A stretch of 62,984 nt of DNA, filler included, from Folioceros fuciformis (lineage: Eukaryota), in NCBI GenBank assembly GCA_049999805.1. It is 9 parts of 9 records of this genome, joined end to end, with 100 filler letters (N's around TTAATTAATTAA, not from the genome) between each part and the next. Parts side by side here need not be neighbours in the genome. Positions count along the whole stretch, not along the records: positions 1 to 23,852 come from JBNGIO010002838.1; 8 more parts are not named here. One strand, given 5' to 3'. Under the pieces are notes generated by a model. The model saw only the letters and a program-made list of their open reading frames with translations. It searched no databases and had not been told where the DNA came from. Positions 1-62,984 of the stretch are shown piece by piece; the first letter of the stretch is position 1; the number at the start of each line of letters is the position of its first letter. The translations under genes and the position numbers were made by a program.

Positions 1-86
1 ATCATTGCAACTTAGGCCACAAACAAAGCTCTTGATAGAATCATTGCAGTCTAAGGTCTCCCCAACTCGACTTCATCCGGTATTCA
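1..86. repeat. End of a probable LTR containing a 39-bp tandem repeat
   Basis: ATCATTGCAACTTAGGCCACAAACAAAGCTCTTGATAGA is the same unit as at 23703-23852; possible terminal CA at 85-86. Confidence 0.5.
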
Positions 87-89
87 TCC

Positions 90-1550
90 GCTTGCTCCAA
101 CTCTAGACCCATAGGTCCTAGCTGAAAAACTGGCGTACTGTTGAGGGGGGATCCGGGAAGTCTAATGGGTGCTTCCACCATAACAAAAAACCCCCGCTTG
201 TCTGGGGGCCGCTTGAGATATCACTTCTCTTAGGCTAGCCAACAAATCCCTGCGTATAGTGTCTAGGATGACTCGTGCACAGGTTGCAAAGATTCCGAAC
301 TGCATTTGGAGATGGAAGGGAGATTTCCATGACTTTTGTTCCCAGTCCCAAATGCCCCGCAGGAACACTATGCCCCTCAGTCCTGCATTCCGAAAGTGTT
401 GGGACCTTCTGATCCCGCGTGCTTGCTCCTGTGACCACATGTGGGGTAGACCCTGCAGAGGTAATGCCAGAGCTTCTGAACGTTTATCCGGGGGTTGCCA
501 GCGGGCCATAGCCAGAGCCTTGCGGAAACTACTCCAAATGGAGTGCCATAGCGGCGACCCTTCCCCTTGAGCGAACCGGATGCGATCCGCAAGAACATGC
601 ACTATGCTCTATTGACCTCTCGTGCTAAGTTGGGCGCTATGGAGTCTAGCAGTGAAGAAGTCTTCCATGGGAAGTCCAGAGGACCCATAGCTTTGAGCAC
701 CCCTTGCACGTGAAGAGCCTGGGTCTTGAGGACCGGGTCAACTAAGGCTAGGCCACCCTAAAGTTTGGGTTGAGTCAAGAGATCCCAAGCTACTTTTTGG
801 CAGTTACCTTCCCCCTCCACCAGCCTACTCCATAAGCACTATCTGATGGTTTGTTTCAGCTTGGCAATGTCCACTCAAGACGGGGACCAAACAAATTGGA
901 AATACCACAGCATTGCTGTCAGGATGTAGTTTATGGCAACTACCCTGGCCGCCGTGGAGAGCTGTAATGTTTGGAGGGCTTGAGCTTTCCTGATGAACCT
1001 TGAAACAATATACTTCTCAATTTCCCCATCCTCCTCCCCCTCCTGTAGAGGGATATCAAGGTATTTGTGGAACTGGTTTCCACAGATGGGCTCGATATGG
1101 ATCACTAGGACGGGGATTCTATCACCTGTGTTTAGGCATATCATCTTTGGTTTGGCCCAGTTAACTTCACACCCCGATAATACGCCAAACTCCTCAACGA
1201 CCTGCATCATGGCTTGCAACAATCTTTCATTAGCCCTGGAAAACAGCATGGTGTCGTCAGCCAAACAAGAGATCCTGCATTCTTTGCCCAGTGGATCTCT
1301 TATGCCTTCTACTTCAGGTGCGAGTTGCTTCTCCATATGAGTAAATTAGTAAGGATGGAGAAAATAGGTGGGGCCAGAGGGCATCCCTGCCTCACAGACC
1401 GGGTGATGGGGAAGCGCTCTGAGATTTCACCATTCACCGCCACTTTGGCACCACCATCTTTGGTCAGAATAACCACCCAGTGGCATGGCGGCATGGCCAG
1501 CAAAGCTCGGTGAAGGTCTTCCACGCTGAGAGGGCTTTCCAGCTCATGAC
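90..1550 (-). mobile_element. L1-clade LINE ORF2 fragment (RT), frameshifted
   Basis: AKVAVNGEISERFPITRSVRQGCPLAP, LADDTML, GCEVNWAK, KYLDIPL, ARVVAINYILTAMLWY motifs; multiple stops. Confidence 0.9.
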
Positions 1551-2579
1551 TTTTTTTTCTTTCTTTTTTTCGCGAAGAAAAAGATTCTGATTAATTAATG
1601 GAAGATGTCTTCCACTTACAAGACATAGGAAGGACCCCCTGCTTACGTATGTACAATGCATGAGCACCATGAGAGAGGGGAAGGCCGACCTTGTGTCCAA
1701 AAACTCAAGACATGACACTCAAAGAGCACACCCCTAGGCTATGGTAGTAGTAGGCTGCTAAGACCACTCAGACTTAAACCTCAAATTCGACCAAAGACCA
1801 TAAGGGCTCACCTTCCCCATGGACACGTGTGATTCCACTGCTCATCATTCCCAGGATCAAGAAAGCCCACCTTCCTCCATTCTTTCCGCTTGAACTGTTT
1901 CTGATGGGACTGCCACAAAGCTTCTGCTGCAATCAGTAAGTGTTCCCATATGCACCATAATAAAGCCTTAGTTGAGGCTGACTCTTGTCCTCCATAGACC
2001 ACAGAGGACCAGTTAACCCAAAGAGAAAAAAGGCACGAAGACCACAGCAACCCCCACCATTGTGTCTGAAGTAGAGGCTTGCTCGAGACTGCATCCAACC
2101 CAAATAAGGCTGATTGTTTCTTGATCCTGAGATTAGTACCAGGAAAAATCTTTTGCAACCAGCTACCCACCTCCCTCCAAATTTCTTGAGTAAAGCTGCA
2201 ATGAAAGAACATGTGCTGACTTCTGTTTGGGGCACCAGAGGTGCAAAGTTGACACAGCTCCTCTCCCGTTGCAACTAACAACCCATCCCAGCGATCTGCA
2301 TTAGGTAAACATGCTTGAAAAAAGCACCAAACCGTAGTCCTCACCTTGGGAGGGATTCCTGCAGACTTCCATAGTAGCTTGATAGCTTCCCTTTGTCGCC
2401 GTATAGATAGTTGCAACCTGGGAGCCATTGGTTGTCGTTGATTGTTTTTTTGTGCTCATACTATCCAGAGGAATATGTCCGCCGTTGGGAAGTTGAAGAA
2501 AGATCTAAGGCAAGCCTCCTTGCACCCTAGACGCCTGGGCCATTTGTAGAGGTCTGGTCTTTAGGCCAATGCCAAGGCC
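1551..2579 (-). mobile_element. 3' end of a second L1 LINE (zf-RVT) with A-rich tail, interrupting the first LINE
   Basis: IPPKVRTTVW...CQLC...HMFFHCSFTQEIW zinc-binding motif (1808-2428); T-rich tract at 1551-1570 on + abuts the RT of LINE 1. Confidence 0.85.
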
Positions 2580-2616
2580 AAAGCACCAAACCGTAGTCCT
2601 CACCTTGGGAGGGATT

Positions 2617-4861
2617 GCTTGCTAAACCCATCCACACATGAGATCCTGATAAGCAGGGATGTGGTATTTGATGAGTTAGCCTCCTGGTATAGCAACTCAG
2701 TTGCACTACCCTATGACGAACCCATAAGGGAGAGTACTGTTAAGAGTACTCCAGCAAAGGGTGAGGATGTGACCAATGGTGGATCACCAACGGTGAATCC
2801 ATGGTCTGGAAGACTGCGGAATGGTAAACCCAAGACCACTGACCCGGACATGTCAGTGAGGGGGAGAGTAGAAAGCAGCAAAACTGGAAACGAGGGATAT
2901 GAATCCTCAAGTAGTGAGAGCATTGACACTGAGTTTGGCATTCCGTCTGTGGAAATGCCAGGTGCTAAGGAGCAACAATATGCAAGGCAGGTTCAAAATG
3001 AACCAAGACCAAGGAGATCTGAGAGGGTTAGGAAACCCATTGACAGGTACACCTATATAAGCTACAATGCGCAACATTATGCGTATATGACAAGGGTCGT
3101 AGCTTGTAAGGAGCCAACCAAGTTTGCGGAGGCAGTGACAGATGATAAGTGGAGTCAAGCCATGGATGAAGAATACTCAGCATTAGTTGAGAACGGAACG
3201 TGGGATTTGGTTCAATTGCCTCATGGCAAGGTTCCTATTGGTTCTAAGTGGGTGTACAAGCTGAAGTTCAAGTCAGATGGAACGCTGGAGCGTTACAAGG
3301 CCAGGTTGGTTGCAAAGGGATATGCACAACAGTATGGTCTTGATTATGAGGAAACCTTTAGTCCAGTAGCCAAGATGACAACTGTAAGGACAGTCATAGC
3401 ATTAGCAGTAGCTAAAGGATGGAAGGTATGGCAAATGGATGTCAAGAATGCCTTCTTGAATGGTGAGTTGCAAGAGGAAGTGTACGTGGAACAGCCTGAA
3501 GGCTATGTTCATCCTAAGTTTCCAACATACGTATGCAAACTGAGGAAGGCATTGTATGGACTCAAACAGGCACCTAGAGCATGGAATGCTCGTATCACAA
3601 GCTATTTGAAGGAGCGAGGGTTTGTGATTGGAGACGCAGATCACAGTCTGTTTGTAAAACAGACTAAGGTAGGACAAGTGTGTCTTGTCGTTTATGTTGA
3701 CGACTTGATCATCACAGGAGATGATGCATATGGTATTGCAGATGTCAAGGCGAATCTGTAAAAAGAGTTCAAGGTGAAGGATCTTGGTGAACTTAGATAC
3801 TTCTTAGGAATTGAGGTGGTGTCTACACCTCAAGGAATCTGGCTATTCCAAAAACAATATGCTAAGGATATGTTGCAGAAGTATGGCATGGCAGATTGCA
3901 AAGCGATGGATACACCATTGGAGCAGAACGTCAAGCTGCAAATGGATGTAGGAGCTGAGCTGGAAAATGTGACTATGTATCGACAGATGGTCGGAAGTTT
4001 GATCTACTTGACTATCACACGTCCTGACTTAAGTTATGCAGTGGGACTGATTAGTCAATTCATGCAGAACCCAAGGAAACCGCACTTGGATGCAGTTAGA
4101 AGAATCATGAGATATGTGAAAGGAAGTACTGAGTTTGGATTGTTCTATGAGCATAGAAAGCATCTTGAACTGATAGGATATACAGATGCTGATTGGGCTG
4201 GTTGTGCGTATGACAGAAGATCAACTAGTGGATATGCATTCAGTCTGGGAAGTAGTATGATCAGCTGGCAAAGTAAGAAACAACCGACAGTTGCTTTGTC
4301 AAGCACAGAAGCAGAGTATCGAGGAGCTGCAATGGCAGCCTGTGAAGCAGCTTGGTTGCAGAAGTTGCTACATGATCTTGGAAATATAGTGAACAGCAAG
4401 GTTACAATCTACTGTGACAACATGAGTAGCATGAGGTTGGCTACCAATCCTGTGTTTCATGCTCGTTCGAAGCACATAGAAGTACATTATCATTTCATCA
4501 GGGAAGCGGTATTATCTGAGAAGATAGATCTTCGGCACGTGAAGACCGAAGACCAGGCAGCAGATATCTTTACTAAGTCGCTAGGTAGAGATAAGTTCTT
4601 ACACTTTCATGAACTACTTGGAGTGTTACAAATAGTCTTAGCTTGAGGGGGAGTGTTAGAAATCAAGCTCTAACTGAATTGTTATTAAGAGCATAAAACA
4701 CTTAGGATAGTGTAGATTATCCCATATTGAACTCGTAGTTATCTATCACCTAAGTGTTATCAGGATATATCAGGATATACTAGGATATTGCACCCTCGAG
4801 ACTAAGGCTTACCTTATTGAGGGTTGCCCCGGAGTCCTTCTAAGCCTGTGGTACTATTTCA
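2617..4861 (+). mobile_element. Ty1/copia element A, 3' half (RT, RNase H, PPT, 3' LTR 4654-4861)
   Basis: YKARLVAKGY, QMDVKNAFLNG, LYGLKQAPRAW, YVDDLI, YTDADWAG, KHIEVHYHFIRE; one stop at 3759-3761; PPT GAGGGGGAG then TGTTAG...CTATTTCA. Confidence 0.95.
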
Positions 4862-7800
4862 ATAGGCGCGAGATCCGAAGACTTGGAGGTGTAGAAGGCT
4901 GGGCTTCTTGTTCCAGAATACCTCAAAAGGAGTCTTGGTTGGGACAGTACTGGTAATGATGCAATTAAGGATGTAGGTCACCGCCACTATGGCCTCAGCC
5001 CAATAGCCCTGTGGTAAGTTTGCTCATAAGAGCATGCTTCTCGTCATTGAAAGCAGGGTTTGGTTCTTGTGTTCTGACACACTATTCTGTTGTGGTGTGT
5101 AGGGCACTGTGAACTGGCGCAGGATTCCTGAAGCCTGCAAGAGGTCATTAAAGGATGAGTTAACAAATTCAGTGCCGTTATCGGTTCTAAGGGTCTTCAG
5201 GAGCTGTCCTAACTGCCTCTAGGCTATGGTAAGCCATTCCTTGAAGCAGGCATAGGTGTCACTCTTCAGCTGCATGGGCTAGGTCCACGTGTAGCGGCTG
5301 TAGTCATCATTGACTGTTAGGAAGTAACAAGCACCTCCAAGGGAGGGCTCATGGACTTTGCCTGAGATGTCTGCGTGGACTAACTCAAAGACTCGGGTGG
5401 CCCTCTGTGCAGGTGAATCAGGGAATGGTGACTCCTTCTGCTTGGCAAGGATGCATGATTCACACACACGTAACTGCTTGAAGCATTTGGGGAGGGGTTC
5501 TCGATGGCACTCTAGGGATGACATGTTAATCAGCTTCGACCTATTGACGTGTCCTAGGCGGGCATGCCACAACAAGGCCTGCTATGCCTGACTTAGGTTA
5601 GGACCTGTGGTTGAGTGGACAGCCTTTGTGTGTGGGTCTGAATTGTGACAGGTGATGTTGAGCCTGTATAGGTTGCTCTCAGGCAGTCCCTCAAAGGCAC
5701 ATGTGTGGGGAGATGACTTGCTTGTAGAAGCACCAGTGCTCACAGTCTGCGTGCATGTAGAAGGCCCGCTGTCCCATGAGCTGGCTCATGGACATGAGGT
5801 TCTTGGCCATGCCTGGGACGTAAATGACATCTGTCAGGGTTAGTTGAGTGCCATCATGGAGGCTGAAGACACAGGAACCCTTGCCCTCAATGCGCAGACT
5901 TGTCTTGCTCTACTCATCTGCAAGAAATACCTGACCTCCTTTTTGTGTTAGGTCAAGGGTACTAAAGAGGTCCCTCTTCTTGCAGATATGTGTCGTCGCC
6001 CCGGAGTCGAGGTACCAGCAGCTGTCATCACTGAGAGTGCTGGACAAGCAGACTGTTAGTATCTTCACAGGAGCCTTCAAGTCTCCTGGTTTGTTATGCC
6101 TCACGGCCACGTTTGCACTGGTTTTTGCTGCTTTGAGGGCTCGCCGGCCCTTCTTTTCCGGCATTCTCTGGCCCAGTGGCCGGGAAGGCCACACCAATTG
6201 CAGTTGCTAGGTCTCTTGATGGGGCTTGAAGGTTCCTCCCTCTGTCCCTACATTGCTGTGCTTCTAGGTCTAGTTCTTCCCTTGCGGAAGTTTGTGGCTA
6301 ATACCTTCTCTCCCTTGTTCCTGAAGGTGGATGAGAAGGCGAGACTCTGCTCTTCCTGGAACAGCGCACCAATCACCTCCTCCAAGGTGATGGTCGCTAT
6401 CTGGCCAGGGGCAGCCACGGCAGCGCGTATGGGGCCGTTTTGGCTCGTAACAAAGGTCTGGTAGGAGGCAGGAAGAGTGCTCAGCAGTTGGGTGATAGCG
6501 TCCACCTCTGACATCTTCTCTCTTGTCATCGCAGTGAGTTGGGCACGTAGGTGCCGGAACTTGTTGACATGTGAGACCACCTTTTCTCCCTCTTTCATTT
6601 TAAGGGAGAAGAACTCCTGCCTGACTGTGCATAGCGTCATCATGTGCTGGATTTTGTATGTCTTTTCTAATTGGTCCCATATGCCATGTGCAGATGTGAG
6701 GTACTCTACCTTTGGGACCAAGTCTGCATCTAGCCCACAAATAATTAGGGCAACAGCAATGGCATTATGTTGTTCCCACCTGGCAATTTCATTGGCTGTG
6801 GGGGTAGGACTGGTATTGGGTCAGGTTTGGGGTAGGAACCGTCAACAATGGTCCAAACTCCCTAGGCCAGCAGGGTGGCCTTCATCCGGACTCTCCACAC
6901 AGTGTAGCCATACCCCTTAAACCTATCCTTCTCCTTGAGTTCTGAGGTGAAGGTAGGTGTGTTTGACGATGCTGCCATTGCTGATTGTTGGGTTGGGGTA
7001 TGTAGAGAGAGGTGATGGAAACCACTGATAAGGGAGTTGAGTTGTGCAAGGGTGACCATGTACGCCTACACCAACCAAGGGAGCTGTGGCTACGGTGGTA
7101 CGAGGGGGTAGGTGCGCATGTGACTCCTGCTATTGTGCTCCCGTTCCCTTATTAGCTGATGCTGGGACGTAGGTGGCGGGGCCTAGCTGAGCACAGAGTT
7201 CGGATGCCATCGGGGTGGTGGCACTGTTGAGTTATCGAGCTCTATATGAGCTAAACTCATGTGGTGTTAGTTATCCCAGTTGGGTTCATACTAGACTAGT
7301 TCTAGTTATTAGTGAACTTAGGATAGTGTAGATTATCCCATATTGAACCTGGAAGTTGTGTAGCCCTAAATGTACTACTTAAATGGAGACCTCGGACCTC
7401 CATAGTAAGACAGTGGTGATGTGTATTGTTTTCATGGTTGTGATCACCAATACCACCCTCTCTTCTCTCCTCTCCTCTCCTACACTTGCACGTAGATTGG
7501 AGTCGATCCTATTGACAGGCACCTCAGTCCTGCGCCCAGTTGAAGGCCTTGCCACTGATGACCGTGGCATGGGTACACCTAGGGTGATGAGGGAGCTAAC
7601 ACAGCTTGTTAGGCCCAGATGGGGAGATAATGTTCTTATTACTATTATTTTCGAAAGGGGGCGGACCGAAGGGGTGAGCCCTAGGTTTGAGTCCAGGTGG
7701 GCTGTTACTAACCGTCATGTCCCAGCAGCTTGAAGAGGTTCACTACGTGGCCCAATGGGGAGGCGACGAGGTAGATCTCGGCGAGGGGCATAGAGCGCAT

Positions 7801-8728
7801 CGTGCCGGTTTGCGTTTGGGGCACCGAATGTGCCCGTTCGCCCAGGTCGGTGCTCCCTGGCAGCGGAAGTGTCTAGGGCCCAAGGCCGTCTGATCCCGAC
7901 TTGGCAAGCAAATCCCCTGAATGTCGCCTCTGTTGATCAAGGTTCTTGAGAAGATCTACAACCTGGCAGATGCTCTCACGGATCTTGTCAGAGGTGAGGA
8001 ATTCAAGGGTCTAGAGTTCGGGGTCGGGGTGTTGGGCGTGGATTCTGGAGGAAACCTGATACGAGAGCAAACTAGACAGCAATCCCTCCACGCGGCTGAG
8101 GATACTCCGGGACCTGTTGAGAATCTTCCTCAACTCTTTGTGTGGGTTGATGTCTGTATTGCGCTGGTGTGTGGCAGGTGTTCTAGGTGCTGGCAAGGGC
8201 CCCCAGGAGTTGAGCGAGTAGCACGCCGGCGTGGATTGTTCGTAGGAACAGTGGGTGCCGGAGATGCGGTCGCGTTGCAGGGGGAATTGCTGGCACTAGG
8301 GAGGAGAGTACTGCCACCGCGAGTGCCGAGCTCTTCCTCTCCTAGGGATGCGCGCACTTTCTGCAGAGAGGTGCGCCAAGTGATCAAGTGGGGAGCCTGC
8401 AGCGGTGAGTCCCTTTTCAGGCGCGCACTCGAATCTGCCCCTACTGGAAGCGCCCTGCCTCGGCATGGTTCCAGGAATCCTCTAGAGGTTTCAGCATGGC
8501 TCTGATACCATGAGAACAAAGTGATTAGGAAGCATAGCGATTCTAGGAAAAATAGCTTTCTATGTGTTTTGCAATTGAATAATAAAGTAAAAAATTCACA
8601 TCAGTGTTTCTGCTTAAATAGCAGTTTATCTGCCTAATCGATTTACCCTCAAACAGCCGTGCCGTTTCGTCTGTGTTTACCTAGCACTTATGTTTAAGTA
8701 TAGTTAAGATGCTACATATGCTCTAACA
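4862..8728 (-). mobile_element. Ty1/copia element B, 5' half (5' LTR 8511-8728, PBS-Met 8499-8510, gag, protease, integrase), decayed
   Basis: Reverse-strand TGGTATCAGAGC next to a TG...CA 218-bp LTR; WYLDSGATTHIC, LWHARLGH, CESC, LVHADISG, DDYSRYTW; cut at VFGSRAY by the LTR of element A. Confidence 0.93.
7225..7517. mobile_element. Solo LTR (293 bp) with 5-bp TSD GGCAC
   Basis: TGTTGAG...ATTGACA flanked by GGCAC at 7220-7224 and 7518-7522. Confidence 0.9.
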
Positions 8729-10269
8729 CGTACCCAGCTACTCAAGAGCTCAAGTTTCCAACCCCTAATGGGAAGGAGAAAGCAGCGAGGGTCCCTAAGG
8801 GGCCCAACTTCATGGTGAGGAGCTGAAACGATACCAAGCCTTGTTTTCCAAATTTCATGATGTCTTCATTACAGAGCACGCGGAGATGCCAGCCACCAAC
8901 CTGGGGGAGTTTCGCATCAACATCCCTGCTGACACAAAACCCAAAATGCAAAAGTTACGAAGGTTGTCCCCCAAACACATGCAGGAGGTGAAGGAAGAGG
9001 TAGAGCGGCTCTTAGAAGCTGGTTGCATCGAGCCTGTAGAAGAGCCAGAGTGGGTGTCCCCCATTGTGATTTCAATGAAGAAGAATGGGAAGATTTGGAT
9101 ATGTGTGGACTTTCGAAAACTGAACAAGGCAACAGTGAAGGACAAGTATCCTCTGCCTTTCACTGATGAGATCTTGGACGAGGTGGCAGGACATGAAATG
9201 TACTCCTTTTACGATGGTTACAGTGGGTTCTACCAAGTCGCGATTGCCAAGGAAGATCAACTCAAGACTGCGTTTGTTATCCCATGGGGAGTATTCATGT
9301 ATAAAGTGATGCCCTTTGGCCTCTGTAATGCCCCATCAATCTTTCAGAGGTTTATGGTTGAAGCACTGCAGACCACCATAGGGAAGTGTCTCAGAGTTTT
9401 CCTTGACGACTTTGCTGTCTACGGGAAACGAGCTGAACATCTTACCTACCTAGAGCTGGTCTTCAGTTGCCTTCAAAAAGCAAGACTGGGTCTTAACCCG
9501 CAGAAGTGTGTGTTTGGCGTTAAGGGTGGTGAACTCTTAGGCTTTATGGTCGACGGCACTGGGGTCAAGGCTGATCCTAAGAAGATTGAAAAGATAACGA
9601 GGAGACCTCCACCAGCTTCACAAACAAAAGCAAGGTCCTTCGTCCAAGCAGCCCGTTATTATCAACGGCTAGTTCCGTCCTTCATTGACGCAGCAGCCCC
9701 TCTCTACAACCTGTTCCGCAAAACCCAAGGCTGGGATTGGGATGATGCCGCTAATAAGGCTTTTGTTGGGCTTAAGGCTTTGATGGCCTCATACCAGGTA
9801 ATGAGGAACCCTCAGTGGGATTCTACGTTTTTTGTAAGTTTGGAGGTCACAGGAAACTCGTTGGAGTACAACCTTTTCCAGAAGAATGCTATGTCTAACC
9901 TTTTCCATCCTGTGTACTTTGGAGAATGCTTGCTGACTAATTGTGAGTCAAGGTACAGTGATGTAGAAAAAACTACAGCAGCTATGGTGGCAGCAACCCG
10001 GAAATACCACCACTACCTAACAGGTAACAAATTTGTATTCTTGGTTAGGCTACATCCCATTTGATACCTCATGAACTTGCCAAACCTCACTGGCCGATTT
10101 GCTAGATGGATTTGCGCCTTGACCGGATATGAGTTTGAAGTAAAGGTTAAAGGATTGCAATTCATGGAGATGGAAACCGGGCTCTGTGGTTAGAAGTCGG
10201 AAGCAGTGGAAAGCACTAAACAAGAGGAACAGATGGTACCATCAGAAGCAATAAGATGTGAAGCACCTA

Positions 10270-13200
10270 TGTAGAGGAAAAAAACTTTCGACACTCCCAT
10301 TTTGAGTGACAGAATGAGCAGGCTGCAATTTTTTGTGTGAAGGAACGAGCAAATCGGCTTAGTATGTGAATAAGATGGGGTATTCATACCCAAAAATGGC
10401 CTTGGTCTTTGGGTGTTTGGGATACCGAAGACCATGATCTAGAAGTAGTGAGTGAGGGTGCCCTTGGGCCTTGGTGGTTCGGGGGCATTTAGGAGATTAT
10501 ATATATCTCCCCCTTTTGGAAATAAGGAATAGAAATGAGTAGGGAAGGGGGTTAGCTAGTTGTGAATTTACGAAAAAGGATGGGTTGAGGTGATTGGGCG
10601 ACGGTGGCCAGTGGGGCAACCGTTGCGAAAAGGACGACTGGTGGTAGTCTAACTGGCAGTAGTGAGAGAAGAAAATGGCTAGTATAAAAACCCTAAAGGG
10701 AAGTCTGGAAGGGAATTAAGTTAGTCTTCGAAACGTAAAGGGCAGTAACCCGGGAGCGTGAAGGCGGCTGGAAGGGAAGCAGATGCTGAGGCAACAGGAC
10801 GGGCCGAGGCAAGCAGCGAGTGCTCAGCGAGAGAGAGAAGGGACCGCAGAAGCCGGAGCACGAGGAGGAGATTGGCGGGATGAGGTCACGTCCTGAACTG
10901 CTGCCTCGAGTACCAGAGCAGGAGGGGGAACCTCCTGTCCCCCGGATCAACCTACTCTTGTGGCCCAACATGGAGCACTGGAGGGTCAGAGCAGGAGGGT
11001 TGGTGGATGAATTGGGTCTGGGTTTCATGACCCATAAGTGGAACCACGCGGCGCCACAGTTGGTCAGGGAGTGCGCCCTAAGGTTGAGGGAACCTGTCCG
11101 TGAGAAAGGGATCAGAGGTAGACCGCAGGGGTGGAATCTGGAGCTAGTAAGGAGGGTGTATGGTCGTGACCAGCGAGAAGAGGGAGGATTGGTGCTGGAG
11201 TCCCTAAGGAAACGAGGGGGGGGGGTACGGGAGACGCTGAAGGACTGCTCAAACCAAGCACGAAGAAGGAGGCTAACGGATGGTTGGTTCGCGATATGGC
11301 GAGCCCGCAGCTGATGGGTCTGGCCAGGTGGTTTCTTAGCTTTCTCCAGGTTTGCAAACAGGATTATCTGTCTGACCAGATGCTCCTGTTTGTGCATGAG
11401 GTAGTGAAGGGGACCAGGATTGATTGGGGAAAAATTCTGTATGCGAGGATGGACGAGGAGAGGCAGAATTTGGCCCTGTCCTCTCCTCAGCCCTCGATGA
11501 TTTCCCCATTTCTAGTGCATATTTATAGTTATCCTAACCTGGTGTCGGAACTGGAGGTGTTGGCTTCACTGCACATGTGGAGGCCAATCAGGGATGTAAA
11601 ATGGAAGCATGTTGAGCCAGTGAAGGCTGACTCTAGCAGTTGGGAGTTGGGAAGTGGGGACAGCTTGGAGGGGAAGGTCCCTGTCAGGCCTAAGAAGAAG
11701 ACAGCGGCTCAGGGGAAGACCCTTGCCTAGAGGAGATGGGTCCGCGGGCATAGCACGAGAGGAGGGAGTAGGCCGGAGACATCGGACACAGCCCTGGAGC
11801 AAACCGAAGGTAAGACAGAGGAGCAGGCTGTACAAGAATAGGAGCTCGCTAATCAGGGGGTTATGGATCAAGAACTGGAAGAGCAGGGGTAGGATGAAGC
11901 AAGGCTGGAGGGGTCTCAAGAGTAGACGTTAGCCGCCGAGTTAATTCCTCCCAGGCATGAGAGCAAATTAGGGCATGATTCGGCGCAAGGAGCTTTTTCC
12001 GAATGGGAGGAAATCTTCAGGAGCATTCCTCAGAAGGATAGGCTGCAGGTGGGAAACCTGGAGAAGCTGAGGGAGTTTCCGGGCAAGGAGATTACGGCAA
12101 GGGGGATGACGGTTGGAAAGGCGCAGGAGGTGGATCTGCCAGGGCTGACTGCCAAAATGGTACAGGCCCAAGCAGATCTCCTGGACCAGGCTGCTAGGGC
12201 ACTGACCTAGCTGAGTGTGCAGGCAGAACGGGAAGCCGAGGCCTGAGGGAAAGAAGCAGAGGCATACCGGAAGGAGGCTGAAGCCCGGAGGCTACTGGCA
12301 GAATCGGAGACGGCGTGGCAGCAGCTGGAGGAGAGACAATGAGTCCTGGATAAAGAGAGGGCATAGGCTGAGGAAGAGGTACGCTAGGCGAAGGCTGAGG
12401 TCCAAGCACTAAGGGAGCAACAGGGGATCCTACTAGCTCAGGTGAGGGAGGCCCATGAGACTAACCTGGAGATACAGTAGGAGATGGCCAAGGCGCAAGA
12501 GCTGGAAATAGCAGCAGTGGAACAAGCCCAGAAGCTGGCTGACAGGTACAAGCGGGAGCGAGACGAAGCCAGAGAGAGAGTGAAGGGGAAGGGTAATGTT
12601 GGGCGCCCAAGTCAAACGGCGACCCCGGTAGCTGAAGAGGCTACCGATAGTCGAGCAGGGGAACCGGTAATCGAGCGGACTACCGGTAGCCGAGTAGCCG
12701 CCAGGGCTACCGGTAGCCCGGCTGAGCCCAGAGTAGCCGAGGGACCAGCCCTGGGAACCAAGGAAGAAACAGCGAAGGCGCCTGAGCTTAGGCGCTCCAG
12801 GAGATTGACCCGCACCAAAAGGACAGAGCCAGAGGAAGCAACAGCTGGACGGGTGAAGGACCTTCAGGTACCCTAGAAAGATGGGGAACAGACAGCCCAC
12901 GGTAGTCCAAGGGAGGAAGGGGTAAGCACCTCCTTTATGACAGAAGGTCAGGTTGTGCTGCAGTATGAGGAGGAGGCTTCCTATGTGCCAGGTCTTTATG
13001 TGGAAGGGGCCAGAGTTCTTAAACTGTTTCTACATGTACGTATGGGCACAGGAGGGCCGCGGGGCTACGGCCTGCATATGAGGACCCGCAAGGGACTCTA
13101 CCGATACAGCTGGTGGGTGACAAGCCTGCCCCATTGCTACGCGGAGGCAGTTCTGGAAGAGTTGACGGAAGAAGAGGCCCAACGATGGGTAGAACGAGAG

Positions 13201-14934
13201 CCTGTTGCCATCCTCAGTAACCAGAGGAGGAGGGGAAACAGTAGTTCTTAGCGGTGGGTCCCACCTGTGCCGCCGCCGGACAGGTCCAACAGCAGTAGTG
13301 ACGTAGAGATCCTGTGGGAAGATCTGCCTGATCAGTGGAGGGGTAGGAGAGGAAGAGGGGGACAGTGAGAGGGGACGCGTGCAGACCGGGGGGAAGGCGC
13401 CAGCGGCGTGGAGAGTGGCAATAGTAATTGCAGGCTAGGATAGCGTTTTTTTTTGGAATGCTTTTACTTGGAGTGGAGGCGCTTGGAATCTAAGAGCGCA
13501 GATTGACCCCTGACGGACTTTATAGCGGAAAGACCGCCACCACCGTGTATAAGAGGCCAGCTTGAGGCCTGGGAAATTAACAAAAATCAGCCCAATTACC
13601 CAACCTTGTAGGAGTCTAGCGATAGCCGTTGCCGGACAGGAGGTCCAGGCAAGCACACGCCCGTAGCAATCTGGGGGTGTGGGTGCAGGTGGTGGATGCT
13701 CCGTGATTGAGCCCGAGGACGAATCGGGAGGTGGAACCTCGCCGAGTGGGAGACGAGCTCCTCAACTATCCTCGGGGCGATCACGTGGGGTGGTGAAGAC
13801 GTCGGAGCCGAATCCGCGGGTTTGGAGTGGAAGCCGGTATCCCTTCCCTTAGCCCCGGTGTCTCAGCATTCCTTAACTCCATAGGAGAAGGCCCAGAGGG
13901 GCAGGACCGAGTGTGGAGTCGAGAAAATGTGAACAGGTGAGGAAGTGAGATTAAGAGGGATAGTGAGAGTGAATGTGTGACGTTGAATGGTCGTCAGGAC
14001 AGGCCTGCGCGACTGGGGGTGCGTATGTGAGAAGTGGTGGTAGAAGTACGAGAAGGCTGCATGGTGGAAGCCGCTGAAACCCGTGTGAGGGAGGAGTGGA
14101 CTGGAGACTATAATCGAAAAGGGACCTTTGGAGGCGTCGTGGATGGGGCGCTGCGAACCGAGGACGAGTGCCCGGAGTTTGAGGAAAAGAGGAACCATAA
14201 AAGTGGAGCCGCCGAGTTGGAGTGATTAAGCGCCGACAAAACCCTGGTGCGTGTGTAGCTGAAAGACGATTGTGTGTAAACCGGCCTGGGTTTGGGCTGA
14301 GGTCGCGTGGATAGATTGAGGACTGTAGTGTCCAAGGCCCCTTCAAAACTTCCTGAGTGCCAATAGGTGCACGACGAACGCTGGTGTGTTTTAATCGAGG
14401 TACTGGAGAACTGGCGGGTATGGGCGGAGGTCTGTGAGTTCGTAGGTGAGCGCGACTAGGAGTAAGTTGCTGGCGATTTTGGGAGGCAAAGGATTGGTAA
14501 GTAGGTATTAGAGGGTAACCCAGGTTAGTGGAGAGAGGAGGAGGCTTAGAGATAGATAGAGAGAGAAAGTGGGATCCACTGGGGTAGCCGGATGGGTGAC
14601 CATTACCCGGAGAGGAAAGGGAGTTGTCTGGAGGGAAACGGGGGTAGTCCTGAGCAGAAGTAGTTGTAGGGGCAACGGAGTGGTTGAGGCGGTTGAAGAA
14701 GTGGCCGGAGCTAGGGTCGTCAGGAAGTCAGGAAGAGTGGGAGCGCCCGGGTGTGACTTGGGTAGTTGGGGGGTCCTGAGGAGATAGGTACCCTTAAGGT
14801 AGTAATTGATTTTGAGAGGAAACCTGTGTAGTTGGACACAAATCATTCCCTTGGGATCGAATCCCAGTGCTATAACGGCAAAGAGGGTTTGTGTGGACCT
14901 CGCAGCACCCCCAGGTGCAATATTTTCCCCCGCA
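10270..14934. mobile_element. 4665-bp insertion with TG...CA ends and 5-bp TSD; probable giant solo LTR carrying an accessory ORF
   Basis: TGTAGAGGAAAA...TTTTCCCCCGCA imperfect terminal inverted repeat; ACCTA at 10265-10269 and 14935-14939; removal restores ...RCEAP-T-RQRRATAKEE... in host pol. Confidence 0.88.
10783..13370 (+). pseudogene. Decayed accessory ORF inside the insertion (helical domain, coiled coil, low-complexity linker, small C-terminal domain)
   Basis: Chain of + strand ORFs 10820-11314, 11284-11730, 12484-12876, 12937-13251 joined by frameshifts/stops; IDWGKILY...ISPFLVHIY segment; E/R/A/Q-rich heptads. Confidence 0.65.
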
Positions 14935-17475
14935 ACCTACAAGGCAACGAAGAGCAACAGCCAAGGAGGAAGACAAGTCCCCATTTTGGCCACCACCCTG
15001 GCTGAAAAATGAAGGTGAATTCCCCACCAGTGAGACATGGAAGATGTGGACTGATGGAGCAGTTTCGCAAGGTAGGGGAGGCGTAGGAATCTTCTTGCTA
15101 GGTCCTATTGGGAAACCAGCTCGGAAGATTGGCAAGTGTGTCCCTATAAGTACTAATAACGAGGCCGAATACCAGGCGATGGAGCATGTGTTGGAGGAAG
15201 CCTTAGGGCTAGGAGTGAAATACCTTAGTGCCTTCTCGGACAGCCAATTATTGGTAAAGCAACTGTTGGGCAAGTATGAGGTTAGAGCAAAGAATCTGGT
15301 GGGAATGCATAGCAAGATCCTAGAGATGATCCCAAGGTTTGGAGGTTTTGCTCTTACTCATGTTTCTAGGAACATGAATGTAGTAGCAGATGAATTGGCA
15401 AAGAAGGCATTACGGGATGATCTTGGACCGAATGTTCCAACATCAGATAAGATGATTACTCTTGCCATTCTTGATTACTGTGTTGAAAAACCTGAAGCCT
15501 GTGCTAAGGGGATGTGGCATATTCAAGTGGATACTGCCTCATCAATAACCTGGGGTGCTGGTTTTGCATCCCTGATACTAGGGCCAGATGATAAGGAAGT
15601 AGCCTTGGTATCTAAGTCAGTCAACAGGTCTCACCCAAAGTTGCTGGTGATGCAGGCTATCAAGGAAGGACTGGCAGAAGCAATAAGATGTGGAGCACTC
15701 CATGTTACCATGTTTTCCAACAACCTTCTTGTGATAAGGGCCCTTCGGGCTGGATTGAAGTCCTATGTTGGAAGGCAGAAGCTTGAAGAAGATTTAGCAG
15801 CCGTTGAAGGTACAGCTGCTCTCTTAAGGTGTGTAAACTATATACACACTAATACCCTAGTCTTTCCGGTCAAACCAGAGAGGGATGTGAAAAGCTATGC
15901 TGAGGCAACAGTCTTTAACATCCGATGTTTTGAAGGAGAAGGGGAGCTGACCACCCTAGTTGTTCAAGTCGAGGACCCGGCTACATTATATGGACAGATC
16001 ACAGATTTCATCACTAGTGCGAAGCTACCTGAGGAACCACCTGGTTATGATAAGAAGATAGCTAAGTGGTCCAAGGATTATGCAGTGGTGGAAGGGAGGC
16101 TGTTTAAGACTGGGCCAAATACAATACTTAGGATGTGTGTGTGGGGCCAACAGATTCCTCGCATTCTGTTTGAGATGCATGATTTAGTCTGTGGAGGCCA
16201 TTTTGATGCAGCCGCAACAACAAAGAAGATTCTGCACGCTGGTTACTACTGGCCCAACATGTTCAAAGATGCTCGTGCCTATTGTCAACACTGTTACAGT
16301 TGCCAAAGGTATGCCACAGTTTCCTTAAAACAAGGTTTGCTCAATCCAATCTTCCCAACCGGTTCGTTTGTCAAGTGGGGGTTGGACTGCATTGGACCCT
16401 TGGCACCTGTCTCCCTTCACGGGAACAAGTATATCATAACAGCTACTGTTTATGCCACGAAGTGAATTGAAGCTTAGGCTTTACCATCATTATCAAGAGA
16501 GCTCATCGGACATTTCCTATACTCGAATGTGATCAGTAGGTTTGGATGCACAGCAGAGATAGTAAGTGACCAAGGATGGGAGTTTGTAAACAACATGATG
16601 GAAGGGGTGACCCGAGCCAACTCAGTCAAGCACAGGTTAGCTACACCTTACCACCCAATCACTAACAGGCAAGCAGAAAGCACCAACAAGGTAGCTATCA
16701 AGGTGTTGGCTAAGCTATGTGAGGCGGAACCCCAAAGATGGGATGCCCACCTTCCTGGGGCACTATGGGCTATCAGGACCCGAACCAAGGCTATTTCGGG
16801 TTTATCCCCGTTTGCTCCGGTATATGGAGCACCGGCCAGAGTACCTTCACAAGTGGAGACAGCCACTGTTGGATTTGGGATCATTGCTGCAGGGGTTCAA
16901 CCTGAGCAGCGGGCACTTGAGCTGAATGAGCTAGAGGAGGTGAGAAAGGTGGCCTTCCAAAGGGAAGAACACAGTAAGATGAGATAGAAAGTGGTCCTGG
17001 ATGAAGGGAGGAAGATGTATACATTAGAACCTGGAGATTGGGTCCTGAAGCTTAACGTCTGGCGTTACATGAAGAAGGAGCTAGGGTATAAACTGAAGCC
17101 ACGATGGGAAGGACCCTTCTTACTACAGGAGGTCTTCACTAAGGGTGCTACCAAGATACTCTTACCACCAGATTTCACGGCTCAGGAGGAGGTAGTGAGT
17201 CTTAGCTACCTGAAGAAGTTCTTTGCCTGAGTCAAGTAGGTAGATGCTCCCGTCTAACCAGATAAGGCATTTAACCTTACTCTTTGAGATTATATGCAAG
17301 CGAGGGAGGAAAAAAGGTTATGAGGTATGTGACTAGAGGGAGGGGGAGTTCATCTAACCTTGAGGGTGTCTAAGTTATTATGAGTGGACAAGTTAGGTAG
17401 GATCGTGTGGTTGTGAGCGTTTGGTATTTTTAGGATAGGGCTACTATTTAGGTTGTTGGTGAGAGCGCACTGAAG

Positions 17476-18337
17476 ATGGCCACATTGAGGGATCCTCATA
17501 GAAGAGAGGCAGTGAGGTTGAATGATGGCTTCAGGCGTGCTGTGGATCCCTTATGACCCACAGGCCCTGCAAAGACCTAGAACAAGGAAGGAGGTAGATT
17601 TGTGGGTTCGTTATTGCGAAAGGCACCACTATTGGTGTTGTATAGAAAGCCTTGAGGAACTTAGGCCACCTCTGATATCCTTAGCCCAGTCTTGCAGCTT
17701 CGAATGGACGAAGGCTTGCAATGTGAGCTTCAACGCAATGAGGAATCACCTGTGGCTCCATCAAGTCTCTGCGGGGTTAGAGGCCCTAGGGTTGGTTAGT
17801 AATAGCCCTTGTCTAGATGCCCGGCCTACTAAACATGGTGAGTTGATTGTATTGCTAGCATCTTTGAGGGACTCAGGTCGAAGTCAGGAGTATGGGAAGT
17901 GGTGGGAGCTAGTGTCGCCCTTCCTCACCATGCTACGAAAGGATCTTCCTTTTTGGAGATGGACCAACGAATGTGAAATATCATGGCTGGTCTTAAGGCA
18001 ATTTGAGCAGGACATTCGTGAAGAGTAGGAGAGTAGTGAGGAAGATGGTGAGACAAGCAGGCTAGTAAAATCTTTTGCTAGCTTGTTTGAAGAGAGAGTT
18101 AGCAGTGGAAGTGATCGGAAGATAAAGAGATATGATTCTCCCACTAAAAAGCCAAGACACCACAGTATGGAAGAAGGCCATCCAACCTCAGCAACATATC
18201 AGGGGGATAGCGAGGCCTGGCGCGCGGCCGTGGGTGTGCCAGCTGAGGGAAATGTCACCAAAGGAAGGACGCTAGATGCCCATCCAGCGATGCAAGAGGC
18301 GATCAGGAAGGAAGACCTTAGGAGCCACAAAGAGTAG
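17476..18337 (+). pseudogene. 3' extra ORF of the gypsy element, two RT-thumb-like repeats plus charged tail
   Basis: ORFs 17522-18028 and 18083-18337 in the same frame, separated by one stop; located downstream of integrase. Confidence 0.6.
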
Positions 18338-18859
18338 ACAGTAAGATATTTTGTATTGAGAGGAGGAGAGGGGTTTCCGGAGCTTTACAGTGGAATATCT
18401 AGACTAGCAACATGTGGTATAAAGCCTTGGCCTTCGTAGCCATGGCCAAGCAGAGGGCCTATACGTCTGTCTTTGCTGCTAGATCTTGTCGTACCATCAG
18501 CTGTAATCTCCATCTATGGATTGTGCTTGAGAGTCAGTCTAGCAGCCTTGCGTCTCGTCGACTCAATGAGGTGTGCGTTCTGCTTCTTGTGCACCACATG
18601 ATACTACATTATGGTTACGGGACTTGAAAGATCGAGGGAGTGATACAACGTCAGCAACTGAAGGCGTCCTACCGTACCAATCCCACCACGAGTTCCTAGC
18701 CACAACATCACACGTGCGGAAGGCGATCAAGTAACATCATCATGATCTAAGACCTTATGCATTTAGGAGCACTGATTGCTAGTATGTGTAGAGGGACTAT
18801 AGATCTAAGGAGGCATAGCCCATCACTGATATGTGGAATGGCATATGCCCAGTAGATGT

Positions 18860-19214
18860 CCGCCCTTTTACAGGTATCTTCAGAGGCGTACCCCGGCTAT
18901 AACCCAGCTAAACTGCCCTTTTACAGGTATCTTCAGAGGCGTACCCCGACTATACCCCGGCTAACACCGCCCTTTCACAGGTATTTTCAGAGGCGTACCC
19001 CGGCTATACCCTGGCTAACACCGCCCTTTTACAGGTATCTTTAGAGGTGTACCTCGGCTAACACCTCCCTTTTACAGGTATCTTTAGAGGCGTACCCCGG
19101 CTATACCCCGGCTAACACCGCCCTTTTACAGGTATCTTCAGAGGCGTACCCCGGCTATAGCCCGGCTAACACCGCCCTCTTACAAGTATCTTCAGAGGCG
19201 TACCCCGGCTAACA
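18860..19214. repeat. Minisatellite, ~54-bp unit, about 7 copies
   Basis: CCGCCCTTTTACAGGTATCTTCAGAGGCGTACCCCGGCTATACCCCGGCTAACA repeated head to tail. Confidence 0.95.
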
Positions 19215-19439
19215 ACGTAACCAGTATCCCACAGACACTGCGTATAATAGACTTGTCTCCTTATTTTTCATTATTTAAAAAAATGAAAAATCCTTAGAAG
19301 AACAACGGAGCAAGGCCAAAAGGGGTATGATAGAGAGGGCGTTGAAAGAACAACCCGAGCAAGGCCCAAAGGGGGTACGACAGAGAGGACGCGGACGCGT
19401 AGACTAACCAGTTTGTGCTGAAACCTAGTTTTCATCAAT

Positions 19440-20900
19440 ATCGCTTCAGGCCCCTCGCCTTGAAACGTTTCCAAGCAGCAGGTTCCTGTCCTTCCCTGGC
19501 CTCTCGAGCAAAGAGGGAGGCCTCTCTTCCCGCGAAAAGGCTCTGCCCTACTGTCTACCACATTGAATCTGCGACTCGATGCTGTTCAGAAGCTGCCAAC
19601 AACCTCAAGCCGGATACAGCAACATCACACGGTAGCATGCAACCGTTTCCTGCCAGATCTGACCCGCTTGAAAATGGACGTTCAAGCCAGACGCGACGCG
19701 CAAGTCGGGTGTCATGTGATACGGATGTCGGCTTTGCTGCCACTGCACCCGCGCCGTGTTGCGTGCTTGCTGAGGCCATCACCTTCACTTGTCCATCGGT
19801 GCAGCAGAAAACTGTTTCAACATTACGCAGCATTACAACATATCAACGCCCTCTTCAGCTTGCATGCCACTGAAACGATGAGTAGGCCTGCGGAAGATCT
19901 CCTGATATCATGGAATTCATGTTACCACATCCGGACTGGCAGTCGCGATGCCTGCAAGAGGCACACAAATGTCATAGAACTGGGGGCTGTAACGCCTTTG
20001 TGTGCCATGCTGCCTTATAGATGAAGCGCTGCTCGGCCCACACCACCTGCGAACACCCAACTAAGAGCGTTGTCAACTTACCACAGTGCTCTTAGAAGCC
20101 TGTCAGGCACGCCCTGAGTTGCACCAGCCAGCTGCATACCCACAACTGCCTCAGTGTGAAGTCCTGATACATTTCCAAATTATTTGCGCACGAAGTCAGC
20201 GGGTTGTCTTGTCCAAAGCCCGTGCTCAAAAACTTGCACAAAACAGGTAAGGAAAGACAATGAGATCCTGCAAGAGGCCTGACGCAACTGTGACAGGATC
20301 TGCAGCTGTGATGCCTGCTTTCTGCACAGGACCACATAGATTAGTTGCTTCCACCCGTTGAACACTGCTGGGTCAGCATTTCATTCTAGGTCCCCACAAC
20401 AACATTTTCACCAAGTCCGTTAAACGCGGTCAAGGCATTAATTGCCGTGTAGCCTTCGACACTTCGCAGTGTTTCTACATACACATGTTTACCAGTCAAC
20501 AACCTGAAACCAGATCACCTAGAAGATTTCGTGTCCCACTGGGAGGCTGCTTCTCCTTGCCCAACGGTTGGGCAACCAAAACCAGCACAAGCCTGCAGGA
20601 GGCCCACAAATGTCATGAATCATGATGTCGGTTTGCTGCATACTGCATTAGACTCTAGATAACGAGCCCCTTGGCTCATGCCACACTCCGCGTACATGTA
20701 TGCCCAGTAAGCAATTGCAACCAATCAAACTGAACTGCAGGGGCCAGCTCATCACCATTGCCCACCTGCTGTCAAGTTTCCAAGTCTGCTCCCTTTGCAC
20801 AAGCCTGTAGGGCTACTACAGCTTTAGAAGACCACGTGGAGGCATTTGGTTCAAAACCAAGGGGGCCACAGCCATCGCCTTCCTGGTACACTAGTGCGCC
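19440..20900 (-). pseudogene. Heavily decayed PLS-class PPR pseudogene
   Basis: Reverse-strand remnants FMTFVGLLQACAG (~20580-20625) and PSSMTFVCLLQAS (~19940-19985) match L motifs of the intact PPR at 45622; no long ORF. Confidence 0.7.
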
Positions 20901-21656
20901 CTGCCGCCACATTTGGCTGGATGTGGTTCCACAAGAACTCCAGTTCGGGAAAACAATAGTCTAAAGGACTCGGACTGCACATCATGGTGTCGGACACGGC
21001 ACGGTCCCATACGTTGCACCTGGAGGAGGCATGAGACGTTGCAGGAGGGGATCCTTCAGGTCACCCAATTTGTTTTGGACAAGCTGGGACCATGGGCTTT
21101 TCCGTACACACTGTCCAGATGTACGCCAGCAAGATCTGCGGGGCTCATGACCCTGCGTGTGCCTTCACCCTAACTCGTCGGATCCAGTGCCCGTAGATTT
21201 TTTTATTCAGGTCCACACACTGTCATCAGTGCTGCATCCCACAGTGAATTGGATCATCCAGCACTTCAGATCATCGAAAGCATTTTCAGCTTGAAAGACA
21301 AATACTAATCAGTTGACCGGACGCCTGGGCTGCGTGTGCAAGCAGGAAGGGCCCGTAGTTGGCTGAACTGCGTCTACATAAACCATCAGGGACGAACCAC
21401 CATGCTCCCTCAGTTACGGGAGAGCTGCAGTGTGACGGCCCGAGCAGCAGCAGCAGTAGGGTTGGCCGCGGAGGGACAAAATGTCACAATATCATCTACT
21501 TCCGTCGTGGCAGCGGGAAGAACAGCATGATCCTTGCCAGACCCGAAACCCGTCGTCTTCGTGGGCCGAAACCTTTGGAAGCTATCTCTTGGGCAAGCAT
21601 TGGCCCAACCAGAGGAGCACTTGTTTAATGGTTCCCTTCGAAGTTCGGAAACATAT

Positions 21657-21703
21657 AACCCATACTACTACGCTTAAATGAGGAGCCGTCGGACTGATAT
21701 AAG
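21657..21703 (+). promoter_or_regulatory. snRNA promoter: USE-like AACCCATAC (~-72) and TATAAG (-31)
   Basis: Positions relative to the U2 start match plant Pol II snRNA promoter geometry; USE differs from angiosperm RTCCCACATCG. Confidence 0.6.
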
Positions 21704-21728
21704 TACTCGGTGTTCCTCATTGATGGTC

Positions 21729-21926
21729 ATACCTTTTTCGGCCTTTTGGCTAAGATCAAGTGTAGTATCTGTTCTTATCAGTTTAATATCTGATACGTGG
21801 GTCATCGACCCACATGATATTAATCTTATTTCTTTCTTGGGGTAGAGCCACGTGAGGTAGCTCGCTACCTCGGCTCCACACGCGTCGCTCTGGTATTGCA
21901 CTACTTCCATTGCCTGGCGCACCCCA
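21729..21926 (+). ncRNA. U2: U2 spliceosomal snRNA
   Basis: ATACCTTTTTCGGCCTTTTGGCTAAGATCAAGTGTAGTATCTGTTCTTATCAGTTTAATATCTGATA 5' end, branch-point pairing GTAGTA, loop IV TATTGCACT, 3' GCACCCCA; 198 nt. Confidence 0.97.
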
Positions 21927-22849
21927 CTCCCCTCCCCGGGGAACCCGAATGAAACCTAAGAAGGATGTACGTGGGCGACAGTAAGGGAGCGAGTCCCTGA
22001 CACTCACTTGGGAAACGAGTCGTAGACGGACGTGAGCGACTGTCCCGGCTACCGCATTTCCGCCCGAACGTTCGGCCAAGGAAGATCCGCTAGAACTAGA
22101 CTTACAGGGCTCGAGACATGATGTGACACAGCAAGTAAAGTATTCTGCGAACCACGAGTGATTCTGTGCCTGGACAAGCCCCAGCTGGGCCCAGTAGCTC
22201 TGCGACTGTGGGCGATTCACAAAACAGCAGAACTGTGAGAAACGGTTGGAAGAAGGGCCACCACGAAGCCGGAGGCCTTACATACACAGAATCCGTAGTC
22301 GTTGTATGAGCCCGAGTCGAAAACTTGAAGTGCGCCAACAACCGATAGAGACGAGAGTTTCAACGAATCTGAGGGACGATGAGACATGCGCGTGCTGCTG
22401 GTGGGCTAATTGGGTGGGAACCCAGGCCACACCACATACAAGCGGGGCAACGTAGCCATTTTTTATAAACTTGCACAGGAGTTTTGTCAAGAGGAGGACT
22501 TCCACGAGCTGGACCTTGCCCGTGGGTGTGGGAAGAGGGAGCCCTCCTCACAACTAGACACGCTCTATACAACCTACCCTCCTCTTTGGAGGTGACATAA
22601 CTAGCTACTTCCTGTGACGGTTAAGTTAGCTGGCTGACACACCGGCACAATTCACTTCAGCTGTAGTCTCATACGGCAGGTTGTCCTCCTTAATTTCTTT
22701 CCTTGAGATGCCTCACATAATATACATCTTGGCGAAGTCACCATGCACCTCATATCATCCACGAATCCCATTTGTTGGGTGACTAAAGTTCGAACCAACC
22801 CATCATACCCCTACAACCTAGGTGGCTCCACACTAGCATGAAACTATCT

Positions 22850-23075
22850 ACCTTGCTTGGTTGCCACAAGGGTGAAGCATCTAACCTACTTGGTTAGCGC
22901 AGGGGTGAAGCACCCTTTAAGTTCAATGGCATTGTCTTGCTTGGCTACCACAAGGGTGAAGCATCCTCAAAGCTCAATGGCGTTGCCTTGCTTGGTTACC
23001 ACAAAGGTGAAGCATCTTCCTTACTTGGTTAGCGCAAGGGTGAAGCACCCTCAAAGTTCAATGACGTTGTCTCTT
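22850..23075. repeat. Degenerate tandem repeat (33/45-bp units around GGGTGAAGCA)
   Basis: Five CTTGGTT...AGGGTGAAGCA units. Confidence 0.8.
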
Positions 23076-23192
23076 GATTACAACTACTACTAGTATTGGA
23101 TCACTGCATTCACATGAAATGCTTCTTTTTGTGTATGGTGCACACGTATCTTACAACTTGCATGGTATTCCTAGTAGTGTGATGTCAATGTT

Positions 23193-23852
23193 TGTTAGGA
23201 ATCGATCAAAAGTCAAGTGAGGTTCGCGAAGAGCCAACATGATATGTGGGTATTAGAGGGAGTCAAAATAGGCATGCATGACAAGTTAGATAAATGGTCG
23301 TATGATAATGATTAGATCAATTATACCCATAAACTGACAAGGAGAGAGACCAAGGTTAGCAACAAGAAAGGGAGATGAAGGTTAGCAACAATAAGGTCCT
23401 CAACAAGAGTTGTACCAATCTTTATCCACAATCCAATCTCTATTAGTGAAATCATAACATCCTAAGAGACATAATTGACACGTGGAAGAAAAGGGGTAGT
23501 GGAGTCATAACATAGTAAGAGAGAGAACAACAATGCTGAGTTTTGTCCACAATCCAATCTCTGTTAGGGGAGTCATAACATCCCAAGAGACAGAACTCAC
23601 ATGAGGAAGTTGAAGAAGGGGGAACACTTGCTACACGAGGAAGGGCAACATTGGTAGAGGAAGAAGAAGCAACAGTGGTAGAGGAAGAAGAAGGAAAGAC
23701 ACTAATAGAATCATTGCAACTTAGGTCACAAACAAAGCTCTTGATAGAATCATTGCAACTTAGGCCACAAACAAAGCTCTTGATAGAATCATTGNNNNNN
23801 NNNNAATCATTGCAACTTAGGCCACAAACAAAGCTCTTGATAGAATCATTGC
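23193..23852. mobile_element. Probable LTR start running into a 39-bp tandem array and the contig end
   Basis: TGTTAGGAA start, internal duplication, 39-bp repeats shared with 1-55. Confidence 0.55.
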
Positions 23853-23952
23853 NNNNNNNNNNNNNNNNNNNNNNNNNNNNNNNNNNNNNNNNNNNNTTAA
23901 TTAATTAANNNNNNNNNNNNNNNNNNNNNNNNNNNNNNNNNNNNNNNNNNNN
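23853..23952. other. Artificial contig linker (also 26942-27041, 31572-31671, 45522-45621, 48499-48598, 54370-54469, 60160-60259, 61385-61484)
   Basis: Identical N44-TTAATTAATTAA-N44 blocks of 100 bp with stops in all six frames. Confidence 0.99.
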
Positions 23953-26600
23953 GGCCCTCGGAGTTAGTGTCCTCAAGAGGATCACCATCGTCTTGTGAGA
24001 AATGTGAAGGGGAGTAAGGCTGGTGGCGACCCGTGTCGGGTCGTGAGTCGGCCACAGCTCCCTTTGAGGCTGGCCGCGTGAGTTCCAGGATCGTAACACT
24101 GCGGTCCAGGATAATGTTGTGATCTTCAGGATCAACCAATTTGTAAGCTTTCACATTGTTGCTATATCCAACCAGCAAGAGCTTTTGCGACCTGTCCTCC
24201 AACTTTCGGCGCTTGGTCTTTGGTATGTAGGCATAAGCTGTAAAACCAAAGACTTGAAGGTGGAGGATGCTAGGTTTTTGATTCTAGAAAACCTCATACG
24301 GGGTACGCCTGGGGACAGTGCCAGTGATGACTCAATTAAGGATGTAGGTGGCAGTGACAATGGCTTCTGCCCAGAAGCCCTGAGGAAGGCTAGCCCACAG
24401 CAACATGCTTCAGCTCATTGAGAGCAGGGTTTGATTTTTGCGCTCTGAAACCCCATTTTGTTGTGGGGTATAGGGTACGCTAAGCCGCCTCTAAATACCT
24501 CGCTCCCACAAGAAGTCAGCAAAGGTGTTATTCACAAATTCTGTTCCGTTGTCACTTCTCAGGATTTTCAGCAAGTGACCTGTCTATCTCTCGGCAACTA
24601 GGAGCCAATCTCGGAAGTAGGTGAACGTGTCACTCTTGAGGTGCATAGGATATGTCCATGAGTACCTACTAAAATCATCCGTAAGGGTGAGGTAGTAGTG
24701 TGCTCCCCCTAGTGACAGTTCGTGGATCTTTCCGGAGATGTCCGCATGAACCAATTCCAAGGTGGTGGTTACCTTGTGAGCGTGCTTAGAGAAGGGGAGT
24801 TCTTTCTGCTTCGCCAACACACAAGATTCGCCCACAAGGAGGTGCCGAAAACACTTAGGTAGGGGCTCCATATATAGGTTTTGTAACACCATGGATGTAA
24901 GCTTGTTTTTGTTAATGTGTCCCAACCTCGCGTGCCATAGAGATGCCAGGCTGTCAGAGGATGACCGCGGCGGTTTGACTGTGAAGGCAAACGGCTTGCT
25001 CCTGTCGGCAAATGAGAGCCTATACATGTCGTCTTGAGGCACGGCGGTGAAGAGGCACAAGTCAGGATTTGTGGTCCTAAAAAAACAACATGACCCCTTG
25101 AAGCGAGCATCTCAAGATTGCCTTGCTTTAGCAACTGAGTCATGGAGACCAGGTTCTTGCCCGTCTATGGGACGAGGAGCACATGCTCCAAGGTAAGCAC
25201 CAAACCATCCCGAAGCGGAAATTCGCAAGTGCCTTGTCTCATGATAGGCAAACTAGATCTACTTTGTTCATCACCGAGTAACACCCTTTCTCTAAGACGA
25301 CGGGTATCCAGCTTGGTGAATAGAGTACGATCGTTGCATATGTGGGCGGTGGCTCCACTATCCAGTTACCATCTTGAATCCTGGTGCAACTGGGTGTTGA
25401 GGCAAACCGTAAGTATCTTTATGGTTTTTGTTTCCACAATGCTAGCTTTCCCATGAATTGCAACACTGGATTTCCCATGAACTGCAACACTGGCTTTCCC
25501 ATGAACTGCAACACTGGATTTCCCATGAACTGCAACACTGGCTTTCCCATGAACTGCAACACTGGCTTCCTGTCTCGGGCCAGCCTCCTATGGCTTTCCG
25601 GCCTTCTTGCAGCAGTCCCGTGCCCAGTGGCTAGCAGCTCCGCACCAATTGCAGTTTCCGGCCCGGCGAGGAGGAGCAGAGGTTGATTCACCTTCATGGG
25701 TGAAGTTTGCCCTGCCCTTCTGAGTCTTCCCGGGCTTGAAACGGGTGGACAGTGCCTTGTCTACTTTGGGCTTGGACCCTCCTGTAGAGTTAAGACGACT
25801 CTACTCCTCCTGATACAGAGCGCCTACGATGTCCTCCACTATCAAGGTGGGAGTTGTGCCTGACTTACAGTGGGTAGATACCAACATCAAGCTGGTGACA
25901 AAGTTTTGGTACGACGCTGGTAAGCTCATCAACAGTTATGCAGGGGCATCGATCTTCGACATGGTGGAGCCAAGGGAGGCAAGCTGCCCTCGCAACTATC
26001 TGAACTTTGAGGTATGAGCAGAGATCGTATCTGTTTCCTTCATCCTTAAGGAGTTGAATTCTTGCTTTACACTATACAAGGTTAGAACGTTGTTAACATT
26101 GTACATGTTCAATAGCTGGTCCCAAATTGCAGGGGCCTCCGTGAGGAACTCCACGCTGGGCACCAGACTCAAATCAAGTCCGCTGATGAGGAGAGCAATT
26201 GTGATCCCGTTCAAATAGTCCCATCTCTCAATAACAGCGACTAGCGGGGGTGGAGTGGCAGAAGGGTTGGGCCTCGGAAGGGTGCCATCGACGATCTTCC
26301 AAATGCCTTGACCTATTAAGATGGACTTCATGCGTACATGCCACACCGGGAAGTGCTAGCCGTTGAACCGATCTTTTTCCTTCATATGATCGGTGTAGAC
26401 AGGGCTTGCACTTGTGAAGGTGGACGAAGAGCTGCTCGCCATAGTTGTTGCGGAGTCTAACGACAGTGAGTTAAATTGTTGTATCAGGTGGTCCACAAAG
26501 GAATTGTAGGTTGTGGTCATAAACTCAGGTAGAGGGGTGTACATCACACTGGTTCTTCCTTCAATGTTGTCGGACAAGAGTTACAAGGGAAACACAATTA
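23953..26600 (-). mobile_element. Ty1/copia element C (gag, zinc knuckle, protease, integrase), decayed; related to element B
   Basis: KEKDRFNG, WHVRMKSILIGQGIW, LDSGATAHIC, LWHARLGH, LVHADISG, LLLVGYSNNVKAYKL. Confidence 0.92.
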
Positions 26601-27041
26601 TTCAAGGACAGAGTGGCGTTAGTACCCTCCTGGTTCAAGAAAGCAACCCCAAGGTGCTCAGGATCACTCAATGTCCAACTAGTCAAGAACTTGCAAGCTA
26701 TCCACCTCCAATTTTGCTATACGACAAACGCAAAAAATTGGGTCTACCAAACACTAAGTTATGTGCTCGAGCTGATCCCACAAGGTTGAGGCATGATCCG
26801 TGGAGGTCTGTGAACCTCCAAAGTTTGGGGTAGTAGTTTGTTTTGGTTGAAAAAGGGTTAATAGTGGTATGGTTTGGTTTTCTTTTTCAACTTATTTTCC
26901 CTAATTTTCCTTGATTTTCTGGTCATTTTTCCTATTTTTCTNNNNNNNNNNNNNNNNNNNNNNNNNNNNNNNNNNNNNNNNNNNNTTAATTAATTAANNN
27001 NNNNNNNNNNNNNNNNNNNNNNNNNNNNNNNNNNNNNNNNN

Positions 27042-27774
27042 AGGTCCCCGGATTTTGTGGGTAGAACTCCTGGCTTAGGGCGTTGAGCCGGTTGAGGTCG
27101 ACCCAAAGTCCTGATTCCCCTTGCCACTAGGGGAACGTGGGGATCCCGGGGCTGTCAAGATCCTTGTGGCCGGATCCGCAAGGGCTACATGATTCGCAGG
27201 TTGGCTGAAGTGAAGGAACAGGACCGTGAGCTGAAGGGCTATCTAGTTCTAGATCCACACTATGCTTGAAGGCTGCAAGAAGTAAAGCCATTGTGCCCTA
27301 ATTTCCAAGGGGGAGAGCTGAAGAAAAGAGAGGAAGAGTTGAAGTGGAATGCATAGAAGTGAAGAGTGAGCTCCTGAAGAGTAGGAGTGTGTGTTGAAGT
27401 GGAGGGTGAAGGACTGAAGTGAAAAGGAAGGGACTGAAGTGGGAATCTTGGAGGACTGAAGTGAAGAGGAAGGGACTGAAGTGGGAATCTTGAAGAGCTG
27501 AGGTCAAGGAGAAAGTGGCTGAAGTGGGAATCAAGAAGAGCTGGAGGACTGAAGAACAGGAGTGTGAGTTGGGTGAGCTGACTTAGGGGGTAGGCTAGGC
27601 TTCTAGCCCTTTTGTTGTGAGTGTATGGACAGACCTATAGACTGGCTGATAGGTAGAAGTGTGATAGGTAGTGTTCCTTGGCACTAGTTCACTCCCTTGG
27701 GAGCGAACCATAGGACTGCAACGACAATAGGGGAATGTGTGGCCCCTTGGGTGGTTCTTGGGTGCAAGAAATCA
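27042..27774. mobile_element. LTR-like fragment with GAAGTG/CTGAAG repeats
   Basis: Purine-rich repeated motifs; possible terminal CA abutting copia D sequence. Confidence 0.4.
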
Positions 27775-30700
27775 CTCCACAGCAACATATGTCAACCAGT
27801 GGGAGCACCACTACATCCAGATAGCGATGATGAGGAGGGCTCTGTTGATTTCTCTAAATGACCAGCACCTGGCAACCCTCCACCACAGCCCCAGGCACAA
27901 CCTTAGCCACTCGCCCAGCCCATACCACCGGCTACATCTGCACCTCTGCCAGGACGCCCATCTCAGCCTGTAGCAACGACCCCATTAATTGTTTTCGGCG
28001 ACTTTGATGAAGACGACTTTGACTCACCTGCATCACCACCCTCGAGCTCCATCCCCAGCCAACGCACTGGGCTTGAGAGGGGGAACAGTAAGACCGGAGA
28101 ACTCCAGGACTAGGACGGCTTGCAAGACCTCCAGCACCATCTCGGATGAGCAGGCCTACATGGAGGACAGGTCAGACACACACGGTGAGGTGCACATAAC
28201 CAGCAAGCCATTAGCCAGGCATATCCGTTCCACGGAAAACATCTTGGAGATGGATAAGCAGGTGACCCCAACAGCTCCAACGCGGGAGGGCATGCCCTAT
28301 CACACGGGGCAGCTATAGAAGCCCGCACTTGCGGCCATCTGCAACTTGCGGATCATGTGCTTCATGACACACATACGGCAGGGGATTTCTGAACACACAA
28401 CTCAAACCAATCTCATCCCCAGCCCGGGACTCCCAAAGCAAGTAGGCACCTTTATTTTAATAATAATAATAACACTAATTCACGTTTTCAACCTACACAT
28501 ATGCAAGCTGCCGGACGATACTCCAATTGCCTATCTCGAGGATATCAACGAGGACGTGTTACGGCCAAATAACATCAACAACACCAAAGGTAGACGTCCT
28601 TAGCGATCAAACGCAGGTAAAATAAACAAATATTCTCCAACTAACTAGTGGGATCCTAAAAACAATTTAGCATATTGTCTTAACGCAACAATAGATCAAT
28701 TTGTCCCCGCCAACTACTAAGGAGGCTATCATCTATGCACAAAAGGAATACTTGAAGCAAGCAATAAGGTCAAAACTAGAATCCTTAAAAGCTAATAAAA
28801 CTTGGACAGTAACTACTCTATATAAGGATAGAAAACTAGTAGGTTCTAAATGGACCTTTAAGATAAAACTAAATGCAAACGACACGATAGAAAGATATAA
28901 ATCTAGACGAGTGGCTAAGGGATACTCACAAAAACATGGCTTTGACTATGATGAAACCTTTAGTCCAGTACTAGAAATAACCTCACTTAGAATCCTAATG
29001 GCCCTAGCTGCTCATCATGATTATGAGGTTATGCAACTAGATATTAAGACTACATTTTTATTTGGTGACCTTCAACACACTATCTACATGGAGATCCTAG
29101 AAGGACTTAAATCAACAAACAACTTTATAATGCTTGCTTATTATTGTAGGCCCTATACGGACTCAAACAAAGTGCACTAGAGTGGTACTCCAAGCTAAAT
29201 GACACCTTAGAAGAGCTAGGCTTTACAAGACTTAGCTCAAATAGTAACATATATATCAAGAGAGTAAGCAATCATTTTATGGTACTAGCAATTATGTAGA
29301 TGATATAGTTCTTATGTCTAACTCTAAGGGCATCCTAGAAGACACCAAACTCATGCTTGCTAAACATTTCTCTATGACCACTTGCCGTGAACTTTCATTT
29401 TGTTTAGGCATTCAAGCTTTAAGGCATAGGGAAATTAGAAGTATTTTCATCCATCAGTCTAAATACATTCAGGAAATCCTAGCTAAGTTTAATATGCTAG
29501 ATTGTAAGCCTATCTCCACACCTATGGAGTCTAACCTGAAACTCAGCAAGAATGAAGATCAAGAATATTAAGCAGCCACTCTAAAGCAACAAGTTACCAT
29601 ACTCATCTGCCATGGGCAATTTAATGTACCTTATGGTATGCACAAGAACTAACCTTGCATTTTTAGTGGGAGTACTATCTCAATTCTTAGAGGCCCCAAC
29701 ACAAGCCCATTGGAAGGCGGCAAAGCGGGTATTTGGATAGTTTCGAGGCACCTCTGACATAGGGCTGTTATATCAATCGACAATTAAACAAGGTCAACCT
29801 CTACAACTAGAAGGTTATAGCGATGCCGACTGGGCAAGAAATGCTAACAAGAGGAAAAGCACAAGCAGCTATGCCTACCTACTAGCTATGCCTACCTACT
29901 TGGAGGAACAGCCACAAGCTGGAGCAGCAAGCAACAACAGGAGGTCACACTCAGCTCAATTGAGGCCGAGTACTCCTTGTTAACACATGCTTGCAAAGAC
30001 GGACTCTAGCAGCTCTTACAACTAATGGAACTAGGAGAAACACAAGACATACCAAGACCACTTTATTGTGATAACCAGAGTGCCATAGCACTCACTTACA
30101 ATCCGAAGTTCCACGCGAGAACAAAACATATTGAAGTTCAGTTCCACTTCATCAGAGAAGTAGTAAGAGGCAGTAAGTTAGCCTGTATTGGCCAATAGAA
30201 CAAATGACAGTAGACATACTTACCAAGGCGCTCACATATGCTAAACATCAACAACATGCGATGAACATGGGACTAAGAAGCCTATCACATATTCAATAGC
30301 TTAAGAGAAATTATAGAACCTAAGGACTAGGAACTAAGTGAGAGTGTTAAGCTATGTAGCACGCTAGCCCTTAGGGCACAGTTTGTGTTTACGTACAATA
30401 AGCTAGATGTCAAATAGGAATTCTAGCAAACTAACATTGAGACAGTTACTCACATGCAATGCTTGGGCACAGCCCCAATGTAATGAGAATCTGTCTAATA
30501 ATACAAGTACATTTGTCTCCATCCCAAAATCATCCTGGATTGATGGGTTGCCCGGATTGATGGGTTGCTTGGTGCCATGCGAAGGTGTACGAGTACATCT
30601 GTCTCCATCCCAAAATCATCCTGGATTGATGGGTTGCTTGGTGCCATGCGAAGGTGTACGAGTACATCTGTCTCCATCCCAAAATCATCCTGGATTGATG

Positions 30701-30792
30701 GGTTGCCTGGATTGATGGGTTGCTTGGTGCCATGGGAAGGTGTGCAGGAACCTCCTCACCCTTGGTTCGACACTGGATGTGGTGTCCTTACA
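27775..30792 (+). mobile_element. Ty1/copia element D 3' half (RT, RNase H, probable 3' LTR 30345-30792), decayed
   Basis: [60 protein letters not shown]; purine tract then TGTTAAG...CCTTACA. Confidence 0.9.
30504..30745. repeat. ~65-bp tandem repeat within the probable LTR
   Basis: AGTACATCTGTCTCCATCCCAAAATCATCCTGGATTGATGGGTTGC three times. Confidence 0.9.
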
Positions 30793-31789
30793 CTATTTTG
30801 CTTTCGATCGGTCAAGCTTGCCATAAACACGGACATACTTCCGACAAGTGACAACAAACAATAGTGGCCTCATGTAACTTGTATGGATAGCCTGTCTCTG
30901 AAATTTTTATGTTATGTCCTATGTGGGTCATGTTTCACATGTTTTGCTTATTGTGCCTGGACTTCGCTATCATGCTTGCTGCCTACATGCTGTTGGTGGA
31001 ACGAATGGAGTACGCTTGTTGGGAGAATCCGCCCCAAGACCAGAACATGTGATGTTTGATGAATGCAACTTGCAATGGACATGTGTTGTGTTGCTCAAAT
31101 CAAAGATGACAAGTTTGGGCCCGAACACGGTAGGTGGTTCAAACGACATACATGAAGAAACCAGATGACCTGCAAACATGGTGGATGGAAGGTTGACAAT
31201 CGGAGAGGTGGATGCGCAGTTTCGGTCGGACAGGTAGACGCAAAATGGTTTGTACGTGACCCTGAAGTGCAACGAGCAAGACGGGTCGGTTGACAAAATG
31301 ACAATCGACAGCCCCGGCACAATTACCGTCAGGCAATCAGAGCGTGACGGCAGAGGGGGCTTTGGATGCGTTTGCTATGCAAATTGATACACCAAATCGA
31401 AGGAAACAAACATTTGTCCACAGCTTCTTATACACACTGTACATGGGATTGGGCAAAAATGTTACAGAAAGCTTCATGAACGTGGGTAGAAGGCCTCCTG
31501 TTTCCTCTCGAGGGACTCCACGTGTTTGGCACCCACGCCAAACGTTTTTGACAGAACATCCACAGGAATGCNNNNNNNNNNNNNNNNNNNNNNNNNNNNN
31601 NNNNNNNNNNNNNNNTTAATTAATTAANNNNNNNNNNNNNNNNNNNNNNNNNNNNNNNNNNNNNNNNNNNNATGTTCTATAAGTGCGATTGCTCCAGCAT
31701 GAGTTACGACATGAGACAATGCAATTGCAAAACCATATTGCTATTGCTAAGCTCCTATCAAGTTCTACTTGCAGTGATAAAGTTGGTAG

Positions 31790-32230
31790 TGAGAAGTGAG
31801 AATGAGTGTTTTAGATAATTCTAGTTCATGCATGTTTAAGGTGGTTCATAGTACTGAGAAGTGAGAATTGGGTGTTCCAGGAAATTCTAGTGCTTGCATG
31901 TTTAAGGAGGTTCATAGTGCTGAGAAGTGAGAACTGGGTGTTCCCCATGTTTAAGGAGGTTCATAGTGCCGAGAAGTGAGAACTGGGTGTTCAAGGAAAT
32001 TCTAGTGCATGCATGTTTAAGGTGGTTCATGGTGCGAAGAAGTGAGAACTGGACGTTCTAGACAATTCTAGGGCATGCATGTCTAAGGTGGTTCATGGTG
32101 TTGAGTAGTGAAAATTGGGTGTTCCAGGCAAGTCTAGTGCATGCTTATTTAAGGCGGTTCATGGTGTTGAGAAGTGAGAACTGGATGTTCAAGGAAATTC
32201 AAGTGTATGCATGTTTAAGGTGGTTTATGT
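31790..32230. repeat. ~64-bp tandem repeat, about 7 copies
   Basis: GAGAAGTGAGAACTGGGTGTTC...CATGTTTAAGGTGGTTCAT units. Confidence 0.9.
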
Positions 32231-32559
32231 GACTTCATGTTCCAAGAGAATCTAGAGAGTTTGTCTTCCAGGTGGTGTGCATCAAGTTGTGTTAAGGTGT
32301 ACTAAGAGAATCCAATGAGTGAGTGTTCAAAGAGAATCTAGTGAGTGTGTGTTCCAAGAGAATTTAGGGAGTGTGTGTTACGTGGGGTGTTCATAAGCAC
32401 AAGGGTTGACTTTAGAAATTCCATTTCCATTTTGTACCTCTTGCCATTTATATATGTGAAATACATAATTCATTTCATGTGTATGCATTATTACGACCTT
32501 GTAGAAGAGATATGAAAGTAGCATGTACTTATCTGTATTGATTTTTTCAATGTTGGAAA

Positions 32560-33760
32560 AGAGCATGTCTAATTGATCTGGCCTCCGGTAGCAGCACTCG
32601 TTAGTCATACTTGCCCAAGGAGCTTGCCAGTGCTCTATGTGCAAGGGAAATGGATTTGGGTCTACTTGCTGTGGCTTGGGTTCTCCTTGGACTATACAAA
32701 ACTTATGTAGCATACAACAAGCCACTACAACTTGACAAGCATATTGAAGTCTAACATTCAAAATTTTCAAGATTTGCCATTTTTTTTTCAACAACGGAAA
32801 TGTATTTTCTATCTTCACTCTTCCTCGTTGTAAACTCTTGTTGAATTTGTTTTTTTAGCCACATTTATTTCTGTAGCATAAAATGACATAAGAAGAAATA
32901 ACATAAATGAGTGTTGACTATCCCTAAGGAGATATGGATGTATGGTTGTCCATCTCTTTGGAGTGGTGGCATTTACAGTAGAGCACCTTCTTGTAACCTT
33001 ATTCATAAGTTGCTACCGCCCAATATTTGGGCATCATGAACACCACCCGGGTGTGTGCAACATCATCAATAAACTTCTTATCTTCATCACACACACCTTG
33101 CAAAACAATTGAATGTATATCATTTCTGCATTAATATGCACATATAGTTATTGCATTGATTGGGCTTCATAGCTCACTTGATATGAGAGTCATTTATCGC
33201 TCCAACCATGTTTGGTATTCTAGTCCACACTTCAAATTTTGCAGCATTTCCACACACCTTTTCAGTAGTGGATGTCATAAAGATGAAGAGGGATAACAAC
33301 TTGTTCTTGTTGCTCAAAATTTTAGAAATTAAGATTGTATATGACACCATTGTTGAAGCTCTTACCTCATACATATCTACAACAATTGTGATGAAAGGCC
33401 TTGAGTCAATTGGTGAAGAACAAGGGTAACATGATGAATCTCAAAAAGTTCCCGAATTGAAGAACAATTAATGAATGGTTGCAACAAATCCACCAATCTC
33501 ACAAAAGAAGGATATGACATTCAGTATGCAAATCGCCATTGTGCATCATGAACATAAGGTTCTTATGACAACCACGTATAAAGATGGACATCTTGCCAAA
33601 GAGTGACATGTGGAGAAAATTTCTACATGTCCTCCCAGCATTTGAAGAAGCTTCTTCCATTGCAACACCAAAGAAGGCCAATGAAATTGCAGAAAAAATT
33701 GAAGTATAATATAAAGAAGAGTCATTATCAATGTAAGAAATATAATCATCATAACACATA
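32560..33760 (-). mobile_element. PIF/Harbinger DDE transposase pseudogene
   Basis: IPNMVGAINDSHIK, SIVLQGVCDEDKKF, HPYLLRDS, IENTFPLLKKKWQIL...VVVACCMLHKFCI. Confidence 0.88.
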
Positions 33761-36215
33761 AAGGACTTAAAAGAACATCCCTTACTATATTATACAAGGA
33801 GTATAGAAGAAATTGAAGTCCAACATCACCATGGGGAAAAAAACGGCTTTAGGGCGCAAGGCAACCAGCATGGATTTTAATCACGAGTAGTTTAATTATA
33901 ATTGTTATTACTATAAAAAAATAATAACTGCTAGACATCCCGGGACCCGGCCCGTGAAAAGGGACGACCACTTTGTCCAGTATGCAACTGTGACCCATAC
34001 TGAAAACGGCGCAGTGTCCTCCGAGCTGCGACGTACAGGAGCAGTTCCCGCAGTCAGCCTATTTTCATAATGAGAGAAAGCTTGTCAAGAACGGCGAGGC
34101 GACCCGGCCCAGTTCGGGCTGGGTGAACGGGAGACGCGGGCAATAAATACATGTACTACAGAAACTGTAATATCTACATGCTATGTATATGTCATCTGTA
34201 CGTCCTATTTCTGGCATTCAGAAAGACCTGTACAGCCAAATGATTTGATTTCTTGACGCGAGTCCCTTGCTCATGTACCTTCCCCGACGTTGATAAACAT
34301 GGAAACGCCTCAGGGGGCGGAATTTTGCGCAAAGTATTCTTCAACGGCCTGGACATTTCGGAACCACAATTGGGCGCCCGGCATGAATAGAACAGTCCTC
34401 GCAAGGTCGCAAGTGAGAAGGGGAGGCGTTACCAGACGGCTGGAAGACGCAGCAGGGACCCACGGGGTGCCAACCAGCTCCCTCAAGATGTCATCCTCCT
34501 CCAAGTGTACGGATTCTGATACCTTGATTGACAACCTCCGCACCGTGCCCTTTTCCAGTTCCGCACGATTTCCCTCTGGCACAAGGCATAGCAGCGTGAA
34601 AACACACAGTCCACTCCTTAACCGTGCAGCTGGAAAGCAGGGAATGCAAAGGCTAAGCACTGACGAGTCGTAGGCAGTAACTGTAACTCCTTCCTCAACC
34701 ATCAATCCCCGCTGCCAAGATCGCTGCGAGACTCAAGTATTACCACAACCATCGAAAGCCTTAGACTCGACATTGCTCACGACTTCGTTTGGGACCCAGG
34801 AAACTTGACACTCCGATGGGTGAGTCTCGGTTCTCGTGTCCCCACACATGGTATGCTCCTCTCCAGCTCCTAGGTTGAATGCGCATACAACTGATACGAT
34901 CATGACGCAAGAACTCCCGAAAATAGGCGTCAGATGGGCACATACGGTTATGCCTCACCTTGAAGGATGAGGAGAAGTGGAGGCTATGACGACTGACAGA
35001 TGGGAAACTCCTGCTATAAAGTGTTCGCCGGCCTTTGACATTCCATGGTTGATTCGGAATCTTCTGGAAAAACGTTTTTGCCCTCTTTCCAGACTCGTAA
35101 GTGTACATGATCACCAGTTCCAGCACTCGATAAGTCGAAAAGGCAGCCTGCCTGGATCACTGGCTGTCAGAACGACAGACGAAGCAGCTAGTAAGCCTGA
35201 ATTTTTGAAAGCAGAGATGCCACACTCACTTGGGCAGAAAGGTTGCCAGGCAGGAGTTTCGGTGGCTAATCGCAACTATGGCCTCCCGAGCAAGTAGCAA
35301 ATTGTCAGCTGCCAATAGTGCAGGTGCATGGGAGAGAGCGATTTCAAACTGCCCACCTCCTGATCCAGCGTGGCGCTAACGGCACCAAGGTCCGACACCA
35401 TCATAAGCATTGCTACGGGGATAAAAAGGCGGTGTGGATGGACTTAAATTTGCAAATAGCACAGGGGAACCTCAGGAGGGTATCAGCAGGTCTACCTGTT
35501 CAACTGGGATGCGTAGCTGATCCAATGTATCAACAATCACTGAGAGTCCTTCCGCCATTGCACCATAACCATTAGTAGAACAGTATGGGGTTACGTCTAC
35601 CCCCTTCCACCCGTCGGGTCTGAAATGAGTAGGAGAAATACATCAGGAGAGATATCCTCACCACATCGCGTTGAGAAACCACAACTGCTTATGTGATCAC
35701 ATCTGTCAGTCTTCTCCAAGTGATAGAACTCACTCTCGGACCTATCCTCTAAGGACTGCCGATCCATAAACCACCACAAACACGAATAGCAGGAATACGA
35801 ACCAGTAGAGCAGATAGAAAATTACATGGAAGGCGATGGAATCCTAATTTTCTCACTCACCAGACCAACTTCCTTGTCCAAAACATTGAGAACGCGGCGT
35901 AGAGTGCCCCCTGGACAGTATTCCTAGAGGACTCCGGGCATCACATGCATGTGAACAAGTAATAGAGAGAGATTCCTCACGCCTCTCTTCCACAAGGTTT
36001 TCTCACTCAACTGCATCATGAGACTGAAACCAGGCACGCTGCACGACTGTCGTGATCATGCCCCTGGGGGCACAAAAGAATCCAAGAATCACACGGTTCG
36101 TCACTGCATCACAGAGTGCTGTTGATCAGGCGGCTGTTTCTTAGTCTCATGGCAAACTCGTTGACGCAGGACCTGGATTTTGGACATCATAAGCATCTGA
36201 GGGGCTACGCTCGGG

Positions 36216-37841
36216 TCATGAGTTTTCGCGCAACTTTCCAAACAAATTGCGGCGCTCCGCCTCAACTTCATTGAGACGAAGCTTCAGGTACCTGGTGGCG
36301 TACTCTTCTTCAACTTTCTCAGACTTGGCTAACATAATTCGCTGTAACCCATCCGCCTCCCGCCTTGCCGCATCTGCCCGCGTCTGATACAAATCCGCCT
36401 CCGCTTGCTTCAACTTCACAATACCCTCCAGCTCCTCAATCTGCTGCCTTTTGCGTTTCCTGGCAAGCAACAGCTCCTCCAACTCCTTCCTCTTGTCCTC
36501 TAACTCCCTGTCGCACATCTCCAGCGCCAGACGGGCCTTCTTCTTATCCTGAGCCTTCTCCTCCGCACAGGACTGCATCTTGGCCACAGCCTGCTGCACC
36601 ACTTCAGCGATGCGGTTGCAAGCCTCCCGAGGTTCCATGTCCCTCCCTCCTTCACCATCCAAGCCATCCCTTTCATCTCGCTCCACCTCTGCAGCAGCAC
36701 GTCCCACGGGAATAGATCAACACCCCAACAGAAACTGCACTGCAGCAGCAGCAAATAAAGCAAATGAAAGCAAAGCGAAGCAGGCGAACGCACAGCACTG
36801 GCACTGGCTGGGGTTTCCACGCAACAACGGCAGCAAACCAAACAGACCTTTGAAGAAGTTGAGCATGTCCTGCGACGCAACCTCAGTCCCGAACCCCGTC
36901 TTCAACCTGTCCAGCACCTCCTCCACCTTCCAGTAAAGGCGCTTGCCCCTGGAATCCTCGCTCCCGTGAAAAATCCTCCTCACACAGTCCACCTCCTTCA
37001 TGAAAATGTCACGCTCCCACTGCGCCGCGCAGCTCCTGAACACATCCTTCACCCAGCCGAGCAGCTCTGAAGTGAATCTACAAGCCTTGCACCGGAAAAT
37101 CATCTCCACGGCGGGGGCAAGGCCGGCGCCGTCCCCTGACCGCAGACTGGGACCGACACAAATCTGGCCGTCCCGGATAGCGCAGTCGGTGTGCGACCAG
37201 TGAAGGCAGAAATCGCATCCCACCCAGCGGCAGGTGTTCACATCGAAATCGAACTTGTTGCACACAGTGCACATGCAGGCATTGCAGAATCCCGACTTCA
37301 CGGCACACACTTGGCAGGAGCAGCTGTCAAAAGGGAGCTGGTTCTGACACGCGATGTTGCGGCAGCGAGAATGGAAGAAGACCTCCACCATGGCCGTGTG
37401 CGTGACGCTCACGTTGGGGTGCAGGAAGGCCTGAATTCCAGTCTTGACAGCCACCAGGATCTCGAGTTGCGCGCGGTGCGCCCGCATGAGCGCGTCCTGC
37501 GTCACGTCCTGCCGCGCCTGCAGAATCTCCTGCAGCATGACGAACTCCTCCCGGTTGTGCGGCCCCGCGACCCCGCCAAGAATGTCCCGCAGCTCCGTCT
37601 TCAGCTGCTCCAGGAACTCGTCCGCCTGATCCTTCATCCGCTCGGCCATGGCGGCCACTGGCTCCCGCACCACATCCTGCAATCTTATCGTGTCGATGGC
37701 CACCAGCCGCTGCACCACAGTCTGCTCGCCTTCCTGGAGCTGCAGCGGCATCCGCGATTGCTCAACCACGAGCATCCGTCCTCGAAACTGCGCCTCGGCT
37801 CTGTCACCGACCAAGACTCTCTCTCTCGGCTCCTCGCGCAT
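36216..37841 (-). CDS. OBE: OBERON family PHD-finger/coiled-coil protein; exons ~37841-36848 and 36688-36216
   Basis: EILVAVKTGIQAFLHP, RCRNIACQNQLP, GFCNACMCTVCNKFDFDVNTCRWVGCDFCLHWSHTDCAIR, IVKLKQAEADLYQTRADAARREA; GT-AG intron 36847-36689 in phase; start codon uncertain. Confidence 0.93.
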
Positions 37842-38150
37842 GTCTTTCCTCACACAAAACCATACCCCCTCGCACATACAATTCGCTCTTGCCGCCTTTA
37901 CTTCCGTCCTCCTGGAGTCAACCCAAGCCCACGTCAATAGGTTTCTTCTTCCTTGGTATTGCACTCTACCCCCACCGTATCCACATCACTAGCAGTGGTT
38001 GATATCTTCATTGGGTTAAACTCAGAAAAGATATTTAAGTATTGGGTCAGCAGCCTGCACGGCTTCAGCTCGATATGCAACTTTTACTTGCCTTGTAGCT
38101 GCATGCAGTCATAAGGGACTCGCAAGCACTTCGCTTTCATGCCTGAACAG

Positions 38151-38472
38151 CATGGCATCAAACGTAATGTTGAGCATCACAGCTGCATGATTGAACATAG
38201 AACCGGAGAGCAGAACATGTGCTTCGCACAACTGTCCCTCCGTGTTCAGGCATGGCATCAAACGTAATGTTGAGCATCACAGCTGCATGATTGAACATAG
38301 AACCGGAGAGCAGAACATGTGCTTAGCACAACTGTCCCTCCGTGTTCAGTAATGTTGAGCATCACACCTGCATGATTGAACATAGCATCAAACGTAATGT
38401 TGAGCATCACAGCTGCATGATTGAACATAGAACCGGAGAGCAAAACATGTGCTTCGCACAACTGTCCCTCCG
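38151..38472. repeat. ~100-bp tandem repeat upstream of OBERON
   Basis: CATCAAACGTAATGTTGAGCATCACAGCTGCATGATTGAACATAGAACCGGAGAGC three times plus a partial copy. Confidence 0.9.
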
Positions 38473-38959
38473 CTGACCACGAAGAGCAAGCGAAGAGTCA
38501 ACACACCTCCACAAAGTATGCAGACCAAACGTGAGCAGCATCTCATTGCTCAGTCAATAGTGCAATCACGTGCTAATCTTGCACACTCTTCCTCTTCACC
38601 GCATCCAACAAACACATAGAACCACTATGCAGCACTCATGTTCTCAAGATACAACACGCAACATGATCTTGCATCATCTTCCTGTGTCCCTCAACGTGAC
38701 TACGGACTTCATCAAGCTCGGGCCAATCTTGTTAGCAATGGCTCCTTTGTCAGACAACAAGAGAGCTTTCTCCTTCACCGCACTTTCTAGATCCTTCATG
38801 GAGCTCTCCAATTTCTTCTCCTCTTGCACAAGAAGGGTTATGAATTTGGTAAAACGGGAGGTGAACAAACATGTTCGATCCTTCAAACATCATCCATGAG
38901 CGGGTGGAGCATGAACTAAATTAAAGGAGAGCATGTACACACATATCTAAGAAGTAAGA

Positions 38960-41900
38960 ATGCAAAGTGTGTTAAATTATGAGCATGTGCAAATGTATTA
39001 AATGAGTTTGTTAGGATCTTGTCTCTTAGCTTGATGCCTATTCAGAAAGACGAGCTTCATTAAATGAACCAGTTTCACACACCTCCCTTGAAGCGAGATG
39101 ATTTGAATCGTCACAAATCGACGAGTCTTAATTTCGAACACAAGCTCTCATGTTTGATCTTCCCCAAGGGCTTGGTAAGAATGTCGGTGAGCTAGTCTTC
39201 AGTAGATATACACTTCAACACTAGCACTCCTAAGTTCACTTTAAGGCGAAGGAAGTGATAGCATACTTCTATGTGTTTGGATATTTCATGAAACCTCATA
39301 TCTTTCGAGAGAGCTATGGTAGCTGTATTATCACACATTGGTTCCAATAGGCCTTCTTGTGGGTAACCAAAGTCTCGAAGGAGCAAAATGATCCATAGTC
39401 TTTCCTTGGCGGCTGAGACAGCTGCAATGTATTCAGATTCAGCTGAACTCTGTGCAATCAAGGTTTTTTTCTTTGACTTCCAGCTCACACGCCCCCCTGC
39501 AAGCATGAACACATAGACACTTGTGGATTTTCAAGAGTCTGGATCTCTTGCATAGTCTGCATCAATCCAACCTATAAGCTTGATGGTAGCATGAGGACCT
39601 CCTTTGTATTGAATTTCACGGAATCTCATTCGCTGAAGGTATCTAAGAATTCGTTTAGTAGCCACCCAATGTAACTTTCCAGGATTGGACAAAAACTGAG
39701 AAACATGACCATTAGGACACGCTACACCTAGTTTAGTGTATTGAGCTAAATGCTGAACACTGCCAACTACACCTACATACCGAACTGATTGCATCTTAGT
39801 AGCGTCTTTATCTTGTTGAGGTGACATTACTTTGCTCAGTCTTGGACTTGTTTGCATGGATGTGTCTATGGGTTTACAATTGGACATTGCATACTTAGAA
39901 ATAAGTCAATAAGTTAGAAATGTATGTACCCTAATACAAGATGATGGTATGATTAGATGGATTCTATATAACCTAAATGCCAAGGCAATGTGACATGCTT
40001 CTATTGTCAGTCATTTTAAACTCTTTTCGAAGAGCAGATTTGCACCCCTCCAAGTACTTTTCATCATTGGAAACCATGATCAGGTCATCCACATAGAGAC
40101 CCATCGTAAGTATATGCTCCCCTTGTTTTCTGTGAAGATGCTAGAGTCTACATAACTTTTAGCATAATCCAGTTTAGCATAATCCAGGCTGAGTAAATGC
40201 TGAAGGAAACGCTCATACCAACCTCTCAAAGACTGCTTCAATCCATAGAGAGTTTTCTTAAGAAGGCAGACCTTGGACTCTTGGCCTTTCACTTCATATC
40301 CTGGAGGTTGTTGTACGTAGATTTCTTCTTTTAAGATTCCATGGAGAAATGCGGTCTCCACATCTGGCTGATAGATAACAAGACCATAGAGTGTAGCTAG
40401 GGCTATCATCACACGAAGAGAGGTGAGTTCAACTATCAGACTGAAAATATTGGATTCAGAGTAGTCAACTCCACTCTGTTGTGTGAATCCCCTTGCTATG
40501 AGTCTGGTCTTGAACCTAGCTAGGGATCCATCTGCATTGTACTTCTTCCTCATGACCTATTTGCTGCCTACTATGTTTCAGCCTTTTGGTGGATCAACCA
40601 AGGTCCATGTCTTGTTACAAATCAAGGATTGATATTCATTGTCCATTGCCTGTTTCCAGGAGTTGGATTCGGGTCCTGCTAGTGCTTTCTTAGCAGGAAC
40701 AATGTCAACAATGAAGAGACCGTGTAGACCTCTGTGCCTACACGGCCATAGTCTACATGACCTCAGGGCCTTTAGTCAAAGTGTGAAATTTCATAATCTC
40801 TTTTATGACAAAACACAAGGCCTTTCTGCACATGGTCTACACTCAGGGCCTTTGACTATGGCCGTGTAGACCGTGTAAACCCTCTTTCTTCATCAAAGAT
40901 AACATTCTGGGCCAACGTAAAACTGCGGGTTTGGCGATTCTAGAGCCGGTAACATTTGATGCTAGCATCTTCCCCATATCCGACGAAGGTAAGTGGGATT
41001 GAGCGAGGATCAAGTTTCTTGCAAATCTTTGGCAGGACATACTTGTAAGTTATGTAGCCAAAGATCCGAAGATTATTGACAGTAGGTTTCCGCCCCATCC
41101 AAATTTCATAAGATGTTTTGTCATCAATAGTAAAAGTGCCACAACGATTCTTACGTAGCAGACACAAGTAGCAACCTCTGCCCACAGGTAATTAGGGAGT
41201 CCATCAATGTGAAAAGAGCTATGAACACCGTCCACAATGAAGCGATGGTGGCGCTCAATCTTACCCAATTGTTGGTGTGAATATGGGACTATCTTTTGGT
41301 GTTAGATCCCATGGAAGAGGAAATGTCCCTCACAAAGGGGTGTGGTGAGTTCTTCTACATTGTTAGTGCAAAAAATCTTAATCTTCAGTCTAGTATGGTT
41401 CTCTACATAAGCTTGGAACGTCTTGAAAATAGGGAAACACCTTGGATTTGTGTTTGAGGAAATAAAGGTGTGTCCAGTAACTAAAATCATCATAGGTCTA
41501 CAAAGGTCAATATACACCAATTGAAGGACACAGGATGTTTTGGTATGTGATCTAGGGTAAGGCTAGCTAGTTTGTTTACCTACGACATAGCCAAGACATA
41601 GAGGCAAATCTTCTAATTGAGGAGGTAACCCTGAAACCATATTTCTAGCAGACATCCACTTCATTCCCTGCAAATGTAAGTAGGCTAAGCATAAATGCCA
41701 TAAAGTAGTTGTAGCATCTGCAGCTACTAAACTATTTGTGGTTTGCATTGTACTAAGGGACTTAGGCAAGATGCCTGAAGCCACAGAAAATAACTAGCCA
41801 CTATGAGCATAAAGCAATGCACTAACTGCACAGGGGAGAGTCTCGAGGAGATCTGACATCCTTTATGTGTGAAGGTAATCCTACTATTTGGAGATTTAGT

Positions 41901-42863
41901 GGTTTGCATAACTGACAACAAATTGTGTGTCAATGCAGGAACGTACAAGATGTCTTTGATGAAAGCTACATGATTTTGTAGCTGCACTTTGACCACAGTG
42001 GTCAAAGGGGAGTGACTCCCTTACCAACAACCATATGTAGAGAGCTTTCGCTCATGTAGATGGGTTGAGGAGCAGGCAGAGTGGTATACTGGAAGAACCA
42101 ATCTCTTCTAGGAGACATATGTTTCGTTGCTCCACTATTAAAGAGCCACATATCTTGGGAAGGCTATTTAGAATTCAAGTTTCCAGGCAGAGCAGTGAAG
42201 ATGTAGGAAGGGCCTTGTCCAACTTGTGTAGTGTTAACTGAAGCTGGTGTTGAATTATGGTTGTGAATCCTTGCAACTTTGTCCTGTTTCTTTTTCCTAT
42301 AGCTAGGTGCTTTGTCACGTGGTTTTTGACAATAGTGACATGTCTTATTCTTATGTGCAGGATTATTAGGAAGAGGACGGTGAGTTCCTCGAGAAGTAGA
42401 AGTAGAGGGTTTGATAGTTTGATTCCAGCTTTTCTTACTACCAACAAGGAGAGCAAAGATATTCCCAAGGGTACTGGATGAGTTGTTACCTTGTCTCAAT
42501 CTAGCTTCATGCATGATTCTGCTGATTAATGTAGTTAGATTTAAAGGATTACTAGCTAACATACTACTAGTTTGTGCAGTGATAAAATTGCCCTAGAGGG
42601 AGGCAAGGCTCTCAAAATGTGCATAACCTGTGTCTCATCATCCATTATTAGTCATGAGGAGATTACTGAATCTAAGGAGCCTTGCCATGACTTTAGAAAA
42701 TCTAGAATTGAATGTCCTTCAGGCAATTTCAGGGATTCTAGTTGTTCCTTGGCATACAACTTAAAGCCATGCTACCCTCTACATAGTAGATTTGTCCCAC
42801 ATTTCTTTGGATGTTTTCAGCTTTTGATTATAGGGATTAATCTATCTCCTACATGCAAGAGTA
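38960..42863 (-). mobile_element. Ty1/copia element E (gag to RNase H, PPT near 39080), decayed
   Basis: CHYCQKP knuckle, [43 protein letters not shown]; left boundary approximate. Confidence 0.9.
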
Positions 42864-45281
42864 TGTCTGAATGGGCTTGCGCATCTTTGAGTAGCCATGC
42901 AGGTAAGTCAGCGTGACCTGTTGATGGGGCTGCTGACAAGGTAAGTTAGCGTGACCCCACGTTGCAAGCCACTCCACAAGCATTCAGCCTGAGATAGTGC
43001 TCCAAGACACACCTCATTCACAAAGCTACCGACTCCCTCTGGGCTCCCGGCTTTCACGTCTCAAGTGTCCTGAACGAAGTGAGCAGGGGGAGGATGTCCG
43101 ACTGACCGGCACAAGAACCAGCTACGGGACGAACCATTATTGTTATGTGATTGCTCTTCCTCACTGTGTGTGATGGCTTATCGCTCTTCTTCCCCTGTTT
43201 TGTACTATAATGAAGTGACAGTCCAAGACCATAGCTGAACCGTCACCAACAACTCTACATCCAAGAGGCATCAACCATACACACCAACCGACGCATCTGT
43301 TTGCATAGCACCCTGCACAGACGCAAGAACCAGCATGAACACTAAACGCTGTAATTAATTCTTAGACCGAATGAAAACATGAATATATCTGAAACATTTC
43401 CCATGGTATCAGAGCAAAGTAATCATGCACCGTGATGAAAAGCTTTGTTGTGCAACACTAGCGTGCTTGAAACACCTGGTGGCTGGAAGCCATGGGTTGA
43501 AATAGGGGAAGCCCCATGCCCAAGGCACCGCCATATGAGGAATATAGTCTCCCCGCTCCCCAATCCCCCGTAGAGGCTACAATCTACAACCACCGAAGAT
43601 GTTAGTACTACATCCCACTGAGAGCATCAAATAACACAACGATAAACCTGCTACAAAAGCTCCATCAGATTGAAAACAAGCTTCACATCGAGACCCATCT
43701 GCTATGTGACCTCATGGGCGCTATATACAGGGAACTGAACGAACTAAGATGCGAACTGAATGCTTCGCAAGCCAAACCAATTAGTTCCTCACCATCTCGC
43801 AAGAACCCTATAAGATCAAGCTGAAGCCCAAGACTTGCGTGAAATCTTGACACCATGTCAAGAGCCTGTAGAGGAGCTGGTGGAGGAACCGCTCAACCAA
43901 ACCCTACATACCACAACAGCTTCCGCATCGAAATAAAGGAAAGAGACACATTCATTGGCACTGATTACGATGTGTGGTCTACCAGGATGAGAGGGTACCT
44001 TGAAGATGCCGATCTGTGGACAATAGTTGATGGATCGCTCCCATGCCCTACCTCCACAGGTCCAGACCTTGATCAGTGGAATAAATCTGACAAGAAAGCT
44101 AGAAACCTTTTAATCGCAGGACTTGATAAGGACATGTTGCACCACATCTTTGGTGCACCCACATCATACACTATCTAGGAGCGCTTCAGCCAGATGTATG
44201 AAGCAACCGACCCGTAGCACGTTGCTACAGCGACAAGGAACTTTCACCTCCTTAAATATAAGGATGGTGATAGCATCCACACACATTTGAGCACCTTCCG
44301 AACCCTAAGAGCAAGACTGGCTTCCTATGGCACAACCCTCACGGAGCCTGAGGCGGCCATAGCCCTCCTCATGACCCTACCACAAAGCTGGCGTACTTTC
44401 ATAGCTACATAGAACGGCCTAATGAAGCAGTCACAACAAGCAAAGAAATTAAATCTTGGAGACGAGATGACCCTCTCAAAGGTCATAGCGGCCGTCATTG
44501 AGGAGGACTCTACCAGGGGATCCTCTAGAAGCGCAAGCGCTGCCCTGGGACATGCCTTGTTCATCTTGAGGCCCAATGGGCAAAGACAGACAAGAAGCAG
44601 AAACTGGCAAAGCAGGAAGGGAGGAGGAAGCTCGTCTTCTCCAGTCTTTGCTAATCCTCGTCGAAAGGGGAGCTGCAACTGGTGCAGAAAATTAGGGCAC
44701 TATGAGCGAGAGTGCCGAAGCAAACAAGTGGGCGAACCAAGAAGGCTCGGTCCCCAAAGCGCTCACGTTGTACAGAGAGCACTAACAATACTCATCACTG
44801 CTCTCTCATTTGGCAACGATAGCTGCTCCTCATGGTATCTAGATAGCGGTGCCTCCGCTCACATATGTAAGGATCGTAGTTGCTTCTACACCTACATACC
44901 ACTGCATGAGGAAGGGCTGATCTATGTTGCAAACAACAAGACCTTAAATGTGCTTGGCACAGGCACAGTTACACTAACATGCAAGACTGGTGGCACCATA
45001 ACTTTGACAGATGTGCTTCATGTACCCAAGGTAGGAAAGAACCTTGTCTTCATTAGCAGTATGATATGATCAGCAACACGAGGTACACTTCAAGGCTCAA
45101 AAGTGTGAGATCTCCCTGTATGACAAGCCCCTTGCGGTTATTTGCCGCGGAGAGAAAGAGGATCAACTCTACACTCTCGAAGCAACTGCAACCCTCGGAT
45201 TAGCCCAATTGGCTCGGACCTCAAACAAAGCTGAAGTAACAAAGCTATGGCATCTGCGCTTGGGCCACCTCAATCTGAAGT
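42864..45281 (+). mobile_element. Ty1/copia element F 5' half (LTR ~42864-43403, PBS-Met 43404-43415, gag, protease), inserted in element E
   Basis: CA-TGGTATCAGAGC; DYDVWSTRMRGYLEDADLW, CNWCRKLGHYEREC, WYLDSGASAHIC, LWHLRLGHLN. Confidence 0.9.
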
Positions 45282-45521
45282 TGTAGAGGAAAAAAACTAT
45301 CCAGACTCCCATTTTGAAGAACAGAATGAACAAGTTGTGTTTTTTTTTGTGAAGATACGAATGAATCGGCTTAGTATGGAAATAATACTGGGGCATTTAT
45401 ACCCAAAGGGCTCCTTGGCCTTGGTGATTTGATGGGATTGAGTGATGGGACTAATGGGAAGTGTGGGCGAGGGTGTCCTTGGTCCTTGGGAGTGATGGGG
45501 CCACTCAGGTGTCTATATATG
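45282..45521. mobile_element. Terminus of a second member of the 10270-14934 family, cut by the contig end
   Basis: TGTAGAGGAAAAAAACT...ACTCCCATTTTGA...ACAGAATGA...AATCGGCTTAGTATG...GAGGGTG...TATATAT aligns by eye with 10270-10506. Confidence 0.85.
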
Positions 45522-45621
45522 NNNNNNNNNNNNNNNNNNNNNNNNNNNNNNNNNNNNNNNNNNNNTTAATTAATTAANNNNNNNNNNNNNNNNNNNNNNN
45601 NNNNNNNNNNNNNNNNNNNNN

Positions 45622-47694
45622 GAGGGCTTGGGGGTTCTGGTGCAGATGGACGGTTACGTGTCCACTTCTCTCTGCTATGCTGTGCTGAAGGGATGTGGGG
45701 ACGAGAAGGACCTTGTTCTTGGTCGTCGCGTGCATGGTTTGGCTGTGGAAATGGGCTACCAGTCGGACACGTTCCTGTGCAACCACATCCTGCGACTGTA
45801 CGCTTCTCATGGCAGGTTGCAGGAGGCGATGGATGTGTTCACCGTGGTGGGGAAGCCTGATGCCTTCATGTGGTCTTCCGTCATTGACGCACATGTTAAG
45901 CATGGAGAGGACAAGCAGGCCATAGAACTGTATCATGGGATGCGCCTGTCGGATGTGAAGCCCGACGGCCATGTGTTTGTGGCTGCCCTGCAGGCTTGTG
46001 CAAGGGGAACAAACTTGAAAGCGGGGCAGCAGGTGCATGCTGATTTCATAGCTAGTGGCGTCGAGCCTGATTTGTTCGTTTCTAGTTGTTTGGTGGACAT
46101 GTATGCAAAGTGTGGCAGCTTGGCAGAGGCTCGAATAGTGTTTGATGGACTTGGAAGAAAAAATGTGGTGACCTGGACTGCTTTAATTGCAGGATATTCT
46201 CAGCAGGGCATGGGGCAGGAGGCACTTCGTCTCCACATTGCTATGCAAGAAGAGGGCCTGGCTGTACCCAATTCTGTCACATTCGTGTGTCTCCTGCAGG
46301 CATGCGCAAGTGTAGGCATCTCAGCTCTGGCGAAGGGGAAGCAGCTGCACGAGCAGATTAGAGATCGAAGACTTCAAGGTGATTCGCTTGTAGCCAACAG
46401 TTTGGTGAACATGTATGTGAAGTGTGGCAGCCTAGAGGATGCTCAGAGAGTGTTTGACGGACTTGCTCAAAAAGATGTGGTAGCATGGACTGCACTCATT
46501 GCTGGCTACTCCCAGCAGGGTATGGGCCAACAAGCCCTTCATCTCTACTGCCTTATGCAAGAAGAAGGCATCACTTTACCCAGTTCCGTGACATTTGTGT
46601 GCCTCCTGCAGGCGTGCGCAAGTGTGGGAACCTCGGCTCTGGAGATGGGAAAGCAGCTTCATGCCCAGATCAGGGAACAAGGACATCATGCTGAGGTGTT
46701 TGTGTCCAGCAGTTTGGTGAACATGTACACAAAGTGTGGCAGCCTGCAGGATGCTCAGAATGTTTTTGACAGGCTTGCTCAAAAAGACGTGGTGACATGG
46801 ACTGCTCTAATTGCAGGATATTCTCAGCAGGGCATGGGCCAGAAAGCCCTTCGTCTCTACAGTGATATGCAAAACGATGGCATAGCTTTAGCTGATTCTG
46901 TGACGTTTGCCTGCCTCCTGCAAGCATGTGCGGAAGTGGCAGCTTTGCACTTAGGTAGGCAACTGCATGTACAGATTGAAGAGCAAGGGCTTCTAGCTGA
47001 TCCGGTTTTGGCTCACAGCTTGATCAACATGTATGGGAAGTCAGGCAGCATCGTTGATGCACAGCAAGTGTTCGATGCGTTGCTTGAAAGGGATGTGTTC
47101 GCGTGGAGTAGCCTGATTGCAGGGTATGCTTGTCAAGGAGACAGTGAGGTCGTCTTCGACTTGGTCCTCAGAATGAGAGAGGACGGGATAATGCCTGTGG
47201 GCATCACATATATCAGTCTCCTAACAGTGTGCAGTCACGCGGGTCTCGTCAACGAGGGGCTCGAATACTTTAGAGCTATGAGCGGACAATTTGGCATCAG
47301 TCCCACAGTGGAGCACTACACTTGCATGGTGGACCTGCTGGGTCGCGCAGGCAGACTGGATGAGGCACTAGGTTTGGTGAGGACAATGCCTGTGCCACCT
47401 AATAGCGCAATTTGGAGCACTCTGATGAGTGCTTGTAGAAAGTGGGGCAACTTGGAGGTGGGACTCCATATTTTCGAAGAATCAATGAACATGGACATGA
47501 AAGATGCTGCAGCATATGTTTTGATGTCCAACATTTACACTGGTGCCCGGATGTGGGAGCAGGCAGAGGAGTTGCAGGCCAGGAGGAAAAGTAACAGGGC
47601 CTGGAAGCATCCAGGGCGGAGCTGGTGGACCGACTTGGAGGGGCGCGTGCACACTTTCTCGGTTGGAGTTAGCAAGCGATCAAACGTCCATTGA
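45622..47694 (+). CDS. PLS-class PPR protein, E+ type with WW-type PG box (5' partial)
   Basis: Uninterrupted P-L-S triplets, P2-L2-S2, E1/E2, then KHPGRSWWTDLEGRVHTFSVG and stop; no HxE/CxxC. Confidence 0.95.
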   Translation, partial: EGLGVLVQMDGYVSTSLCYAVLKGCGDEKDLVLGRRVHGLAVEMGYQSDTFLCNHILRLYASHGRLQEAMDVFTVVGKPDAFMWSSVIDAHVKHGEDKQAIELYHGMRLSDVKPDGHVFVAALQACARGTNLKAGQQVHADFIASGVEPDLFVSSCLVDMYAKCGSLAEARIVFDGLGRKNVVTWTALIAGYSQQGMGQEALRLHIAMQEEGLAVPNSVTFVCLLQACASVGISALAKGKQLHEQIRDRRLQGDSLVANSLVNMYVKCGSLEDAQRVFDGLAQKDVVAWTALIAGYSQQGMGQQALHLYCLMQEEGITLPSSVTFVCLLQACASVGTSALEMGKQLHAQIREQGHHAEVFVSSSLVNMYTKCGSLQDAQNVFDRLAQKDVVTWTALIAGYSQQGMGQKALRLYSDMQNDGIALADSVTFACLLQACAEVAALHLGRQLHVQIEEQGLLADPVLAHSLINMYGKSGSIVDAQQVFDALLERDVFAWSSLIAGYACQGDSEVVFDLVLRMREDGIMPVGITYISLLTVCSHAGLVNEGLEYFRAMSGQFGISPTVEHYTCMVDLLGRAGRLDEALGLVRTMPVPPNSAIWSTLMSACRKWGNLEVGLHIFEESMNMDMKDAAAYVLMSNIYTGARMWEQAEELQARRKSNRAWKHPGRSWWTDLEGRVHTFSVGVSKRSNVH

Positions 47695-47929
47695 TAAAGT
47701 TAAAAGACACTGTGGCGTCCCGTACCGCCTGACCTCCCGTCTTCTTGTCTTTAGATATCGTGCTTGTCGAAAAAGACGTGTAAAGCTGTCGATGTGGGAT
47801 CTATGATGTCAGCACACCCCTGTACCGGTCGAATTGGACGGAGAGTTGTATGCAAGAAATAATTATATGGTGAAAGTGATATTTTATACCTTTCATGAGT
47901 TGAAGTATGTAATGGAATAGTTCAAGTAT

Positions 47930-48498
47930 ATAATCGAATAAAAGTGTATGATAAGGAATGGTTTATAAATCGAATGAAAGTGTATGATAAGGAATGGTTT
48001 ATAAGTTTATGTATATACCCCATATTGATTGACAAGTATTTGTCACATTTGTATAAAACAATAAGGAATGGTTTATAAGTTTATGTATATACCCCATATT
48101 GATTGACAAGTATTTGTCACATTTGTATAAAACAATAACATCACTTACTATTAATAATCGCTCTGATACCATGTTGGAGTTCAAGTTTCCATGACACATG
48201 GTGGATATGTGGGCTCCTTCATGGCATTAGAGTGAGATTTTTAACAAATATTTTATTTAATATGAGTTGAATATTATTATCTTTGTTATTCCTATTTTTT
48301 AACCTTCATCCATTTGTTAAGTAATTTCTTTAGTATACTTGTCACAAACAACTAGTATCTAAACTCTTTGGAACTTCATATTCAAAACTTATGTGAGTTA
48401 ATTATTTCTTATGTATATCTATTTCTAAATATTTGTAATTATATTCATGAAAATTATATATACAATTATGTACTATGTACATAATGATTTTTTTTTTC
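47930..48498 (-). mobile_element. AT-rich LTR element remnant: PBS-Met (48160-48171), LTR part and non-coding tandem duplications
   Basis: GCTCTGATACCA followed by TG; 33-bp and 75-bp direct duplications at 47930-48137. Confidence 0.6.
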
Positions 48499-50751
48499 NN
48501 NNNNNNNNNNNNNNNNNNNNNNNNNNNNNNNNNNNNNNNNNNTTAATTAATTAANNNNNNNNNNNNNNNNNNNNNNNNNNNNNNNNNNNNNNNNNNNNAC
48601 CCTCAACCCCGCCTCATTTTTCTTGCGGACCAGAGAACAACCGGGAGGTGAAGAATGGGGGAACGAGAGTCGGTGGACACCGCTTCTCCGGGCGGGAGCG
48701 AGGACGAGCGCCTGGAATGTGCCCGCGGCAGTGGCGGCCATGAAACCCGAGCTGGAGGTCCCGGTCACAGTGCCTGCGCCTGCCATGGCCAGCGGCAGCC
48801 CGGGACGCAGGCCTGAAAAGCGGCAGCAGCACCCCTACCAGAGATGGCCAGCCGGCCGCATGGCTGCCGAGCAGGCGGCACCCAAACAGGCAGACAGATG
48901 CAGCCAGGCCACTACGGAGGCGCAAGGTCCAGCACGCACCAGGTCTCAACCTGGCTCAACCAGCCTAAGCCGATAGAGGCGGCACTCGTCATCCACTTTC
49001 GTACCATGTACCCAATTCATTACTTGTTTTTGTCATTCCCTTATTTGTAGCATTTTGTACCATTTCATACAATTAAATCTTTTTGCAATAATCCTTTTCA
49101 ACTACCTAGTGTATCATAATGACGAGCAATCACCTATCTTCTTCGTGTAAACGATTCATTCGACATTAATTCACTTATTATATTCCTCTAATCCTGATGC
49201 AGAAGGGTCAGGTCGCATGCGAGGTAGAACAATCCTTGGCTGATAGAACAGACCTGGAAAGAAAGCGGGGCAGGATGCAATAAAGGCAAGGACTCACAGG
49301 GCAAAGGACTAACGGCCCTGCACGTTGGAAGCGTGGGTGAACTGCCACGACAGGAGCGGGTTTAGGGTCAGGGTGGAACCCTCTGTTAACTCAGCGAGGC
49401 CCCCATATCGTGCCTACGGTGGCCCTTCCTAGTGCTCAGCTACCTCTCAGCCATCGACAGCGTGAGGAAGAAGCTCTGCACTTGTGCATCCATCAGGACG
49501 GCGTAGTAATCAAAGACCTAGAAGGTAGGTCCTGTGGATGAATTGCCACGACAGGAGCGGGTCACGGAGGAATCCTCTGCCACCTCACTGAAGGCCCCAT
49601 GCGCCACCTGCTTCGGGCCTTCCTACTGATCAGCTGCTTCTCAGCAAGGGGCCGGCAGATGAAGAAGCCCTAACCAAGCTTGTGCTTCTACGGGGAAGGC
49701 GAGCAATCGAAGACCTGGCCAACCTTGAGAGCCGCATTTTGGAGATTTTTGCGATTCCATCCAGCTCTCGGGGTGAAAGTGGAGATCACACCTCCCGACT
49801 CAAGGCCTGGCCCATGCTTCGGCACCACCTCTGAGTCCGAGCCCGAACTCCTCCAGCAACAGCAACCGCAGCTCAGATGCGTCCCCTCCGCTCCTGCCTC
49901 CAGCATCATCTGCTCCCACAGATGAGAGGGAGGAGGCGAATCGGCGTCGGAGCTAGCCACTCGTTATGTTCCCCGGAGCCCTGGCCGCCGCTCGCTGGTC
50001 AGGGCCGTAACACTGCGACAAATAGAGAACAGACTATAGATTGCCGGCAACCATGGGAGCAAGCAATTCGTGCGACCTGCACTGTCCCCTGTTACGTTTT
50101 GTCAATCTTCAACTGTACTTCGCACAAACTGCCTGCATTCAGAAAAAACGGGATGAGCACTGACACTGCAACGAGCTGCTGAGTATAGATTCTGTTCAAC
50201 ACAAAAATAATTCGGCACCTTATGACATGTAACCGAGAACGGCAGTGCTTGTAGATCCATCCCAAACATTGCAAATCCACTCCCACAGTAAGGGCTTAAG
50301 CAAGGAATTGTGATCTGGCTCTCTGTATGCCAGAATCCGCCTCGACAGAATGTGACTCTTCTCGCAGACCTGCACTGGCATCATCGACAAGCGAACCCTT
50401 GCTGGATTCAGCGGGTTGTCCAGCTTGCAAACATCATGCAGAGCTCTTGAAGTTCGACACACCCGAGTTCCTCCAAGTGTCTGCCCCGCGAACGGTCACT
50501 GTTGCCGTATCGAAACCCTTGACCGTATTCTTCGACCCCTCTCGATTTTAGTAAAATCAACTTCACAGACTACGTCTCAGATGCTGCACCATCCGTCAGT
50601 AACACCTAATGCTGCACCTTCCCGGCTTCTGACCCAGCCAACGGTGTTAGCCACCATCCGTGTCCATGTTTGGACAGGGATGAAGCTGTGCATCCACTGT
50701 CACCGCGAAATCAAAATTCTCTGACGTACACACTTGAGCACTGGTCACTTC

Positions 50752-51992
50752 TCACGGTCGACCCATGCAACTGCAACAACCAGCTGCGAATCGATGCACA
50801 CGATACCCATCCCTCACAACAATGTCTCTTTCTTCAATCCGCGACATGATCTCCGTGGAACTGTGGCAGTCACTGCACATGCGCAGATTCTTTGTTACCA
50901 CCAGAGGTATTCCAATCGGCGTGCTCAAGAGACCGTATGCCAAAGCTAGCTGCTCAGCATGACCACAAAGAACATCTTCCTTTTGTTTCTCACTCAGGGG
51001 CTTCAACACCAACTGTGTGTGAGGTAGGTGCTCGCTCAGGCCTTCAGAAGGCAAGAAAAAGGGAAATGGTTAGCCAAAATGAGGCCTCTTGCTCCATTTG
51101 TTCATACACAACAGGCGCCTCTTGGCCGAGTCCCTGTTGTGCATATCCAGCAATCAGCGTTGTCCATGTCACCACATCCTTTGTGGCCATGCTATCAAAA
51201 ACCTGGCCTGCATCTTCCAGTTCGCCACATTTTTCATACCCAGATAGTAGGGCATTCCATGTCACCACATCTTTTATCCCCAGTTTGTCAAAAACCTGGC
51301 GTGCATCTTCCAGTTTGCCACATTTTGCATACATGTCCACCGGGCAGTTGCCAACAAACAGGTTAGTAGGAATACCACTGTGCAAACACATCGGAGTGCA
51401 CTTTTCGGCCAGATTCCAAGTCAGCGGCAAATGCACAAGCTTGAAGGGCATCTACAAAAACGTGACCGTTCGACTTCACACCTGACCTACGCATCTCATG
51501 GTACCGTTGTACTGCCTCGTTAGGTTTCCCAAGCTTAGCGTGTGCGGAGATAATGGAAAACCACATGAAGGCACATCTGCCCACCCTGGTGAACACATCC
51601 AAGGCCTCCTTCAGCCTACCTCCACATGCATACATGCGCAAGAGATGGTTCACCAAGAATGCATTCGAATCGTACCCAAGTTTGACATCAACTCGTCGCC
51701 CACAATGAAATCCCTCTGATCTGTACACAGTTTGAGCACAGACTTAAAAAAGAGACAGAGAAAAGGCAGAGTCTGTCTGCGCCAGAGATTCCAGGGCTCC
51801 AACGGCCTCAGAAAGATTCCCCTGCTGACATAGCGTGCTCACGGTTCCTGCCGTTACGGCGCCCGTTCCCGAGCCTTCACGCCTGCGAGATTCGGGCTTA
51901 TCCGGAGAGCTCGACGTGAGAGGAGACGAACCGCGAGCCATCTCCATATCCAAGGAGACGAGCTGCTCATCAACCCAAGCTGGCTTGGACAT
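50752..51992 (-). pseudogene. PLS PPR pseudogene with C-terminal DYW:KP (GRP-type) deaminase-like domain
   Basis: Frameshifted PPR motifs fused near 51037 to HLPHTQLVLKPLSEKQKEDVLCGHAEQLALAYGLL...KNLRMCSDCH...HRFAAGCCSCMGRP*. Confidence 0.92.
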
Positions 51993-52794
51993 GCTGTTTA
52001 ATCACAGGACCTCGCCGGACCCCTTCCGTCAGAAATCAGGCGAACGGGAGCTCTTCTTATCTAGTCTGTTGTCCCACCACATGGTAGGGTCCAGGAAGAA
52101 TTGTTGCCACAAAGTGCTCCTGGTCCGGGCCACGACCATCACGGGAAAATCCGCCTCCCCCCATACATTTCCTCGGAGGTGGAAGTGCTGGGCTCCTTAA
52201 GCTGCTGCACCTGAACAATAGGCTGTTCGCCGGGACTTGACGCCTTAAAGTGAGGCGAAGGGGATCTCCCCATCGAATCCCTGCATACCAACCAACTTGC
52301 TCGGTCCACAGCAGGTCCAGTTGCCATGCTGTGGCCATTGTTCAGAGTTCGCTGTGGGAAGATGAGTCCCACAACAGACTGTGGCAAGATGCCCAAGTTC
52401 TGGGCATGGGAACACCATGTGCGCTCGATCCGATGTAATTCGACCGGGAGGATTTCTCTCCAACCAGAAAATGGTGATGTATCGGAGTTTTTGATTTCTC
52501 GAAGGCGAAGGCGAAGGCGAATTTTGTTACATATGACACACCAAAGGGAACATAGGGGTACGCGTTTTCTTTTATATTTTGTTCAGGGTATATAGAGGTA
52601 TATATCCTCATTGCCATGACGGGGACCTTTCGAATGTGGTTATTGCCCCATAGTGGCTACCGACAGTGCAAGGGTGTTGCAAAACCAAGGATATCAGCCT
52701 TGGTGTGCTCGAGCCTATTACCACACCAAGGACCTGGGCTTGTGCAAGGCTTAGGCTTTCATCTCCCCTAAGCAGAAGGAGCGATGAAGGAGAC

Positions 52795-53415
52795 CGAGCA
52801 CGAGGCCTTGCCCCTCGCAACATTAGCTTCCTACGCGATGGCTGAGGTCTTGCCCCTCGCAACATTAGCTTCCTACATACATGATGGCTGAGGCCTTGCC
52901 CCTCGCAACATTAGCTTCCTACGCGATGGCTGAGGCCTTGCCCCTCGCAACATTAGCTTCCTACATACATGATGGCTGAGGCCTTGCCCCTCGCAACATT
53001 AGGAGGAGCAACATTAGCTTCCTACATACATGATGGCTGAGGCCTTCCCCCTCGCAACATTAGCTTCTCGCACGATGGCTTCCCGCGCAATGGTTGAGGC
53101 CTTGCCCCTCAAGACATTAGCTTCCCGCGCAACGGTTGAGGCCTTGCCCCTCACAACATTAACTTCCCACGCGATGGTGAGGCCTTGCCCCTCCCGACAT
53201 TAGCTTTCCACGCGATGGTTGAGGCCTTGCCCCTCCCGACATTAGCTTCCCGCACAATGGTTGAGGCCTTGCCCCTCGCTACATTAGCTTCCCGCACAAC
53301 GGTTGAGGCCTTGCCCCTCGCGACATTAGCTTCCCTTGCGATGGTGAGGCCTTGCCCCTCGCAACGTTAGCTTCCCATGCGATGGTTAAGGCCTTGCCCC
53401 TCGCAACATTAGCTT
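52795..53415. repeat. ~39-bp minisatellite, about 15 copies
   Basis: GAGGCCTTGCCCCTCGCAACATTAGCTTCCC...GATGGTT units head to tail. Confidence 0.95.
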
Positions 53416-54024
53416 TCTTAGGTCTGAACTCGACTTAGCTTGAAATTGATGTCGAACCTGAAGCTAGCTCTAAATCTTGTTTCCTATAGCTACTTCGTAA
53501 CATTAGCTTCTTGTGTGATGGTTAAGGCCTTACCCCTTACAAAATTAGTTGCCTTAGCTTTGAACTCAAGTCAACATGAAATTAATGTCAAACTTGAAGC
53601 TAGCCTTAAATCTTGTTCCCTATCAACCACTTCGAATAAGGCTCGGCCATGTTGCTATGGCTTTATTCTAAGGGCTAAATCTTCGGAATAGGTGCCACAA
53701 CAATTGTATGTAGAGTGTGAAGAAAAAGTTCTAACACTCTCTCCTCTATCCTCTTTAGTATGACATACAGGCTCGAGTAATGCATCATTTAGCTTTTGAA
53801 TTTTAGGCGAGCTATGCAACTCAATACTTAAATATATTTAATCATATGTACAAATATTAACATAATATTTATTATTTCAACTTATCCATAGTGCTCCTAT
53901 TATCTTGGAAAGCTAAATGTAAAAAATCAATCAGATGGCAAGGTGTAGCCCCACTAATACTTTTCTTACATGAATGTATTTGCAACTGTGCAACATATGT
54001 TGTGACCATCATACATGCACCCTA

Positions 54025-54175
54025 TGAAAGGATTATTAGAGGAGCATGGTGAAGGAGAGGAGAGAAGAAGGGAGGAGGAGAGGAGAGGAGAAAGAGGTCT
54101 CACAGTGTCTCTTACAACTCTCCTCTCCTCCTCTTCTCTCCTCTCCTTCACCATGCTCTTCTAATAATCCTTTCA
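54025..54175. repeat. 151-bp inverted repeat (long hairpin)
   Basis: TGAAAGGATTATTAGAGGAGCATGGTGAAGGAGAGGAGAGAAG pairs with CTTCTCTCCTCTCCTTCACCATGCTCTTCTAATAATCCTTTCA with one G-U. Confidence 0.92.
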
Positions 54176-54562
54176 AGTGGTATGAGAGCAAAGGTTGTGG
54201 AGCAAGATGGTTGTGCCTATTGTAGGTACAATGAGCGGAGGCACAAGGCAAGAAGATGGAGCTAGGAGGGTTAGGGCGCCACTGGGCCGCCAGCAGGGCG
54301 CCAACGCGGCGCCACTTGGGCGCCACCTCGGCGCCAATGCGGCACCACCTCGACGCCACCCGGGCGCCANNNNNNNNNNNNNNNNNNNNNNNNNNNNNNN
54401 NNNNNNNNNNNNNTTAATTAATTAANNNNNNNNNNNNNNNNNNNNNNNNNNNNNNNNNNNNNNNNNNNNGATCCCTGGCTGGCTGCATGCTGAGGAAGCG
54501 ACGGCTGGGTGGTTGTGGAACGCAATTGTGCAGGGTACCCGTGGTGCTGCTCGTAAGAGGTA

Positions 54563-57500
54563 ATGAGCGGGCAGAAAACAAGGAGCTGGACCCCCACCCT
54601 CACGCCGCCCAAGGGGAGTACCGTCGCTGGTTTGCCGCCCAGCCTGTTGCCGCTGCAAGCCATCCCGCTCGAAACCAAGGCTGCGCTCTTGGGCCCGCCT
54701 CAGCCGTACAATGGAGTGGGCAGTGAGAGCGCGGAGCCGAAGGTGATTCCCTTGCCGGAGGGTTGTGATGACCTGGGGATAGACGCCCCCGATCTGCCAT
54801 GGCCTACATGGAATGAGTATGATCCTGAAGTCGGAGGCATAGCCACGTGCTGGACGGATTACCTCGACACTGACCCGTCCATGTTCGAGACCACAACCAC
54901 GGTACGTATGGTACCTTTCTTATGGAGAGATTATGGGGCCGTGAGTACAGGTGTTGGATAAGTTGGATAGCGTGTCCGGGATGCTGGTGTTTTCCCTTAA
55001 GTACTGCTTGCCGTTAGGCAAGCGACTTCTTCCGGCCAGCTATTGTTCTAATTTGCTGTGCCTGTGCAGAAAATGTATCCTCAGAGGAAGAGCCTTCCAT
55101 CTTCAACGCTTATGCCACAGCGTGGCCAGACATCACAGCAACCTGTCCCTGGAGCCTCTGCTAACTCGGGTGGGAGTCCTGTTCATTCTGGTGGAAATGG
55201 TGCTGGCGGCTCCGCTGGTGGTGGGGGGGGCAATGGGGGTGGAGGAGGTGGTAATGCCGCCGGTTCTGCGAAACAGAGGCTACGCTGGACTCCTGAGCTT
55301 CATGAGCGGTTTGTGGATGCAGTCACCCAGCTTGGTGGTGCAGACAGTAAGTGATTGCACGAAGCCCTTATTTACTTGCTCTGCAAGCTTTTGTGGGCTT
55401 TGTATGTAATTTGTCTGTTTTTTGGTCTGTTTCATGCAGGGGCAACCCCAAAAGGTGTATTGAAGGTCATGGCTGTTCAAGGTCTCACCATCTATCACGT
55501 GAAGAGTCATCTGCAGGCAAGCATTTTCAAATTAACTCTTTTCCAGCTGCGTTAGAGTCGACTTCCTTCCTACCTGTCAAGTGGTGGCGTCTGCCAGCTG
55601 TTTTTTGCTCATTACCTGGTTGACTGCAGAAATACCGCCTGGCGAAGTACATTCCAGAATCCATGGGTGATGGTACGTGTTTCTTGACTTGTGCTGGTTC
55701 GATCCACGATCTTTACAGTGAGCCATTCGTTGTTCTCATCTTGCATCCCTCCTCTCCCGCAGGAAAATCGGATAAAAGGAAGAGTGCTGGAGATGTGTTT
55801 CCTAATCTGGATGCAACTTCGTAAGGCTCTCCTCCCACACTTTCACGCTTCTGTCATCCGTTTTTTATTGGTTATGGATGTTGACATAGTCGTTGTTTCT
55901 CAGAGGGATTCAGATTACCGAGGCTTTGCGAATGCAAATGGAAGTGCAAAAGCGTCTGCATGAACAGCTGGAGGTCCGTTGGTCGCCGTGTTTTGCTTGC
56001 ACTGTTTTCACTTTGGTCTCTGTTGTAGATTCTTGCGACATCATATAAATGGTGTCATGGCCTTTTGAAGTGAAGGATGTATCCTTCGAGTTCCTTGCAG
56101 GTCCAAAAGCATCTGCAACTACGCATCGAAGCTCAGGGTAAATATCTGCAGAAGATCATTGAGGAGCAGCAGAGGGTTGGAATTGCAGTATTTCCTCGTC
56201 CTATTGGAGCTATGGAGCAAGGTGGCACTGGACCCATGTCCCTGGACGTGAGTGGACCTACCCCTGACGTATCCTCTCTTGATCCTGCACAGAGCGCTAG
56301 TGGGGTTCCTGGTGCACCCCTTCCCGGGGTGGGGAATACTGCGGCTGGGAACAACTTAATTGCACAACCTGCGGCTGGTGCATCACCCAGTCAAGTACAG
56401 AATCAGCAGTTCCCGCAGTATGCCTCAACTAGTTTTGCCAATCCAGCCATAGCAAATGCAGGAGCAGGGCAGCCATCTTTCAAGAGGAGCAGGATCGATG
56501 ATGGGACATCTCAGTCCGGCAACAACAATGTTCAGCCGCATGATTCACAGCAAGGATCGCCTCCGCCCCTGCAGCAGCCTCAGTTGCAGCAGCAGGCCGT
56601 GGGATTTTCTCAGACGCCCGGTGAGTTGATTTACCAATAGGTTGTTTGAGAGTGGAAATGTAGAAACATCAGAAGTATAGATTGTGTGATGTACCACGTT
56701 TCATACTAGTTTCCCACCATGGTGAGGCGATTGCTCATGTCCGATTGTGCCGCCCAGGTTTCCAGCAGCAGCAGCTTGTACCATATCAAGAACCTCAGCA
56801 GCCGCTCCAGCAGGCTTATGTATCACCTCCACAGCAGTCTGGCCCTCCTCCACCACCACAACAGCAGCAGCAGCAGCAGCAGCTGGGCTATAATCCACAG
56901 CCACAAGCTCAGCAGCCACCTCCACAGCAGCAGCCACAGCATTCGGGTTATATCCCACAGTCACAAGTCCAAACCTTTCCACAGCCACAGCAACAGCCAC
57001 AGCCTGCAGGTTACAATCCTCAGCCACAGACACCACTCCAGCAGAATATGTCTCAGGGTTTCAGTGGTCAGCCTATGCAGATGACAAATGCATGTGGTAT
57101 GCAACATCAGCAGCAGCCTCCAGCGACACAGCAATTGGGCCAGAACTTTGGTATGCAGCCCCCTCCTGTGCATCAACAGCCTCCACAGCAGCAGAACATG
57201 CAGGCCTATCCTGGGCCCCAACAGGCTCCTCAACAGCAAAATATGCCAAGCTATGCAGTTCAGCAGCCAGCGCCACAGCAGCAGAGTATTCAGAACAACT
57301 TCTCTGCACCGCAACCTCAGACTCAGGCGTTACAATCGGTGCCTCATGTGTATTCTGCTCAGCAGCCACAGCAACAGATGGTGCAGAATTATGCTTCACA
57401 GCAGCCGCAGAGTGCGACCCAAGGAGGGTCTGTCAACTTTTCAGGTCATCAATATACTGGGCAGCAACCCTCTCCTCATCAGACTGGTGCTGGGGACCCC

Positions 57501-57617
57501 TCCGCCCATGTGAACAGCAGTACTCCTCAAGGTCAGGCCCAGGTCCAGACTCAGGCCCAGGCGCAGGCACAGGCCCAGTCGCAGGCGCAGGCACAGGCCC
57601 AGGCGCAGGCCCAGGCG

Positions 57618-57648
<31 letters not shown>

Positions 57649-58133
57649 AGGCACAGGCACAGGCACAGGCGCAGGCACAGGCACAGGCACAGGCGCAGGC
57701 ACAGGCACAGGCGCAGGCACAGGCGCAGGCACAGGCGCAGGCACAGGTGCAGGCCCAGGTGCAGGCCCAGGCACAGGCGCAGGCCCAGGTGCAGGCTCAG
57801 GCTCAAACTCAGCCTCAAGGTCAAGCCCAATCTCAGCCTCAGATGCAGATCCAGCAAGTTCCAGACATGTCACAGGGCTCAAGTAACAAAGGAGGCGTTG
57901 GTCAACATGGGAGCATACAACAGCCCCAACCACAGGCTGTGAAAGAGGACCAGCTGAGCTCTGTATACCCTAAGGCGTCGGGAGAAGGACATCAAGCTTC
58001 TGTCCGCACTTCATTTGGTCCCCCTCTGGATGATGGACCTACCTCGGTGGGCTGTGTGGGAATGTATGCCAGTTGGGACGATGGATCTTTTTCTGATGAC
58101 GGTCATGACCCCATGTCTCTGCAACCTTCATAG
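54563..58133 (+). CDS. PHL: PHR1-like MYB-CC (GARP) transcription factor, ~919 aa; exons 54563-54901, 55070-55346, 55440-55516, 55630-55672, 55763-55820, 55904-55973, 56101-56620, 56758-58133
   Basis: [79 protein letters not shown]; exon phases sum to 2760 nt; first exon less certain (alternative start 55073). Confidence 0.93.
57528..57855 (+). repeat. Coding (CAGGCN)n repeat giving about 50 Q-X dipeptides, mostly QA
   Basis: Directly visible hexamer repeat with mixed third codon positions. Confidence 0.97.
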
Positions 58134-59733
58134 TGTTTTGACATGGTCTCCAGGAACTTGGTGATCATTCTTTGGATCTCTCGCGTTACTGGTGCATCTA
58201 GAATGCCGTGTTGGTGATCAACAGGTGACCGATGTGTGCCGTAGCAAGCAGGCGCAACGGCTCAGTCTTGCCTTGGGCTTGAGGCCAGATCCTCAAGGTT
58301 TGTGGACTTTCACTGCACGTATTCTGCTGCTGGTGTGGCAGAGCACGCATTGGAAACAGGTGGAATAGGGCCGATGGGAGTGATGGGGGTTGGCGGGGAA
58401 GGGAGGGGTGTGGAAATAGGAAGAGAATGTCCTCCTTTGTGTAGTGTGTTTCATTGGTGAGTGGGTCTTCTTTTCAGCTTTTGGGTTAGCGTCTCCTCTC
58501 TCTCTCTCCCTGCTGGTTGTTTGACAGGAGTAGAACTCTGGTTTTGATATTTTAGCAGAAAGTGGGGAGTGTTCAAACCCTTACGATGTGTCCAGAGCCG
58601 GTGGGGGGGGCTAATTTTGGGTTGCTCAGATCGGCAGTCCAATTCTTTGAGTCCACTGCAAAGCTGAAAGGTGCCCTAGAGGGATGTCGGCACTCCTTGT
58701 GATTGTTGAGCAGGTAGAGAGTCGCGGTAGTGCGGGGCCATCCTGGGGAGGCCATGCTCGTGTACGGAATCGGAGTGCTCACAGATGCAGCCAGATGAGA
58801 AGCCCCAGCTGTTGAATCTGCCAAGGACCAAACCGTATATGGTCTCCATATATTTCTGCTGTATTTTAGTAGCTTATTTCCTACGGCATGCCTACAATTG
58901 GAACGCTGACCAATTTATTCCCCTACAACGGTAATTGCTTTTAACACGTAAGAGTTGGCGTATAGGCGGGCTCGGAAACGCTGCAGTACGGGCTCACGTG
59001 GCTAGCTTCTGGACTCTTCGCAAATTTCTAATTTCTTGACTTTGAGAAGCTCGCCGCGAACTACAGTTCGCTCCCTATCTAAGCTTTCTGTGTGTTTCGG
59101 GGCCCGGGAAGGGGCAGTCGTGCTAATGGGCCCTTCTTTTCATACGAGGAGGTGGATGGCGGGCACCCCATCCCAGCATTGAGCCCAACTCTTTTCCTTC
59201 TCTTTGATTGGATCACAAGCTTCGAGTCTTGTATCAATTATTTATTAACAAAAAGATCATCACTAATCCCTGCGAGATGAATTCTACACAGGGTGACAGT
59301 GCATACCACGAGCAGCTTCGGGATGCCATGGGGTTGAACCCAGGTCTGTAACTGATTCATGGACATCTATGGCCCAGAGCAATCTTCAGTTTCCTGCCGC
59401 CTTGGCCCTCAAGTATGTATGTGGGCAGGGTGCACTCAAGAAAAGGTGTCTCGTATCATGTACCACCGATTTTCTGGATATGGGTGCATCGAGCTCAAAT
59501 CAGGACATGGTTGCAAGCGGACAAGCAAGATTTTGCCCACCGATTCTCATGAACGAAAACGGGATCACCATGGCCGCTTCATTTTCCCGTGCCCTCTGTC
59601 TCGCGATCGAACTTGGGGGGATTCGTATAAATGTGAGACCATCGCTGCGCAAGCTGTCATCGGCATCTCGGCGCAAATTCGCTCTTCTCTGCACGGGTTG
59701 AACTTGGGCTTGCATACTCTCTGCAACGGGCCA

Positions 59734-60159
59734 ATGGCGGCATCCCGCCAGCTCGGCATCAGCCATGCGGTGGTGTCCATTTTCTCGCTTATCGCTCTGG
59801 CGAGCACGGGCATCATGTGGGCGGCTCCATGCAACGCGGTGGACGTGCAGCAGCATGCCGACATTGTCATTCGCTACAGCGCGCAGACGTTCCCCACCGA
59901 ATCGGGCACCTTGGTTGTGCCCCCTGTGAATTCCACCACTCGATTCGGTGCCATCAGCGTGTTCGACACACCGCTGGTTTCTCTGAGCGAATTTCAGTTT
60001 CAAGAGGGACCTACAGCGGCCCGGCTGCAAGGATTCGCTGTGTTCGACTCCCACACCCGCCAGAGCGTCACAATCTCGGCTGCCTTGGTGTTCACCAACA
60101 GCACCAACATCCCGCCTGGAACTCGCATCAACATCCAGGGCACGGTGGACTGGCCCAGT
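59734..60159 (+). CDS. Dirigent-like secreted protein (3' partial)
   Basis: Hydrophobic signal peptide; FGAISVFDTPL, ARLQG, LVF and GTRINIQG resemble dirigent motifs II-IV; N-glycosylation sequons NST. Confidence 0.7.
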
Positions 60160-60259
60160 NNNNNNNNNNNNNNNNNNNNNNNNNNNNNNNNNNNNNNNNN
60201 NNNTTAATTAATTAANNNNNNNNNNNNNNNNNNNNNNNNNNNNNNNNNNNNNNNNNNNN

Positions 60260-61106
60260 TTAATATGTTCTTTTCTTTTCTAAAAAAGAAACCTAATTTC
60301 CTTTTGAAAGAAAGCAAAAGAGACATGATTGTGCATGAAATTAAATGCACAATCTAATGTACACTCATTTGAATATAACCTACATCAAAGGCTCTGATAC
60401 CATAAGAAATTACATGCAGATGTAGATTTATTATAAAAATAATATTGTATATATTTTAGAAAAAAAGAGTGTAAGTAAAACATTAAAGCTTAAACTTAAC
60501 TATTCATGAATGGGTGTGACTATTACTAACAGTCGTAACCCTAGCGAAGAGGTAAGACATTTTAAACTATACACACAATATGAAACTGGATATAATATAA
60601 CCCTAATCTCATTATGCCAACATCAATACTCCTTCATCAACTGACCAGAGCACTACTAGAGGAGGCATTCATGGCACTTTGCAAACAGTGTTCATATATA
60701 GGGTGTATGATATACATGAAAGTACTTTACCAGTATAGTCTAAGTGTCTGCCAGTTGGTCATCGATTCCATATATAGGGTGTATGATATACATGAAAGTA
60801 CTTTACCAGTATAGTCTAAGTGTCTGCCAGTTGGTCATCGATTCCATCTGGAGCAATTTCCTGATGTCGTTTAAGCACATACAAGTTGTTTCTAATAAGG
60901 TTTTGAGTGCGAGCATACAGCTGTTTTTGACGAGTCAACTCAAATCCATACGCTAAAATAAAAGTGTTTGCGATATAAAGTATGTCAATATGCTTTCAAA
61001 GTCTTCTGCTTGGCCGTCATTTTCGTCCTCATGTAGAATTCCTGGAAGGTTCGTCAATTGGCAATATCATCTCCTCTTGCTATCGATCTTCAAATGCATC
61101 TAAACA
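60260..61106 (-). mobile_element. AT-rich LTR element remnant with PBS-Met (60391-60402)
   Basis: GCTCTGATACCA on +; internal direct duplication at 60694-60848; boundaries approximate. Confidence 0.5.
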
Positions 61107-61146
61107 TTTGGTGACCCACCAATGGACTTGCGGAAAAATGGTCGAA

Positions 61147-61374
61147 GTGCGTCGGTAGACCGGCGCACTTTGGCCATTTTTCCGTTATGCATTATACATT
61201 ACGGAAGGGGTGCGCTGGTAGACCGGCGCAGCCTAGCTACTGTGTTTGGAATGGGTGTTTCTTTGGCGCTTTTCGTGAAAAAAGCCGGAGTGCGCCGGTA
61301 GACTAGCGCACTCCCGCCAACTTGAAGGACTTTCGTGTTGATTGGGGAGGGTGTGCATTGGTCTATTGGTGCAC
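61147..61374. repeat. Four spaced 22-bp palindromes
   Basis: GTGCGCCGGTAGACCGGCGCAC-like units starting at 61147, 61210, 61290, 61353. Confidence 0.85.
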
Positions 61375-61599
61375 TCTAGTCATTNNNNNNNNNNNNNNNN
61401 NNNNNNNNNNNNNNNNNNNNNNNNNNNNTTAATTAATTAANNNNNNNNNNNNNNNNNNNNNNNNNNNNNNNNNNNNNNNNNNNNTCCTTCTCTGGTAGGT
61501 AGAGTAGGGTTTGTTTCTGCATCTTACATCGATAGGTTCCGAGACCGGATCCCCAAAGATCGAGAGCTCACATGCTCCCCTCCCCATTTGTTTGCGTCC

Positions 61600-62984
61600 T
61601 TGCAAACAACACGACCTGTGGATGATAATACTTCTTTACCTTCCACCCATTGACACGGGTGGGTAAGAATTCTCCATTCAGCTCCCGTAGCTAAATCGAC
61701 ACGTTTTCAAAAACATGGGTCACTTCATAGGGTCCCATCCATCGGAGTCGTAACTTCCCAGGGAAGTCAAGGTACCGGTTGTCATAGAGCAATGCTAAGT
61801 CACCCGGAATGACGCGTTCCGTCTTCCTCAGTCTCCTGTCATGATGCCACTTCCGTCGTTCCTGTACTCCGTGAGTCTCTTCCAGTGCTGCGGCATGATC
61901 TTCCTCATGCGCAATGAGCTTCTCCATCCGAGCTTGTTGACTGTGTTGGTACTTCGAACTCGATGGGCATAACTGGCGACATCCCGTAGGTCAGAAAATA
62001 GGGAGTGCGTTTCGTAGTTACCTTCTCTGCTGTTCGGTAGGCCTATAGGGCGGAATGTAGTTTCGTATCCCAGTCATACATGTGGGGGACAGACACCTTG
62101 GTGAGTATTGTCCCCAACAGCCCATTGGTCTTCTCCGTCAGCCTATTGGCCTTGAGGTTGTATGGAGTCGTTTTCTGGTGTCGAATGTTGAAGTAGCAGG
62201 TGAGCGATGCTATAACCGTGTTCAGAAAATGAGTCCCGCGATCGCTCGCCAGCTCCAACAGACACCCATACCTAGTGATGATATTTTCGAATAGGAATTT
62301 GGCCACGGTTGATGCATCGTCCTTGCGGGTAGCCTCTGCTTCAACCATCTTCGTGCAGTAGTCAGTGGCAACCAAAATATATTGTTTGCATGTCCGCTGC
62401 GTTGGAGGACGTATGGGTCTGACGAAGTCTATTCCCCATTTTTCGAAGGGTGCCAAGGGCAGAATATAGGTTAGGGGCCACTACGTGCCTAGGGTCGGTC
62501 TCCCAACCCGCTGACAAGCGTTACAACGCTTGATGTACTCCCAGACGTCTCTATGCAGGGTCGTCCACCAAAATCTTGTTTCCAAGATCTTCTTGGCAGT
62601 CACCTGGATTGAGTAGTGACCGCCAGCCTCTTCAGCATGCAAGGCCTCAACTACTAACATGGCCTCCGCTGGCTCCGAACACGTGCAAATTTTTCCATCG
62701 GGGCCCATCTTGTACAATATCTCGTGCTTCAGGCAATAGGGTCCTACCTTATGTAGAAAAACGGCACTCCCTTCCCTGCTCAGGTCGGTGGGAATGACTC
62801 CATGAGCCAGGAATTGACGAACTTCCTGATAAGTGGGCGGCCTGGTGCCCGAACGACCAATTCGTTCCTCCCGGGCGCGTCGTCTTGCCCGGGTGGCTCT
62901 GCGACTTCTTCCCTGGCGTCGATGGGCGGTCGGGGGATCTCCGATCACGGCGGCTTGCGCCCCTCCTTGAGGCGGTGATTCTCC
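61600..62984 (-). mobile_element. Ty3/gypsy integrase fragment (non-chromovirus type), decayed
   Basis: HAEEAGGH...CNACQR, PFEKWGIDFV, DYCTKMVEA, SDRGTHF, GKLRLRWMGPY. Confidence 0.93.

Follow-up and report, generated by a model that had tools for sequence, protein, structure and literature searches.

A 4665-bp TG...CA insertion with a decayed reading frame in a Ty3/gypsy pol gene: a candidate solo LTR

TG...CA ends combined with a 5-bp target-site duplication are the signature of LTR integrases, and solo LTRs arise by LTR-LTR recombination. Retroviral genes located in or overlapping U3 are exemplified by sag of MMTV and nef of HIV. For the Tat lineage, elements such as Retrosat2 are described that combine LTRs of more than 3 kb with an additional orphan ORF (PMC3485330). 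Ginger and GingerRoot are integrase-related DNA transposons (PMC6839031; PMC2836005). GingerRoot occurs in bryophytes and lycophytes, measures 3.9-12.9 kb, often contains pieces of foreign genes and has termini which mimic those of LTRs, being TA..TA or, in 5 of 77 cases, TG..CA (PMC6839031).

The window, i.e. the whole stretch of DNA that was analysed, comprises 62,984 nucleotides. It contains an inserted element with the following boundaries and host sequences; the evidence for each feature is given in brackets.

10265..10269, unstranded: left copy of the ACCTA target-site duplication (sequence and empty-site contig)
10270..14934, + strand: inserted TG...CA element of 4665 bp (sequence ends, second copy and contig matches)
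10270..10281, + strand: 5' tip TGTAGAGGAAAA, forming an inverted repeat with the 3' tip (9 of 12 positions)
14935..14939, unstranded: right copy of the ACCTA target-site duplication (sequence and contigs of public runs)
8799..10269, + strand: left part of the host Ty3/gypsy pol with RVT_1 and RT_RNaseH, decayed (Pfam domains)
14940..16987, + strand: right part of the host pol with RVT_3 (additional RNase H), Integrase_H2C2 and rve (Pfam domains)

The 3' end of the insertion is TTTTCCCCCGCA, closing at 14934. Contigs came from public runs designated X1, X2 and X3, which stem from one sample of one study, possibly the sample behind the assembly. A contig of 573 letters from X1 linked position 10264 to 14935, leaving out 4670 letters, and one contig of X2 had the same joint. 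The X1 contig differed from the window at 53 of its 573 letters. Thus it stems from a sister copy of the host element whose site is empty. The earlier note had proposed TG...CA ends with imperfect inverted repeats and an exact 5-bp duplication, ACCTA. Comparison of the termini, with agreement at 9 of 12 positions, bore out the former, and both flanks together with contigs that skip exactly 4670 bases confirmed the latter. With a terminal inverted repeat that is only short, the LTR-integrase signature that the note had invoked is real: the TG..CA ends and the 5-bp duplication are present because an enzyme of the retroviral-integrase type did the pasting. Re-registering the ends in the manner of hAT elements (TAGAG start, 8-bp duplication) was rejected because the flanks disagree.

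Pfam domains of the host were RVT_1 and RT_RNaseH in 8799-10064 to the left of the insertion, RVT_3 and Integrase_H2C2 in 14876-16465 to the right, and rve in 16478-16987. The host pol frame carries stops of its own at 10062 and 10191. The left host frame (...GRFARWICALTGYEFEVKV...IRCEAP) and the right host frame (TRQRRATAKEED...) form one frame once 4670 bases are discounted. The predicted in-frame restoration of pol upon removal of the insertion thus holds arithmetically, the continuity being calculated from the coordinates and not read from a constructed joined sequence. The host is a Tat-type Ty3/gypsy element older than the insertion. Taken together, 10270-14934 represents a mobile element of a repeated kind in one complete copy, which an enzyme of the retroviral-integrase kind inserted into the pol of this older element.

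The longest repeat family within the element measured only 22 nt, the best match in a self-comparison was 51 nt at 70.6% (E 0.18), and a direct end-to-end comparison scored 20 versus 16.9 ± 2.5 for shuffles. Thus the 22-nt family and the insignificant self-match uphold the earlier statement that the element has no internal direct repeat. A solo LTR would have just this appearance, a single unit without an internal repeat. A solo LTR is the most economical reading of 10270-14934, and we regard it as an even call. A full element that is internally deleted or non-autonomous (LARD or TRIM) and keeps both LTRs would be compatible with the size, the ends and the duplication. Yet direct repeats are absent between the ends and inside, and the repeat searches would have missed only LTRs below about 15 bp. 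The PBS-like TGGTGGTAGTC at 10641 was rejected, because it lacks a preceding CA and implies a 5' LTR of 371 bp without a partner at the 3' end. We therefore consider such an element close to refuted and extremely improbable.

A local search for a long inverted repeat at the ends scored 8, with a shuffle mean of 9.3. Six-frame Pfam scans of the element detected no gag, reverse transcriptase, integrase or transposase (rve or DDE), in accordance with the earlier note. These data bear on the possibility that the insertion is a cut-and-paste or otherwise DNA-based element, distantly related to Ginger and GingerRoot and moved by an integrase-related transposase. This copy would then be non-autonomous or else complete with its single gene. 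The conserved modules at the 5' end (about 125-240 bp) and the 3' end (about 113 bp) would then be the recognition sites of the enzyme. The LTR-like ends and foreign gene pieces of GingerRoot and its presence in bryophytes and lycophytes (PMC6839031) fit such an origin, as the window derives from a non-seed land plant; the PPR gene within it points to this group, but not specifically to a hornwort. However, the duplication has 5 bp instead of the 6 bp of GingerRoot and Ginger2 or the 4 bp of Ginger1 (PMC6839031), and the 100-150-bp terminal inverted repeat is missing, with only 9 of 12 positions matching at the tips. The motif CCTTGG of the 5' module recurs once in the 3' module, but in direct and not in inverted orientation. 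The six frames are devoid of an integrase or DDE domain, which would equally hold for a non-autonomous member. In our estimation a Ginger-like element is unlikely.

The interior of the insertion contains a decayed reading frame, followed by non-coding sequence.

10683..10689, + strand: TATAAAA, candidate promoter of the frame (94 nt upstream of an ATG at 10783)
10790..11225, + strand: upstream part of the decayed frame, first in-frame ATG at 10880 (the frame changes at a run of ten G)
11170..13251, + strand: main part of the decayed frame, 694 codons with 11 internal stops (translation and stop statistics)
13252..14821, + strand: non-coding 3' part, no family match in any frame (six-frame Pfam scan and depth)

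The frame extends in + sense from about 10880 to 13251, i.e. over about 800 codons. Of the coding region of about 2.6 kb claimed before, the single open frame stood, whereas its length is 2.4-2.5 kb and it is broken by the 11 stops (9 TAG and 2 TGA in 11170-13251) and by the frame change at the ten-G run, 11216-11225. This run was 5 letters shorter in other copies, as seen in 1, 6 and 1 contigs of X1, X2 and X3, respectively. This copy is dead, with 11 stops and at least one frameshift. TATA-like motifs near the 5' end of the element lie at 10498 and 10683; a motif search for the polyadenylation signals AATAAA and ATTAAA found neither in the element.

Over the 694 codons this frame has 12 stops versus 32 and 42 in the other + frames, and 12 or fewer stops occurred in none of 2000 Markov-1 simulations. 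The share of G at the three codon positions is 0.41/0.23/0.43. On the opposite strand, one frame across this stretch is interrupted by only 10 stops; this is expected on a pyrimidine-rich strand, still it shows that open frames are cheap in such a composition. The main part is laid out as a helix-rich N-terminal part, a long middle rich in E, A, R, K and Q, and a C-terminal part. On the basis of this sequence the protein would have a helix-rich N-terminal part, a charged middle that is coiled-coil-like by its composition, and a C-terminal part. Rather than an enzyme, it would be an accessory or structural protein of the element, able to associate with itself.

No relatives of this protein were detected in the databases searched. 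Read-through residues 20-186 and 570-693 had none among 311 and 110 scored candidates (lengths 381-1215 only), phmmer with a piece of 186 aa yielded no hit among 1.84 billion representatives, and a PDB sequence search with the frame gave none either. Pfam assigned no family to 10 of the 24 frames of at least 80 aa, to the read-through or to any of the six frames; below the cut-off there were only chance rows for MlaD (E 0.12) and PetG (E 0.0027). In a protein atlas the best score was 0.90 with 148 shared features, one such cluster being 70% DUF1985 and below the mark for kinship, and the C-terminal part matched nothing. Within the window tblastn showed no similarity to anything outside the insertion. 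In metagenome contigs a protein scan produced 277 pattern matches, none of which was confirmed, and a 36-letter degenerate pattern of the 5' end had no match. A single-sequence fold without alignment was unusable at a pLDDT of 42.7.

The lack of relatives and families across these searches, the poor fold and the equally open antisense frame (10 stops) would agree with a frame that is no gene, but a by-product of the purine-rich, G-rich composition of non-coding LTR sequence. Against this, a purine-rich + strand should be rich in stops, contrary to the 12 found here versus 32 and 42 and to the 0 of 2000 simulations, the composition has a three-base periodicity, all 11 internal stops are TAG or TGA, and depth peaks inside the frame (see below). 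In addition, X4, a set presumed to be RNA by guess alone, has a contig of 1869 letters that runs collinear with two stretches of the frame separated by 1 kb; the six matching pieces of X4 are all less than 90% alike, none being from this copy. Therefore a mere compositional effect appears improbable to us.

The element belongs to a repeated family and many distinct contigs match it. Three further features are needed here.

45282..45520, + strand: partial second copy of the element's first 240 bases, starting TGTAGAGGAAAAAAAC, within a copia gag_pre-integrase domain
10270..10506, + strand: 5' module common to the second copy, with three CCTTGG (10400, 10462, 10469) and the terminal TATATATAT at 10498-10506
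14822..14934, + strand: 3' terminal module, far more abundant in the runs than any other part (contig depth)

The second copy aligned to the 5' module over 241 nt at 73% (E 5e-29); the initial 125 nt agreed at 81% and the initial 16 bases were identical. The likeness persists until 10506, where the contig of the second copy ends at a linker, hence the copy is partial. It interrupts a copia pol and is thus nested in a retrotransposon gene like the first copy. A search of the window for other termini of the element yielded only these two 5' ends, and no second 3' end beyond chance. Records matching the region numbered 1683 in X1, 1911 in X2 and 1473 in X3, and at position 13104 the same variant letter occurred in 18 (X1) and 28 (X2) distinct contigs.

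Depth was very uneven along the element. The bin 14825-15045 at the 3' end reached 3754.6 in X1 and 5063.2 in X2, while the 5' bin had 344.2 (X1). Peaks at 10847-11067, 11289-11509, 12394-12614 and 12836-13056 all fell within the frame, a distribution to be expected when diverged copies have kept their coding parts conserved. From the stop and composition statistics and these peaks the frame looks like the decayed form of a real gene of the whole family. The minimum was at 14162-14824. In X1 the linking non-coding parts had a depth of 91-193 versus 900-3750 for the conserved parts of the frame and the 3' module. Matches of contigs showed loose ends at 14821 and 14931. At 14821 different upstream sequence joined the 3' module in 2 contigs of X1 and 3 of X2, with an agreement of 0.93. 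At the other end 12 X1 contigs stopped matching at 14931, where the consensus goes on with ACA and then diversifies. The copies of the family share this 3' boundary; beyond it the 12 contigs agree at only 0.45. Reading the 3' module as tRNA-like, because GGGATCGAATCCC has the look of a T-arm, was rejected: ARAGORN predicted no gene and Rfam had no match at E up to 1.

The difference in depth and the foreign sequence entering at 14821 (2 X1 and 3 X2 contigs) would also be accounted for by a composite, in which a solo LTR of ordinary size or another small element, made up of the 5' module and the 113-bp 3' module, was later interrupted by the nested insertion of a different, frame-bearing element of about 4 kb. 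In that case ACCTA would be a duplication of the outer element alone, and the gene would not be carried by an LTR. Nesting is indeed the rule within the window. Yet no inner boundary with ends and a duplication of its own was found, and the second copy remains similar as far as its contig reaches (10506). The linkers are covered by other copies, too (9 and 12 contigs at 10737, 5 and 4 at 14476 in X1 and X2, respectively), so they are repeated as well, although short contigs cannot show continuity. We judge a composite to be rather improbable.

The same data bear on a Ginger-like origin. Both terminal modules are more abundant than the parts adjoining them, the flanks beyond the 3' end are diverse, and a joint 11844->12727 among the run contigs marks an internal-deletion variant, a pattern common in families of DNA transposons. 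A second joint, 10783->13268, would correspond to a variant without almost exactly the frame. It stems from a single contig of X3, a run that looks bisulfite-converted, and is too weak to count, with a short side of 41 letters and 14 foreign letters in between.

For the solo LTR the family data are mixed. In the window, which has only one other, partial copy, neither a paired copy nor a PBS, PPT or gag-pol partner was seen. At an agreement of only 0.45 among the 3' flanks no common PBS or leader is evident, although one should show if many copies were 5' LTRs; this leans weakly against an LTR, but the outcome would be no different for solo LTRs and 3' LTRs. A 3' bin of 3754.6 versus a 5' bin of 344.2 would not be expected of a single LTR, except where its two ends differ strongly in conservation. 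Were the TATA motifs close to the 5' end the LTR promoter, R and U5 together would exceed 4 kb, and we know of no precedent for that. The solo LTR would have formed when two very long LTRs of a retrotransposon recombined and the internal part was lost. Such LTRs could originate if the plus-strand priming site (PPT) moved to a position upstream of a 3' accessory gene, which would thereafter have been copied as part of U3 into both LTRs. The insertion may be either an LTR that absorbed a whole accessory gene of about 800 codons or an undescribed complete single-gene mobile element, i.e. one with LTR-type ends and a 5-bp duplication that lacks an LTR pair as well as a long inverted repeat and encodes no recognisable integrase. 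This proposal in its two forms is tentative and, on balance, doubtful.

As a genuine LTR, the insertion would rank with the longest known and would apparently be the first plant LTR with a conserved protein-coding gene, no such case being present in the literature searched. Every LTR of the family, solo LTRs included, would be a promoter-plus-gene cassette scattered through the genome. The gene would be doubled in each element, and this would change the view of how accessory genes of retrotransposons persist and spread. Should it instead be a DNA element of the integrase type, its 5-bp duplication and near lack of an inverted repeat would widen the small group of such elements known from bryophytes and lycophytes. 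A nested composite would be ordinary. In any case this copy is dead, and for its protein no relatives could be detected in the databases searched. The value lies in the family rather than in this locus.

How does the element compare with the known systems? If the unit is an LTR, its coding region would be doubled at both ends of an element and kept in solo LTRs like sag of MMTV and nef of HIV. This is an analogy only, because these are short accessory genes of animal retroviruses expressed from spliced 3' mRNAs. With GingerRoot and Ginger the element shares LTR-like termini, a short duplication, a size of several kb, foreign coding pieces and sites among Gypsy-rich DNA. It differs by an imperfect inverted repeat of 12 bp versus the 100-150 bp of GingerRoot (PMC6839031), by a duplication of 5 bp versus 6 or 4 bp (PMC6839031), and by the integrase-like DDE gene that autonomous members have and that was not found in the element. 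Retrosat2, RIRE3, RIRE8 and FRetro3 also combine LTR-type ends and a duplication with LTRs of more than 3 kb (PMC3485330). The likeness to the Retrosat2 group is one by published description, the unit studied here being a candidate LTR without an internal repeat. The same paper reports 10-bp inverted repeats at the LTR tips of Retrosat2, comparable to the short tip repeats seen here, and for its group an extra ORF without outside relatives or a known role, as in our element. Yet ORF0 of the Retrosat2 group is internal and lies upstream of gag-pol (PMC3485330), whereas the frame described here sits between the ends of the unit itself.

The 4665-bp insertion at 10270-14934 has TG and CA at its ends and a copy of ACCTA on either side. 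In the window sequence GAAGCACCTA is followed by TGTAGAGGAAAAAAAC at the left junction (10270), and AATATTTTCCCCCGCA by ACCTACAAGG at the right junction (14934). The tips form an inverted repeat with 9 of 12 matching positions, and no inverted similarity was found past these 12-base tips (local score of 8 versus a shuffle mean of 9.3, with 456 of 500 shuffles scoring at least as high). The boundaries were checked over 9300-15900 with aligned contigs from four public sequencing runs, X1 to X4; X1, X2 and X3 stem from a single sample of a single study, possibly the assembly's own source, and serve as a boundary check rather than as independent replication. A 573-letter X1 contig passed from 10053-10264 directly to 14935-15295 and skipped the insertion, differing from the window in 21 letters on the left side and 32 on the right. 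One X2 contig had the same 10264/14935 junction. The two contigs show the host element in a sister copy whose site is empty, exactly 4670 letters being absent. Thus the sequence and the empty-site contigs bore out the earlier note, which had proposed a precise TG...CA insertion with a 5-bp ACCTA duplication, and the imperfect terminal inverted repeat it described is present at the tips.

Both flanks of the insertion belong to a single decayed Ty3/gypsy pol gene:

8799-10064, host pol left of the insertion: RVT_1 and RT_RNaseH
14876-16987, host pol right of the insertion: RVT_3 (additional RNase H), Integrase_H2C2 and rve

The left host frame, with GRFARWICALTGYEFEVKV and further on IRCEAP, reaches 10268, and the right frame begins with TRQRRATAKEED at 14939. 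As 4670 leaves a remainder of 2 on division by 3, left and right are by arithmetic one continuous frame, and the claim that removal restores pol in frame held; the frame's own stops are at 10062 and 10191. The layout of the gene is that of a 'retroviral' Tat element as defined in PMC13468544, where it is reported for hornworts, ferns, some lycophytes and seed plants. Behind RVT_3 a second RVT_3-like stretch at 15476-15895 was weak (E 0.071, below the cut-off); if real, it would give the host the 'three-domain retroviral' Tat layout, which that paper links with hornworts. Window self-comparison revealed a tandem-repeat array downstream of the host integrase (18860-19214) and further arrays at 52802-53634 and 57534-57854.

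Upstream in the first contig, 875-6820 is a pile of dead elements:

875-2455, minus strand: LINE-type RT with zf-RVT
2565-4646, plus strand: copia RT
6248-6820, minus strand: copia gag

A 516-nt stretch is common to 4875-5390 and 24246-24761 on different contigs (68.6%) and may stem from one old repeat or LTR family. A 689-aa pentatricopeptide-repeat frame at 45625-47694 is open from its contig start; its best named relatives are from lycophytes, ferns, mosses and a liverwort (35-45% identity), and one further contig protein reached 60%. These relatives show a non-seed land plant as the source but do not narrow it to hornworts. The nine small contigs are strung together by eight spacers, each of 100 bases with the pattern N44-TTAATTAATTAA-N44 and stops in every one of the six frames (23853-23952, 26942-27041, 31572-31671, 45522-45621, 48499-48598, 54370-54469, 60160-60259 and 61385-61484), and sequences across a spacer are not genomic neighbours. 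In addition, the window has a 10-N gap at 23795-23804.

At a likeness of at least 80%, 1683 records of X1, 1911 of X2 and 1473 of X3 aligned, the majority on the insertion. Summed depth in X1 was 42-87 on the flanks versus 91-2327 within the insertion, but depth does not equal copy number and the repeat status rests on counts of distinct contigs. At position 13104, 18 distinct contigs of X1 and 28 of X2 have C instead of the window's A, and at 12465 the differing contigs numbered 18, 25 and 10 in X1, X2 and X3. These counts confirmed that the insertion belongs to a repeated family. In twelve X1 contigs the match ended at 14931, and the consensus went on with ACA before it became diverse (agreement 0.45). 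Thus the 3' boundary is common to many copies, and the family's 3' tip is probably CCCCCACA. A partial second copy at 45282-45520 gave a 241-nt alignment to the insertion (73%, E 5e-29) with 81% over the first 125 nt and identity in the initial 16 bases. It splits a copia gag_pre-integrase domain at profile position 37 of 67 and is cut off by the contig end after 240 bases. Scans of metagenome contigs yielded no match to the element. X3 showed C>T at 353 places versus 120 in X1 and 114 in X2, many of them in all X3 contigs; this run was apparently made from the same sample as a bisulfite-type library, and it may reveal the methylation state of the element.

The motif CCTTGG occurs three times in the first 240 bases of the insertion and four times, at matching places, in the second copy; the window as a whole averages about 0.5 per kb for each motif. 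This 5' module (10270-10506) terminates in TATATATAT (10498), and a TATAAAA at 10683 lies 94 nt upstream of an ATG at 10783. A distinct 3' module makes up the last 113 bases (14822-14934) and is very abundant in the runs, roughly tenfold or more compared with the remainder of the element. The bin with the last 110 bases had a depth of 3754.6 in X1 and 5063.2 in X2, while the rest of the element had 91-2327 in X1. Two X1 and three X2 contigs entered the module at 14821 from other upstream sequence, and it may also belong to a larger family. Neither tRNA genes nor Rfam families were found in the element, which ruled out a tRNA-like 3' module. A composite, i.e. an ordinary LTR split by a nested frame-carrying element, would fit the abundance profile and the second type of junction at 14821. 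Yet the linking parts are repeated too (9 and 12 contigs at 10737, 5 and 4 at 14476 in X1 and X2) and no inner boundary was found in the insertion, so we regard a composite as distinctly unlikely.

No internal direct repeat was detected in the insertion: the longest repeat family measured 22 nt, the best self-match was 51 nt at 70.6% (E 0.18), and the end-to-end direct score was 20 versus 16.9 ± 2.5. The insertion is therefore not a two-LTR element, and a non-autonomous element of this type is practically excluded. Gag, RT, RNase H, integrase and transposase were absent in a six-frame Pfam scan of the insertion with X at stops. On both points the earlier reading from the sequence alone agrees. 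An integrase-related DNA transposon is unlikely, too. GingerRoot elements of bryophytes and lycophytes are integrase-related and have LTR-like tips as the insertion does; yet the 6-bp duplication, the inverted repeats of 100-150 bp and the DDE gene described in PMC6839031 are all missing here, where the duplication is 5 bp and the inverted repeat is limited to 12-base tips.

The main frame of the insertion, 11170-13251 on the purine-rich plus strand, comprises 694 codons and is interrupted by 11 internal stops (9 TAG, 2 TGA), compared with 32 and 42 stops in the other two plus-strand frames. Across 2000 Markov-1 simulations, the most open of the three frames had 27.4 ± 3.8 stops and never as few as 12. 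G by codon position was 0.41/0.23/0.43. An antisense frame over the same stretch has only 10 stops, as expected of a pyrimidine-rich strand, which shows how easily open frames arise in this composition. Whether the frame is a compositional artefact is a question separate from the transposon, composite and two-LTR readings, and we consider it improbable. An upstream frame (10790-11314, first ATG 10880) overlaps the main frame, and the frame changes within a G10 tract at 11216-11225. In other copies (1 contig of X1, 6 of X2 and 1 of X3) this tract is five letters shorter, a difference equal to the shift from one frame to the other. X1 depth peaked at 909, 1099, 1323 and 2327 on 10847-11067, 11289-11509, 12394-12614 and 12836-13056, all within the frame, and was 91-193 in the non-coding 10405-10846 and 13941-14824, as expected if diverged subfamilies share conserved coding parts. 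Quite probably the family carries a genuine gene, about 800 codons long, that is dead in the window copy. Of the claim that the element carries a gene, the frame far more open than chance has stood, whereas this copy holds a dead gene only. The protein is predicted to have a helix-rich N-terminal part, according to a poor structure model, a long middle that appears rich in E, A, R, K and Q by composition, and a C-terminal part. Homologue, Pfam, phmmer (a 186-aa piece against 1.84 billion representatives), protein-atlas and PDB sequence searches found no relatives. A suspected N-terminal likeness to plant 'transposon protein' domains was unsupported by Pfam.

TG...CA ends with a 5-bp duplication, a short inverted repeat at the tips and the lack of internal repeats are the textbook features of a solo LTR. 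Because the insertion has these ends and is a repeat-free single unit, a giant gene-carrying solo LTR is a plausible and the single most likely reading; we put its chances at about even. Several points count against it. No shared PBS or leader was found beyond the 3' end among the twelve X1 contigs with their diverse flanks, the two ends of the element are very unequal in abundance, and with the 5' TATA motifs as LTR promoter, R plus U5 would come to more than 4 kb. Retroviral sag and nef lie in U3. If the frame were placed likewise, the genomic promoter would need to be within 13252-14800, a stretch with only weak TATA-like motifs. A plus-strand priming site shifted upstream of a 3' accessory gene could produce such an LTR. 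In the Tat lineage LTRs of more than 3 kb and an orphan extra ORF occur in the same element, Retrosat2, according to PMC3485330. The Retrosat2 ORF is described there as internal, whereas the frame of the insertion lies between the ends of the unit.
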